Source of the DNA: Cyanophora paradoxa CCMP329
Lineage: Eukaryota; Plantae; Glaucophyta
Direction of reading: 5' to 3'
Assembly (NCBI GenBank): GCA_004431415.1
Contig: QPMI01000420.1
Span: 124,001 to 188,000 of the forward strand
DNA: 64,000 nucleotides
Part shown: one piece after another, positions 1-64,000 of the stretch
Numbering within the stretch: the first letter of the stretch is position 1
How the letters are laid out: each line of letters opens with the position of its first letter
Notes under the pieces: model-generated
Seen by the model: only the letters and a program-made list of their open reading frames with translations
The model's database searches: none
What the model was told of the DNA's origin: nothing
Translations under genes and position numbers: made by a program

Positions 1-3000
1 GAGCGCCGCGGCGAAGGCGGCGGCGTCACCGGCCGCCGCCGCGTCGCGCAGCGAGGACCAGCCTTGCCCGGCCTCGCGCCGGCCGGCCTCGGAGAGGACG
101 GCGGGCGAGACCGAGGTGAGGAGGTACAGGGCGCGCTGGAGCAGCGCGGGCAGGCCGTCGGCCGCCGCCAGGCCCTTCTGCCACGTCGCGATCTCGCTGC
201 GGCCCTTGTCCAGCACAGAGGGGCCCTCCCCCGGGAACGCTGCCGGGCCCGCGCACAGCCGGTCGCCTGCGGCGGCGTCAGCGGAGCCGCGATCGGGGAG
301 GGGGGCGGGGTACACGCACAGAACTCGGCGAGCGCGATGCGGAGGTTCGCGTGCGAGCGGACGCGCAGCTGCTGGGCGGCCGCCTCCAGCGCGGGGGGGA
401 CGTCGCCCTCCAGCGGGCACAGGTCCGTCTCCATCGCCCAGGACCTGCGCGGGGGCAGGCTCAGCCGGGGACGGACCGGGACCGGGAGAGGCGCGGGGCG
501 GGGCGGGGCGGGGCGCACGGCTGGTCGGAGCCGGCCTCGAGGACGGGGAGGCACTCCGGGGGCCGCTCGGCGAGGGCCGAGGGCGGGAGGTCGCGGTCGT
601 GGAGGACGAGAGCCGGGGAGCAGCCGTTGGGGCGGACGACGGAGACGAGCTGGCCCGGCTGGAGGCCCTGCAGCGAGGCCGCCGCGTCCTCCGCGAGGAG
701 CGAGAGCACCCAGCTGGCCGAGGGCTCCTGCGCCTCCGGCCCCGGCGCGAGCGCGAGGTCGGGCGGGCCGAGGTCGGCGAGGGCCGAGGCGAGCGGGGCG
801 GGGCCGGCCGGCGTGCACGCCGCGCTGCTGTGCAGGCTGCTGGCCCCGACGTCGACGGGTGCGGGCGGGCGTGCCCGGCCCGGGCGCCGCGAGGACGAGC
901 CGGAGGCGCCGCGGCGGCGGCCGGCGTCGGCACCGGTGAGGGGAGGGCGGTGATGGGCGGGAGGGGCGCGCCGGCGGCGGCGACGGGCCGGCGAGGGACG
1001 GGGGCGGTGGACGAGGGAGGAGAGCCATGCGTCGGCGCGCTCGGCGACGGAGACGAGGACGGCGGCGGCGCGGCTGCCGTCGTCGGCGTCGGGCGCCGTG
1101 CGGGGCGCGCCAGCGGCAGCGCGCGGAGGCCGGCGGGGTCGCGGAAGCCGATGCCGGCGCCGGCGGGGCCGACGAGGCGGGTGAGCCAGCCCTCGGCGTA
1201 GTAGTCCGAGAGGGGGAAGGCAAGGGCGCCCCCGAGGACGCCCAGGCTCGCGGCGACGGGCCCGACCATCACGATGCCGAGCCGCTCCCGCGCCCGCGCC
1301 GCCTCCTCCGCCGTCTCGTACACGCGCCCGCAGCCGACGGCGATCCGCACGGACCCGAACTGCAGCGCCGCGCGGAAGCCGCCGCCGCCGACGCGGCGGA
1401 CGCCGTTGTAGCCCGTGCCCGACGAGGAGGAGTGGCCGCGGGCGGAGAGGGGGACGGCGATGGGCTCGGGCGGGTGCGGCAGGGCCCCGGGATGGCCCGA
1501 GGAGGGCCCCGGGGCGGGGGCCTCGGAGGAGGAGGCGGCAGAGGCCTCGCCGCCGGCGGGCGGGGATGCCCCGCGGGCCTCGATGGCCGCCGTGGGGGAG
1601 GCCCCTGCCGAGCTGGCGCGCGACCGGGGCCGGGGGCCGCGAAGGCCGCCGGGCCGGCCGCCGCGCTGGCGCTGCCGTCGCTGTGCCGCCGGGCGGGGGC
1701 GCCGTGCCGGCCGCCGGCGCTCGGGCGCTTCGGGCGCTCGCCGGGGGCCGCCGGGGCCGCCGGGGCCGACGCCGCGCCCGGCAGCGCCTGCTGCTGGAGC
1801 TGCTGCGGCGGAGGCGGAGGGGCATGGCCAGAGACGGGTCCTCGTCTGCCTGCCGCGGCCGCTTCTTGTGCCGCTGCGGCCGCTCGCCCGCCGCCACCGT
1901 CGCCGCCGCCGCCGCCGCCACTGCCGCCGCCGCCGCCGCCGTCACTGCCGGGCCGGCCGCCACGAGAGCCGGATCCAGCTTCGAGCGGCGAGCCCGCTTG
2001 ACCTTCTTCGACGGGCTGGGGCCGAGGTGCCGCACGGGAGCCGCCGCCGTAGAGGCCGCCGCCCCGCCCGGAGCCCCCGGCGCCGCCGTCGCCGCCGCCG
2101 CCGCGCCATCCGCCGGGGCCGGCGCGACGCCGGCCTGTCCGTCCGCTGGCGCCGCCGCCGCCGCCGCGGGCGCGGGCGCGGGCCGCTTCTTGCGGTGCGA
2201 GCGCGCGTCGCCCCCGCCCGCAGCCTTGCCGAAACGACTCCTCTCGACGATCCGCGCCGCGCTCTGCCGCGCCGACGGGCGCCGCTTCTTCGGATCGGGC
2301 GCCCCCGACGCTGCAGCGGGCGCAGCGGGCGCCGCCGCCGCCGCCGCCGCCGCGCCGGAGGACGAGGCGGCCTGTGCGGGGTCCGCCGCCGGCTGCGAGC
2401 CGGAGGCCGCCGGGGCCTGCGCCGCGCTCTGCCCTGCGGCCGCCGCCGCCTCGGCCTCCGCGGGGGGCACCTTGCGCTTGTGGCTCCGGCGCGTGTCCTT
2501 CTTGCGGGGCGCCGGCTCCTTCTTCGCCTCGTCCTTCTTCTTGGCGTCCTTCTTCGGCTTGGCGGCGGAGGAAGCTTCTTCCTTCTTCTTCTTGCTGGCG
2601 CTGCCGCCGCCCGCCTTTCTCTCCGCGCTCCTCCGGCCGCTGCTGCTGCGGCCGCCGCCGTCCTTGCGCCTCGTCTCGCGCCTCCCCTCCCGCTTCACCA
2701 CCACCTCCTGCTTCCGCTTCTTGCTGCTGCTGGTGCTCCGCTTGCCCTTGCCTTTCTCCTCCTCCTCCTCATCCTCGTCCTCCTCCTCTTCCTCCTCCTC
2801 GTCTTCTTCCTCTGAGGACGACGAGGACGACGAGGACGCGGAGGAGGATGAGCTGTCCGAGTCGCTCTCCTCGTCCTCCTCCGAGTCATCTGAGTCGCCC
2901 GCCTTCTTGTTCGTGTCGGGGTAAAACTTCAGGAGGAAGTCCCGCGCCTGTACCCCCGGGAACCAGCGCTGAGCGGACGGCCAAAGAAAGAAAGGAGAAG

Positions 3001-3639
3001 GGCGGGGAGGCACCTGCTCCATGCAGGTGCGGCGCTCGGCGAGCTGCCTGTCGGTCTCCAGGGGCCCAATCTTAAGGCCGCGCTGCTTGCCAAGGAAGCC
3101 AGAGGCCTTGCTGCTCGCCAGCGCCCTGCGGCGGCAGCGCAGTCGTCAGGCCGCCGCTGCGGGCGGCGCGGGCGGGCGAGCGATCCGCGGATGGTGGCGC
3201 ACTTCCACCAGTCCTCCTGCTCGTAGTCGCTGATGGGGAAGGAGATCCTGAGCTGCCCCGAGGAGACTGACGTCTGCGACCGGACGCCCCCTGCGCGCAT
3301 CCAAATCAGCACCGCGCGGTTATCTCCCGCCCGCCCGCGCCGCACCGAGGCAGGCGAGTAGCATGCGGTCGACGTCGCGCGCGGCCGAGACCGCGTCCTC
3401 GCGCAGGGGCAGCTTTATGTAGGCCGACTTGGTCAGGGCGAACTTGCTGCGCTCGGGCGCGAGACGGGAGCGCAAGAGTGAGGGGCGGGCGGCGCGGGCG
3501 GACGAGGGCGGCGCACCCGTAGAACCCGCAGACGTTCTGGTTCCGGTCGTGCTTCAGATAGTGGGGGTACACGTAGCGGTAGCCGGAGCGGGAGGCAATG
3601 GTCCCGCGGGCGCCGCTGGCGGGTGAGGCGACCTCGCCG

Positions 3640-3677
<38 letters not shown>

Positions 3678-5319
3678 GCCCGAGCGCGTGGGCGACATAG
3701 CCGGCCCGGCGCCGTCCCCTGCCTCGCTGACGGACTCGTCCTCCTTCTGGGCCGACTCGGTGTCCTCGCCACCGCCCTCCTCGTCCTCCTTCTCCTCGTC
3801 CTTCTCCTCGCCCTCGGCCTCGTCCTCCTTCTTGGGGCGCGCCTTCAGCCGCTCCTCCGCCGCGCACTTCGCCTGCGCGGATCGAATCTTTAGAGGGATG
3901 GATACTGAGCCGAGGCGAACGCCGGCGGACCATGTACTCAGCGGGCGGCATTGACAGCGCCGCCACCTCGGACTCGGACGGCGTGCCGCGCAGGAGCCGG
4001 TGCATCTGGAAGAACGCGCGGACGCGCTCCAGGACCGCGTTCAGAGCCGTGACGCGGGTCCCCTGCGCGCCGCGGTCAGCGGGCGCCGCGCGTTGCCGGT
4101 CGGGACGCGGCGCACCGCGCCCTTGAGGCGCGGGTCGAATATGCCGACATAGCCGTGGGCAGGCAGGTTTCCCGACCACTTCGGGACCTCTTCCGCGTCC
4201 TCCTCGGTCGCGTCGCCGGCCGCCGCCTCCTTCTCGTCCGGCTCAACCTTCACCTCACCCTTCGCCTCCGCGTCTTCCGCGCGCGGCTCACTCGCGCTGG
4301 ACTCGGGAGCTTCCGACACTACTGCTGCTCCTTTCTCCTCCTTCGCCGAGGCGTCCACCTGCTCCGGCGCGGCGCCCTCGGGCTGAACGCTCGCGGTGCT
4401 CGCCTCCGGGGCTGCCGGCTGTTCAGCGGCATCGCTGGAAGCTGCGTTTTCGCTGCTAGCCTCCGGAGCTGCTGCTGCTGCTACGCTCTCGGTGCCCTCG
4501 GTGGTTGCGGGTTGGTCGCTGGGGACCGATTCGGCGGGCTGCGACTCATTCGCCCCCTTCGACTCCCGAGCGGAGGCGGCGACGGGAGGAGGAGAGGGAG
4601 TAACGACGGAGGACGAGGAAGAGCAAAGAGAAGGGAGAGAAGGCGACGCGGTCGGGCAAGTTGATGACCGGAACATCATCTGAAACCAGGCTTCCTCCTG
4701 ATAGTCTGCGGCACGGAATCTAGATTTAGAAACGCACGGAAGGGCTCAGAAAACCCGGAGAGCGAGCGCACTGTCGACGGGAAAGTTGGTTCGGGCTTGC
4801 ATGGTGCCGCGCATCGCAATACAGAACCGGTCATACGCCTTCGTCGCCTTAACGATATCCTATCACGATTGAAAGAAAACGCGGCGGTCAGAGAGGCTCG
4901 GTCGGACACAGGGCTCGGAATCGGCCCACAGGGAGCGAGAGCGGCACTAGTGTCGTCTCGCCCGGGAGCTCGCACGCGAGAAATTCACGCACTCTGTGTT
5001 TGCAGAGTTCTATCCTGCTGTTCTTCTGGCTGAAGCGGGCTCGCCAGTGGCCATTGTAGATGGAGACGCCGATAACCTCGCCGTGGTCGTGCACTCCGTT
5101 AGGCTTCGGGGCTCCTTTGTTCTTCCGGTTTTCTTCTTCGAGAGATCGGGCTCGAGCGTCCCGCGACCGCCGCGAACGAGGGGGCTGACCGAATCGTCGA
5201 TCATGGCTCCGCAAATTGCATGGGTCGCGGTTGGCACGTACCGACGAACTTGTTGAGTTGGATGCCGGTACGCCCGAGGAGCGTCGCGTGCGAACGCCTG
5301 CCTGAGCACCCTCGGTCAT
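1..5319 (-). CDS. Multi-exon AP2/ERF-domain DNA-binding protein with 3 clear and 1 degenerate AP2 repeats; 3' end lies outside the window
   Basis: Spliced translation gives VIGVSIYNGHWRARFSQKNSRIELCKHR|DIVKATKAYDRFCIAMRGTMQARTNFPVD (5076-4772; intron 4991-4860), YRYVYPHY...AARDVDRMLLACL...ISFPISDY (~3585-3225) and GYNGVRRVGGGGFRAALQFG...YETAEEAARARERLG...LAFPLSDYY (~1412-1198). These match the AP2 pattern YRGV..W.A....LG.F.TAEEAARAYD.AA...RG..A..NFP. Linkers are acidic and Lys/Arg-rich. The ATG at 5319 is a best guess. Confidence 0.85.
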
Positions 5320-5574
5320 CGCTTCGACCCGTCACCACCGTCGATCAGTAGGAGCAGCCAGAGCCCTCGGCGCGGCTGAAATACAGCTGAGGAGACTCCG
5401 GCGAGGCTGAGCGAGGGCGCGGAAGGCCCCGAGCTGCTGCTCAGACTGCTCTTCGCCGAACGCGGCAAGCCCTTTTTTTGCGGAGGGGTACTGAGGCTCC
5501 GGCAGGACGCGTCGCCGAGTCGTCTTCGCGCTGGCGGCTTGCCCAGTCCTGTGACGCTGGGAGCACTTTCTGCG

Positions 5575-7506
5575 ATGGCTACGGCTCTAGCTCCGTCAGT
5601 CTACGCTGTCCCAGGCGATGTCGTCTTCCGAGGAGCCTTCGCCACCAAGCGCTTCCTGATCCGCGGCGGCGACTTCCCCGGCGTCGTGCGCCTCTTCCTG
5701 GTGCGCGTGCGCCTCTGGGAGAGCGCCGGGTCGCCGGCAGACGCCACAGCTAAGTTGTCGCTCAATGACCGGCTCCGCAAACCGGCTGGCGCGCGCGGGT
5801 CCGCAGAGTGTGAAGCTAACGTTTCTGTACAGCATGGACCGCTCCTGTGCGATGACTTCAAGTTGATCGGCCCGGATGGCCAGCTGATTGTGCGCGAGCC
5901 GCGGCGTAGCGCCCGCGCCGCCGCAGCTGCTCACCGCCTACAGGGTCCCGGAGGCTGCCAGTTTGAGCTCGCGGCGGGCGGCACGCTCGCCTTCAAAGTG
6001 GAGTACGAGCCGAACGAGCGGCAGCTGCACTCGCAGGGCGCGCCCCGCCCCGCCCCGCCCCGCCCCGCCTACCGCGCTCCCCCGAGGCGCCTTGCAGACC
6101 TGCTGGGGGCGGCGTGGCTCGGCGGCACGCTGCGGGTCCGCCTGATCTCGATGCCGGGCGCCGGCGACGGGTCGGACCCCGACCCCTTCCTCCCCACCCT
6201 CGCCGAGCTCCGGGAGGCGCGGGCACCCCCGTACCCCCCCGCTCGCTCCTCCCCCCCGACCGAGGCCGCCGCAGGCCTCCGACGCGTGCCTCGCCGGCGC
6301 CCGCGCCGCGCTGGCGCCCGCCAAGCCGCCCTCGTCGGGCGGTGCGCGCGCCGCCCCCGCGCGCGCCCCGTCCGCGCCGCCGCCCGCTCACGGGCTCGCC
6401 GGGTGCAGGCCGCCGCTCCAGCCGCCAGGGGCCCTCCCAGAGGCGCGACGAGGACATGGACGAGGTGCGCGTACCCCCCGCCTCCCGCTTTCGTGTACCC
6501 GGGGCCCTCACGCCCCCGTTGCCAGGCCGAGTTCTATCGCTCGCACATCGCGCAGAAGAGGGCCGAGCTCGGTACCCCCTCTCCCGAGCCTCGCCCCCCT
6601 CCTCGCGCCTTCGTTCGCCCGCGCGGCCGTGACTTCGCCCCCCTTCCCCCCTCCCCCCCCCCTTTCGTTTATTCGTAGCCGGGGATGGCCGCTTCTCGCC
6701 CCGCGAGCTTGCTTTCTACCGGGAGGTCATCGCGAAGGTGCGAGTTCGATTTCGCGCGGCGTTTAATTCCTCTGAAAACGACCCCGGTACCGCCCAGGAG
6801 AAGCAGAGGCCGCCGCCCGCCCCCGCGCGGATGGAAACGTGCGCAGCCACCGCCTGCCGTACCCCCTCCCCCCGCGCGCCGCGCCGAGGGGTACGCCGCA
6901 GGCCGACGGCGCTGCTGGCGGGCGCCATCGTGGACGAGGCGCTGGGCGACGCCTCGGAGCGCGCCGCCCGCGCCGCCGGCCGCGTCGTTATGCTCGAGTG
7001 AGCGTCCGTTGCTCCGGTGCGGGCGGGGCGGGGTCCGACCGGAGGGGGGTACGCAGGGACGGCACCTTCCTGCTGGACGGCAAGCTCGTGGACAGCCGGG
7101 GTAGGGAGATTCGCGCCGATTCGGAGGGGGGGTACGGCGAGGAGGACGGGGGGTACGGCGAGGCCCAAAGGAGGCCGGGGCCGGCCAAGCGAACGAAGCC
7201 AAAGCCCGCGGCCAGGCCGGGCCCCGCGGGCGGCAGGTCCGGACCGCCCGGGGTACGTGCTCCGGATCGACCGCCAGAACCATACCCTCGCGCTGGAGAC
7301 GGCCGTTGACGCCGGTACCCCCGCAGCAGACGCGGGCGCAGGCCGAGGCGCCGGGGAGGCCCGCCCCGTCGGACGTGCGCCGGCCCCGCTCCCCCTCCTC
7401 CCCTTCCTGAGTGAGGCGACCTGGGCCCCCGCAGGGCCGGCTGGCAGGGGCGAGGACGGCGAAGGAGAGGGAGGCGATCTACCGGGACAACTGGGACAAG
7501 CTGTAG
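5575..7506 (+). CDS. Multi-exon hypothetical protein; N-terminus possibly a beta-sandwich domain
   Basis: Exon-like blocks MATALAPSVYAVPGDVVFRGAFATKRFLIRGG, FELAAGGTLAFKVEYEPNERQLHSQ, GTFLLDGKLVDS and RIDRQNHTLALETAVDAG are separated by typical short introns. Last exon GRLAGARTAKEREAIYRDNWDKL ends in TAG at 7504-7506. No family recognised. Confidence 0.55.
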
Positions 7507-7945
7507 GAGAAACAACCTGAACCGCCGTGAAGATGCAAAAACAGCAAACATGCGCGGCCGGGTGGGAACACTCGTGGAATAGCGAACGCGTTGGCGCCGA
7601 ATAGGACGTTCAACGGTTCGGATATCGATTATGGCATGCATATGTGTGGGTGGACTCTAGACCGTCAACACAGCAACTGGAGCTTAGCGCGCGGTAGCAA
7701 CTTAAAGCTTGACAAGGCCAGGACGACTTCAAGCCAAGGATCTGCTGCGTTCATCCGTTCCCCGGGGACTCCGGGACTCGGGATCGACCGTCGGACTTGA
7801 ATTCGGCAGCGAGGGGAGTGAAGTTAAAGAGCATCGGAGCAGCGACCACTCGAGACCCCGGGGGGGCCCGGCGGGGGCCCGCCTTCAAGAAGCGCCCCTT
7901 GGATCGCCCCTTGTATCGTGAAAATGATCACAGTATAATCATATA

Positions 7946-7959
7946 TATCCTGTCTATAC
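7946..7959 (+). repeat. Left target-site duplication (14 bp; 15 bp with the preceding A)
   Basis: TATCCTGTCTATAC is identical to 10869-10882. Confidence 0.9.
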
Positions 7960-9129
7960 GGAAAATTGAGCGAAGGCCCGCGAGCGAGTAAGCCGGCGCA
8001 GTGGGGCTTCCCAAACGCGGGTGCCTGCTAGCACTGCACGTGGCTGGTCCCAAAACTCGCGCGGCCGACGCTCCGTAGTCCAGCACAGCCCGAACGCGCA
8101 AAGTAGGTCAGCCGGGCGGGCACCGACAGCCGCGACGACACCGCAGACACCTAGAAGAGCAGCTGCGCCCCTAGCAGCGCCGCGACCGTCGCCGGCTCCC
8201 GCGGTAACGTGTTTGAATGGGCCGGTTCCCGCCGCCCTCCCCTGCCGCTCCGAGCGCGCCCGAGAGCCGCCACACAACATCTAGAGCCAATATGTGCTCG
8301 CTTAAGCTCCCGTCCTCGCTCCGCCCGCCTTCCCGCCAACGCATGCCCTCCGCGCATGCGCGGCCCGCCTGAGCCCACGCCCGACCCACAGCGCACGACG
8401 CACGACCCGACTCAACTCCGTACAGTCGGACACGCGGCTCCGCCAACGCACCGGACTCCGTCGTAGCAGAACCCCCCCCGCGCCCTCGCTCACGCCTTTC
8501 GCTCGCGCCCTTCCAGTATGCGCTCTGACGCCTGCCTCGCACCGCCACAGAGTACGCCGGCGCCGGCGGCGCGCGCGCAGGGCCGTCAGAGCCAGCACGA
8601 CATCCAAGCACCACGGGGGATCCTGCGGACCCTCCCCGCGCCCGTCGCTCACGCCCACCGCCCGCGCCCCTCCCCTATGAACTCTGACCGGCCCCGTACT
8701 GCCGCAGAGCACGCCGGCGCCGGCGGCCCGTGCACGGGGCCGCCCGCGCCAGCACGACACTCAAGAACCACGGGGCCGCATCCCCCCGCTCACTTGGCTC
8801 TCTGTGACACGTGCACGACGCTCGCAGGCCTCCGGCGGGACGCGGAGCAAGCGCCCCAAGACGCGGCGGTGGACAGAGCCCCGAGCCCCGCTCCCCCGCC
8901 CCGCTGCGACGCCGCCTCTGCTGGCACCGCTGGCGCCGGCATGCACGCCGCCGGCCGGCATGCAAGCCGGCGACCCCTACGCATACCCGGGCGCATGAGC
9001 AATCAAACGCTCGCCCAGCTACCACCGCGGGGTCTGAGCCAGACGGCGCTCGCTCGCGATCGCATGAATCGGGGTCTGAGCCGGACGACGCTCGCCCGAG
9101 AACGAACACAGGGCCCTCGGGCCCGGTGG

Positions 9130-9704
9130 ACGTGACCCCGGAAGCCGCCGAGGCCTTCCCGGAGGCGGTGGCCAAGCTCTGCGCGGCCTACCTCCTTACG
9201 CCTGAGGACCCCCTCTCCCACGAGGAGGCGGAGCTCCTCTCCCGCTGCACTGACACAGCGCCCCCGCACTTGTGTCCCCCGATGCGCGCCCCCTATACGG
9301 TCGGCGAAGTCGAGACATGCCTTAAAGTCATGAATAAGTCAACGGCGCCGGGCGAGGACGGCACCACCGTTAAATTCTATCTAACGTTCTGGGACATCCT
9401 CGGCCCGATAGTCACGGAGAGTTATAACTGCGCACGGGCCCTGGGCACCCTCTCCGAGCGCCAGCGCACGGGCCTGCTCCAACTGCTCTATAAGAAGGGC
9501 GACCGCGATCAGATACAGAACTGGCGCCCGATCACCCTCCTGCAAATCGACCGCCGCCTATTCGGGGCGGTCCTAGCCAAGCGCATTGCACCCGCGTGCC
9601 AGCACACGATCAGCTCAGTGCAGACGGGCTTTATGCAGGGCCGCTGCGGCTTGGACAATGTCTGGCAGATGCAAGCTGTTATCCGTCATGCGGATCGGCA
9701 AGGC
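9130..9704 (+). pseudogene. Truncated LINE reverse transcriptase (N-terminal RT subdomains only)
   Basis: PYTVGEVETCLKVMNKSTAPGEDG..VKFYLTFWDILGP...LLYKKGDRDQIQNWRPITLLQIDRRLFGAVLAKRI...ISSVQTGFMQGR is a typical L1/Tx1 RT start. Similarity stops before D.xKAFD, QG and YADD. Confidence 0.9.
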
Positions 9705-10256
9705 ATGTCGCTCTACCCCGACTCGCTGGCCCTGGCGGCCTCCGAGACCAGCGCGAAGGTCGTCACGGAGCACTGCATCCTCGCACCGCGCCTGGGCGGC
9801 CGCGCCTCGCACCGCCCAGGCCACTCCACCACGGCCCGCCGGCTCAACCGCCTCAGCGCCCTCAACGAGGGCAAGACCAACGAGGAGGCAGCCAAGATCG
9901 CGGCGGAGATCGCCGCCCAGTCCCGCAAGCGCGCGACCGAGCGCTTCGGGCCCGACGCGCGCAAGAAGAGCAAAGGCGGCGCCACCGCCCCCGCCGCCCC
10001 CCCTGCCCCCGCGCCCCACCCCGCCGCCGCCGCTGCCGCGGCAGCCGCCACCGTCGCCCCTGCGCCGATCGCCGCCCCGCGCCCGCCCGGGCCCGGCCCC
10101 GCCTCCGGCCCCGCCCCGGCCAACATCACGCTCGCCAACTACCAGGCCACCCAGAAGCTCCTCGCCGAGCTCACAGCGGCCATCGGCGGCCCCGCCGCCG
10201 TAGAGACCTACCTCGCCGGCCGCCGCGCCGCGGCGGCGGACAACGCAGCGGCGTAG
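9705..10256 (+). CDS. 183-aa ORF of unknown function inside the retroelement, in frame with the RT fragment
   Basis: MSLYPDSLALAASETSAK...NITLANYQATQKLLAELTAAIGGPAAVETYLAG. Strong GC3 codon bias, no introns, not RT-like. Confidence 0.5.
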   Translation: MSLYPDSLALAASETSAKVVTEHCILAPRLGGRASHRPGHSTTARRLNRLSALNEGKTNEEAAKIAAEIAAQSRKRATERFGPDARKKSKGGATAPAAPPAPAPHPAAAAAAAAATVAPAPIAAPRPPGPGPASGPAPANITLANYQATQKLLAELTAAIGGPAAVETYLAGRRAAAADNAAA

Positions 10257-10868
10257 ACTCTCTAGGTCCCCCCTAGAGCTGGGGCCCCCGGCCACCCCTT
10301 TCTTTCTCTCTTTCTTTTTTCCTCTCACCTGAGCGGCCTTAAGGCCTAGCTGCCCCCACGGGCGAGAATCACAGCTGTCATGTATGCTCAGTGAAGCAAT
10401 GCCAGGCGAGTGCTCACCATCCCCGATCACTCGCCCCGTACCCTCGCCCCGGCCCAGCTGGGCCCCCCGGGCCCACCTAGCCTGCGCCCACCCCTCCCCC
10501 ACGTACCCCGCCCCATCCCGGCTCCCCGGGACACCCGCCCCGCGCCCCTCACGCCCAAAAGATAGGGGGATGTGCAAACGCCCTAGGCATGTACTACCCC
10601 CCACCCCACCCCACCCCCCCCCACCGGTACCCCCCCTACCGACTACGTATCGCCAACGCGAGCCCAAGAAGGACACCCCGCCCAAGCTCTCCCCCAAGGC
10701 CACACTGAACGCTCCGAGCTAGCGTCGAAGCGCCTATCCCTGTGTACCGGCCACAGGTCATGAGCTGACCCAGAGTTCGGCCTATACCGAACCGGTAGTG
10801 CGTACGTTGAAGTCAGTGGTCTGAAAATAAAACCACCGCCCAAGAATTGGGCTATCCTGAAAAAAAAA

Positions 10869-10882
10869 TATCCTGTCTATAC
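10869..10882 (+). repeat. Right target-site duplication
   Basis: Directly follows the A9 tail; identical to 7946-7959. Confidence 0.9.
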
Positions 10883-10958
10883 TACTATGATAGTCGCACG
10901 CGGCCGCCCGCGGCCACCGTCCGACCGCCGTCCGACTGCCGGACGGTCGCGATCGGGG

Positions 10959-13900
10959 CTACCGGGGGGCGACCTTGAGGAAGCGCTCCTGGACGCGCGT
11001 CGCGTTCCGCGGCTGGTGCACCTCCAGGTACGCCCTGCGCACGCGCCCCCGGCGGCACTTGAGGAGGGGAGGGGGCGGGGCGGGGCGGGCGATCGCGAGG
11101 GCATGCTTGGGTTTGAGCTCTATCATTTCGCTCTATCTATCATTCGGGGGCTCTTGAGAAGTTGAGAAGGGGTGGGGGCCGCCGCGAGCGAGGGCATGGG
11201 TTCCGAGCGCGGGCAGCGTTTTGAGATAGATGTGAGAAAGGCACCCGCAGATGGCGTGGACGCAGGCGGAGTCGACGGGGGCGCCGGCCGCCTCCGCCCG
11301 CGCCGCGATTGCCTCCGCCGCCTGCGCCGGACGGAGTGAGATGGCGCAGTCGGCGAAATAAAAGAGACGGGATCGGGGGGGCGGGCCGGGGCGAAGGAAA
11401 AGCTGGATACTAGCCTGTTAGTTATTCGCGCTACGCTGCTAGTTATTGGCACTAGTGCATTAAGAGGAAGGGGAAGGGGGTCCTTCCCCAATAAATTATA
11501 TCGTTCCATATGTCGAGATAATAGCCCGTCACTTATTCACGTTATCTTTCTATCTTACCGCTTGTTTTCTTATCGCTTCTATGAGAGCGGGGCGGGGCGG
11601 GGCGGGGGGGCGGGCCTGGGCGAAGCGGGCGCGGCCCTCCCCGAACTCGAGGGCGTCGTCCAGCACGTGCATCAGCGAGAACCTGCCCCGCCCCGCCCCG
11701 CTTAGGCTTCGGGCTCGGGCGGGCCCAGGGGCCGGGCGGGGCCGCTTTGGTTTGAATTAGCTTCGCGCCGCCCCGTCGGCTTAAGCTTTGAGCCCGTCGG
11801 CCCGGCGGGGCCCGGCGGGGCCGCTTTGGTTCGGCGTGGGGCGCACTTGTACATGTCCTGCATGGCGCGCGTGGCGGCGGGGAGGCCGCCGTCCAGCCGG
11901 CCCCCGCACTCCGCCTCCCGCCGGTCCTGGAACACTGCGCCTGGTCAGAGGCCGAAGACAGGGCGCCCCGGGGGGACTGGAGGTCCCCTTAGGCACAGCC
12001 CGCCTAGCAAAGACGCAGTAAAGGGCCTCAAGAGGTCCTAGGAAAGACGCGGTAGTTGCGACGCAGTGGATTCGGGAGAGGCGGGAGGGGCCGCACGGCG
12101 CTCGGCCCGCTCCATGGCGTCGGCGGCGGCGGCGTGCTGCGCGACCCGCGCGAAGAGCAAGCACTCCAGCGCCGCTCCGATCTGGCCCGCCCCGCCCCGC
12201 CCCGCCCCGCCGGCGTCTCAGCGACGGCCGCGGCCGCGGGGCGGGGCGGCGCGGCTCTAGCTCGGAGGCGCGCACGACGCCGTCGAGGAGCCCGCGGCCG
12301 GCCGTCTCCTGCGGGGCGCTCGCGTTCAGCTTGGCTAGATCTAGAGGGCGGGGCGGGGCGGGCCTGGAGGGCGGAGAGGACGCGCTCGGCCTGGTCGCCC
12401 GAGCGCGCCGTCCGCGCCAGCGCCTCCAGCCGCGCCTGCGAGGCCGCGTCGCAGGAGAGAGAGAGAGAGAGAGACAGAGCCGCGGGGCGGGACGCACGGG
12501 CAGGTCGGGCGGGGGCCGGACGCTCGCCATCGCCACGTCGTCCCGCAGCGCCCCCAGCGCCTCCGCGAAGGCGCTCGGCACCAGCAGGCCCCCGACCCTG
12601 CAAGCGCGAGGACGCTGAGAGGGGGAGCTGGGAGGCGGGCCGGGCGCGGGGGCGGGCGGGCCGGCAGATCTCCTGGATGTGGCGGGCGGCCTCCTCCTCG
12701 AGCTTCGGACAGGCCGCCAGCTCTTTGCAGATCCCCTCCGCCTGCAAATTCAAAGGCGGCCTCAACGGAGGGCGTGGCATGGCGCGGGGGGAGGGTGGCG
12801 GGTTCGCGGATGGCTGGGGACGGAGGCGAGCCCGCCCGCCCGCCCGCCCGCTCGGTCACGGCCCGACCGGCTCTAATGGGGCGGGCGAGCGGGCTCGAAG
12901 CTCTATGGCGGGGCGGGGCGGGAGGAAGGCTCGCTCGAGCTCGGTCACACCCAGACGAGGCGGCGCCTGACCTCCTCGTCCTCCGTCGAGGCCGCCGCGT
13001 GCTCGCACGCCAGCGTCGCCACCCGCACCTGCCGTAGCGCCCGCGCCGCCCCTGCCGTCAGCCGGGCGCCACGGCGTGTGGCCTAGCTACTTGGAGCTGA
13101 GCGGGAGCTGCGCGGGGGTCTAGCCGAAGCCTGTTCTACAGCCTAGCGGGGGCGGAGCGCCGAGCGGCTCCGCCTGCAAACTTTACGGTGCCAGCAGGCC
13201 CGGCTGCACTTACTTAGCCTAGCTGGAAGGAGAAGGGCGGTGCGGGCGGGCGGGCGGGCGGGCGGGCGCGGGCGAGGGCCGGGGCCGGGCGGACCGCAAA
13301 GGCGGCGACGTTGGCGCGGACGGCGGCGTCGTGGCCGCGGAAGGCGAGCGCCCGGGGCCGGACAGCCGCCACGCCTCCACCACCGCCTCCCGGCCCCCGG
13401 GCAGCCGCCTGCGCCCCGGCCCCGGCCCACAGCTCAGGCGTGTATATCGGGGGCGCGAGAAGGCACACGAAGCGTGCGCCCGCTTCCCATGCATCTCGTC
13501 ACTCCAGTGGTCTCTTCCCGCCCCCCCCCCCCCCCCCCCTCCCCCCCGCTCTGATTCCCCACCGCTACCCCCCCCTCCCCGCGCACCAGACGAGGGGGGA
13601 GAGGTTCGAGATCGCGGCGACCGCCTGAGGGGAAGCGACCTCCGCCGCGAACCTGGCGGGGGGTGAGGGGGGGTACAGGGAAGGGAAGGGAGGGGGGTAG
13701 GGGCACTTGTGGAGCTCGACGGCCTGGCGCGCGAACTTCTCCTTCTCCTGCGGCGTCCGCTTGCCCACCTTCGCGTTCCCGGCCGCCACCAGCCTTGGGG
13801 GAGGGGAGGGGGGGGGGATCAGGCGGGGGGTGGGGATCAGAGGGTAGGGAGGGACACTCACTTGAGGGTCAACGCGGTCGCAAAGTGTGCGCTCAGACCG

Positions 13901-15884
13901 CCGATCATCTGGGCGGGCTGCTCGACACGGGCAGGAGGGGCGGGGCGGGGCGGGGCGGACCCGCTTCGCCCCGGGCCTAAATGCCGCCTCGCCGAAAAGG
14001 ACCGGAGGCTCCTTCTGGCACACCTGAGGGGGGTACGCGGTTCGGCTTGGGATGGGGATGGGGGTGTGCGCGGCCCGCGCACGTGTTTGGCGAGCCGGAA
14101 GAGAGCTTCGGGCTCGACGTCGGCCCTCAGCGCTCCCGCCTGCACGACGGGGGTACCGCTCGACTCCGGCAGGGCGGGGGGGGGGCGGGGAAAAAGGAGG
14201 GGCACCTTGGCGGCGGCGGCGACGAGGCTGTTTCGCGCGTCGGTCACGATGGTCCGCTCGGCCTCGCTCTGGTACCCGGCTAAGGGGCGGGGGGAGGGGT
14301 ACGCGGAAAAAGTGGGGGTAGCAGCGCACCAGCTTGGCGTAGTTCTGGCGGATCTCGCTGTCGAAGGCGCTGTAGAGCAGCATCGAGCCCTGCTCCAGCT
14401 CCGTCGCCGGGCACTCCCCAAAGGCCCTCTGGAGGGGTATGCCATTCAGCGCGGAGCGGGCCTGTGGGGGGGGGGGGGGGGGGGGGCGGAGCCGACCTTG
14501 GCCCAGTCGAAGACGAGGGGGCGAACGCTCGACTGCTCGGGCTGCCGCGCGGCGGGCGTCGGGCGCGCCGAGGAGGAGGAAGGGGGTACGCGTTTCCGCA
14601 CCTTGGCGGAGAGCGCCGCGGCGCGCTCGGCGACGAAGGCGCGGGCGAGGGAGGCGAGGAGCTCGGGGACGTTGGACTTCCACGTACGCATGTCCGATAG
14701 CGCCGTGTGCTGCAGCGCGTGCTGCGGCGCGGCGCCCCCGGCTCGGCGGCCGAGGCGCGGGGCGGGGCGGGGCCGGGCCGGGCCGGGCCGGGCGGGGCGG
14801 GGCGGGGCGGGGCGGGGCGCCGCGCCCCGTCTGTCCCTAGAGCTCCCCTAGAGCTGTCTCTCGGCGGCGGGGGTAAGCTCACGAGGTAGGCCCAGCAGAC
14901 GCGGTCGGGGTGGTCGGCGAGGGCGCGCAGGCCGCCCTCCATGTCCCCGCAGATGAACGTGCCGACGGCGACGTACGTCGCCGCGCGCTTCTCCTCGTGG
15001 GCTTCGTAGAGCTGGCGGCCCAGGTCCGGCGGGGCCTTCCGCCGCTCGAAGATGTCGAGGGCCTCCCGCCAGTTGCGGAGGTTCGCCGCCTGCAGGTGCG
15101 CCTTCTGCACGGGGAGCGAGGCGGAGGCGGCCAGCGGGAGCTGCATCTCGTCGGCCGTCCGCATGAGCGACTGTGTCAGGATCGAGGCGCTCTTGAGGAT
15201 GTTGAGCGGCGCGCCCGAGCCCGGCAGCATGGCGATCCGCACGAGCGCCAGCTTGAACGCCAGCGCGCGGTGCGTCGCCGGCAACGGGTTCAGCGCGTCG
15301 ACCACCTGCGCGCGGCGGCGTGGGCGGCGGCGCGTGGGAGGCTGCGCACTCGGCCACGCGCGGCGCCCGAGCGCGCGGGCTCTCTTGCTCACCAGGGTGT
15401 GCATCCTCTCGGGGTCGCCGCGCACCATCTGCGTCCCGAAGAAGATGTCCGAGCACGACTTATGCACCAGCTCCTCGATCTGCTTCGCGTGCATCGAGCC
15501 CGGTGCCGGGCCCGGGCCCAGGACCTTCACCGCTGCGCAAGCAGCGCGTCGGCGGAGCGTCAGCGGCGCGGGAGGGCGGAGGGCCGCACGAAGAAGGATC
15601 GACGGCTCGGCTTTCGCGGCCGCTGGCGGAGTCACACGGGCCGCGGCGCTCTCCGGCACGCTCGCCGGCGAGCCGATCGGGACGGTGCGCTTCGGCGGGA
15701 CTGGAGCGAGGGACAGGCGATATGACTTGGCCTGTGTTGCGTTTGGGGCCGCTTGCTGGGCCCCGCGCGCGGTCCGGCTTAGCGACCGAACCGGTAGGCT
15801 GAACTGCGCCGGTCTCCAGGAAGCTGGAGCGCTCCAAGTTCGGAGCATCGGTCTCCCGAAAGCGCTCGCCTTGCTGGGGAGCAT
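10959..15884 (-). CDS. Large multi-exon hypothetical helical protein with a probable mitochondrial-type presequence
   Basis: N-terminus MLPSKASAFGRPMLRTWSAPASWRPAQFSLPVRSLSRTAR is Arg/Ser-rich with no acidic residues. Coding exons include VVDALNPLPATHRALAFKLALVRIAML, GSMLLYSAFDSEIRQNYAKLVRCYPHFF, EGICKELAACPKLEEEAARHIQEI and FSLMHVLDDALEFGEG. Last exon AYLEVHQPRNATRVQERFLKVAPR* ends at 10959. Could be two genes. Confidence 0.55.
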
Positions 15885-15986
15885 CCTCGTCACGCGACGC
15901 GTCTCGACCCGGGTACAGGTCGTTTTGCTCGAGTGCCGAACCGCTGGGTAGGCTCCTGGCGACACGGTGGATCAGCGGGAGCAGCC
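15885..15986. promoter_or_regulatory. Putative bidirectional promoter / overlapping 5' UTRs
   Basis: Only 102 bp separate the divergent predicted start codons at 15884 (-) and 15987 (+). Confidence 0.45.
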
Positions 15987-18900
15987 ATGCACGCCTTCAG
16001 CGGCGGGCTGGTTCTACCAGCGTCCGGCCGCCCGGTGCCGTCGCTTGACGCGTGCGGCCGCGCGGGGCCGCCTCCGCTTGCGGGCGACCGACCGGAGCGA
16101 CCGGACGTGCTTCGGCCGACCGCGCTAAAGAGCGGCTGGTACGGCTCCCGCTTCGAGCCAGACCGCGTGAAGGGTGCGAAACCTCGGGCGACGCCCCCGG
16201 TGTTCTGCGGGGCCAAACAGGCCCCGTGTGCAGGCGTAAGGAGGCTGCTCTCGGAGGGTGACGGAGCGCGGCCTCGTAGCTGGACGTTCCCGTGCCCAGA
16301 GCAGGCGCCGCTCTGTGCCGTCAGCCGAAACGCCGACCTCTCGCGGGCCGCCGGCGGGAGCGAGCGGCCGCCGCGTCCGCGCAGCCCGGTGCGGTCCGGG
16401 CCCTCCGGAGTGAACCCGCGGCCGCGCAGCCCCGCCCAGACCGGGGCCAGCCCGCGGCCGCGGGCCTCCAAGTCGGCTTACGACAACCGGCCGCCCGACG
16501 ACGAGCGGACCGAGTGGGACGCAGCGCCCGGCGCCGCGCCCCCGGACTCGCCCGCTCCCCGCGGCGGTGCGCCCGCGCCCCGCCCTCGGCCGCTGCCGCC
16601 CAGCTCTGAGCCGGGGGCAGTGGGCGGGGCCGAGCCGCAGTCGCGCTTCGAGCGGGTCGTGGACGAGCTCGTGCAGGTCGCGTGCAGCGCAAAGGGGCCC
16701 GAGGGCTCCACCGCCAGCGTGCGCCGTACCCCCCCCCCCTCTCCTCCAAAGCCGCCGCCGCCGTCGCGGATCGCTGGCGCAGGGCGAGCGCCTCGACGCG
16801 GCGTTCCAGATCAGCGGGGGCGAGCCCGGGGGCGAGATCCTCCCCTCCTACGCCCTCTCCAAGGCCGTCCACATCCTGTCGCACGGTACCTCCGCCCGCC
16901 CGAACCCGTCTAGCGCGTACCCCCCCCTCGCCCGCCGGGAACGCCGTACCCGCAGAGCTCGGGGAGCCGGATCGGGCGGAGGCGCTCATCCACGCGGCCG
17001 AGCGAAGGGGCGTGGCGATCCGCGGGGCGGTTCTCGCGCCCCTCGTCAAGCTCTTCGTCTCCAGGGGCCAGCGCGCCCGCTGGGAGGCAATGCTAAACTA
17101 CTACTTCGAGGTCAGGCCACCGGTGCGTATATTGCCGTACCCCCCTGCAGCTCCCCCCCCGACGCGCTCTGCAGGGCGACGTACCCGACGACCGCCTCAA
17201 GTCGGCGCTCGCGGCCGGTCCGCCGCCTCGACGCAGAGAGACGTACCCCCAGTCCGACCCGTGCCCCTGACGCTTCCCCCCCCCCCCCACCCCGCGCCCC
17301 AGGGTACGCGATGTACGACGAGATGGAGCTGGCGCGGGCGGTGCTCTCGCCGGGCTTCGGGTGGGAGGACGGGCACGCGCCGGCCGAGGGGGAGGCCGGG
17401 CCCTCCTCCTCCTCCAGGAATCGCGACGCGGCGCTCTGCTGGGCCATGCTCCACGCCGCCGGTGCGAGAAAGAGCAGCCCAGACCGCTCTCTGTCCGTGT
17501 GTCCGCCCCGCGGCTGACCGCCCGCCCCGCCCCGCCCGCAGCGAACCTTCTGGAGCTCGCCCTTGCGGCCCGCTACGGCTCGGCGGACGTGCGCCCTCCC
17601 TCGAGCTAGCTAGCCTGCCCCGCTTGCCTGCCTCCCGGCCCGCCCCGCTCATCTTGGCCGGCAGGGGGCGCCCGGGGAGCTCGAGGGGGCCGGGACGGGC
17701 GAGGCGGCGGCCGCGGCCTGCGCTCGCGCCATCGACGCCGTCTGCGGCCGTTTCGAGCAGGTCCGCCCCTACCCTCCCCCCTTACTCTCTTCTCCCGCCC
17801 AGCTCACGCGCGGCCGGCGCAGAACGGGCAGCTGTGGGCGCGCCTGCGGCCCAACATGGTCCGCGACTGGTCCCGCCGCACCTTCGACAAGCGGGTGCGC
17901 TCCCCTTCCATCTCCTCCTCCCCCCCCTCAAGCAAACCGAAGCTGAGCGTACCCCCCATCCTGCCCGGGTACAGGTGCGGGCGGACCTGCTGGAGGAGGC
18001 GCTGGACGTCCTGCTGCCCGTGCGCGCCCCCGCCCCCCTCGCCGGGGGGCACCGAGAAGCGGCGGGCGATAGGGCGCCTTTCAGAGGGGCAGAGAGATAG
18101 AGCGGGGCGGGGCCCCACCCCAGCTCCCTCCTCCCTCTCTTTTCGGCGGCTCACGGCGCGGGGCGGCATGGCTGGCGCAGGGCTTCTCGCGGCTGGGGAG
18201 GGGCGACGACCTCCTCATCACCGCCGTCCAGGCGCGCCGGGCAAGCGAACCCGCCGCTCCGCTCTGCTCTGACGCCCCTCCCCCGCAGGCGGCGTGCGGG
18301 CGCGGGGAGGCGGAGCGGGCGGAGGCGATCGCGGCGCGCCTCGTCGCCGACGTCGCCCGCGCCCTCCCCCGCGGCCGCCGCGCCGAGGTCCGCCCCGCCC
18401 CGCCCCGCCGGCCCTACAACCGGCGGCCCTAGAATCAGGGCTAGTCCCGAGGGCGGCGGCCCTAGAACAGGGCGGGCAGAGAGAGGGGCCGGACTGGGTC
18501 GAAGGGGAGAAGACTCGTCCCGGGGCGCCTCACAAACGGCTTCGCGGGCGCAGGGGGACGGGGACGCGGTGTGGGAGGTGGCGCTCGCGCTCGCCTCGGC
18601 GCACGCGCGCGAGGGCGGCAACCCCGCCCGCGCCCGCTCCCTCCTCGTCGGTCCGCGCCCCCGCTTGAGTCGCCCGCCCGTCTTCCCTTGAACCTGCCCG
18701 CAGGCCTCGCGCGGGCCTCGCGCTCCGAAGCCGACGCCCGCGTCTGCACCGTGCGCCCCCCCGCCCTCCCGTACCCCTCCCCCTTCCCCCCCACGAATCG
18801 AACTTGTACCCCCCCTTCGGCGCAGGGGTTCGTGGACGAGGCGCTCGTGCAGCCGGGGCTGGGCGGCCCCGCCCTCGCCGAGGCGCGTGCCCCGTACCCC

Positions 18901-21346
18901 CCTCCCCCCTCCCGCGCCGTCCAGTACCCCCGCCTTCGACTCACGGTACCCCCCCGCAGATTTTCCGGGCCCTCGCGAGGCCGCCCCGGGCGCCCGTGGA
19001 CCCCTCCACCTTCGCCCTACGGTACCCCCCGCCATCGCCTCCTTGCACTGCCTACGCTTCATTCGCTCACGCATCTTTGTTTCCCTCTCAGATGGGCGAA
19101 CCGATTGCTGGACGACCACCCGGGCCTGGCCGCCCGCGGACGCGCCCTTGCACACAGTGCGTCTACTCCCCTTTCCATCCCCCGGCCTGTCTCCGCCCCT
19201 CGCTGAGGCGGGCGGGGCAGGGCGGCGGCGGCTGGCGGCGGCGGCGGACTCGATCCGGGGGGGCGCGGGGGGGCCCAGCCAGGCCCTCGAGTTTGCACTG
19301 GCGGCCGAGGCCGCCCTTGTCGAAGGTCCCGTACCCCCTCCCCGCCCGCCTGCCCGCCCGCGCGCCCGCTCGCGATCTGATCTGTGACCCCCGCGCGCAG
19401 AGTTCGCTTCGGGGGAGCTCGGAGCAGAAGGGGGGGGCGAGGACGGGGAGGGGGACGTCGCATCTCTCGAGGCCCGCGTCGCCGAAGTGGTACCCCCTTC
19501 TTTTCTTTCTCTTTTTTTCCTGTCCGATCGAACTTGGCGCAGGTCCGGGTGGTGGACGAGTGCACTCCGTCCATACGGCAGCACAAGGCGCGCGGGGCCT
19601 CCGTACCCCCCTCCTGACGCCCGCCCTGATGGGTACGGGTGCGGGTGCGGCAGGTCGGCGGGCTGATGCGGGCGCGATCGGCGGCGCTGCTGCTCGTGTA
19701 CCCGTCTACCCCCGAGATCGCCAAGGAGGTAACGGCGTACCCCCCTGTCCGCTGTTCCCCCCTATCCTGACGGCCTCGCCCCCAGGTTCGGGCCCTGGTG
19801 GGCCCCATTCGGCCCCAGCAGCCGCGCCCCCAGCAGGGGCGCGGACGGAGGGGCCGCCGCAAGTCGAAGCGAGGTGTGTACCCCCCTCGCCTCCTTTTTT
19901 TCGGCTCGGCCCGACGGGAGGCGGCCGCAGGATCCAAGCAGGAGCAGGAGGCCCCCGAACCGGTACCCCGCCCCGCCTCGCGCCCCTAAGCCGTACCCCG
20001 ACCCCGCGGCAGCCCCCCTTCGAGCTCTCCGGCCGCCGGCCCGTCCTTGACCTCCTGGATTCGGTTCGTGCGGTACCCCCCGCCCTTCCAAGAGCTGTAC
20101 CCCCGACGCGCGGGGGCGCAGATCCGGGCATACCACGCGCGGGAGAACGCGCCGGCCCCTTTCGACCGCTACAAGCTCCTCACAAAGGCGCGCGTCTGCC
20201 CGCCCGCCGCACCTTAGACAGCTGAGAGCGCGGGCGCCGGGCCGCCCCAGCTGACCCAGCTGACTCCGCCCCTCCCTCCCCGTCAGGCGGCGTCGGCGCT
20301 GGGGGAGGCGGGGCTGGCTGGGGCGACGGTGCGGCTCCTCGCGGAGGCCGCCGCCCTCGGCCTCGACGAGGTCCGCCCCGCCCGAGCTCCCATCCCGCCC
20401 CCGGCACCGCCGGCTCGAGAAGGAAGGGACCGCCGAGCCCGTCCCACATCGAACTGCTAGAGCATCTAGAGCTCCTGGCGGTGCCGCGTTTGAACCCTGA
20501 GACCATGAGATCCTGAGATCGCCGCCCCGCTCGCCCCCGCCTGCGCGCCGACCCGCCCTTTCGGCGCAGCTCTTCGCGGTCGCCTCGGTGCCCGTCCTCT
20601 GGTCCTCGGCAGGCGACCGCACCGCCGCCTGGTCTGGCGTTAAGGCGGCCGAGACCGGTGCGCACTGTTCTGTTTCTTCGCTTCGAGCGGAGCTTGATCT
20701 CTGCTTTGCTTCGCCTCGCTTTGCACAGTGTACGACGAGCGGGCGGGGCGGCTGCTGCAGTGGCGGCACGGCCTGGGGCCCCCGCCGCCCTTCCTCCCGG
20801 CGGCGCGGCCGCCCTCCCCCGAGGGCGAGGGGGGCGCCCTGGGGCGGGGCGGCTTCCACAGCGCCGGGCCGCCCCTCGCCGCGGACGACATGGACTCTAA
20901 GAACCTTCACTTCATGTGAGCTCCTTTTCCCCCTCCGTTAGATTCTGAGCTTCCACGTTTTGATTCGGTGTTAGGTACGCGACGACGGCCTTCTGGCTGG
21001 TGCGGAGGTGCGGGGCGGAGGGTGCCGACGCCGCCGACGCGCTCCTCGGGCGCGCCCTCCGCCGCGGCGCCCGCGTCGAGCCCTGGACGGTCCGCCGCCC
21101 GCGTCCCCTCTTCCCTCTTCTTCGCCCTCCGCTGCGGCCCCTGAGATAGCCTGTGCTCAGGTGAACGCCCTCGCGAGGGCGTACCGCGTGCTCGGCCGCC
21201 CCGATGCCGCCGAGCGCGTCCAGTCCGCCTACAGCCACGCCTTCGCCGCCGGCAACGGCGGCGGCAACGGCGGCGGCGGCGGCGGAGGCGGCGGTAGTGG
21301 AGGCGGCGGCAACGGAGATAGGGGTGCCCCGCGCCTCTTCGACTGA
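15987..21346 (+). CDS. Large multi-exon helical-repeat (PPR-like) protein, probably plastid-targeted
   Basis: Starts GCCATG: MHAFSGGLVLP...KSGWYGSRF (Phe at position 4, as in glaucophyte/red-algal transit peptides). PPR-like exons ELGEPDRAEALIHAAERRGVAIRGAVLAPLVKLFVSRGQ and QVNALARAYRVLGRPDAAERVQ. Gly-rich tail ends RLFD* at 21346. Confidence 0.6.
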
Positions 21347-21711
21347 CGCGGCCGGCTTTGGCGGTACAGCGCCGGCCCCTGTACGTATCTGGCGGTTGTA
21401 TTTCTACCCTTTTTCCTACGTGGGTTGTCCAGTGCGGTTGGTTCTTTTTCTCGTAGTCCGCTAGCCCTTAAGCTTCACGATTTGTCGAGCTTCTGCAGTG
21501 CTGTCCATAGCCCAGTAGCTGTCGATCCTGTTCAAACTGTACACAGTCAAATTCACTGCAAATATGTTCTTTCGCTCTGACATCGATGCCACTCTACACA
21601 GCTGCAGGGTCTCTGCATAGGCCTGGGGCTCGAGGCCGTTTTATATTAGACATCGACGTATTAGACAGGCCGTTGATATTAGACATAGCTCTTGGGCAGG
21701 ACAGGGGGGGG

Positions 21712-23969
21712 TCACGAGGAGAGGAAAGCACCCTTGACACATCGCTCGAGGTCCATGGGGGCTCGGCAGGAGGGGCAGGTCGGGACGCTGCCGGCCGCCC
21801 TCTGCCGCTCCACGTGCCCGTCGAAGCAGGCGTCGCAGAGCGTGAGGTGCTTGCAGGGCAGCACCAGGACCGAGCTGGCGGAGCGCTTGCATGAGGGGTA
21901 AAGAAGAGAGAGCGGAATGTCGACGAATTCGAACCGGCGGAGGTCCATGCAGACGACGCAGCGCGTGTCCTGGAGCTCCTGCGTCGCCTCGGCCACGCGC
22001 GCCTCCGTCAGCGCGTGGGAGACGGCGGCGAGTCCCTCCATCAGCCGCTGCTGCACGCGCTGCAGCTCCGGCACCGAGAGGCCCGCCAGCACCGCCGGAC
22101 GGACTGGGGCGCTGTCCGCCTGCCGCGCCTCGAGCGCCGCCGCGCGAGCCTCCAGCGCCGCCGCCCGCGCCGTCGCTTGTTCCGCACGGGCCTCTGCCCG
22201 CTCCGCCCTGGACTCCGCCCGCTCCGCACGGGCCTCTTCCTGCTCCGCCCGGGCCTCCACCCGCTCCGCCCGCTCTCTTTGTGCAGTCATCTGCAGCAGC
22301 GCACAATGCACGTCAAACTCAAAGGAATCTCAAGGAATAATTTCGAAAAAGGTACTGTCTGTCACCTCTGCGCGGACGGCCGCCGCCTCCCGCTGCGCCT
22401 CCGCCGCCGCGGCCTGCGCCCGGGAGGCCGCGACCTTCGCCTCCTCGGCCCCGCGCTCCGCCTCGCTGGCCCGCCGCAGCGCCTGCTCGATCTCCGCGTG
22501 CACGGCCGCAGCTGCAGCCTCAAGGGCCCGGGCTGAGGGGTTCTCTTCGGGAAAGGGCGTGGGGCCGGATTCGTCGGAGCTGCTGGCGGCCCGAGCCCGT
22601 TTCAGGCGCCGCCGGCGCCGGGCGGGCTGCCGGCTATCCTCGTCGGAATCTAAGCTGATTACTGACGGGGCTGAAGGGGAACAGAGGCCGCCGTGGTCGC
22701 CGCTGCTTGCGATGCCGCCGCCGCTGCTGGATGTGGCCGCGGGGCGAGGCCCATGGACAGCTGTAGGCACCGGTTCGGGTGGCCTCCCCGAGCCGGAGGA
22801 GCTTGCGCCCGGCTGCTGCGGGCCACGCTTCAGCAGCTGCAAGCTCAAGGTGAGAGCTCAAGTTTGCAGAGCGCACCTCGAGGGGCTGGGCCTCGCTCGC
22901 CTCGCCGCGTTGTACATGTTCTGCAGCTGGCCGCGGGGGCGCTGCCGGAGCCCGCGATCGAGCTCGAGCTCGAGCTCGAGGCGCCGGCGCCGCGGCCGGC
23001 CGCGCCGGCGCCGATGAAGCCGCCGACGAACCCGACGGCGCCGGCGCAGGCGCGGCCGCGGCACCCTGCCCGGCCTGCTCACGTGTTGTCTCGTGATCAT
23101 GAGACATTGAATTACAAGTATGACGCACCGCTCGAGAAAGGGCCTGCCGCTCTTCATCAGGAAGGTGGGCGAGCGAGTCGTAGGCCTTGTCCAGACATAC
23201 GAGGTTCTTGAGACTCAAGCAGACGAGCTGCGCATGCCGCAGTGCGCTTACGAGTAAATGTAATTATAATCGCGAGCATCGGAGGTAAAAACCCGCACCG
23301 TGGACGTGTAATCAAATCTCACGAAGCATTCATCAGGGTTATCGCTGCTAGTGTTGATTTCCATCAGCGTCCCCGAACGCGCGCGGTCTGCCGCGCCGCG
23401 TTTGTCAGATGCATGCTTGCGCGCAATCGCAACATTAACCTTCATTTAATTTGCAAGTTCGTGTGCGCACTAGCAGTTAGGGTGATGACGCGGTCGCCTA
23501 TCTGGGAAGGGGTCACGATTTCGACGTTTTCTCGGAGCTTGCTAACCACGTGCACCTGCGCAATTGCAAGCGCATATGCATGATCAAAGCTTGAAGGATA
23601 TCAAATTTTAAGCCCCGGCCCGGCCCCCGCGCGAGTGCGCGGCCGCGACCGCGGCCACAGCCATTAACGTTCGCGACAGCGCCGGCCTGGCCGTCACGGC
23701 GTGCACTACGCGTGGCCGCGCGCGGCCGGGAGGCGGGCCGGGCGCGCGCCGCGGCGGCGTCGGGACCGCGCGCGCGCGCTTACCCTGCGGTGCGATCCCT
23801 GCGTTCGATCGATGATGTCTACGGTTCCGTCGCGCTTCGCTGATGCGAATACGCCGAATCTTTGCTGCCCATCTGATGATAGGTACCGGACGACGGCACC
23901 GAGCGGCAGGCGTAATGGGCGGGCATCGTAGCTTTCGACAAGCTTAAGTTGCTGCACGACTTCCGGCAT
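21712..23969 (-). CDS. RING-HC (zf-C3HC4_3-type) E3 ubiquitin ligase with coiled coil and SIM-like motif
   Basis: Spliced C-terminus CVVCMDLRRSVLVLPCKHLTLCDAC...CPSCRAPM (C-x2-C-x11-C-x-H-x3-C-x2-C...C-x2-C) follows AERAEARAEQ coiled-coil repeats. VISLDSDEDS at 22662-22633. The 5' exons (23248-23969, beta-rich) are less certain. Confidence 0.8.
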
Positions 23970-24236
23970 CGAATATCCGATGATCGCTGCAAACTGCCGA
24001 AGTGAACTAACTGCCGCTCAATGGTTTTCACGTGCACGCGATGCCAAACTATCGTTAGGCAGTGGTTCGACACCGATGTAGGCTCGCCGACTCAGCAGAA
24101 CTCGCCGCTGAGCCGCGCCCGACTCGCCGGAGCGGCGATGGTGAGATGTGGGCCGGACTGGATTCGAACTGGAGTCTGGAGCATGCAAAAAGTCATGCGA
24201 CCCATCATGTCAGCTGGGGTCATGCGACCGATGCAG

Positions 24237-24590
24237 GGGTCAACGGAGGTTAAAGTACACCTGACCGTGACGGCGTGGTCAGGTCAGCTCTCGTCACGAA
24301 CGCGCACACGGCGAGCGCGCCCGCGCATACGGCTTCGCCGACATCCACAGCGGCGCTCAAGCCCCAGCATTGCAGACGCAGCGCCGGTAGCGCCGCTCTC
24401 AGCTCATCTCAGCTCATGATCATGTCAACCGGGTCAACGGAGCAACGACACCTGACCGCTACAGCGTGGTCAGGTCAGCCCTCGTCGTGAACGCGCACAG
24501 CGCGACCGCGCCCGCGCATACGGCTTCGCCAACATCCGGCGCTCAAGCCCCGGCACGAAGACGTAGGGTCGGTAGCGCCGGTCTCAGCTC
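24237..24590. repeat. Two imperfect ~165-bp direct repeats, each holding the palindrome ACCTGACC-N10-GGTCAGGT
   Basis: Copies at 24237-24405 and 24431-24590; palindromes at 24259-24284 and 24450-24475. Confidence 0.85.
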
Positions 24591-25542
24591 CCCAGCAAGC
24601 CCGATCGCCTGGGGGTCGGCATCGTTCGGCGGCGAAGCCCATCGGAGCTGCAGCTGCGTTCGTTCCTTTGCCTGCGGTACGCCCACTTCCCTCTCGAGCG
24701 CGCCGATCGCGCCGCCCCTTTTCTTCTGGCGCTGCGGCCTGGCCGCGGCAGCGCTAGCGGGCCGCTCAATCTTCCCCCTCCAACCTCGCCGGATCGCCGA
24801 AGCCGCGTGCTCCACTTCATTGCGCGCTGACGAAGGTTCTACGCGTGCAGGTTCGACACAGCGCGGACGTTCAGCTCGCTCGGCGCAGACGCCTTCGCCC
24901 GCGGCCGGTCGATTGCGGCGTCAACTGGCGCGTGCGCGTGGCAAGTGACTCATTCGGCAGTTGTCCGGCTTTTCAACCAGGTTTGTAACCGCTACCGCGA
25001 ATATGCGGTCGCGTGCACCGCGCCTTCGCTGACAGTCGCGTTCGCTGTGCCCGCGCAGTGCTGGTGCTGGTCATCTGACGAGCCGTGCGAGTGACGAGCA
25101 GCTACGGATCCTTGAGTGTACGTATTCTTACGTCTAGTATCGCTGTCTGCCCCGCCGCTGCCCCCCGCCCGTCCGCCGCTGCCGACACCTCCCGTCGCAA
25201 CGCGTACCCCTGCCCCTGCTCTCGGATGGCCCCATACCCCAGCTCATTTCCCCCCCCCCCCCCAACAACCCCCCAACCCCCCACCCCCACCCCCTCACAT
25301 GACGTACCTCTATCCCTGCCTCACTGATCGCTGTCTCCTGTTTCCTCTTACCCGCTACCGTATCATATTCACCCCTACCCCCCCTCACCCCCACCCCCAC
25401 CCCCCACCCCTAGCCCATCCCCCCCCTCCTACCCCCGTCCCCCGTTTCCCCCTTCTCCCCCGCCCTCCTCTTTAGCCCCCGTCTTTCCCTCGCACTCTCT
25501 GCATGCTCCTTCGTCTGTTCTGACCATCCGAACAGAGCTGCC

Positions 25543-28500
25543 ATGTCGTCGAAGCAGTCGTTCGTCTCGAAGATGGTTCGCAGCGGCCTGCCCGCGCCTC
25601 CCCCTGCCCGCCCTGATTCCGACGCTGCAGCTGAGCTGGCCGAGGGTGGGGCTCGGCCGCGCGCGAGCGCCGGTGGCGCCGGAGGAGGAGGGCCAGCCGC
25701 CGGCGAGGGCGGAGGCGGGGTTGGAAGCGGGGGCGGGGACGCCGGGCACGGCCAGCGAGGCGGAGGTGGAGGAGGAGGACTTGGGGTCGGACCCCGAGCT
25801 CGAGACCGGCGCCTTCGTCCTGCTCGGCCCCGCCTCCATCTCTCCTCTGCCCGGCAGCTCGGAGAGGCGAGCGAGCCCGCGCCCGCGCGTCCGATCGCGA
25901 CCCCGCGCCGCTGACCGTCCGGCGTGCGCCGCAGCCCGAGGGCGCCAGCGCCGGGCGCGGCGGCAGCCGGGTCCGAGGGGGAGGAGGAGGAGGAGTCCTC
26001 GCCCCTGACGCCGCCGAACCTTCCTTCTGGGGACGAAGACCCCGGGTACGCAGATGATTCCGTTTCGAGGCCTTCAAGATCTCAATGACCCCCCCCCCCC
26101 CCCCCCCCCCCGCCCCTACCCCTCCCTCCCTCCCCCCCCCCCCCCCCGGCGGTAGGCTTCGAGTCGAGTCCCCAACGGACGACGACGGTCCGCAACGATC
26201 CTCGTCTTCGCCGGACCTCGATTCCTCCGCGGAAGCGGAAGTTGGGAACCGGTACCCCCCGGGCTGCGCTTGTTCTGAGTTTGCCTTTCTCCGCTGACTT
26301 CGCGACGCGCTCCCCAGCTCGAGCGAGGCGAACGGGGCGGTCGGCTGTGTCCGGTGCGAACATCGTTCGAAATTTCAGCACGCTTGATCACTCGAGAAGT
26401 CTCTTATATCTTCTCCTTCGACAGGCGGCCCGTCGGGGACGCCCCGGAGGCCCCGACGCGTGGCGGGGGCGCCTCGGATCTCTCCGATCCCGGCGAGGCC
26501 GAGGCCCAATTGCAGCCCGCGGCCCCGACCGGGGGCGAAGGCCTCTTCGTCAGGCGCGCTCCGGGGGAAGGGTCCGTCGACCAATTTACACCTTTTTCGC
26601 CGCCGATCACGATCACGACCCTCTTCGCAGCGAGTTCGTCAGCTTGGGCGAGCTCGAGTTCGAAGAGGAGCACGGACCAGAACCGGTTGAACGAGATACC
26701 CGTACGGACGTCTCCTCGCTGTTACCGTGCGGCTATCTCTTGACTCTCGCGATCGTTCCGCCAATTTGAAATTGAAGCGCCTGATGATTACTTATCGAAC
26801 AGTGAACGGTTCGATGCAGCCCGCGACGAGTTCGCGTACCCAGGCGCCCTTCTCGTGGACGCGGAGGGGGAAAAGGAAGACAGGTCAGCTTTCGCGCATT
26901 GATCTAAAATTCAATCTCTTCGCATTTTTCAATCTGCAATCAGGGTTTTCCACGGCGATCGGATCGCAACAGAAGATAACACTTCAATTTTCATCCCTGA
27001 GTGAGTTTTGTATTTCTTTGCGTGCTTGGAACGAATCCTCGAAGTAATACTCTTGCTTTTCTGCAGGGCTGGGCAAGAGCAGCACCGTATCACCCGCTTC
27101 GTGCTCTTCGTCCCCAAGGAGGCAGCCAACGTCGGCAGCAGAGGCTCGCTCTTCGTTCTTGGCAGCACGCCGGAGCTCGGCCAGTGGGATGAGCTGCGCG
27201 TCCGGATGGATCCGGCAGCATCCAACGGGCACGTCTGGGTCTCTCAGCCCGTGCCCATCCCTCGCGGGGAGGCGGTCCGCTACAAGTACGTCTTTGTCCG
27301 CGAGGCCAACCGCCGCCTCGAGCTGGCGTGGGAGGCCGGCGAAGATCGCGCGTGCTCCGACGCGCCCTTCCAATTCGACCTCCAGTTCTGCCCCGAGCGC
27401 AACTCCATTGCAAGCTTCCTCGGGCTCCAGCTGGGCCCCTCGGACCTGTGGAAGCCCTTCCGGGCTTTCTTCGCGGGCATCTGGGCCCTGGACAAGTGGA
27501 CGAGCACCCCGGGGGCCCCCCGAGACGCGCTGTGCACAACGGCGCTTTCCGTCCTCTACGAACAGCGCGTGGTGCGAATTCGCCGATCTATTTAGGCGCC
27601 CCGAGCGGCGAAATTTCTTGCGCTTGACTTCGATTCGCTGCGCGCTGCAGGCAAGCTCGAGCGAGAACAAGGCACACTTCGCTCGAGCTGTCGTGGAGTG
27701 TTTGCCTCCGGACAGCAGCGTCTTCAAGCACATCAGAGAGCATCCCGATGAAATTGATCGGCTTATTTTCGTCGTCGAGCTTTGGAGTAAGGTGCGCATG
27801 CGCATATGCATGCTCTGCGTGTTTGTAGCATGCCGTTCGACCGATCGCGGCCGACGCTGGGCGCCCCGGCCGGCCCTCGCAGATGGAGGAGTGCAGGCCG
27901 CACGCGCTCGCCCGCTTCAACGACCGGCAGCTGGCCTCGATGACGAGTCTTCTGTTCGGGCGCCTCGCGGGCGGCGTCGCGAGATGGGCGCACGCGCAGG
28001 CACCTCGTCGCTCCGCGATCAGCGACGCGGCCTCCAAAGCGGCGGCGGAGGCCCTCGTCTTCCTCTCCGTCGAGCGCTTCAAGCGCGGGTCCTTCGAGTC
28101 GTGGCTCGTCGCTCTGCCCCTCGTCAAGCTCCTCGGCGGAGACGTCGTCCAGCTGGTGTCGCGTGTGACCAGGCATACAGGCGCGGTCGATCGAAATGAG
28201 CGGAATTCCGTCCAGGCCTTCCGCGACGCCGTCAAGTCGGACGCGCTGGCGCGCGTCCTCCCCCGCCTCAGTCGCGACGAGGCGCTCAGCGCGATGCGTG
28301 CTGCGGCTCGGGTCGCTCCCACGTACACGTCGGCTCTCCGTGACGTCATCTTCGTCTGGTGGCCGGGCGTCTCCTCGGCGCTCTTCCCGTTGGGCGTCGC
28401 GCGCGCCGACGATCGCGAGGTCTTCCTCGTCCGCAGCGAGATCGGACACGCGATCGACCGCGGCGTCCACGCGGAGATCCGATCGCCGGAGACGCGCCTC

Positions 28501-31500
28501 GGCGACGTCATCCGCCTCTGGGACTCCATCCCCGACGCGCTCCGCGTGGTGGCGTCGCCCTCCGTCAAGCGCATCCTCGACGAAGCCGCCAAGGACACCG
28601 AGTCCGCGGCCCAGCACCTCGGCGACCGCGAGATCCTTCGGATCGTCGGCAGCGAGGCCCCGCACGCGTCCTTCGCCCCGGTCTTCGCGCTGGAGGGCGG
28701 CGCCGAGCTCCTCCGGAAGCTCCTCGACCTCGCCGTCGCGCGCGGCGCCGACGCAGTCGAAGAGAGCCGCCTTCGCGACCTGCCGGAGCGCGTTGCCGCG
28801 CTCTGCTCGGCAGTCGGCTTCTCCCCTCGCAACCACGCCTCCGGCTTCATCGAGAAGTGGTTCGACGCCGTCTACCCTCGCGACGGTGAGGATGGGCTCG
28901 ACGCGCGCGCGCTGCGCGCTGTCGGGTGACATTGGACTCTGCGCAGGGGCGGGCCGAGATCCGTTGGAGCTCTGCGAAGCGCTGGCCTCGCTCCCCGAGC
29001 CCTTCGCGCCCATCTCGAACGCCGTCCTTGCATCCCTGAAGGAGCGCATCGCCTCCTGTGGCACGTCGACGGTCCTGCAGGCGGCCCGCGGAGCGCGCAC
29101 GAACGCGCCGGCCGTTGCGAGCAACGAAATCGTTTGGGGCGCGTTCGTCGAGGTCTGCGAAGAGCACCTCGGCCGCGAGTGCAGCCGCAACATGCCGGCG
29201 CGGTCCGCCGCGAACCTCAGGAGCCTCCTCGGCGACGCCGCCTCTCCTGTCACGTTTCGCTATCCTGAGTGCGTCCTCGTCCGTTTCTCTGCTGCGCGCG
29301 GTGAAGTCTGCCGCCTGATCTCGACGGCGGTGCGCACGGGCAGGTTCAGGGGTCGCCTCGTCGCGTGCCTCTTCCGCAGCGTCGGCCACGTCGGCTTCAC
29401 GCGCCGCTGCGGACCCAGGCTGCTCTGCCTCCTCGGCGCCAGCGTCTTCTGGCTCGAGGCTCTGCACCACCGCGACGACCCAAACGTGGCGAGCCAGCCG
29501 CTCTTCCAGAAGGGCCTCAGCGTCCTCGTCAGGCTCCGCAACGCCGTCCTGGAGCGCAGGGCCATCGAGGCGCCTCTCTCCGCCCTGTCCGAGGCCGGGA
29601 TGGGCAGGCTGCACGACTGCATGCGGGCGGCCGGCCTCGCGAGCGCCGACTCCGACGACGAGTTCGAGCGGACGATCGACGGCGCCGTGGGCGTCTTCGC
29701 GCGGCTGTGGGCGCAGGTCAACAGCGTGCGCCAGCTGCTCGAGGTGTGGCGCACGGTCCCCCTGAGGGCCGCGCACCGCTTCGAGCTGGAGGGCCTCGTC
29801 GCGCTGGCGGAGCGGGAGAAGGCCCGCCTCAAGGCCCTCGACAGCCCGATCGTCGACCCCGCCGAGCCCCCCCCGCCGCTCCAGGCGCTCGCCGCCGGCC
29901 TCGAGGAGTGCCGGCACCCAGCGTGCGGCACCACCGTCTTCCGCAGCGCCGTCCAGCACGCTTTCCAGGAGTACGTGCTATTTCTGCTCGCACTTCTTCG
30001 CGTCCCCTCTTCTTGCGCCTCTCGCTAACGTCGCTTGTTTGCGAATGCAGGTCGCAGGGGCGGCCTCGCGTTGCGACCTACGACGAGCTCGACGGCGTCG
30101 CCGCGCTCCTGTCAGAAGGCGGGCTCGCAATCGGCGCCGGCGTTCCCGCGGAGCCAGGGCCACAGGACGCCCAGAATGCGCAGGACGGCCAAGGCTTCGT
30201 TGAAAACGCCGCGTGAGCGCCTTCCTGTTGATTTCAATCGCGCCGCGCGCTTCGCCGGCGACTCAAACGCATACTTGGCAGGAGCCTGGTCGACCTGGTG
30301 CCGGGCGTCACCGCTGCAGCCCTCCGCGCGCTGAAGGCCCACGCTGCCGCGCTCGCCCACAACCCGCTCTCGGTTCCGCTGGTCGAGGCGCGCCGCCTGT
30401 GGGGCAGCACGCGCGTCGGCGCCGAGGGCGTGTCGGCGTCGACACGTGTCGGTCCGACCATGCGCGTGGAGGCCGAGCAGGTCCTCTCGCTCGTCGCGGC
30501 GCCTCCGGAGGCCGTGGCGCGCGCGCAGGAGGCGCTCGAGGCGTGCCTGCTTCTTCCCCGGCGCGCCGCGCTCTGGTCCGACCTCGTTCGCTGTGCCGAG
30601 ACGCTCCAGTACCGCTGCAACAAGCGGACCCTCGCCCTGCGGGACGGCTTGGCGGCGCTCGACGCGCAGCCCCGCCCGTCCGCGACGCTCGGGCACGCCG
30701 CCAGGCTCATGGCCGCCACGCTGGGCCCGGTCGAGCGCGTCGCGAGCGACGCGGAGCTGGCGAGGGAGGTCGCCGTCCTCGCGACGCCCCGCGGCGCCGC
30801 CCTCGCGGCGTTCCTCCAGCGCGTCAAGAACGACGACTTCCGCCTGCTCCTGGAGACCTGGGAGGAGATGGCATCCTCCTCCATCCTCCGCCCCGTGCGC
30901 CCCTTCGCGGCGCTTGGTCTGGCGCTCGCTGGATCCGACGCGGCGCGCAGGAGACGTGCCGGGACCTGGAGGCCGTCCGGCAGTACCTCCTGCCGATGTT
31001 CTGCGCGCCGGGCGACGGCAGCGGCCTCGAGGGGCTCGTGGCGCGGCTGTCGGAGCGGCCTGCCGGCCAAGACCGGCCGGGCATGGCGCGCAGGCTCGAG
31101 AACTGCATCACGCAGCTGCACATCGTCGAGAAGAAGTTCGCCAAGGGGACGGAGGTCACCAAGACGGCCGTGCGGGACGCCTGCCGCTCCGGCGTCTACT
31201 GCTTCGACGTCGCCGACGGCGCGGCGACGCTCGCGCTGGAGACGACGGACGCGGCGGGCGGCGGCGCGCAGCGCAGCGACCGGGACGCGGTGGAGGACCT
31301 GCGGCGGCGGGCGATCCTCGTCCGCGGCGACGCCGAGCTCCTCCCGCTCATCGACGCCTTCATCGCCAACGTCGTCCTCGCCGACAGGGTCCGCCGGCCC
31401 CGTTCACGTTTGCCCTTGGCGCCCGGTCGGTTCTCACGCGCGCGCATGCACTCGCGCCGGCCCGCAGGTGCTGGAGCTCCTGACGGAGCTGCAGACCGCG

Positions 31501-34500
31501 TCGGGCGAGTACCGCCGGTGGAAAAGGACGGCGAGCAGCGCGGAGCAGCTGGCGGAGATCAAGGCCGAGCTGGAGGGGCGCCTGGCGGTCTGCCGGGGCG
31601 AGCTCGCGCAGGCCCTGGCGGCGCACGCGTGCCTGGCGTGGTTCGGAGCCAGCCAGCTCTGGACGATGTACGGGCTCCTGGCCTCCTCCGAGCAAGGCCG
31701 GCGCGCCGCCGAGGAGCTCTGCCACTTCGTGCGCTTCTACGAGCCGGCCGTGACCCCGGGCATCGTGCTGGAGGCCTGGGCGGGCCTCGGCGCCGAGCTC
31801 CCGCCGCCCGAGCAGCCGCGCGCCTGCTTCGATCTGCTCGCCGGACTCTTGGGCGCCTGCCAGCAGCGCTCGGGCCGCGCGCCGCGCGCGCTGTTCGACC
31901 CTCCCGCTTTGGCCGCGGCCGGGCGGGGCCACTTCCTGGCGCCGGGCGCCGCCCACGTGGTCCTCGCGGACGGCCCGGGCCGCGTCCCCAGCGCCCTCCT
32001 CGCGCTCTTCGCGAGCAACGGCGTCGGCGGGCGCGGCTGCGTCCCGCCGCGCAGCTCGGTCCTCCTCTGCACGCCCTTCACGGCCCCCGAGGAGATTCGC
32101 CTCTTCTTCCACCGCTGCCGCCTCTCGGCGCTCGCGGGGGAGCCCGACGTCTTCTACGTGGTGCGGCCGTACCGTCTTTCATTCCGCATTCTTTCATTCG
32201 TCCGACGCTCGCGGCCGCCGCCGCCGGCAGGTGCACGGGGAGGAGCTCCCGCACCCCCTGCAGCTGGAGTTCCTGGAGCTGCTGGACGGCCTCGAGGCCG
32301 GCGGGGCCGGCGGCCGCTTCCGCCTGGCGCTCGTCTGCTGCCGCGGGCCGGCCTTCGACGGCTCGCAGCTCTCGCGGGCGCTCGCGGCGTCGACCGTCCC
32401 CTCGGCGGGCCTCGCCCTCGAGGAGGCGCGCGCCGTCGTCGCGCAGCTCCTCCCGGACGCCCGTCTCGTCACCTCGGAGCGCGCCGGCCTCGGCAAGACG
32501 GCGCTCGTCCGCCAGCAGTGCGAGGAGATGGGGCGCGAGCTCGCGTACCTGCCCGTCTACGCCGACGACGACGGCCCCGAGCTCGTCGCGCGCCTCCAGA
32601 CGAGGGGCCTCGAGGCGGGGCGGCACGCCCTCCACGTCGACGTGACGCCCGTGGGCCGCCCCGAGGCCCTCAACCTCCTCCTCCTCGAGCTGCTCCTCTT
32701 CAGGGCCGTCTGCGCCCAGGGCCGCGTCTTCCACGTCCCCGACGACGTGCCCATCTTCGTGGAGCTCCCGAACATGCCCACCGACCGCCTCGGGCGCGCG
32801 CTCTCTGTCTGCGCGCTGCTGCGCGAGGAGCGCCTCGCCTGGAGACTGGACCGCCTCGCCGTCAGCATGGAGCCCGCCAGCGCCGTCCAGGTCGTCTGCA
32901 GGTGCCGCGCCGCCCGCCCCCGAGCCGCTCGCTCGCGGCGTCGACGACGTCGATGTGACTCGGTCGTGCAGGTACCTCGACGCGCTGGACGCGACGGACC
33001 CGCAGCGGAGCATCGAGAAGCGGGACATCGCGCGCGACTCGGAGGACAGGGTCGACGCGGACCGCTGCCGCGCGCTGCTGAAGGCGCACTTCTTTGACAA
33101 CCGGGCGGTGGCGCCGGCGGCGAGCTTCTCGGCCCTAAACACCTTCCTCACAATCCTGGCGCGCGACCTCGACCTCTTCTCCAGCTGCCCGTTCTTCGCC
33201 ACGCGGCACGTGCAGTTCCCCAAGGCCCGCTCCACCTGCGTGGCGGCGCTGGTCAACGCGGCGGCGGAGCTCGCCAGCTCGCACGACACGGCGGCGAGGC
33301 AGCAGGCGCCCGCCGGCGGCGGCGGCGGCGGCGACGAGGTGGACGAGAACGTGCTGCGGCACTCGCGGATCGTGCAGTGGGAGGCGCGCAACCACCTCCT
33401 CGTCGCGTTCCACCCGGACGGCTCCTTCACGTCCCTCTACCGCCGCGCGGAGCAGGTCCCGCCGGCGCTGAAGGCGCTCCTCGACAGCCAGACGTGGGGC
33501 GCGAGCGCCGGCAACGGCCTCCTCCAGTACCACAAGATGGACTCCACGTCGCTCCTGGAAGTCCTCGTGCGGCTGGTCCCCGGCAGCGAGGGCAAGCCCC
33601 TGCCCGACCTCGGGAGCTACGTCCTCACGGCGGACAACATGCTCAAGATGATCCTGATCTGGACGCGCGTCGACGCCGGCGTTCCCGTCGTCGTGTCCGG
33701 CGACACGGGATGCGGGAAGACGAGCCTTGTGCGCCCCTCGAGCCCCGTTCTTGCTCGCGGTTCGGTCAGCGCGGCGAGGCTGACGCGGGCGGCAGATGCG
33801 GGCGGCGTCCAAGGTGTTCGGGTTCGAGCTGCAGACGCTCAGCTGCCACGCGGGGACGACGCGCGCGGAGATCCACGCGGCCATCGACGCCGCCGAGGCC
33901 CTCGCCGCGCTCGACGCAGGCGAAGGCGACGGCGGCGGGGACAAGAAGACGGGGAAGAATCCCCCCGTCGTCCTCTTCCTGGACGAGATCAACACGTGCG
34001 GCCACATGGGCCTCATCGGCGAGATGCTCTGCCAGCGCACGATCGGGGGGCGGCCCATCCCGCCCCGCGTCCGCTTCGTGGCGGCGTGCAACCCGTACAA
34101 GAAGCGGCCGGCGCGGGCGGCGGCGTCGCCGGCCGTCGGGATCGACCTCGGCCGCAGCGACGCGCTCTCCAAGCTCGTGTACCGCGTGCACCCGCTCCCG
34201 GACCGCCTCGCCGATTTCGTCATGGAATTCGGCGCCCTGGACGACGCCGACGAGGCGCGCTACGTGCTGGCCATGCTGCAGCGCAGCGAGTTCGCGCGGC
34301 TGGTGCCCCAGGGCAGCAGGCTGTCCCTGGAGCTCCTCGCTGCGCTGCTGGTCGCCTCGCAGCGCTTCCTGAAGGGCAAGGAGGGCGCGGCGGCCGTCAG
34401 CCTGCGCGACGTCTCGCGCTGCATTTACCTCATGGCCTGCTTCGCTCGGCTGCTGCTGGAGCGGCCACCGCCGCCGCTCGGCTCGGACCGCGCCCTGCGG

Positions 34501-37500
34501 CTTCCGGGCGCGGCAGGCCTGCCGCTGGAGGCCCGCGCCGCGCTCCTCGCGCTCGCGCACTGCTACCACTGCCGCCTCACGAGCCGCGAGGACCGCAAGG
34601 AGTACCGGGAGGCGCTCGCCGGCGTCCTCGCGGCGCGCGGCTTCTGCCCGAAGCAGGGGGCGGCCGGCGCCGTGCTCGCGCAGATCGGGGACGCGCGGTT
34701 GGCGCAGCTCTTCGCCTCGCGGGCGGCCCTCACCGAGGGGGACATCCTGGCGGTCATCCGCGAGGAGCAGATGGACTACGTGCGCCGCATGGTTGACGCC
34801 CCAGAGGGCACCGCCTTCAACGAGGCGCGCCCGCCCGCCCGCCCGCCCGCCCGATCCATTCGATTCTGTATTTGTTCGAAGAATCTGACGCTGCCGGCAG
34901 GCGCTGCGGGAGAACGTGTTCATGCTCCTCGTCTGCATCATCCACAGCCTCCCGGTCATGCTCGTGGGCAAGGTGCCGCCGCGCCCTCCGGATCCTAGCA
35001 CGTCCCCGATCGCAAGCTGACGCCGGCGGGGCGGGGCGGGGGCAGCCCGGCTCGAGCAAGTCGCTGGCGCTGCAGCTCATCTTCCAGCACCTGCGGGGGC
35101 AGTACAGCAAGGACCCTTTCTTCCAGCGCCTCCCCGAGGTCCGGCCCGGGCCCCGCCCCCTCCGAAACCAAACCTCCGACCGACGTCTTCGCCGCCGCCG
35201 CCACAGGTCTTCTTCGTGCCGTACCAGGGCTCCCCGCAGTCGACCTCGGAGGGCGTCCTGCAGGTCTTCGACCGCGCCGAGCGCCTCGCCGCCGAGCTCC
35301 AGGCTGGCTCGGCCGGCGCCGGGGCGCCGCCGCCGGGGGCGCGCGTGCGGGGCCTGCCGGCGGCGGTCGTGGTGGTGGTCATGGACGAGATCGGCCTCGC
35401 GGACACCTCCCCCCACAACCCGCTCAAAGTCCTGCACAGCAAGCTCGACCCGCGGTCCGCTCCCCAGGCCTAAGCTTTCCGCCCGGCTGCCGCGCAACGC
35501 CCACCAACGCCGCGCCGCGCAGGAGAGGGTGCGGGGCGACGGAGGCGGGCGGGATCGTGCCCGACCGGCACATCGCCTTCGTCGGCATCAGCAACTACCT
35601 GATCGACGCCTCCAAGGTCGCCGGCCGCTTCCGCGCGCCGTCCCTGCGCGGCGCGGCCCCTAACGGTCGGTCGCGCCGCCTGCTCCGCAGAGTAACCGCG
35701 TGATCCAGAGCTGCCGGCCGGACCCGGACGCGGGGGACCTGACGGAGACGTTCGAGGCGATCGCGGAGGCGGCGCCGGCCTCGCAGCGGGGCCGCCTGCT
35801 CGACGGCGAGCGCCTCGCGGGGCTCGCGGGGGCGTACCTCGAGCTGCAGGAGGCGATGAAGGGCACCGTCTACCGCAACTTCTTCGGCCTCCGCGACGTC
35901 TACAGGTGCGGCCCGTCCCCGGCACGCACCGACGCGGCGCTCGCTCGCTCGCGCTCTGAGCGGCGCGCGCGGCGCCCGCGATCGCAGCCTCGTCAAGTCG
36001 TTGGCGAAGCAGCCGGGGCAGTCCCTGCCCGAGACGGCGGCGACGGTGGCGGAGGCCGTCCGCCGCAACTTCGGGGGCCTCTCGGAGGGTCCCGGCGCGA
36101 CCGAGACCGTCGTCCTCCGCTTCCTCGAGCGCCTCCGCCTGCTCGATGCCGGCTTCGGCCCCGTGCTCGAGCTCCCGCCGCCGCGGCCCGTGCTCGATCG
36201 CATCGCGGAGGGCGCGCTGGACAGCCGGGCGCGGCACGTGCTGGTCGTCTCTGACTGCGAGGCGGCCCCCGAGATCGTCCGCCGGCGGCTCGCGGCGGAG
36301 CTCGCCCGCGAGGCTTCGCGCCGGCGCGTGCGGCTCTTCAGGGGCAGCAGCTTCCCCGGGGACACCGACTCGGACGAGTTCGACTGCCGCCAGCTCAGCG
36401 ACATCACCATGGCGATGGAGGTGCGCGACGAGCAGCGCAGATCTAACTCTCTCGTGCTCACTCCGTCCCCAGGTGGAGAGCGTCGTCGTGCTGCAGAACC
36501 TGGCCGTGTACGGATCGCTCTACGACATCCTCAACGGCAACTACGCCCCGGTGCGCGCGGCCGTGCCCGTCCCGGCCCCCCGCGCGGCTCTTCGGCTCAC
36601 GGGCGGGCCCGGGGCGGCGGGCGCGGGCGCGAGCAGGTGGGGGACCGGCGCAACTTCCGCGTTGGGAGGGGCCCGCACTCCGTCAACTGTCACGTGGACG
36701 AGAACGCGCGCATCGTCGCCGTCGTGCACCCCAAAGATGTCCCCCACCAGGGTCCGCCCCCCCGCCCAGCCGGCCCGGTCGGCCCGCCCCTGAGAGCGCG
36801 CCGCGCGCGCAGACCCGCCGTTCCTCAACCGCTTCGAGAAGATCGTGATGACGTACGGCGACCTGCTCTCGCCGGCGCTGCGCCGCGTCGCCGACGAGCT
36901 GCGCGGCTTCGTCGCCGGCGCCGCGTCGGTCCCGGGCTCGCCCTTCTCGGCGGAGCACCCCGAGCTGACCTTCTGCGGCCTGCACGAGGGCGCCCTTGAC
37001 GCGGTCGCCCTCCGCCACGCCGGCCTGCCCGAGGCCGAGGCGCTCGCGGCCGCCCGCGCCGACCTCTGCCGCACGCTCACCGAGGACGCGGCGGTGCGCC
37101 TCCGGGCCTGCCGGCTGCCGGCCGACGAGGCGGCGCGCGCGGCGGCGCTCTACGCCGCGCAGGAGCACCGCGAGCTCGGCCGCTTGGCGGAGCGCGAGGT
37201 CGCCGAGTGGGAGGCCCGCGAGGCCGGCGGCGCCGGCGCCGGGCCGGGGCCGGCCTGGCGGCCCTCGTGCAGACCTTTTCGCAGCCGAAGGCCCGCCTCG
37301 CGCTGCCGGAGGCCCTCCGCGCGCGGACCCTCAGCCTGGCCAGCATCCGCCGCGCCGCTGAGCTGACCGCCGAGCTCAAGGCGTACTTCGCTGCAGGCGA
37401 CCCGCACCGCCTCCTCGTCGTCGAGTGCCGCGCCGCGCCCGACGCCGCGACGATCCCCGAGGCCCGCGCCGCCATCGACCAGCACCGCGAGGAGTACGCC

Positions 37501-40500
37501 GCCGCGCGGGCCTCGGCCGCCGCCGCCGCCGCCGCCGCCGCCCCGCCCAAGCACGTCGTGATGGTCGTGCACGTCGACCGGGCGGCGCCGTACGCGTGCC
37601 GCCTGCTGCCCTTCGCGGACTGGCGCGTGGCGACGGTCGACTCGCTGGAGGCCGTCTCCGTCGACCCGCAGTCGGCCCTCCGGCTCGACGTCGATGCCCT
37701 CACGCGGCGGCCCCTCCGCGAGGCCCTCCGCTCGCCCCCGGGCTCCCAGGCGCGCGCCCGCCCGCCCGCCCGCCCGCCCGCCCGCCCGCCCGCACGCTCT
37801 GCTCTGCTCTGCCTTCCTCACGCGGGCCGCGCGGGCGCGCAGCTGTACGAGGCGCTCTTCTTCGGGGCGCTGCAGCGCGCGCTCGCGTGCCTCCGCTACG
37901 GGCGCGTCGCGGCGGGACGGAGGCGTGCGCCGAGTACGCCGGCCGCGTCGTCGCCGGCGTGCGCGCCTCGCCCGAGGCGCGCGACTTCCTCAAGGGCGCC
38001 GTGCTGGACCGGCTCAGGGACGGCGGGGCGCGCCCGGGGGCCTGGGCCCACGCCGTCGCCACGAAGCGCGAGGTGCCCGCCCGCCTGCCTTCCGCCCCCG
38101 CCCCCGCCCCCGCGTCGACGCCTTACGCCGCCGGCGCAGTCGCTGGTGGTCTGCTCGTCGTACGCGGGGGCGCTGCTGGAGTCGCTTCGCGAGCGCGTCA
38201 GCGAGGCGCTGGCCAAGCTCCTCTTCTTCCTCGAGCGGGAGCAGCTGTTGGGGACGCTCCTCGCGCAGCCGGCGCGCTGCGTCGCCCGCCTCGCCGAGGT
38301 CGGCGGCGAGGTCGCCGTCGACGTCCGCGGCTTCGACGCCGGCACGGACGCCCCGCAGCCCGGCGGCTACGCCGTCGAGGGGCCCCTCCCCGCGCGGCGC
38401 GCCCCCCTCTCCCGCGCCGTCTACCGCCGCGCCGAGGAGTACCGCGACGGCTTCCTCCTGCGCCTCGAGGCGGCGGCGGAGGCGGCCCGCGCCGGTGGCG
38501 GGACCCCGCCCGACGCGGCGGCGCTCGTGGCGGAGCTGCGGGAGAGCATCGCGCGGGACCAGCACCTCCGCTGGTTCCTCTTCGAGCGCGGCGCGGACGA
38601 GTACCTCGACGACTTCGCCCTCTCCGTGCGCCGCCCCGCGGAACCGGCCCGGCCGAAATCCGAGCTGAATACTGACGCCCCGGCGCGCAGGTGGCGCTCG
38701 AGCAGCCTGACTTCGCCTCGCTCGAGGCGGCGCGCGGGGCCGTGCGGGCCCTCCTCGCCCGGCTGCACCCGGCGCCCTTCCGCGACGTCCTCGACGTGCA
38801 CGCCGCCTGGTGGGCCAGCGCCCGCGAGGCCCGCGCCTGCCTACGGATGCTCGCCGCCCTCTCCGCCCTCGACCCGGCCGCCCTCGAGCGCCCCGGCCCG
38901 GCGCCGGCCTCCGCCGCCCCCGCCGCCCCCGCCGAGGACGTCGTCCGCGCGCACATCGCCGGCCTCCTCTGCCGCGCCGTCGTCGAGCAGCCGTGCGCGG
39001 CGGACGGCGCCTGGCTGCGCGCCGCGCGCGCCGCGATGGCGCTCGTCGCCGGGGCGGCTTCTTCGCCGCGCGGCCGCCGCGCGCCTTCCGCGTCCTCCAG
39101 GTCTGCGTCGACGTCGCCGCCTGCGCCGGCGAGGCGCACCCGGCCGCCGTGCGGCGCGTGGTCGAGCTCGCCGCGTCGTGCGGCGGGCCGGAGGGCGACG
39201 AGATCCTCACCAGCGCCCCCTTCCTGGAGGGCGTCCTCGCCCTCCTCGACGAACACGCCCCGCCCGCAGCTGCAGCCGCAGCCGCAGCCGCAGCCGCAGC
39301 CGAAGCCGCCGACGGCGACGCCGTTGCCTCAGCAGCAGCAGCAGCGGTGGTGGAGTCTGTGGCGGCGGTGCGGCGCGTGGAGGGCAACCTGCTCCGCCGC
39401 TGCGTCGCAGCCGCGGACGACCCGCGCGAGTCGGCGGAGCTCGTCGTGCTCGTCGCGGGGCGCGTCCTGCGCCCCGGCGGGGGCCCCCTCGGCTTCTCCG
39501 CCGACGCCCGCCGCGTCCTCTCGGCCCTCTTCGACGCGCAGGAGCGGGGCTACCAGTCCGACTCGGCGCTCCTCGGCCCCTGCGGGGACGCCCTGCGCGA
39601 CCCGGCGCTCGCCGCCCGCCTGCCCGTCTTCGCCGCCCTCGACGCCGAGCTCGCCAAGGCCGCGGAGGGCGGCGAGGCCTGGGCCTTCGTGGGGGACGCC
39701 CTCGCCTATGGGCCCTTCTCCCGCCTGCGCGCCGAGCACCTCGCCGCCGGCAGTGCCGAGGCGACCGAGGCGGCGGCGGCGCTGGGCGCCGCGGCCGCGC
39801 TGCTGGGATCGGGACGGCGGGGCCGCTGACGACGGTGCTGGCTGCGACGTACGCGCGGGCCTGCCTGGCGCGCGCCGCGGAGTACCTCGCGCCCTCCGAC
39901 GCCGGCGTGGCGGCGGGCCCCGGCGGCCTCAGCGAGCACCTCCTGGCCGCCCTCGGGGCCCTTGGCGAGGCGGGGGGCGAGCCCGCGGATGCGCTGCGGG
40001 TCTGCCTCGTGCAGCAGATCCGCCGCGCGGCCGGCGGGGCGCCCCTCGCGCAGCTCGCCGAGCGGTGCAGGGGCGAGCTTGCGCGGCGGGCGCCCCTCCG
40101 CTGGCTTGGGGACCTGCCCTGGGGCGAGCCGAACGAGGCGCCCCTCGACTACAACCCCTTCGCCGCCGACGTGGGCTTCGGCGAGGCGGAGGCGGACCTG
40201 AAGGAGCTGCTCTGGCGCCGCGACGCCGGTCCCGTGGCGCGCCGGCTCGCCGGCGGCTCCCCCGCCGAGCCCCACGCCGCCGTGCTGGCCGCCGCCTGGC
40301 GCCTCCTGCTCCCGCGCGCCGCGCGGCAGCCCTCCGCCGGCGACCGCGAGGCGGCAGCGGCCCTCGCGCGCTGCGCCGCTGCCGGGCGCCCGCAGGACTC
40401 GGCCCTCCTGGCCGTGCTGGGCGCGGCGGCCGCGGGCGCCGGCGCCGGCGGGCCGCGCCTGCCGCGGCCGTGCCCGCTGGACCTCGCGCCCGGCTGCAGC

Positions 40501-43500
40501 GCGGCGAGCGTGCACGTCGCCGCGCTCTTCGCCCGCGTGGCGGCGCTGCTGGGCGCGCTGCCGGCCGGCGCCTCGCCCTACCATGCCCTCTTCGCGGACC
40601 CAGCAGGGGCGCTGCGGGAGCAGCTCCTGCCGGGGGTCCTCGCCTGCCCAACCCTCGTCACCTTCTTCGAGTTGAAGCAGCAGAAGAGCGGCGAGGGGGA
40701 GATCCGCCACTGGCGCGTCTACCGCCACGCCGCCTGCGGATTCGAGTGCGCCCTTTTGGTTCCTTTGGGTTCACGCGGCAGCGCGCGCCGAACGCTGACT
40801 CGGTGGAGCACAGATACACCGTGGACGGGTGCGGCCAGAACGTCACGCCGGATAAGTGCCCGCGGTGCCCCGGGGCGGACATCGGCGGGACTGACCACAA
40901 GACGGCCCCCGGCAACATCGACGTGACGGCCGAGCGCCTGCGGCCTCTGCCCGGCCTGCACGCCGAGAATCCCGCCTTCCTCCGCTGCAGCGAGTACGCG
41001 GACCGCGGCCTCAACGCCACGACCTTCCGCGCCCTGCACGCCATCGCGTACCTGGCGGCCGCCGCCGCCGCCGAGTCGGGCCGCCTCTCGGAGGAGGACG
41101 GGCGGGGCTGCTTCCACGCCGGCGACGCGGCGAACTGCCTTCGCGTCGTGGAGGTCGACCTCGAGGTGCTCGCCGCGGCGCTGGGCGTGGGCCTGGAGGA
41201 GGCCTGCCTCGTGCTCCACGCCGCCCTCCGCGCCTTCGCCGGGGACCTCTTCGCCGGCCGCGCCGCCTTCGCCGCCGGCGCGGTCGTCGCCGCGGCCGGC
41301 GCGGCGCGGCGGATGCGGAGGAGCGGCGCCGCCGCTTCGAGGCGGAGTTCGAGGCGAGGTACCTGGCGCCGGCGCTGGCGGGGGCGCCGCCGCCGCCGCC
41401 GCGCGCCTCGTCGCCGAGTGCCGCCCGCCGCCGTGCGACGCCTCCGCCCGCTTCGAGGCGGCCGTCCTCTGCCAGTGGGACGCGGCGGCCCCGCGGCCCC
41501 TCGCCCGCCTGCTCGACCCCATCGCCTTCGCCAGCGCCGCCGCCCTCCGCGCCCACTTCCTCGCGGACTCGGTCAACGCCGAGCGGCACCCGGCGCTCGC
41601 GCTCCTCCTGAGGCACGAGGAGGACCTCCGGCGGGCGCGGGCGCTCCTGCCCGTCGTCGAGTTCGCGCGGCTCGTCCAGCGGCGCCTGGAGGGCCGCCTG
41701 CGCCGCGCCGAGGCGCAGCAGCTCACCGTGCGCGAGTTCCTCGAGCGCGTCGGCGAGCCCGAGGCGGCGCGGGCCCTCTTCGAGCGCTGCCGGGCGGCCC
41801 TCCGTCTGCTCGCGGCGGACCACGCGGCGCGCCCCATCCGCGTCGGCTGCCGCGAGCTGAACCTGAGCGGCGTCGAGGCGATCGAGACCGAGTCCAAGGT
41901 CGCCTTCTTTGTCGCCGAGCGCGCCGAGGGCGCCGACGCCACCGAGGCGGGGTGCGCGGCGAGCATCCATCCTACCGCGCCCAGAGCCTCAGCTGACGGC
42001 CGCGCCGCCGCAGGTCGGTCGTGTGCGCCGTGCTCGACATCGTCGCCCAGGCGCACAACCGCGCGCTCTCCGAGGCGCGGGCCCTCGCGGAGAGCTGCCC
42101 CGCGCTGGCCTTCCTGCTGCCGGCCCCGGCGGGCGCGCTGCTGGCGCAGGAGGCGGCCGCCGGGGACCTCTGCGCGCCCGAGGCCAGCGACGCGCTCGTG
42201 CAGGCGCACTCCACGCCGCTCGTGTCGCTCGAGGGCGCCGGCCGCTCCGCCCTCGCCTACCAGCTCGGCTCCCTCGAGGCCGACCTCGCCCAGGTGCCCG
42301 CGCCGCCGCCCGCCCCGCCCCGCCCCGCGCGCTCACGGGCCGCAGGCCGCGTTCGCGGGCGGCTGCCCATCCGCACGGACCCCTTCGAGCCGGGCCGGGC
42401 GCTCCTCGTCCCCTTCTCGCACCACCTCGAGCTCGCGCCGGAGCGGCTGCGCATCCCCCTCGAGGTCGGCGCCCGCGTCGAGCAGGAGCGCATCCAGCCG
42501 GCCATCGCCCGCGCCATCAAGGTGCCCCGCCCGCCCGCCCCGCGCCCCGGCCCGCGGCAGCCAACCGCGTCCGCCGCTTGCGAGCGCAGGCCTCGATCAG
42601 GGTGATCACGCCCACCCGCCCCGCGCGCCCGCGCCCCGCCGCAGCCAACCGCGACCGCCGCGGCCGCTCGCGGGCGCAGGCCTCGGGCGCCCTGCGCGAG
42701 CACTTGGACCAGCTCCTGCCCTCTCTCAACGTCGTCCTGGCGACGGTCCGCCCGGCCCCCGCCCGGCCCCCCGCGCGCCCGCTCTCTCCTCGGTTCGATT
42801 TGCTTCGCGCAGCTGATCCGGGCGTCGCGGTGGCCGGAGCACGAGCGCCTCTCGGACTTTGCGCGGCACTTCGACGCGCCCTCGACGGAGGCGTGGCTCC
42901 TGCGGCACGACGTGCTCCGCCCGCTCTGCCTCAAGCACGCCTGCGACCTCTACGACGTCGTCGAGTCCGTCCACACCGACGTGCGCCCCCGATTCCCGAA
43001 TTTCAGCGGCGCGCGCGCCGTTTACGCCCGCGCAGGTCGTGGTCGACATCCTGCGCGACGATCGCGCATTCTGCGAGGAGCTCCCGCCCGACGCCCGCGA
43101 GCTGATCCGCGCGGGCCTGGAGGGGCGCGCGGTGCCCCTGGGGCGGCTGGCGCTGGCGGCGGCGCGCCTCCTGTCGCGCGTCCTGCGGGACACGCGCGAG
43201 GGGCAGGCGCGCCTCGGGCTCCGCGTGCAGCTGACCCGCGAGGAGCTCTGGGTGACGCCCCGCGAGGGGTCGGCCCCGGGCGAGGAGGAGCTCGCGCGGG
43301 TCGTGCACGGCGGCCTGACCCTCGCGCACGCCCGCGCCCTCCACCTCTTCCTCCAGGGCCTCCTCGCCGTGCGCGCCTTTCAGCTTCCCGCAGGCCAAGC
43401 CGGCCGGCCCGGGCCCCTGTCGCTGACTGGGGTGAGCAGGACGTCGACGGAGGTGCTGGCCACGGGCCCGGGGGCCAGGGACCCCCACCCGACGGGTACC

Positions 43501-43583
43501 GCACGGCGGCGGATCGGCTCAAGCTTTCGCGCCCGACCGCCCCCGCCGTGGCCGAGCGCCCGGGCGCCCGGCGCTTCGAGTGA
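25543..43583 (+). CDS. RNF213/mysterin-like giant AAA+ ATPase / RZ-finger E3 ligase; many introns and several apparent frameshifts
   Basis: RNF213-family motifs appear in order: VTSERAGLGKT; YVLTADNMLKMILIWTRVDAGVPVVVSGDTGCGKTSL; VLFLDEINT...FVAACNPYKK; LVYRVHPLP; VSLRDVSRC; FNEALRENVFMLLVCI...VGKPGSSKSL; YQGSPQSTSEG; VVMDEIGLADTSPHNPLKVLH; FVGISNY.IDASK; NFFGLRDVYSLVK; VRRNFGG; GSSFPGD; YGSLYDILNGNY; FLNRFEK; then an RZ finger and C-terminal domain. Stop TGA at 43581-43583; start codon less certain. Confidence 0.92.
27085..27360 (+). other. CBM20-type carbohydrate-binding module of the RNF213-like protein
   Basis: LFVLGSTPELGQWD...MDP....HVW...VPIPRGEAVRYKYV......AWEAGEDR fits the CBM20 consensus (V.GS...LG.W, YKY, WE.G.NR). 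Confidence 0.85.
40712..40918 (+). other. RZ finger of the RNF213-like protein, split by intron 40746-40813
   Basis: Spliced: WRVYRHAACGFEYTVDGCGQNVTPDKCPRCPGADIGGTDHKTAPGN, compared with the RZ pattern C-x3-H-x6-CG-x7-C-x2-C-x3-IGG-x2-H. Confidence 0.85.
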
Positions 43584-44131
43584 CGTGCATGCGCATTCCA
43601 TCGTGATCCGCGGTATATCACTAGGTCGCACGTGTTACGGTAGGCCTGATCGTGAATCAACAAGAGCACCATGTATACAAATTTGCAAGTACTTTAAGAT
43701 CCCTGAGCTCGAGAATGTCAAGATTATGAATGTCTTTAAAAATTATGCCCCCTGGGCAGCCCCCTGTGGCCGGTAATTCACCAAAAAAAAAGAGAATGTC
43801 AAGATTAATGCATATGCCGACAACCGATGTCCCATGCATGTGAGAACGTGCCTACAAGCGAGTCCCTGCGGAGCAGGAGTGGCCTTGGGTCTTGGGGCAT
43901 CAAGGCGTGAGGGTGGCGCTCTTTGTTTTTAAACGGGGGCCCGCAACGTTAACGTGCATTTATATGCATGCGCATCGTTTCAACGGTTAACGTGCATACC
44001 CATACGCGAAAAAATACAAGCGTATATGTACAGCTATCGATATCGCAGCTATACATCGCGATCTATACATATATGATCGATGAAAAACGAAATCAAATTC
44101 AAAATCGAAATCCGATGATCTATAGCTATAG

Positions 44132-46626
44132 CTAGGATGTCGACTCAGTACCAATGTTCGATTTTGAAGCCAAATTAGCGAGCTGTGCAGCATACGCCCT
44201 CTGAACACAAGCCTTGAAATGTGCAGAAATTCTAACCTTATGAGCAATCTTGCCCTGATACATCAGAAGAAAGGACTGAAGGGTGAGGCAGAAAAGAGAA
44301 GGAGGCGATGTTCTATAGCTATTTGGTGGTACCTGTGCTGACGCATATATATGCTGCCTTGCAATTAAGCTTAAGATTGCTATACCTTGTTGCACGGGGC
44401 GACTTCCACAGGCGTGTCTTTTGCTTCATTTCTAGATCGATATCTCTCTCTCGTGGGACTGGTGCTGGAAGCAAAGGGGATTGCCTCAGAAAAAAGTGCT
44501 CATGGAATAAACCGTGGCTGCAATTCCACAGTCCTGTGCGGCCGCCATCGCAGCATTGTCTGTAAAATTAAACGTATTCTGTTAGCTCGAGCTCTGGAAT
44601 ATATATAGAGATCGAGCGAATTTGAAGAGCACCGGAAATAACTCGGTTTGTCATCTTGGTGCCACTCAAAACATATATTCGGAGAATTGTAAATGTCGTT
44701 TAGTTTCTTGAAACGATTCTCAGTGATATCCAAAAGCTTCCACGCAGTGCTGATTCTAGACTCACGTTTGCTAACCTCTCGTTGGACAAAAGATGGAGCG
44801 CGAGGTTCACCGGATCCGGATCCGGAGCGCATGAATTGCTTGTAATGAATGCACCGGTACAGAGGTCGAAAACGCTCAAGCGCATGATCATGATCAGGGA
44901 GTTCTTGGAACGGTTTGTGTGCACGAAGATATGCTATATCCGCGTCAACACCAGTTTTCACAAGCGATATCATCTGCGCCAAGGACGAAACCGATCGTTA
45001 ATGTAAAAGCAATGGAGTATATAAATTATCATTAAGCTTTTAATTTTTGTACACCTCAGCTTTCAAGGCATCTTTCGTCTCTTGATCCAGTTTCGAGTGT
45101 GCATATAGAACGGCCAGCGAAAGACACTTGCTAAAGAATACTCGTTTCTCTAAAATGTCTTGGATTCCATACACTGAACGGCTCTCATAGTGCTTGGTCA
45201 AGTAACGGGGGCCATTAGCGCAAATTTTTGCGGCTTGTTGCTTGATTGCATCTATGTGTTGCGGAGACAAACGTATAGTAAATTGAGGCTTCGATCCGCT
45301 GTACTCTCTTAAAAGAAGCCACTTTGTGACGGGATCAAGCTCGGAGGTCTTGAATTCATTGCCCTGCAATGCACGTTAATAATGCAATGTAGCGAGTGCA
45401 ATGGTTAAGCTTGTTACAATTGGAGTTCACACCACTAGTACTTTAAGTTCTTGTTCGGCTTCTTCAGCGAGCTGCCGAAGAGCAGCGCTTTTCTGGTCAC
45501 ATCCCGTATAGATTCGAGCCACTTCAAGTAGTCCAGTTGTCATCGTGACTGCAATACTGACTGTTTCGCTTTGCGTCAAGTACATGGTCAGCTTAAACAC
45601 GTGAAAATGAGCTCGAGAACGATTTCAACTGCGAACCTGCACTTCAGCTTTAGCTTGAATTCAGCTGAAGAGCTAGTGTCCTCTGTGTGCACGTCGGCCG
45701 AGTGACGCCGTTTCTTCATCTGGGTACTGGCCATGGCCATGGTATAGAGCTTTAGGCGGGCACAGCGCCCGGCGGCCATGTCGGGCTGCAGCGCTGCAGC
45801 ACCTCTCAGAATGTCCATCGATATCCTGATCGATATCATGATCTCGATCTGGTTCTCCGGGGGCAAGTGCAGCTGCAGGTGCAGCTAGGGCTGGATCTGG
45901 CCATGGCTGCGCGAAAACCAATCTTAATTATATAAGTGAGCAAAATATATAAGGACGATATGCAGATAAAAATATATATAACGCGCTAATACTGCAGCTG
46001 CAGCTGCGTTATACGAAGGTCGAAAGCACACCTGCACGTGCACAGCTGCAGCTAGCGCTGCAGGCCCGGGGGACGTCGACGTGCACACTGGTACCGAATT
46101 CGAACTGGATCCGCGGCCGAAGCTGAGATAATCAATGTCTGCAATCACGCGCGAGCACAAGCGTTAGCAGAACAGACTGTTAACGTTACAATTGCATTGG
46201 AGGTAGCGCGTGCGTTGTACCTGCACATGCTTCGGATCCGAATTCGAACCCAGATTGAGATCTAGAGGTGCTGCAATGCTCAAGCTCGAGCTCTTGATCA
46301 CGATCACGACCATGATCATGCATATGATCATGATCATGATCATGATCATGATCGACGCAGCTGACGTCGACTCCGGATCCAGCTCTGAGCTGCTCTAGAT
46401 TAAGATCTATCGGAGCTGCAGCTGATCGCACGTGCACACTGCTGCTGATCTCAAGGTGAACATCCCGAACATGGCGATATAAGTGGCATCGTTTACGCGC
46501 ATGGTGTCCGCAAACACTGCAGCTAAAATGCTGCGGCGGACCGTGGTTGCAAGTGGGCGGGCACTGGATGATTTCTCTTTCGACGCTAGATGGGACAGCT
46601 GCCTGGGCTGGGCGTCCTCGAGGCAT
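44132..46626 (-). CDS. Putative multi-exon protein with AT-hook-like start, C2H2 zinc finger, His/Asp repeat and unknown C-terminal domain
   Basis: MPRGRP...FSCSVCGHHARKRCHLYRHVRDVH...DHDHDHDHMHDH. Downstream exons (GNEFKTSELDPVTKWLLL; MISLVKTGVDADIAYLRAHKPF; RQCCDGGRTGLWNCSHG) join through GT-AG introns to TAG at 44132. The link across 45.6-45.9 kb is uncertain. Confidence 0.55.
46288..46352. repeat. (ATGATC)n-type hexanucleotide microsatellite encoding the His/Asp run
   Basis: catgatcatgcatatgatcatgatcatgatcatgatcatgatc. Confidence 0.8.
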
Positions 46627-47396
46627 GCTGTGAATATACACGTACAGTCGCGCGAGGCGTCTCCTGCGCTCGGCCCGTCGCGCGCGCGAGGCGCAACGCC
46701 GAAGGGCGGGGAGGCGCGCACTTTGCGGGGGGGAGGGCCGTCGGCGCCGCTGCTCTCCGGTGCCTCCGCCGCGAAGCTTAAGGCGCCGCGATCCGGCCGC
46801 GATCCGCCGCGGGGCCGCTAGCGCTGCGCCCGCCTCGTCGCGCGCGCGGGGCGCGGCGCTGAAGCTTAAGCTTAAGGGCAGGGCGGCTATAGCTAGGCGC
46901 GCACCAGCTGCAGGTTTCCAGGTTTCCTGCGCTCGCCCCCGCTTGCGCGCGCGAGGCGTTCCGGGCCGGGGCGGCGCAACCGCGCGCGCCCGCAGCCGCG
47001 CGCGCACGTATACGTATCTTTCGTGCTACGTATACTCGCGCGCCCGCAGCCGCACGTAGGCTTCGGCCCGCCGCGTCGCTTTCGACTTTTTATAACCGCG
47101 CGCGCTAACCGCGCGGGCGATCGCGTGGTGCAGCTCGTGAGCTCGAGAGACCGCCAGCTGTATATATCGATCGTGAGAGCGCCCGAGCTTGGCCAGTGCT
47201 GTAGCTCGACGCTCGCGGGTGCGCGCTTTCTGCAGCTGCAGCTGGGAGCTCGAGCCGCGGCCGTGCGCACTGCGCATGCGCAAGCAGCTGCAGCGGGGGC
47301 TACGGGAATCGGATGGCGAGAGAGCGCCTTCGCTATTTGCTGTCCAATGGGACGTTTCCTTCTGTCTTTTTCTTTCTCTAAAACCTTCGTTCGCGA

Positions 47397-47535
47397 GCCA
47401 GTCTCGGCTTGGAGCCGGGAAGTGAATCCGATTCGTCGGCTTGAATGGAAGCCAGTTTCGGTGCAGTCGTCGAGACCCGACTTGACGTCTAGCTGACGAA
47501 TGGGATTTCGATCCCGGCTCCTAGCCGAGACTGGC
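47397..47535 (+). ncRNA. Candidate long hairpin RNA (pre-miRNA-like) or tiny foldback element
   Basis: 47-nt arms 47397-47443 and 47489-47535 are imperfect reverse complements, with an inner stem GTTTCGG/TCGAGAC. Confidence 0.4.
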
Positions 47536-48287
47536 CAAATTTCGGCGCCATCTCCTGCTTCAGCCTTACATGCGCGAGGTGCGCTTGGAACTAGCCTAGG
47601 CTGAAGTTCATGTGCCCCATCTTTTCCAATTTAAGCCGAGTCCAGGGTCTCCTCCCCTCCAGAGATTCAGGGGGGATTTCATTTCAATTCTGTGTTAGTG
47701 CCCGATAACGTTCGAATCAGGCAAAATTAGTATCATTTTCGGAGTCCCAGAGGCCAAAAATGGGGTAGTAGGTCGATTCGTTTGTTCTAAATTTTGATGC
47801 GGTGGCAAACGGACAAGATAGGAGCCAACCTAAGGGCCTCTCCTTTCCCCAAGGCCGATAGCTAGATATCGATCTTGATGTTCAATTCGCCGGGCCCGCC
47901 CGCGCTCGATCCCCCCGCGCGCGCCGCGCCGTGCACGTGCACGTGGGCCACGTCGTGGGCCACGACGTCGACCGTCGAACGTCGATCAGCCCGCCTTCGA
48001 ATTCGGTACCGGTGCGAACGAAGTTCGCGCTGCGTGCGCATGTACGCGCGCGATGCACATATGCGCGCGCGCGTCTGGAAAGCTCCCCATCACTCCGTCG
48101 AGGCGCGCTGGGGGCGGCTGGCCAAGCGTGGCCCCTTAACTTCGCCAGAACCGCACCGGTACCCGGTACCCCGCCGACGGCGGCCGACCGCTTCTCAAAT
48201 TCCAGCATCGGCACAGCGGCCAGAAGCGCTCGCCTGCAATCAGCCCACATCCAGCACCTGCCCGGACGCGCGGCAGGGAGCGTTCGC

Positions 48288-50813
48288 ATGTCCGCACCAG
48301 CTCCGGCGGCCGCGGCTCCGGCCGCGCCGGCCGCGCCCGCGCCTGGCCATGGGACCAGCCAGCGCAGACTCTACCGCTACGTCTACCTGCCGGAGGATTT
48401 CACCTGCGACGATGAGCCCGAGAAGATCGAAAGCCCCGCTCCAAAGCGACTGCATTCGAATTCGTCGGGCTCAGCGGCGCGGAAGCGGCGCCGTGCAAGC
48501 CGCAAGGTCGAAGACGAAGACCCAGAGCCCGTTGAGGACCATAGCATCGTCCTCCTGCAGAGCCCGCAGCCGGCGCCAGCTCAAGAGCCGGCCGCGGCCG
48601 CGGCCGCGGCGCCGGCCGTCGCCGCTGGGGCCTCCGGCGAGCGCGGCTGCTGCCTGGACAGCCTCCCCGACGCTATTCTGTCTCGCGTCTTCGTCTTCGT
48701 CGCGTCGGCGATCGACCCGGAGCTCGAGCAGCAGCAACGACAGCCGTGGCTGCAGAACCCCGCGCCGCCGCTCTGCTGCGGGGCGCTCGAGGCGGAGCTG
48801 TGCCCCGAGCTCGCTCTAGACCCCGACGCGATGCCGGAGAAGCTTGGGCCGCTGCGGGGCGTGTGCCGGCGCTTCAAGCGGCTGGTGCGCTGAGCGTTCG
48901 CGTGCGGATTTTCAAAATCTGACGGGCGCCGCGCAGGTCGACGAGGACGCCGCGTGCTGGCAGCGCGTGCTGCTCGACTGCTCGGGCCAGCGCGGGGCGC
49001 TGAGCGCGCAGGACGACCTCTCGCCGCGCATCGACGGCGAGCCGTCCTCGAGCTCGTCCTCGTCCGCGTCGGACTCGAGCTCGTCGTACTCGGACTCGGA
49101 CGGCGAATTCGGAGGCTCCAGCCCCGCGCCCGCCCGCCTCGTCGCGCCGCTCCTGCGGCAACGCGAGGTGGTCAAGCGGGGCGTGCGGCGCCTGCGGGTC
49201 TGCTTCGGCGGCTCGCCCGACCTCTGCTCCGTGCAGCTGGCCGCCCTCTGCGGCGACGACGCTCTCGCGGCCGGCGTCGAGGAGCTCGACCTCCTCTTCC
49301 TGCGGAGCCCGTCCCAGTTCCACCCCGGGGCCTGCCTCTCCGCCCTCTCCGGCTTCCCCAACCTCCGGCGCCTCCGCGTCGCCTCCTGCGAGGTCTTCGC
49401 GGATCTGGACGGCGCCCTACAAGTCTCCGGGCCCGGCCGCGCCCCCTTCAGGATCCGGACCTTCAGGCGCCGCCGGTCCGTCGACAAGCTCCTCCGCGGC
49501 CTCTGCTCGGGGGGACTCCCCGAGCCCCTCGCCTCCGCCGCGGCCGCCATCGCCTCCCTGCGGAAGCTGGAGGTCCTGGACGCACCGGCCCTGCCCGCGA
49601 CCGCGGCCGCCGTCCAAGTCCTCGCCGGCCTCCCGCTCCGCGCCCTCCGCCTCGCCGCCCCCGACCTCCTCCTCGACGACGATGCCTCCGCCGTCCTCTC
49701 GCACGCCGCCGCCGCGGCCGCCGCGCGCGCCTTCCCCCGCCTCGAGCGCCTCCACGTGCGCTGTGCGCGGCCCCTGCGCTGGTTCGCCTCGCCGGACGCG
49801 GAGGACGCGGAGGCCGAGCAGGCCCTCCTCGATCCCCTCTCAGCCCTCACCCAGCTCCGCTGTGCGCGTACCCCCGCCCCACCTTGTTTCCCGATCTGAT
49901 CCGCGCGCGCACCGCAGCCCTGAGCCTCGAGCAGCCCCTCTCCTCCCTCGCCTTCCTCCGCCCCCTGACCCGCCTCGAGCACCTGTCCGCCCTCGTGCCC
50001 TGGGAGGCCGACCCGGCGCCGCTCGCGGCCCTCGGCCCCCGCCTCCGCTCGCTGGGCCTCGCCCACCACGGCTTCCCGCGCGACTCCGAGATCTTCCGGC
50101 CCCCTGGCGAAACCAGCTTCTGGAGGCTCGAGGTCGACGCCGGTGACCGGAAGGAAGGCCCGCAGCGCGCGGGCCGCCCTCTCCGAAGCCCTCGCGAGCA
50201 TGCAGGCCCTCGAGGTGCCCTCTCTGCTCCTCGCCGTCCTCGGCGCCGCTCACCGTACCCCTGCAGGGGCTGCATCTCCACGCCGACGAGCAGACACTCC
50301 TCGCCCTCGCCGCCGCGCCCTTGGCGTTGCCCCGCCTCCGCGCCCTCAAGATCTTCTCCTCCGACAGCGGCCAGGCGCCCCCCGGCGTCGTCACGGTACC
50401 CCTTACCCCTCTCCTCCCCCACCCCGAAACGAAGAGCTGACCGCCCCGCCCCGCAGTGGGCGGCGGCGGCCCCGGGCCTGCGCGACCTCTGCATCGATTC
50501 CCTCCTCCTCCCGCCCTCCGACGAAGTCGCCGCGGCCCTCGCGGACAGCCGCCTCTGGCGCATCAGAACGGTCCCCACCAAGGAGCTTAACTATTTTTAC
50601 CCGGACGCGGGCCGCCTGACCCGCGACGACCTGCTCTGGTGGCACCGGCTCCTTTCGGTTATGACCCGCGAGTTTGAGGCGCGGGTCGGCGTGCGGGTCG
50701 AGAGGGCCGGCCTCCCGCCGCCCCCAATCGATCGCGACCTGCATCGCGAACGGGGCACCATCACCCCCATAGACTCGACGAAAAAGCGTAGAGCGTTCTT
50801 TGAGCAGCTGTAG
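48288..50813 (+). CDS. F-box / leucine-rich-repeat (RNI-like) protein
   Basis: F-box LDSLPDAILSRVFVFV...LRGVCRRFKRL|VDEDAACW, followed by LRRs FPNLRRLRV, LRKLEVLD, FPRLERLHV, LTRLEHLS and PGLRDLCI. Stop TAG at 50811-50813. Confidence 0.85.
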
Positions 50814-51159
50814 TCGACGCCCCAATTCAAGGCAGCTTTCTAGAGTATTTCCTGCCCTCTTTCTCCGAGCAATGCAAGTGCAATGTGGGGAGCACATGTG
50901 CAGCACAGGGCGCGGCGCCGGACCGGCTCTGCATTTGGGAGCATCGGAGCTGAGCTACGGATCGTCCGTCGCCACGCCGAAGCGCTGCGAGCGGTAGTTC
51001 GTGAAGCACGCAAAGTCGTTCTGTGGAGAGCTCGAGTTCAGCCCGGCTCAAGTCGTGCGGAGAGCTCAGCCCGCGGGCGGCTCGAGTTGTGCTCGATCGC
51101 GAGTCGCCGGCGTGCTGCGGGCGGAACTTCGGAACTGCATGCATATGCCGGGGATCCGG

Positions 51160-51252
51160 ACTGACCTGCAGATGACAAGGCCCATGACACTGACTTGCAG
51201 ATGACAAGGTGTTCCAGATGACCTGCCCCGTGTTCCAGATCTAGATGACCCG
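51160..51252. repeat. Short degenerate tandem repeats built on (C)AGATGAC
   Basis: ctgacctgcagatgacaagg / ctgacttgcagatgacaagg / gtgttccagatgacc / gtgttccagatctagatgacc. Confidence 0.6.
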
Positions 51253-52088
51253 CTGCCCGCTCGGTGAGACTCCAAGTGCGGCGGGGAGGAGGGGGTACGG
51301 GCGCACGGTGCGGCGTCCTGCGGGTCCAGCGAGGCCGCGGGTCCCTAGCCTTGATCATGAGGTGCTCGGGCACATGCAGCCTCCGGCGCTTTGTAGTCGT
51401 AGAAGGCAAAGGATCCGCCGTACCGCGCGAAACGCTTGTCTGGGGTACGCCATCATTCAGGGAGGGGGGTACGGGATTTGTAGACGGTGGCCACGCGCCT
51501 GGCGTCCGCATCCGGATCCGGATCCGCTGCGGGGCGCGGGTTCATGATCAGGAGGGGTACGCGATCTTGCGCAGGGGGTACGCACGCGGAGGGCGCGGAA
51601 GGCGGGCGGGGAGCTGACACATGCACAACAGATCGGCCCGCCGTCGATCGCTGACCTTCAGCGTCTCGCGATCGCGGCTGCCGCCGGCCGGCCCGGGCAC
51701 TGCGGACGACGACACACTCCGGGCGGCACCTTAGGGTTAGGCCTGCTAGACCCTCCGGTGGGCTCCATTCAAATTCATTCATGCCGCACGCTCGAATTCA
51801 TGTCACATTTACAGAATCCGCGAAACATAATCTTCTCTCAGTGATCTTGACGACAAATTTAAATCTGCTCCTGACGGAAATAAACAAATATGCAGCCGGC
51901 GCCGAATTCGTTTTCGCAGATCTCATCCTGAAACAGAAGAGCTTGAAGTGATGAAACAGGAACAGCTGCAGCCACGACAAGGACGCCGTGTGACGCGTAC
52001 GTCGACGTTGACTGACAACAAATCCCTAGAAGAAACCGAACATAACAGATGTCGAATTCGAAGTGTTAACTATAGCTAACTTCTACAG

Positions 52089-55000
52089 CTAGACCTTGTT
52101 GAAGATTTCGGCGTGGTAGATCTGCAGGCCCGTCTTGTAGAAGAAGCTGAGGAAGGGCAGCGTCGGCCACGAGGCGGGCGGCTTGATCTCCCACCCGCAC
52201 GCCACCAGCAGCCGCAGCACCACTGCGGCGAAACGCTTCTTAGGGGACGCCGACAGCGAACTATAGCTAATTGCAAGCGCATCAAAAGTGAAGCGGCCAT
52301 TTTGCTGATCACCTTTCACAACGTCCTGGTTGAAAGCCTGCTCGTCGACGTAGGCGCCGGCGGTCTCCGCGATCGCGACCTCGGCCGCCGGCTGCGGCCG
52401 TGGCTTGTCGTTGCCGCCGGAGCGCTTGTGCACTCCAAGGCACTCGAAGGGGACCTGGCGTCGGGTTGGCCTTCGTCGTCAGATTCGTAGACGCGGGCGG
52501 GCGCGCGCGCGCACCAGCCGATTGCTGATTCGGCGCTTGCGGATCTTGTCCGGGCCGTAGAGGAACCCTGCTCCAGAATCAAACATGACGAAAAAGATGC
52601 GCCAGCAATAAACTAACTGCTGGACTGCGAAAACCACATCGAATTCAAGTGCGGACCGGCACGCTTCTTCTTGGAGGCCCAGCTCTCGTGCGCGTTGCTG
52701 GCCAGCAGCTGCACGAGCTCGCTGACCACCTCTTTGGCCGCGGTCGCGGCCTCCGTGCTCTTGTTGGACTCGATCTCCTCTTTGAACACGGCCTTGTTCA
52801 CCTTCAGAAGGAGGTAGTTCTGCGGGGAGGAGCAAGTTATCAAGGCGCACAAAAGCTGCGGGATTCGCAGACAGCGGAGGGCAGAGCGGACCGGGGGCAG
52901 GCACGGCTTTTCGGCGACGTACTTCTTCCATGACGGATCCTCTTTGAGGGCCAGCTTGGGGCACTCGTACAGCGGGAAAGCCTGCTGGCTGGCGCCCGTC
53001 CATTTGAGCAGGTCCGGCATGCCCGGCCAGCCGTTGATCTCGACCGAAGACTTGGGCGGGCGGAACGTGTACCCGCAGTACATGGCCGCGTACAAGATCT
53101 GCCGTACGCGTCCAGCGCACGTCAAGCTTAAGGAGGTCCGCGTGTGGCGTCCGGCGACTCTGGGCGCTGCGCACCTCCAGGGCTTCCTGGATGTCCTCCT
53201 CCTTCTTCTTGCGAATCGCAGCGCCCAGCTTCAGTTTCTCGCTGCCCGGTGCCTTGTCCTCGACATAAGTCTGCCACTCGCGCCCTCAGGAGAACGGACA
53301 GCAGTCGAACGCAGCGCACGAATTCACCGTCATGAAGCTGGAGATCTTGCGCCCGTCGCCCTCCTCGCTCTTGTCTTTCCCGTACTTCCAGCCGTCCTTC
53401 AGGCGCAAGCGAACCCACTGGTCGTGGTACGCGATCCCGAGGGCCTCGAGCAGAGTGACCTGGTGTCTCGTGTAGTCAACATCAACCTTACGGGCCTCCC
53501 CGATGATTGCGCTGTTGTCTCCGGCTGAAGACACGCCGTACTGGTTTGAGTTATTCACCTGACCGAGAAAAGATTGTGAGATCAACCATGTCGAAATACG
53601 CACAGAACAAACTGCGCACAACGAGAACGGGGATGCACAGCTTGGTCTTCCGCAAAGCTTCCCGAAGCTTTTGACCACTGTGCCGAACAATCAAAGCCTG
53701 GCCCATCTAGAAAACAATCGCTGCGTGCGAGCAAAGCAATCTCACTTCTTCTTGGCTATATCAGATGTGTCATAGGGACGCGGAATCCAAATTGTATTCT
53801 TCTCCTCATCCTGGGAACACGTGCAGTGATGTCAGAGAGTAAGGTCAGAAAACACTAGCTCTTCGGACGGCAGTTCATTAGAGTTGTAAGAGTTCATTAG
53901 CGGACGGCAGCTTCTGTACTTAACGCACCATGTCAATCTTGACGAAGCATTGGGGGGGCAGCGTGGACAAGAAGCGTAGCGTCTGATCGTGACCACGACT
54001 CGCGGTCAGGCAGTTCGAGTTCGCGTCCGCTGAGCAGCGGATGGGACTGCGACCGAACCTCGCGCTTGATGTCGATCTCGTTCGCCCCCCAGCTCTTCTG
54101 GATCGTGATGTCACGCACGATGCGAGCCACCTGAGCGCCCTGAGCGCCTGAAATTTGAAGGACTTCGCGAACTTTCGGACCTCGTCAAAGCGGAGCGAGT
54201 CGCGGATGACGAGCGACTGGGGGTCCGCCTCGTCGCCTCCGGCAGAGGGGGAGGAGCTGAGGATCGTGAGGTACAGATCCTGAACCCGACGATCGAACTG
54301 CGGTTCCGGAACGGCAATTGCAAGTGAGTGCACATGCGTTGAGAAGAAAATTAGAAAATGCAATCGTTTTAATGTTACAATACAAAGTCGGATAAAGCAC
54401 AAACACGACGCTGGTACCTCATTCACAGCGATCGTCAGATGCTCGTAAAAGGTCGGCTTGAGACCGGCGCGGCCGAGAATCGCGTTTTCCCCCTGCTCGA
54501 GCTCGCATTCAGTACTGATCGTACCAGGAGTCTTGAAACTGCAGGCAACGAACCCCAACGAGGCGGATCGCCCTGCGGCGGCCGACCACGCCGCCTTCGC
54601 CATCGCCGTCGAGGCTGTCGGGCCCCGCCTCTTTCACCTTGGGCTCCAGGGTCTTCAGCTTGTCGACGAGGTCCACCACGCACTTCGTCGCCTCCCCGAT
54701 GGTCTGGCGCAGAGCTCGCGAGCATGAGGGCCCTAAATATGAGGAGAGAGGGCGCGAGGATAGCGAATCTCACAGCGCGGTAAAGGGCGTCGACGAGGAC
54801 GGCATCCTCGACAAGATGCTGGAAGGTGTTCTCCTCTTTCTCCCCGCACTTGAGTAGATGCTCCTGCACGAAATAAAAGAGCTTAGATCAATGCGCAAGA
54901 ATTGCGTCTACAAAGAAAAGTTGAGCAAAAAAGCTCGGCTCGCCGTTTTGTTCTCCTTCGCGAATTCCCGCAGTGCTTCAATGATCTGTTGATTCACGGC

Positions 55001-57441
55001 TGACAGTCAATCCCGGTCTGGAAGCCTCGAAGCGTCCCAGCAGAGAACGCACGGAAAGCATGTCGTCAAGGGCGAACGTGCGCCGAACGAAGCGCGCGGG
55101 CGTGTAGACCTTGTACGCCCCCCGGTCGTCCAGGAGCTTGCGCAGCTCGTAGTTCCTCCGGCTGATGGACATCAGCGCCTCTTCCAGCTGCGCTCGATGA
55201 TAAGACGCGCATTCGAAGCTTGTATGGCATTTCAGAGAGGGCCAAAGGGCACCTCCACATCCTCGACCATCTGCTTTGGGACCTTCATTTCGAAGGCTTC
55301 GAACGCATAGCGGATGCGGTTGCCGAGCACGACGTTCGGGCCGCGGAGGTAGAAATAGAGGCGGAGTTTCGCGGCGGCCCTGCGCGTTGCCAATTTTGAG
55401 TGATTAGCACCAGAAGCGAAGGTACCGGAGAAGCATATGCATACCAGAAGGGTATGGTGAGACTATCGCCATCGTGGATGGAGAACGTGTGTGCGCTCGT
55501 TTCGAAGTGAAGGTGGCGTTTCTTCGGCGTCTCATGATCGGGTTTTTTCGCAACGCATCCAAGGCACTCGAAAAGCCCCTTGCACTTCGTCGCCACCCAC
55601 CGGAAGGGCGACATCAGCCAGCCAAACGACAGGACCGTTATCGCTGCGGATTGCATCGTGTAGTCTTTATCCATCGGCGCCAGATCAATGTACTTGTTCG
55701 TCATCTGCCGCTCTGCGTGAGCCAGAATCTCACCCATCCGTGATTGCGATTGCGTTCCCACGCACGGAGTAGACGACAAAGAATTGCTTTCTGTCGGCCG
55801 AGACGCCGCGCGCGTTCGAGCTGTGGCCGAAGGCGTCTTCCTCTTCGCCGTCGAGGGCGCCTTGCTCGTGATGCAGTTGAAGATAAAGCCCGTTCTTTGC
55901 ACAGCGTCAAATACTCGGCGATTACAGTTTTGAGTAACGGAGCTCATATATACCCGCATGACATCCATCATGAAGCGCGCCTCAGCATCTTCCAGATCAG
56001 TCCTGTCGCGATGTTAAGATGTCGAAGCGCTGATTTACCAAATCAGGAGCACAATATAGACGCACACGAGCTCTGCATGCGGCTTTGTCGACTCGTAATA
56101 ATCGACTCCTAGTTTCGACTCGTCGGCGAGAATCTCCTTGACCAGCGACCACTTGGCTCCTTTAAAGTGCTTTTCGTCCTCCTTTGTCCTCTTCTTCTTC
56201 TCAAGTTTCACTTGCGATTGAGCGAGCTCGAGCGCGCGGCGCGCTCGCGCGTCGCTCGAGAGCTTGCTGTATTCCTCCGATAGCCAGATCTGCATTCGAA
56301 ATTTAAATGATCATTGGGACGCGCACCCGATGTGAGACACGACGCACCCGAATACACGGCGGAGGCTTGTTTTTCTCCGAGCGAGGAGGGGTAACTAGAC
56401 ATGGTTTTGAATCTTCCGACTCTTCCTCGTTTTTGTCCTCTTTCGAATTCTTGTCTTTTTGCTCCTTCTGCTTGTCGTCTTTGCTGTCCTCCTTCCGGCG
56501 AAGAACCCTGAGCTGGAACATCGACGAGTTCAGCGCTCACAATATCACAGATATATATAAAGGGTCACCTTGAGCTCCGCCCGCGCTATTTTTGACCAGG
56601 GGCTCCTTAGGTCGTCGGGGCTCAAAATGTCCAGGAGCTCCTGCTCGCTCTTCACGGCTTCCACCCTGCCCGGAGAGGAGAGGATCACTTAATGGAACGG
56701 AATGGAGGCTAGGCAGCGGGCGGCGCACCCAGCTTCTTCATAGTACTGTCATTGATCGCGACGCAGGCAGTTAGTATATATGTAAATGTGAGCATTTATG
56801 TAAGAGGATTCAGCATCGAGCTTGCGCACTTTTCCGACGATTGCGATGAAGATGTTCTGGGCGCGAAACACTCATGTTTCATGTTTCCGAATTCGATTGA
56901 ATTCAAAGTCAATACTACGGTACTCACAACGAGGACCAGTCCCATAATGACGATGAACGAAAAGTAGAAGATCTGAGCCCAAGAATAAGCCTCAATCACG
57001 ACGTTCTCCTCTCCGAGGCTCTGGATCTGGAATCAGCGCACCATACCAGCCACCGGGGAGACTTCCGCCATTTCGGAGGGGTTGAAGCCTCCGCTCAGGT
57101 TGCTGCTTCGGCGGTGAGCGGCGCGAGTGAACCGAAATCGAACTCGAGAACTCGAAGCCGCTGCGTACCCGAACAGATTTGCGATGCTGCTCTTGAAAGT
57201 GCGGAACTCTGCGGGCAATCGATTGGTCAAGACGCGGCGATGCGGGCGCCGCCGCTGCCCCCAGCATGCGCTCAAACGTCTCACCTTCGATGCGGTGGCC
57301 CTACATACGCAGAGAAAGCGATTATTAGAATTCAGCTGCAGAAATCCGAGACTACATTGAAGTGAGATGCTTACGAAAATCACGAAAGCCATCGCCGCGT
57401 AACCGCCGAACAGAATGACTGCGAACGTTACCGTTAACAAA

Positions 57442-57472
<31 letters not shown>

Positions 57473-60400
57473 AGCATACGCACAGAAGATAAACACAAAG
57501 GAGGCCAGGTCAGGAACCGCCTGAGGGGGCGCGGACTCGGATTACAATATATATATGAGAGCCGCAGCGACAAACTGAAGCAGCGCGCTCGAGCTCGCCT
57601 TGGTGATCGTGTTGGTCAGGATGGCGAGCCGCGGGGTGAACTCGAGGTACTTGTAGGAGCGGATGCAGAGGATGAGGATCGAGACGCCGGCCAACTGCAG
57701 TTCCGGTTTAAGCACGAACTCCCTCGCGAGCCGCGGGCCGCGAGCGAGCCGCGGACGGCGACGCCGGCGCGCGCACCTGCTGGATCGTGCTCATGTGGTC
57801 GAGGCCCTCATCGAAGTCGTAGAAGCGGGTGGGGTCCACGCTATGGGCCAACTTTGCCGTCATGCGCTCGCAGAAGCGATCTGAACAGCAGTCAAGAATG
57901 CATAAGGCTGTAGACGTATTACGCAGTTCTAGACGGTTCAGAGCGCGGACAGTACTGAATGCCCTTGTAGCCAGCTACGAAGAGGAGCACGAGGTTCGGC
58001 ACATCCAGAAGGTTCCACTTGTCGCCTGACGAAAAGGAAATTAAAGCAGGAGGTACACAAAGCATATACACGTGAAGCGCGTTCTGCTAGATACCCGTGA
58101 TGTACTCTAGTAGGCCCTTGTCAAAAATCTCGATGATCTCGGCAACGAAGTAGCCTGCGCACGGTTTTAATTTGTCAGCTGCATAGTACACGAACAGACA
58201 GAAGCTTGAGGAATACGCACAAGCAGCCGCCAAGTAGAACACGATAGCTTGCGATTGCGGAATTCAAATATCAATGTCAAGCAGCGATGCGAGAACAAGG
58301 GCGCGCGTGCAAACACACCGATAACCACAGTCCAGCGGTCGAAAGTGTCGAGGTGGAGAGTGTCCACGCGGACGCTCGGCATGGCCAGGCCCTGCACCGT
58401 TGGATCAGAGAGCAGAGAGGAGAGAGGAGGGGTTGGGAGCAGAGGGACCGCTGTGGGGAACTCGACCATGAACGCCATCGCCACGAACGTGTCTGCGTTT
58501 AAGCAGTCAGCGCTCGGCTTGTGAGAGAAACGAAAGGGGTAGAGGGAAGAGGGGGGGGAGAGAGGGAGGAGCGGACAGGACGAAAACGGACGGAGGGCGG
58601 GAACGAATGGCGGGGAAGGGAGCTCGAGGGATGGAGATAGGGGGGGGGAGGGAGGGAGGGGGGGAGAGGGAGGGGGGGGAGGGGCGGGGGGGGGGGGGCG
58701 TGGGTGGACGTGGGTGGGCGGGCGAAGCAGGGCACGGGAAAGATGCGGGGGCGAGGAGGGGCGGGGGGAAGAAGGGGGCGGGAACTGGCCCAGTGGAAGA
58801 AAACGAAAAACGGGCGGATGGGGGGGAGGAGGAGGAGAACGGGGGTAATGGGCAGGGAGAGCCGGCCGCTCAGGGTCGGAAGGTCGCCGGGACGGGGAAA
58901 GGGCCGGGTGGTGGTGGCGGGTGGGGGGGGGCGGGGGGGGGGCGAAGGGGAGGAGGGGGGGGGGCGAAGGGAGGGGGGGTGGGGGGCGCTAAGGGGGTGC
59001 CGCACTCGTGTGGGGGTTCTGCCAGTTCGCTTCGATGACCACAGCGCGCGTGCCGGCGTCGAGCCAACCCCCCTCCTGAGCTGAATAAGAAGGGGCAGAT
59101 CCAGAGCAGCGCTGGAATGGAAATCTAAAGCTGCACTACGGCAGGCGCGCGCGAGCGCGCCTTGAGCTCGTTGCTGATGTTGAGGTTCTGCTCGTTGCTC
59201 GTGCCGGACAGGAGCGCGACGTAGCCACCGAACCCGTACGAGTTCGGGACCTGGTTCAACACTAAGCTCGGCCGCGCGCCCTAGTGGCCAATTGTGCGCT
59301 TGCAGCGGACGCACCTCGCCCGTGAGCTGGTCGCGGAGGTAGCCGGAGGATGGCTCGACCTCGCGCATGCCCGTGCGGTACCGCCACCTGCTCGGGCGCG
59401 GACAAGGCTGTCAGGCGGGACCGAAGCGAAAGCCGAGATCTAATTGATTGATTAATTGATCAACAGCGCACTCGTCGTCGTTCAGGGGGAAGGCGCTGCG
59501 GTCCTCGACCCCTGGGTTAAAGTCATTGTAGCACCTGCCCGAGCCCGGCGAACGAAGTTGTTAGGAGGAAAGGCGTCAATTTAAGGTCTCCAGACGGAGC
59601 CGCCGCACCGCCAGTCGACCATCTTCGAGTGCCCGGGGATGATCGCCTTGCAGTCGAACGGAGTGCTGCGGATCTGTCGGATTCGGACGGCGCCGACCTG
59701 CGCCGAGGCGGTCGCTGTGGTCAGCAGCGGATAGAAGTTAAAGAGAGCCAATGCTCCGACCTGCTGGCGGAACCAGCGGAAGGAGCCCTCCCTCTCGTTC
59801 GCGGGGTCCGTTAGCGGCAGTAAGACGTCCGCCAGCCATCCGTAGAGGTCGCCTGGCGGCGTATCAGCACGCGGAATAGGCATGCACGCGCAGGCGCAAT
59901 AAATTAATCACAGATCGAAGCGACGCACCAACGTCCTTGACACTTTCGAAGGCCTGAGGGAATTCGATTATAATTGGCGGAATGAAAGGGCAAGGCACGA
60001 ATCGATTGAAGAGACCCTCGGGCACCTCCTCCATGTCAAGGTGCCCGTCGACGATCAGAGACTCGTTCTGCTCGTAGTTGATCTGCGGAAAAGTATAGTC
60101 AGGCCGGAAGGGGAGGCTGGCAGGCGAAATGGAAGAGGGCTCTGGTAGCCTCGGAGGAGGCCCTGGGGGCCGATTCTAGGGCCCGGTTCGCGGCCGCCAC
60201 CAGCCTTTGGGGGAGGCGGGGGGGCGGGAGGGGGAGGGGGGGCGGGGGCCGGGGGATGAATGGGAGGGGCGGAAGAGGAGGGGCGGGGGGGGGGGGGGGA
60301 GGGGGGCGGGCGGGCGGTGGTGCGCGGAAGGATGGCCTGAGAGGCCCTGAGGGGAGGGGAGGGCCGGGCGGGGAAGAGCGAAAGAAGGGTGGGAGGGTGG

Positions 60401-61933
60401 GTAATGTAAAGTGGGAGGCATGCGAGGGGGCAGGAGTATGAGGCGAGAAAGAGAAGGAGAGAAAGAAGAGAGGTGACTGGTATTGGGACGGCGAGAAGAG
60501 GAGTGAATAGGGAGGGTGGGGGCTGGTTGGGAGGGAGGAGGGGGGGGGGGGCAAGGAGAGGGGGACTCGGGAGGAGGAGGACAGCGTTGGGGTGCGGGAA
60601 GGGGAGAGAGAGGAGTGGGAGGGGCGGCAGGGGACGGGGGGTAGCAGGAGGAGGAGAGGGTGGGTGGTTGGGGGTGTTGAGGGGGGGGGGCGCTGGGCAA
60701 AGGACGGAGGGCGGGGGAGGGGGGGGGGGGGGCAGCGAGAGGTGGAGGGGCTTGGGGTGGAGGGGGGGAGGGGGGGGAGGGGCCGGGCTGCTGGCCATGG
60801 AGCGTGGGATGGGGGGGGGGGGGGGGGCGGGGGGAGGGAGGAGGAGGCGGGATGACATGGTTAGGCCCCTGGCTGCCCAGGGTCTCGGCTCGGGTGGGAG
60901 GGAGCGGGAGGGAGCGGGAGAAGGGACGACTCGGGGTACGGGACTTCGGAGGATCCGGAGGCAAGTGAAGTGGGGCGGGGGGGAGCGCGGAGGGGGGGGG
61001 GAAGTTGCAGGGGTTTACATACCGAGACGGGGATGATGCGGACGGCCAGGAGGGCGAAGAGGCTGACGAACACGAAGTACAGAACCATACCCCTGCGCAA
61101 TGCACGCCGCGCCGTGAGCAATTGCACGGCACACACCGCACAGCCACTGCCACTGCCTGTCGCGCGTCGCGCACCGGTAGAGCTCGTACTTGTAGAGGCG
61201 CTTGCGCCACACGCGCAGGTAGATCTCCGTCGCGCGCACGTTGAGCTTGATGTCCGCGAACAGCCTGCAAAGCAAAGCACAGCGGGCGCGCGTAAGCAGC
61301 AGCGACGGTCGGGGAAGGATAGACGGACTTGCGGATGGCTCGGTTTGCGTCGCCCGCCCGCTTCTTGTGAGCCTCTTGATCCGGATCGCCGGCGGTCGCC
61401 GGCGCGGCGCTGTCGTCGTACGCGCGCTGCAGCTGCAGCTTCCGCCCGCCGAGCATGGGCTGCCGCGGGTCGTAGGCGAGCCCTTCGCCCGGCTCGGGGC
61501 TGCTGGGGCCGGCCACCGGCGCGAATCGGTTCCCGGGGCTCAGCCCGCGCGACCGCACCGCAGCTGCGTTCCCGTCCGCAGCCAGGAGCCCGCTGTAGGC
61601 GTCGTACATGCTGCCGATGTGCCCACCAGCACCTCCGGGCAGAGGCGGAGCGTCGAAAGGCGGCCCGCGAACGTACGGCTGCAGGCCACTGGCAGCCGGG
61701 CCGCCGATGCCGCCATAGGGATACGATGCGACGGTCGATGCTGGCGACGCATATGCTGGCTGGTCGGAGCGACGGGTGGGCGCGGCGGCCCGCACGAGAC
61801 CAGCCCCCGAAGCGCGGCCGCCGGTCAAAGTTGCCGCGGAAGCGATCGAGGAGCTGCTGGCGGTGGTCCCGTCGGAGGACTCCGCCTCCGTCGGCGGGGG
61901 CCCGTAGCCGTAGAGCGGGACGTGCCCCGCCAT
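52089..61933 (-). CDS. Polycystin-2 (PKD2/TRPP)-type cation channel with two C-terminal ryanodine-receptor (RyR) repeats
   Basis: S1 GMVLYFVFVSLFALLAV. TOP-domain motifs DLYGWLADVLLP, VGAVRIRQIRSTPFDC, CYNDFNPGVEDRSAF, YGFGGYV, WLDAGTRAVVIE and FMVEFP. Then KWNLLD; IRSYKYLEFTPRLAILTNTI; GYAAMAFVIFG; EFRTFKSSIANLF; S6 IFYFSFIVIMGLVL|NIFIAIV. RyR repeats WIPRPYDTSDI...LGIAYHDQWVRLRLKDGWKYG and LASNAHESWASKKK.QGFLYG...NRL|VPF...LLVACGWEI. Confidence 0.88.
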
Positions 61934-62840
61934 GAGCTCGCGTTCCGACGAGTCGACTCGCGAAGACGCGCGCGCGCGAGTCGGCGGCGGACGCTGCGAA
62001 GTCGCCGATGGGCGACAGTCGCTGCGGCTTCCGTCTACTCGGCTACTAACAGCCTAGTAAGGCTAGTAACAGGCTAACAGCCAGCACCTGATCATGACTC
62101 ATGAGCCGGCCGGCCTGCAGCTGTTCCGAAGTTCCCTCAGGGGCCAGGGCCCAGCCGCCCAGGGCCTGCCGCAGTGCCAATCGCTGGAGCGTAACCTGGT
62201 ATGATCTAACACTCAATCTAGCGGTTTTTTTTGGCGGCCAAAATTTCATTGTTTCGAGTTGCATGAATCAAATTGTCATCTTGGACCGAATCTGATCAAC
62301 TGATTATGAATCGGCTAATGATCTGATCATGAACTTGCCAGCTTCTGAACGCTGATCATGACCTGAATTTCATACAACGCTGACCTGCCCGGTGCTAGGC
62401 GGCCTTCTAGGCCGGTGGCCGGGCCAGGATCATGGCAGGATGTGACTTGTCAAAGTTGTCACCGTGCTCGATACGACGATATCTGCAGCTGCAGCTGATC
62501 AGGATATGACTTCAAGATGTGACTGAGCATGTCAAAATCTGATCGATGATCTCCCCTGCGGCCGGTCCCGCCTCTAGTTGTCGCAAGAGACCACCAAGGG
62601 TCGCAGGGCTTGGAGTTCTGATCTAAATGAGTTGCTGTCACATGTGCACTTCAAACAAAAATGCATACAGCAGGCACTTCCATGCCTCGCCTCGCCTACT
62701 GCATTCAACATATGCATTCAACGCAACCCTGACAGTAGTCTAGTGAAGCGAAATTCAAGCGCGACGCGGCGGGCGAATGATCGGAGATCTAGAGATGCAC
62801 GAAGCTTCTAGCTAAAATAAATGTAAAATATCGGTTCCAG

Positions 62841-64000
62841 TTAAGGCTGCTCCTCGTCATCGAAGTTGAAGAAGAATCGGTGGATGTGCGGGCTCTTGTA
62901 CACGACGTCCTGCGCGGCAGAGGCGGGGCGCGCGCCGCGCGGCGCCGTCAGCGACGGGAACCAAGAAAAGGAGCACAGGCTCGCTCGCTTCTATCTAGCT
63001 ATCTATCGGGCCTATAGATTATCGCGCTTCTTAGGACTGTACAACTAGAAGGGTGCCGACGACGTCGACGTCGACGGCGAGCGCGGAAGCTCAAGAGCCT
63101 CCTCCTTCTTCCCTCTCCGCGCCCCGCCCCGCCCGGCCCGCCCGCCCGCCCGCCCGCCCGCCCGCCCGAACCTTGGGGAACATGCGGAGGAGCTGGTCGA
63201 CGCGGGAGGACTCGTCGCGGAGGCGGCGGAGCATGGGGAGGAAGAGGAAGACGAAGAGGAGGGAGAGGAAGGCAACGTCGAAGGCGAGGATGCCGGCCTC
63301 GGCCAGCGTGATCGCCCCCAGCTGGATCTCCGACTCGTCCACGAAGAGCCGCGCCGAGCGCGACAGGCCGTCGTCTGAGGAGAGGGGTCGGGAGGGCGGG
63401 GCGGGGGCGCGCGGGGGCGGGGGCGGGGGCGGGGCGGGGCGCACCGAGGTCGCCGTTGTCGACCTGGGTCATCATGCGGACCGCGAGCGAGGCCTGCCAG
63501 ACGGGCGCGGTCGGTCGGACGGTCGGGCGGGCGGGCGCGCGGGCGGGCGGGCGGCGGGCGGCGGGGGGAGAGCGCGCACCTCGACGCCGGCGTAGTCGGC
63601 GACCTTCGGCTTCGGGGCGGGGACGCTCGTGTGCGGCTGGAAGGCGTAGGGCACGAGCAGGTCCGGCGCGCACTCCTGCGGGCGGCAGACGGGAGGCGAG
63701 GTCAGGAACAGACAGAGCCGGGCGGGCCCTGCCCGGCTTCGCTTCGGGAGCCGTGGCCGCGCACCTGGATGATGGGGATGACGAGGTCGACGAACTGGGC
63801 GACGAGGAGGTCCAGCCCGTTGTTCACCAGCCTGCGCCCCGCCCCGCCCCGCTCGCTCGGCGCGGGGACGGGGGCGCGGGGGCGGAGGGCAGCGAGCGCA
63901 CTCGAGGTCGGCGACGCGGTCCGGCGTGCAGAGCGCCGCGTCCGTCCGGAGGCAGCCTGCGTGCGGCCAAACCCGTCAGAGCGCCGCTGGCGTAGGGGCG
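62841..64000 (-). CDS. 3' end of a membrane protein resembling the TmcB/TmcC (tiny macrocysts) family C-terminus; partial
   Basis: LVNNGLDLLVAQFVD...TM helix AGILAFDVAFLSLLFVFLFLPM, then LRRLRDESSRVDQLLRMFPK|DVVYKSPHIHRFFFNFDDEEQP* (stop 62841-62843). The family assignment is from recalled motif similarity only. Confidence 0.55.

Follow-up and report, generated by a model that had tools for sequence, protein, structure and literature searches.

RNF213 (mysterin) is a mammalian protein linked to Moyamoya disease and immunity, and both the purpose of its RING domain and the ligand of its CBM20 module are open questions; no ligand is known for the CBM20 of RNF213, that of the human protein included. 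Mouse RNF213 carrying an engineered RING deletion shows unimpaired auto-ubiquitination (PMC7311170), and ubiquitylation of bacteria by RNF213 depends on the RZ finger and not on the RING (PMC11549300). Point mutants in the CBM20 of human RNF213 are still recruited to pathogens as before (PMC11549300). Here we analysed a stretch of 64,000 nucleotides from the glaucophyte Cyanophora paradoxa (hereafter the window, 64 kb), which carries an RNF213-like gene with CBM20, AAA and RZ modules and without a RING.

Gene model and domain order

The features of the gene, with the evidence for each, are as follows.

25543-43583, + strand: RNF213-like gene, ~5,060 aa, 39 exons (exon-by-exon phase check, paralogue tblastn, RNA-contig splicing)
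25543-27000, + strand: exons 1-8, acidic low-complexity N-terminal region, ~285 aa (exon limits from consensus only)
27083-27382, + strand: CBM20 module with complete site-1 triad (Pfam, alignment to 1ac0 and 7czj, AlphaFold/Foldseek)
27400-32160, + strand: helical stalk, linker and start of the AAA region (matches to paralogue P0151 and homologues)
32471-32500, + strand: P-loop TSERAGLGKT, taken from its position as the AAA2 nucleotide site
33696-33722, + strand: AAA3 Walker A, SGDTGCGKT (sequence)
33973-33987, + strand: AAA3 Walker B, LFLDE (sequence)
34967-35063, + strand: AAA4 Walker A, GK/PGSSKS, split by an intron (GK 34967-34972, intron 34973-35045, PGSSKS 35046-35063)
35375-35389, + strand: AAA4 Walker B, VVMDE, followed by NPLKVLH (sequence)
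38140-40719, + strand: helical E3 scaffold of back, shell and core (exon matches to paralogues, family profile)
40720-40916, + strand: RZ finger with intron 40746-40813 inside (Pfam, RNA joint, relatives' alignment)
42014-43368, + strand: C-terminal domain region (homologous to family C-termini)
Behind 37913, 39050 and 39810: a missing G at each (RNA contigs)
Within 36965-37502: one further missing base (RNA contigs)
Within 40814-41950: two missing bases (RNA contigs)
Behind 42356: a missing G (DNA-type run)

From the start at 25543 to the stop at 43581-43583, phases are consistent across the 39-exon model, whose introns (35 GT-AG and 3 GC-AG) have a median length of 68 nt. Matches of the paralogues in tblastn are collinear with the gene over 30951-42971. 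Spliced transcripts of the gene are present in two RNA studies; the RNA-contig evidence spans 36.7-42.6 kb, the 3' third of the gene, and four introns within this interval are shown to be spliced. About seven single bases are absent from the assembly within the gene, six of which were restored from the RNA contigs. A pseudogene was ruled out, the frameshifts in 36.7-42.6 kb being bases absent from the assembly. Further upstream, the exon encoding the CBM20 and those encoding the AAA core probably belong to one transcript, as judged from the spacing in homologues together with intron and coding features: the introns between CBM20 and AAA3 are 56-91 nt long with compatible phases, every exon has a codon bias that prefers the frame of the model, and no AATAAA was found between CBM20 and AAA3. 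The distance from the CBM20 to the AAA3 Walker A is ~1,960 aa here and 1,813-2,031 aa in fungal and animal relatives.

The CBM20 was matched by PF00686 (Pfam, E 4.7e-10) in exon 27067-27571. Its AlphaFold model is a beta-sandwich, and the best Foldseek matches are CBM20-bearing proteins, including laforin, STBD1 and the glucoamylase CBM20. Site 1 is formed by the W of LGQW, the K of RYKY and the W of AWE; among 13 RNF213-type modules, the window copy is the only one with the full W/K/W set. Judged by sequence and model, the fold and the predicted starch-binding site 1 are both complete. Behind the CBM20, paralogue P0151 matches part of the stalk (28949-29968) and 58 homologues match 30951-31388; the stalk exon gave no useful Atlas match.

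In the AAA core, RNF213 was the sole significant PDB match of exon 33796-34824 (E 1.7e-19), and the Walker A and B pairs of AAA3 and AAA4 are all intact. The S, G, G and K of the putative AAA2 P-loop are invariant across 14 homologues, and a profile of this region aligns to mouse RNF213 1863-2042 (E 0.001). No acidic Walker B pair was found downstream of this P-loop, where the sequence reads ALHVDV. Scores of the AAA region to PDB RNF213 were ~360 bits for a Cyanophora paralogue, 355-374 for Cymbomonas and ~420 for a RING-less Branchiostoma protein. The AAA4 motif is of the type QGS...NPLKVLH, whereas that of mouse RNF213 is QCS...MPLK; orthology to vertebrate RNF213 is therefore not established.

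The RZ finger was matched by PF20173 (Pfam, E 2.6e-8), and splicing of the intron that divides it was confirmed by RNA contigs. Its metal ligands are H 40726, C 40735, C 40857 and C 40866, and an alignment of relatives shows that the predicted catalytic C 40830 and general-base H 40896 are both retained. The ligand pattern is H-x2-C...C-x2-C, compared with C-x3-H...C-x2-C in animals, and the His-first order is common to all four Cyanophora copies. This departure of the zinc ligands from the tested CHCC motif was counted against a ligase or defence reading. The helix preceding the finger, which binds ubiquitin in animals (10.1101/2025.10.14.682297), has diverged in the window copy. A profile of the C-terminal domain had no significant match in PDB, the solved RNF213 C-terminal domain included.

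The preliminary description of this DNA had proposed a well-formed CBM20, an RNF213-type AAA core with two intact Walker pairs and an RZ finger, all of which were borne out, and a C-terminal domain, for which the gene has a region homologous to the C-termini of the family. Its assignment of the gene to the RNF213 family and its reading of the product as an RZ-only ligase also hold at the level of sequence. The glycan sensing that it also proposed is a hypothesis, as it is for human RNF213.

RING absence and distribution of the family

The same description had seen no RING between the AAA core and the RZ finger, and our searches agree. No C3HC4 or half pattern was found by regular expression in any forward frame of 36800-40750, and the E3 pieces of the gene, taken in the correct frame, gave no Pfam match to a RING at E<=1. 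A RING in another frame, or one mis-spliced away, was ruled out for 36.8-40.75 kb by the same two methods. As a control, the regular expression detected the RING of a neighbouring gene:

21712-23960, - strand: coiled-coil protein with a C-terminal C3HC4 RING (~21765-21960), 5' end uncertain (Pfam zf-C3HC4_3)

The site of the animal RING maps to ~39053-39400, which holds helices and a poly-Ala stretch specific to this copy. The family E3-module profile matches mouse RNF213 (E 4e-35) in two segments, one on either side of the RING, and the non-animal profile bypasses it, with 77 profile positions against ~165 residues of the mammalian chain. The fold was assessed on paralogue P0001 in place of the window protein; its predicted E3 module (pLDDT 82) is nearly all helical except for the RZ finger, had RNF213 as its first match both in Foldseek (E 2.2e-5) and in VIA-align, the latter with Z 13.5 and rmsd 13.0 over 570 aligned residues.

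The nearest relatives of the gene are C. paradoxa tig00000219_g19493, tig00020892_g14920 and tig00000093_g3504, each with an RZ finger and without a RING. Cyanophora therefore has at least four RING-less RNF213-like copies, the window gene among them. In a tree built without vertebrate sequences the four form one clade (support 95/80), within which the window copy has the longest branch (1.26). A search with the E3 region returned the three Cyanophora paralogues and no others, and a search with the RZ region for relatives that carry a RING retrieved nothing but the query itself.

That the RING-less form is rare, as the preliminary description implied, is contradicted by its distribution: none of 168 long homologues and none of 80 metagenomic loci has a RING, and all non-vertebrate relatives retrieved are RING-less as the default. 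An RZ finger is present in 31 of the 168. RING and RZ were seen together in animal clusters only. Nor is the architecture special to this alga, given the further Cyanophora copies and the same CBM20-AAA-RZ order in the arbuscular mycorrhizal fungi Ambispora, Gigaspora and Cetraspora, whose public gene models already show this layout. Particular to Cyanophora are the His/Cys exchange among the RZ zinc ligands of all four copies, the full predicted starch-binding site of the window CBM20 and the RING gene lying head-to-head with the window gene. RZ-only members were found in green algae, a chrysophyte, a jakobid and Naegleria. A literature search, with most subscription papers out of reach, found no relevant paper on the non-animal RNF213 family.

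A bacterial or viral origin was rejected. No relatives of the gene were found among viral contigs, and the single match in prokaryotic genomes (L083) is most probably a eukaryotic contig assigned to the wrong bin: it has 22% GC, and under the bacterial code it has no ORF of 150 aa, whereas the ciliate code gives a stop-free frame of 1,223 codons.

On sequence grounds, the window gene is one example of an apparently ancient RING-less form, neither unique nor in itself exceptional. Since RING and RZ were seen together only in animal clusters, the RING seems to have been inserted later, in animals. The spread of RING-less forms, from a glaucophyte and green algae to fungi, a stramenopile and excavates, suggests an ancient RZ machine to which the RING was added in animals. 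In this biased sample, we consider it quite probable that RNF213 began in early eukaryotes as a RING-less, RZ-only, glycan-directed ligase.

Proposed function and alternatives

We place the gene, which is expressed, in an old RNF213-like family that is pan-eukaryotic and has no RING, and read its product as an RZ ligase, likely of cell-autonomous defence (probability about 0.55). By analogy with the animal enzyme, from which catalysis, ATP gating and target are carried over, the protein most likely acts as a ubiquitin ligase through its RZ finger alone and under the control of ATP. Nucleotide would be bound by AAA2 of the dynein-like ring and hydrolysed by AAA3 and AAA4, and this would gate the E3 module. 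E2~ubiquitin would dock at the C-terminal domain and ubiquitin would be handed to the RZ cysteine, with the RZ histidine assisting its transfer to the surface of a target, which the CBM20 and stalk at the N-terminus may help to engage. The likeliest job would be to lay a ubiquitin coat on an intruder or its compartment for disposal. This immune role is drawn from the animal protein. Lineage-specific expansion is the usual pattern for defence genes, and the four diverged Cyanophora copies in one clade fit it; we know of no intracellular bacterial pathogen of Cyanophora. If true, RNF213-type ubiquitin defence would be far older than animals and would extend into the plant lineage.

Were the CBM20 to bind cytosolic starch, the RZ finger could instead ubiquitylate glucan or granule proteins for turnover (compare laforin-malin and HOIL-1), which we regard as unlikely. 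The complete site 1, which among the 13 modules is kept by the window copy alone, and the fold matches to laforin, STBD1 and glucoamylase would suit such housekeeping; the starch of Cyanophora is cytosolic (PMC13666283), and glycogen ubiquitination occurs in cells (PMC13345935). However, the CBM20 lies at a position like that in fungal and animal relatives, which indicates an inherited module, the paralogue models contain no CBM20 (their N-termini may be cut short), and known glucan ligases need no ATPase machine of 5,000 aa. With the CBM20-AAA-RZ order in fungi and further RING-less copies in Cyanophora, the module is most simply explained by inheritance, and no link to starch or to a walled plastid is needed. 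Whatever its role, this CBM20 would make a practical probe: it is small, foldable and has canonical sugar-binding residues, so that a ligand test should be easier than with the human domain. It is rather improbable, in our view, that the window copy has become specialised through a true starch-binding CBM20 and an HCCC finger and attaches ubiquitin to a surface of alpha-glucan, either the cytosolic starch of the alga or the glucan of an intruder, possibly with the head-to-head RING partner.

A slighter chance still is given to the marking of damaged plastids (peptidoglycan-walled muroplasts) or mitochondria upon exposure of bacterial-type or inner molecules. Human RNF213 reportedly ubiquitinates damaged mitochondria, and the Cyanophora plastid retains a peptidoglycan wall, both of which would fit, but plastid-less fungi carry the same architecture and no sequence feature points to the plastid.

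Even more doubtful is a two-part ligase, in which the coiled-coil-RING neighbour would supply the RING in trans, co-expressed from a shared upstream region. The neighbour lies head-to-head with the RNF213-like gene, and its RING is real (zf-C3HC4_3, E 5e-8) and the sole full RING pattern across the window. RING genes are, however, common in eukaryotic genomes, the animal enzyme can dispense with its RING, and the 83 loci retrieved (1.04 Mb, many of them short) contained no full RING and one half-RING, which belongs to a UBR-type neighbour.

Least probable of all is that the gene encodes a ligase-dead ATPase scaffold, by its swapped RZ ligands or diverged C-terminal domain, like the RZ-less relatives of corals and molluscs, or that the CBM20 exons form a separate gene: the absence of RZ from many relatives, the long branch of this copy and the lack of RNA-contig support over 25.5-36.7 kb would fit, but four potential ligands and the catalytic Cys/His pair are retained, the swap is common to all four copies, and the introns, phases, codon bias and missing AATAAA speak for one gene.

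Comparison with known systems

The laforin-malin pair and glucan ubiquitination by HOIL-1 likewise couple a CBM20 or glucan-directed module to ubiquitin transfer. They use RING and RBR ligase folds and have no AAA motor, unlike the window protein, and the likeness is functional only. ZNFX1, an RZ-finger helicase, also has a transthiolating RZ able to modify non-protein targets; its sensor is an SF1 helicase rather than a dynein-like AAA ring, and it has no CBM20.

The C. paradoxa paralogues resemble the window protein in being collinear from stalk to C-terminus, RING-less, His-first in the RZ finger and members of one clade. They differ in having ~30-50% identity to it in most exons, no poly-Ala insert, and models that start inside the stalk without a CBM20. 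The proteins of Ambispora leptoticha (CAG8481554.1), Gigaspora margarita (CAG8534868.1) and Cetraspora pellucida (CAG8517981.1), known as database gene models only, share the RING-less CBM20-AAA-RZ order, the AAA4 motif type and an extension behind the CBM20 core, but have a CCCC RZ finger, an incomplete CBM20 site 1 and a clade of their own.

Mammalian RNF213/mysterin (PDB 8S24, 6TAX, 7OIK) shares with the window protein the order CBM20, stalk, AAA ring, E3 scaffold, RZ and C-terminal domain, a length of ~5,000 aa, the AAA3 and AAA4 Walker pairs and the RZ Cys/His pair. The spacing from CBM20 to AAA3, which runs from 378 to K2426 in human RNF213, is ~1,960 aa in the window protein. In contrast to the mammalian protein, the window protein has no RING, an HCCC rather than CHCC RZ finger, another AAA4 motif type and a canonical starch site 1 in its CBM20.

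Gene model and transcription

The RNF213-like gene consists of GC-rich exons with short introns between them. Donors and acceptors were placed by consensus, and each exon and its phase were checked one by one, giving the following model:

25543-43583, + strand: RNF213-like gene, 39 exons, about 5,060 codons
32471-32500, + strand: upstream P-loop, invariant among relatives
43581-43583, + strand: stop codon of the gene

The introns have a median length of 68 nt (donors 35 GT, 3 GC), and the exons hold no internal stop, given seven single-base gaps. About seven single bases, mostly G in G-runs, are missing from the assembly within the coding region at 36700-42600. These gaps matter because, left uncorrected, they mimic the frameshifts of a pseudogene; other genes of the C. 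paradoxa assembly may seem broken through the same fault. The in-frame stretch 29269-29343 (75 nt) may be intron or exon. At 42522-42679, the 3' part of an intron is doubled: a 47-nt acceptor segment recurs in similar form at a distance of 84 nt, which may permit use of a second acceptor or of a 12-nt mini-exon (42590-42601).

Of the sampled words of the gene, 37-73% occur in public sequencing runs of this organism. The spliced model agreed with RNA-seq in the 3' third, where contigs from three runs of two studies skip four introns (~38073-38139, ~38626-38690, ~40746-40813 and ~41952-42013) and must therefore be RNA. Relative to the assembly, the RNA contigs have an additional G after each of positions 37913, 39050 and 39810, a single further base within 36965-37502 and two within 40814-41950; an additional G after 42356 comes from an unspliced run. 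With these bases supplied, the contigs, which cover the 3' third of the gene and not its 5' part, show that this third is intact and gives rise to a spliced transcript. Introns, phases, codon bias and spacing are indirect signs that the CBM20 and AAA parts belong to one gene. From the CBM20 exon to AAA3, the introns are 56-91 nt long with compatible phases, codon bias favours the model frame in every exon, and a sequence scan found no AATAAA. The spacing from CBM20 to Walker A is ~1,960 aa, compared with 1,813-2,031 in relatives.

Domains of the predicted protein and absence of a RING

The CBM20 module and RZ finger named in the preliminary description were recovered by Pfam (E 4.7e-10 and 2.6e-8, respectively); the queries of all searches were single exons or database proteins. 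The CBM20 can be aligned with glucoamylase and laforin modules, has the site-1 Trp, Lys and Trp, and is predicted to fold as a CBM20 sandwich. Both Walker A/B pairs cited previously are present, the second Walker A being interrupted by an intron, and RNF213 was the sole match of the large AAA exon among solved structures (E 1.7e-19). The upstream P-loop matched mouse RNF213 in a profile search (E 0.001) and fits AAA2, which in RNF213 binds ATP without hydrolysing it (PMC7311170). The RZ finger retains the Cys and His that act as nucleophile and base in the mammalian enzyme (10.1101/2021.05.10.443411).

The reported lack of a RING was also upheld: a regex scan of all + frames from the AAA core to the RZ finger gave no RING pattern, and the E3 pieces gave no Pfam RING match at E<=1. 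As a positive control, the same regex found the RING of the neighbouring gene, the sole full RING pattern in the 64-kb window. This gene and the other features of the window are:

21712-23960, - strand: coiled-coil protein with C-terminal C3HC4 RING, head-to-head with the RNF213-like gene
24257-24590: 90-nt element in two copies (89% alike, 191 apart) and a 32-nt pair, between the two divergent genes
7570, - strand: second Cys/His-rich, half-RING-like pattern
8811-10256, + strand: remnant of a retroelement, matching reverse transcriptase weakly (Pfam RVT_1, E 7.5e-6)
46270-46361: microsatellite of the palindromic type (ATCATG)n
48585-50400, + strand: coding stretch downstream of the RNF213-like gene, F-box/LRR-type by eye, no Pfam match

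A profile built from 27 E3 modules that lack a RING matched two segments of mammalian RNF213 (E 4e-35), one at mouse 3559-3843 and the other starting at about human 4061 (human offsets calculated by arithmetic). These flank the mammalian RING (mouse 3941-3999; PMC7311170), with a gap of ~77 profile positions versus roughly 165 residues. The corresponding site in the window (~39053-39400) encodes helices common to the paralogues and a private poly-Ala stretch. In the structure predicted for the E3 module of the closest paralogue (pLDDT 82), helices extend as far as the RZ finger, and RNF213 was its first match by both Foldseek and VIA-align. The Z of 13.5 (rmsd 13.0) is close to what helical models may attain by chance, so the sequence profile outweighs the structure match.

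Paralogues and distribution of the family

The top of 1,478 matches was a Cyanophora paradoxa protein, followed by two further paralogues, and all three are collinear with the gene. They form one clade with it in the exon 20 tree (95/80), in which GC-driven composition was flagged and which has no vertebrate row. These copies point to Cyanophora paradoxa as the host.

None of the 168 homologues of >=3,000 aa has a RING, in a sample biased to the gene's AAA4 motif type from which RING-bearing non-animal members may be missing; an RZ match was found in 31 and a CBM20-like module in nine. A Cymbomonas protein with the mouse-like AAA4 motif type is also without a RING. CBM20, AAA and RZ without a RING occur together in Ambispora, Gigaspora and Cetraspora, and RZ without a RING in Cymbomonas, Mesostigma, Epipyxis, Racocetra, Andalucia and Naegleria. 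Among 80 metagenomic loci there was no RING, RZ was present in at least 18, and three had CBM20 plus RZ. Of the 30 nearest clusters in the Atlas, 23 contain RZ but no RING; RING plus RZ was confined there to clusters labelled Mollusca and Chordata, which serves as a lead only. The preliminary description had treated RING loss as surprising; RING-less is the common state of the family outside animals, and the same layout already exists in public fungal gene models. Our incomplete library yielded no paper describing the non-animal family.

No viral or credible prokaryotic relatives were found in viral contigs and prokaryotic genomes. A locus with RNF213-like AAA and RZ on a 1.7-Mb contig of a 'Desulfobacterium' MAG (CAXXVR010000009.1, 1549678-1570172) was rejected as a prokaryotic relative, having 22% GC and a frame open in the ciliate code only; the contig is probably eukaryotic and was binned with a bacterium by mistake. 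Corals, bivalves and amphioxus have many RNF213-like proteins of 4,000-4,900 aa (P0003, P0016, P0018, P0170, many ENA/Logan), many of them seemingly encoded by a single exon. Their Walker motifs are intact but RING and RZ are both absent, so they may form a ligase-free animal subfamily. Family members with extra domains (P0242, P0036, P0153) include a Diversispora fusion to a protein kinase, a Cymbomonas fusion to NHL repeats and, again in Diversispora, a doubled AAA block that may be a model artefact.

Predicted function and relation to vertebrate RNF213

Judged by its homology and conserved residues, this is most likely an ATP-gated transthiolating ligase that would use the RZ cysteine alone. 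RING deletion is harmless to mouse RNF213 activity (PMC7311170), and ubiquitylation of bacteria needs RZ, not RING (PMC11549300). Our best guess for its role, from animal function and the four-copy expansion, is defence (probability about 0.55). The main rival, starch turnover, is unlikely: Cyanophora starch is cytosolic (PMC13666283) and this CBM20 alone of 13 family modules compared has the full site-1 triad, whereas the module is inherited and CBM20 mutants of human RNF213 show no defect (PMC11549300). Organelle surveillance by the protein is distinctly less probable. A RING partner supplied in trans by the coiled-coil-RING gene, head-to-head ~1.6 kb upstream, is slightly more doubtful still; loci of other species have no such neighbour. 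Least probable is a dead or split gene.

The RING-less CBM20-AAA-RZ gene is real, as first described, and is a member of the RNF213-like family, broadly defined. The first two RZ metal ligands are His-Cys in this gene, a swap common to all four Cyanophora copies in the alignment, compared with Cys-His in animals and Cys-Cys in fungal members. On its sequence, the gene is not a vertebrate RNF213 in the strict sense, because it has no RING and different zinc ligands.

Follow-up and report, generated by a model that had tools for sequence, protein, structure and literature searches.

Channels of the PKDRR type, in which a polycystin-2-like pore is combined with ryanodine receptor (RyR) repeats, have been reported from oomycetes and from no other cellular organism, and have been proposed as oomycete-specific drug targets (Zheng, Doyle Prestwich, Harrison and Mackrill 2020, PMC7399828). 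A stretch of 64,000 nucleotides from Cyanophora paradoxa, referred to here as the window, raises the question of whether the fusion also exists outside the oomycetes, and what the RyR repeats of such a channel may sense. The locus is probably one nuclear gene encoding a PKDRR-type channel, polycystin-2-like with a TOP domain and a tail bearing an RyR pair; the assembly and ligand sensing proposed below form the more inferential part of this reading. The Cyanophora gene is a genuine non-oomycete member of the PKDRR family and one of several copies in the genome.

The gene is collinear on the minus strand, running from 61933 to 52089, with approximately 49 exons and 1,695 codons between a candidate ATG at 61933 and a TAG stop codon (52089..52091). 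From the N- to the C-terminus it encodes a low-complexity N-terminus, S1, the TOP/polycystin domain, S2-S6 with the pore, a linker, a pre-RyR module and two RyR repeats. The representative search identified the public gene model of the locus, P0001 (EukProt Cyanophora paradoxa tig00020572_g11560.t1, 1,228 aa), an automatic gene prediction that matches 39 exons from 58478 to 52092 at 100% and already unites channel, linker and RyR pair in one model. All 38 introns of P0001 are 50-120 nt long, 36 of them with GT-AG and two with GC-AG borders, and the non-coding gap between channel and RyR exons is at most 120 nt. A family HMM built without P0001's gene matched 14 minus-strand exon pieces, strictly collinear from S1 (61115-61023) to RyR repeat 2 (52726-52658), while the plus-strand control yielded just three non-collinear matches of no more than 1.3 bits each. 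These matches and the 39-exon map bear out the earlier note, which had described continuous splice-flanked exons on one strand; that note had also read through the last 90-nt in-frame intron (~52312-52223), which comparison with the paralog suggests is spliced out. The frame is open in all of the approximately 49 exons and kept across every junction read, and the channel, linker and RyR parts have GC3 values of 0.81, 0.76 and 0.84, respectively, compared with an intron GC of 0.53. No Rfam match was found within the window.

At its N-terminus P0001 is cut short, beginning within the TOP domain just 3' of a low-complexity, C-rich intron of 513 nt (58493..59005), and it misses the first ~467 codons of the gene, a shortfall that matters for genome annotation. 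Ten more exons, encoding S1 and the TOP domain, lie upstream and are collinear with the paralog P0018 (Cyanophora paradoxa tig00001537_g9306.t1, 1,341 aa). Handled singly by reference, with only lengths and phases summed across junctions, they amount together with the 14 nt 5' of P0001's ATG in the same exon to 1,431 nt, which is divisible by three. The putative exon 1 (61329..61933, minus strand, as are all features below; GC3 0.82) opens with the candidate ATG, continues with about 200 low-complexity residues rich in G/P/A/S/Y and ends at a GTCCGT donor, as judged from the open reading frames, splice reading and frame-keeping lengths. A pre-S1 helix and S1 are encoded by two exons (61264-61175 and 61092-61023), located by tblastn with P0018 residues 86-145 and by the family-HMM match at 61115-61023 (profile 81-110). 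There follows a low-complexity intron of 940 nt (60083..61022), C-rich on the coding strand and giving spurious proline-rich ORFs on translation; both this intron and that of 513 nt are atypical for the gene. Seven short exons (60082-60026, 59953-59929, 59852-59609, 59534-59472, 59387-59315, 59250-59161 and 59075-59006) then encode the extracellular TOP/polycystin domain between S1 and S2. Its assignment draws on a weak Pfam Polycystin_dom match, on collinear matches to the Polycystin_dom region of P0018 (tblastn, residues 181-228) and to the family HMM (profile 169-190, 246-273 and 273-297), on motifs read directly, and on a splice and phase check.

Fourteen exons (56830..58492; exon map) complete the TOP domain and encode S2-S6 with the pore; they include P0001's ATG at 58478 and share 43% identity with P0018. 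In P0001, residues 28-249 match PKD_channel (PF08016, E 1.7e-35, 123 bits). When Pfam was scanned exon by exon, PKD_channel scored 21.4 bits at 57545-57790 and Polycystin_dom 12.4 bits at 59584-59907, both below threshold alone; such single-exon matches are partial and sub-threshold because the exons are short. The PKD_channel match and those in the Polycystin_dom region confirm the six-helix TRPP/polycystin-2-type channel with a TOP domain that had been noticed earlier, and the Pfam families against which the earlier note had proposed to check it, PKD_channel and RyR, are both matched (1.7e-35 and 3.9e-15). Six helices, a TOP domain separating S1 from S2 and the PKD_channel pore module are features that the protein has in common with animal polycystin-2 and PKD2L1; unlike them, it has no EF-hand tail and carries RyR repeats in its place. 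RIH and related domains and an RyR/IP3R-type pore are absent, as Pfam gives just PKD_channel, Ion_trans and RyR on P0001, and the matches of P0001 to RyR chains are limited to the repeat regions. An Atlas search returned plain PKD-channel clusters only, all with scores below 0.9.

The selectivity filter is a further point of difference. In alignment A2 it reads L-S-G-G-F-N in P0001, L-G-G-G-L-D in the paralog and L-L-G-A-F-D in oomycetes, and the acidic residue of the L-G-D type is absent from P0001, which has G and N at the aligned positions. The acidic filter residue of polycystins, D643 in PKD2 and D523 in PKD2L1, is unmatched. With the usual acidic pore residue missing, the description of the channel as Ca2+-permeable was not borne out by these positions, and permeability to Ca2+ is at most putative.

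Behind the channel lies the long cytosolic linker that the earlier note had seen and the exon map supports (54298..56745; P0001 residues ~246-765; GC3 0.76). Its approximately 600 residues comprise a K/E-rich stretch, a predicted coiled coil and a paralog-conserved region, of which residues 548-706 match P0018 by BLASTP. Pfam found no match in the linker pieces or in the N-terminal ORF, and AlphaFold2 gave a linker model (pLDDT 43.5, pTM 0.24) that is not interpretable. No similarity to P0018 was detected for P0001 residues 298-547, and the exon at 55704-55444 begins with a Met codon. Between linker and repeats lies the pre-RyR module (53929..54297; P0001 residues ~766-846; family-HMM match 54303-54166), which was derived in this analysis and stands outside the published PKDRR definition. 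It bears an S-L-R-F-D-E motif common to P0001, oomycete PKDRR proteins and environmental members, with R42, D44 and E69 as invariant columns in alignment A1; the conserved pattern directly before repeat 1, S-L-R-F-D-E ... R-F ... P-x-P-x-D, is present in P0001. As hhalign relates the module to that of oomycetes with a probability of 86% (E 4.7e-6), the relation to oomycete PKDRR goes further than a common domain composition.

The C-terminal end of the protein matches the RyR family (PF02026) with E 3.9e-15 (56.3 bits). Repeat 1 is encoded by five exons (53059..53810), supported by phmmer, the representative search, alignment A1 and the family HMM (17.3 bits, E 1.4e-5, at 53456-53361), and repeat 2 with a 29-residue C-terminal tail by four (52092..52819; exon map), supported by Pfam at P0001 residues 1096-1148, matches to RyR1/2/3 Repeat12 chains and a family-HMM match at 52726-52658. 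On exons, Pfam RyR reached 20.2 bits at 53289-53690 and 18.0 bits at 52616-53230, sub-threshold individually. The C-terminal tandem pair is supported by these exon matches and the fold match to Repeat12 described below, and the repeat positions given earlier, 53810-53060 and 52730-52185, were correct, as was the report of insertions inside both repeats (alignment A1). Repeat 1 opens at a P-R-P-Y-D-T-S strand and holds insertions of ~55 residues before helix 1 and ~15 in the helix 2-3 loop; repeat 2 is without the P-x-P-x-D strand and has a 28-residue insertion after an L-V-P-F motif. The insertions within and between the repeats are large and disordered (pLDDT <50, AlphaFold2), and both repeats have Ser where the 'HP-LVPY' motif has its phosphate-contacting His (alignment A1).

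Among animal RyR repeats, the pair resembles Repeat12 in both sequence and fold better than Repeat34. A profile of the tail matched Repeat12 with E ~1e-92, and for the AlphaFold2 model of the tail (pTM 0.64) the top Foldseek matches were crystals of human RyR3 Repeat12 (TM 0.60-0.68). Repeat12 has been found to bind ATP/ADP via W881, W995, R885, R896 and R1019 (PMC12627627), and at these positions P0001 has W, W, R, K and R by alignment. The two pairs are thus alike in a predicted pseudo-symmetric clamshell, both HxxW Trp and three basic ligand-contact positions, whereas that of P0001 has large disordered insertions, sits on a TRP-type rather than an RyR/IP3R pore, and has putative ligand contacts assigned by alignment. 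Phage proteins with RyR domains bind cyclic ADP-ribose isomers or cleave them (PMC13232231), and where the phage enzyme uses the 'HP' His, P0001 has Ser in both repeats. Among other matches, RyR domains occurred joined to TrkA_N nucleotide-binding domains.

Set beside oomycete PKDRR proteins, which are annotated at NCBI as the 'RIR-CaC family', the Cyanophora gene has the TOP domain, PKD_channel, long linker and two C-terminal RyR (R) domains in the same order, together with the pre-RyR module and its S-L-R-F-D-E motif, at ~27-32% identity in the channel. The differences lie in gene form (~48 short introns, compared with one uninterrupted ORF in the oomycete-type P0016 of locus L001), linker length (~600 residues compared with ~350), the filter (G-G-F-N compared with G-A-F-D), the insertions in both repeats, the lost P-x-P-x-D strand of repeat 2 and the host, a glaucophyte alga instead of an oomycete. 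Two PKDRR subfamilies are defined by the residues after the last R domain, A with more than 10 and B with fewer than 10; by length the 29-residue tail of P0001 would be 'A', yet a quick tree, rooted by a single long outgroup branch, places the Cyanophora pair (support 99) outside both oomycete clades. Within that pair P0001 is the more diverged copy, with a branch length of 3.04 compared with 1.36 for P0018. The paralog has the full architecture in the same order, conserved linker included, and its identity to P0001 falls from 43% for the channel to 27% for part of the linker and 24% for the pre-RyR and RyR region; the long insertion of repeat 1 occurs in both, but P0018 keeps the 'HP' His as well as an Asp close to the filter, and lacks the repeat 2 insertion.

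Whether the locus is one gene, and one native to Cyanophora, can be judged from these observations. A single transcript is predicted from the public gene model, the collinearity with the paralog, the uniformly short introns and the coding signature. Two neighbouring genes might have been falsely merged, one for a polycystin channel that stops behind the coiled coil and another for a cytosolic protein with the RyR domains, and the linker residues unlike the paralog (298-547) and the Met codon opening exon 55704-55444 would suit such a boundary. However, all gaps between 58478 and 52092 are 120 nt or less, and therefore leave no space for a 3' end and a promoter between channel and RyR exons. 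Every junction preserves the frame at GT/GC-AG sites, the GC3 signature of coding sequence continues across the linker, the parts follow one another in the same way within a single protein in P0018 and in the intron-less genes of oomycetes, and the pre-RyR module stands directly before repeat 1 in all members; a merger is accordingly held to be highly improbable. That the gene is foreign to Cyanophora, through contamination or a recent transfer from oomycetes, is scarcely credible, even if the published range of the family is confined to oomycetes (PMC7399828) and the locus, at 54-58% GC, lies below the window median of 71%. Against it stand the 48 short introns where the oomycete-type P0016 has a single ORF, a GC3 of 0.80 as expected for the GC-rich Cyanophora genome, two more paralogous loci on other Cyanophora contigs, the position of the Cyanophora pair outside both oomycete subfamilies at ~25-32% identity, and the other Cyanophora genes in the same window.

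For the native single-gene channel, a mode of working can be proposed. As in other TRPP channels, it would assemble as a tetramer, with a cytosolic tail of ~980 residues made up of a coiled coil, the family-specific pre-RyR module and the Repeat12-type tandem RyR pair. The two repeats may close like a clamshell around an adenine nucleotide or a ligand of the ADP-ribose type, bound between both conserved HxxW Trp, and this closure could be relayed via the linker to the S6 gate, which would make the channel ligand-modulated. More generally, it is tentatively suggested that channels of the PKDRR type use the RyR pair as a receptor for messengers (ATP/ADP, ADPR and cyclic ADPR isomers) that gates the polycystin pore, and that a ligand-gated RyR-domain TRP channel was present in early eukaryotes, prior to animal ryanodine receptors or independently of them, and persists today in glaucophytes, oomycetes and some uncultured protists.

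With the same architecture, the RyR pair might instead be no small-molecule sensor but a docking or phosphorylation scaffold like Repeat34 of animal RyR2, or an inter-subunit contact. Repeat34 of RyR2 is a phosphorylation hotspot that binds kinase, PDB entries 6mm6-6mm8 are among the matches of the P0001 tail, and the disordered insertions (pLDDT <50) in and between the repeats could hold regulatory sites. Nevertheless, the best sequence and fold matches are to Repeat12, P0001 keeps the Trp and Arg/Lys residues by which Repeat12 contacts its ligand, and the TrkA_N-fused RyR domains and phage enzymes point to nucleotide chemistry, so that a scaffold appears possible though doubtful. The copy at this locus might also be degenerating or functionally shifted, non-conducting or non-sensing, or even a unitary pseudogene still open in frame. 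Its long branch, the missing 'HP' His of either repeat, the missing N-terminal strand of repeat 2, the filter without an acidic residue and the two expanded low-complexity introns are in line with this, but the gene retains both HxxW motifs along with the basic residues for ligand contact, all ~49 exons are open with the frame kept at each junction read, and an exon GC3 of 0.76-0.84 against an intron GC of 0.53 argues that coding has been maintained; decay is considered improbable.

A PKDRR-type channel in a glaucophyte changes the known range of the family. The native intron-rich glaucophyte genes, the pre-RyR module common to both groups and the contigs from uncultured eukaryotes contradict the restriction to oomycetes (PMC7399828), and the fusion must therefore be much older than thought or have been exchanged between distant eukaryotes. 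Such small TRP-type channels, with the binding of nucleotides and ADP-ribose by RyR domains (PMC12627627, PMC13232231), offer a tractable system for what an RyR repeat senses. The view of a rare channel class outside oomycetes stands as regards the host, which EukProt gives as Cyanophora paradoxa, but rarity is tempered by at least three PKD+RyR loci in Cyanophora, two of them on other contigs, and by environmental eukaryotic contigs that carry the architecture too. In the word-index protein search, whose saturated candidate lists carry no information on distribution, the matches listed for P0001 included itself, P0018 and one fish PKD1-like protein, and those listed for the P0018 tail included itself and P0001.

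The window consists of eukaryotic DNA rich in GC (median 71%), in which a three-frame reading of the minus strand from 61933 to 52089 gives a series of short open pieces bounded by GT/GC...AG sites. When these were scanned piece by piece, partial Pfam matches followed one another along the minus strand in the expected domain order, namely Polycystin_dom (59584-59907), PKD_channel (57545-57790) and two RyR matches (53289-53690 and 52616-53230), each confined to a single piece and all four under the gathering score because the pieces are fragments of domains. A search of a representative library of 1.84 billion proteins with the exon for the core of repeat 1 (53328-53522) retrieved the public model of this gene, P0001 (EukProt EP00741_Cyanophora_paradoxa_P011964, tig00020572_g11560.t1, 1,228 aa), which maps onto the window at 100% identity through 39 exons, from 58478 to 52092, and carries the Pfam domains PKD_channel (residues 28-249, 1.7e-35) and RyR (3.9e-15). 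Therefore, the public model already unites S2-S6 with the linker and the two RyR repeats in one protein. The polycystin channel with an RyR pair that the earlier note had placed at 61933-52089 is borne out. The 38 introns of P0001 are 50-120 nt each; 36 are GT-AG, and the other two (57521-57598 and 54864-54943) are GC-AG with an identical donor, GCGAGC. Further upstream in the gene, at ~59160, GCGCGC is a possible third GC donor. The last intron (52223-52312) is 90 nt, in frame and free of stops, and its retention could yield an alternative isoform with 30 additional residues inside helix 3 of repeat 2.

A family profile HMM, made from 17 members with P0001 left out, was run on all pieces without stops, on either strand, from 51.5 to 62.5 kb. 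On the minus strand it matched 14 pieces whose profile positions rise strictly from one to the next, starting with S1 (profile 81-110, window 61115-61023) and ending with repeat 2 (profile 1082-1104, window 52726-52658), and the plus strand gave three weak, non-collinear matches of at most 1.3 bits. The exons have a third-position GC of 0.81 (channel), 0.76 (linker) and 0.84 (RyR part); as intron GC is 0.53, the coding signature continues through the linker. It is very improbable that the channel and the RyR part are two separate genes, since the public model unites channel, linker and RyR exons, and no non-coding gap longer than 120 nt separates the channel from the RyR exons. Moreover, P0018, a Cyanophora paralog with the full architecture, shows the identical order of parts and a linker conserved in part, P0016, an oomycete-type relative, encodes PKD and RyR as one uninterrupted ORF, and a family-specific module immediately precedes repeat 1. 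On these sequence grounds, a single gene is the probable reading.

S1 and most of the TOP domain are missing from the public model, which starts at a Met within that domain. P0018 (tig00001537_g9306.t1, 1,341 aa) has Polycystin_dom and PKD_channel followed by two RyR domains; the stretch covering pre-S1 and S1 (residues 86-145) aligns to 61275-61014 of the window, and a TOP stretch (residues 181-228) to 59850-59644. By reading the sequence, ten more exons were recognized upstream of the P0001 start, including 59075-59006, whose W-L-D-A-G-T-R ... N-P-H-T strand pair is characteristic of TOP domains in polycystins, and the first exon of P0001 reaches 14 nt 5' of the model ATG, to an acceptor at 58492. 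When lengths and phases were summed exon by exon, the exon lengths between the ATG at 61933 and position 58449 totaled 1,431 nt, a multiple of three, and the running phase matched the frame of every upstream exon over this range. The upstream exons are predicted to add ~467 codons, giving about 1,695 in all. Two of the upstream introns, of 940 nt (60083-61022) and 513 nt (58493-59005), are atypically long, the remaining introns of the gene being 50-120 nt, and both are of low complexity, with an excess of C on the coding strand and hence of G on the plus strand. The 513-nt intron sits immediately before the P0001 start and is probably behind the N-terminal truncation. On translation, the long introns yield long spurious proline-rich ORFs, such as 60055-60858.

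A profile of the tail matched Repeat12 of RyR1, RyR2 and RyR3 at E about 1e-92, and P0001 alone matched RyR Repeat12 at about 5e-6. An AlphaFold2 model of P0001 residues 760-1228 (pTM 0.64, mean pLDDT 61.6) reached pLDDT 80-93 in the repeat helices and <50 in the insertions, and its top Foldseek matches were crystal structures of human RyR3 Repeat12 (TM by target 0.60-0.68). The insertions claimed earlier for both repeats were confirmed in an alignment of the pre-RyR module and RyR pair (A1): repeat 1 has an insert of ~55 residues after its first strand and before helix 1, present in both paralogs as well, and one of ~15 in its second loop, and repeat 2 has one of 28 after the L-V-P-F motif.

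In RyR, the cleft separating the halves of Repeat12 accommodates ATP or ADP: the adenine is stacked against W881, W995 lies on the opposite side, R885, R896 and R1019 hold the phosphates, and ligand binding shuts the clamshell (PMC12627627). In addition, the same His/Trp motif serves an RyR-domain enzyme of phage in binding and cleaving cyclic ADP-ribose isomers (PMC13232231). The P0001 residues aligned to the five RyR1 positions are W, W, R, K and R; both P0001 repeats have Ser in place of the phosphate-contacting 'HP' histidine, which is kept in the paralog. With this architecture and residue conservation, the protein may assemble as a tetrameric TRPP-type channel whose tail would bind and sense an adenine-nucleotide-type ligand, with a putative role in gating.

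At the aligned selectivity filter (pore exon 57101-57042), P0001 has G-G-F-N and thus no acidic residue where its relatives carry Asp, whereas the Cyanophora paralog has one Asp and the oomycete proteins have G-A-F-D. The Ca2+ permeability proposed in the earlier note is thus not supported for this copy; the interpretation as a PKDRR-type channel with an RyR pair largely holds.

Searching with the RyR region of P0016 gave 27 further proteins, all with PF08016 and PF02026, the named ones belonging to Phytophthora, Albugo, Lagenidium, Peronospora and relatives. Cyanophora and oomycete proteins are 27-32% identical across the channel and alignable over the RyR pair, with repeat 2 of P0018 ~50% identical to that of the short-tailed oomycete subfamily. 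Alignment also extends over a module of ~90-200 residues preceding repeat 1 (hhalign probability 86%, E 4.7e-6), in which an S-L-R-F-D-E motif is ringed by invariant R, D and E residues (A1); this module is unmatched in animal RyR chains, where matches start only at the P-x-P-x-D strand. Among environmental eukaryotic contigs, one of 30.8 kb with few introns, from an ENA metagenome (ERZ23491423 scaffold_1462, L003:10001-12847), encodes P0047, in which Polycystin_dom and PKD_channel occur together with two RyR domains, and a transcript-like one of 2.2 kb (JGI sample 3300031445, L002:8-1867) encodes P0004. The identity of these two proteins to oomycete PKDRR is only 31-35%.

In a quick maximum-likelihood tree, P0001 and P0018 pair with support 99 outside both oomycete clades, and P0004 and P0047 adjoin the short-tailed clade; because the root is one long fish PKD1-like branch and P0001 is itself a long branch, the tree is read only as 'not nested inside oomycetes'. 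The window gene belongs to the PKDRR family as a genuine member from outside the oomycetes, and P0001 is the more diverged copy among at least three Cyanophora loci, the third represented by a fragment model, P0002 (tig00020592_g11681.t1). In the literature library searched, no paper ties Cyanophora to such a channel. What the locus contributes is one more PKDRR protein and a corrected annotation rather than a first discovery.

Elsewhere in the window, GC falls from the otherwise prevailing 65-80% to 42-53% at 43500-46500, where the four longest minus-strand ORFs have no Pfam match. Among the other proteins retrieved, P0013 (894 aa), from the representative library, places four RyR domains ahead of Ion_trans and, with its repeats N-terminal, differs from the PKD+RyR proteins as another fusion of RyR repeats with an ion-channel module. 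TrkA_N is an NAD-binding regulator domain of K+ transport, and P0007, P0009, P0010, P0011 and P0017 (743-1,298 aa) combine it with two to four RyR domains, a further instance in which RyR repeats are coupled to nucleotide binding and the regulation of transport.
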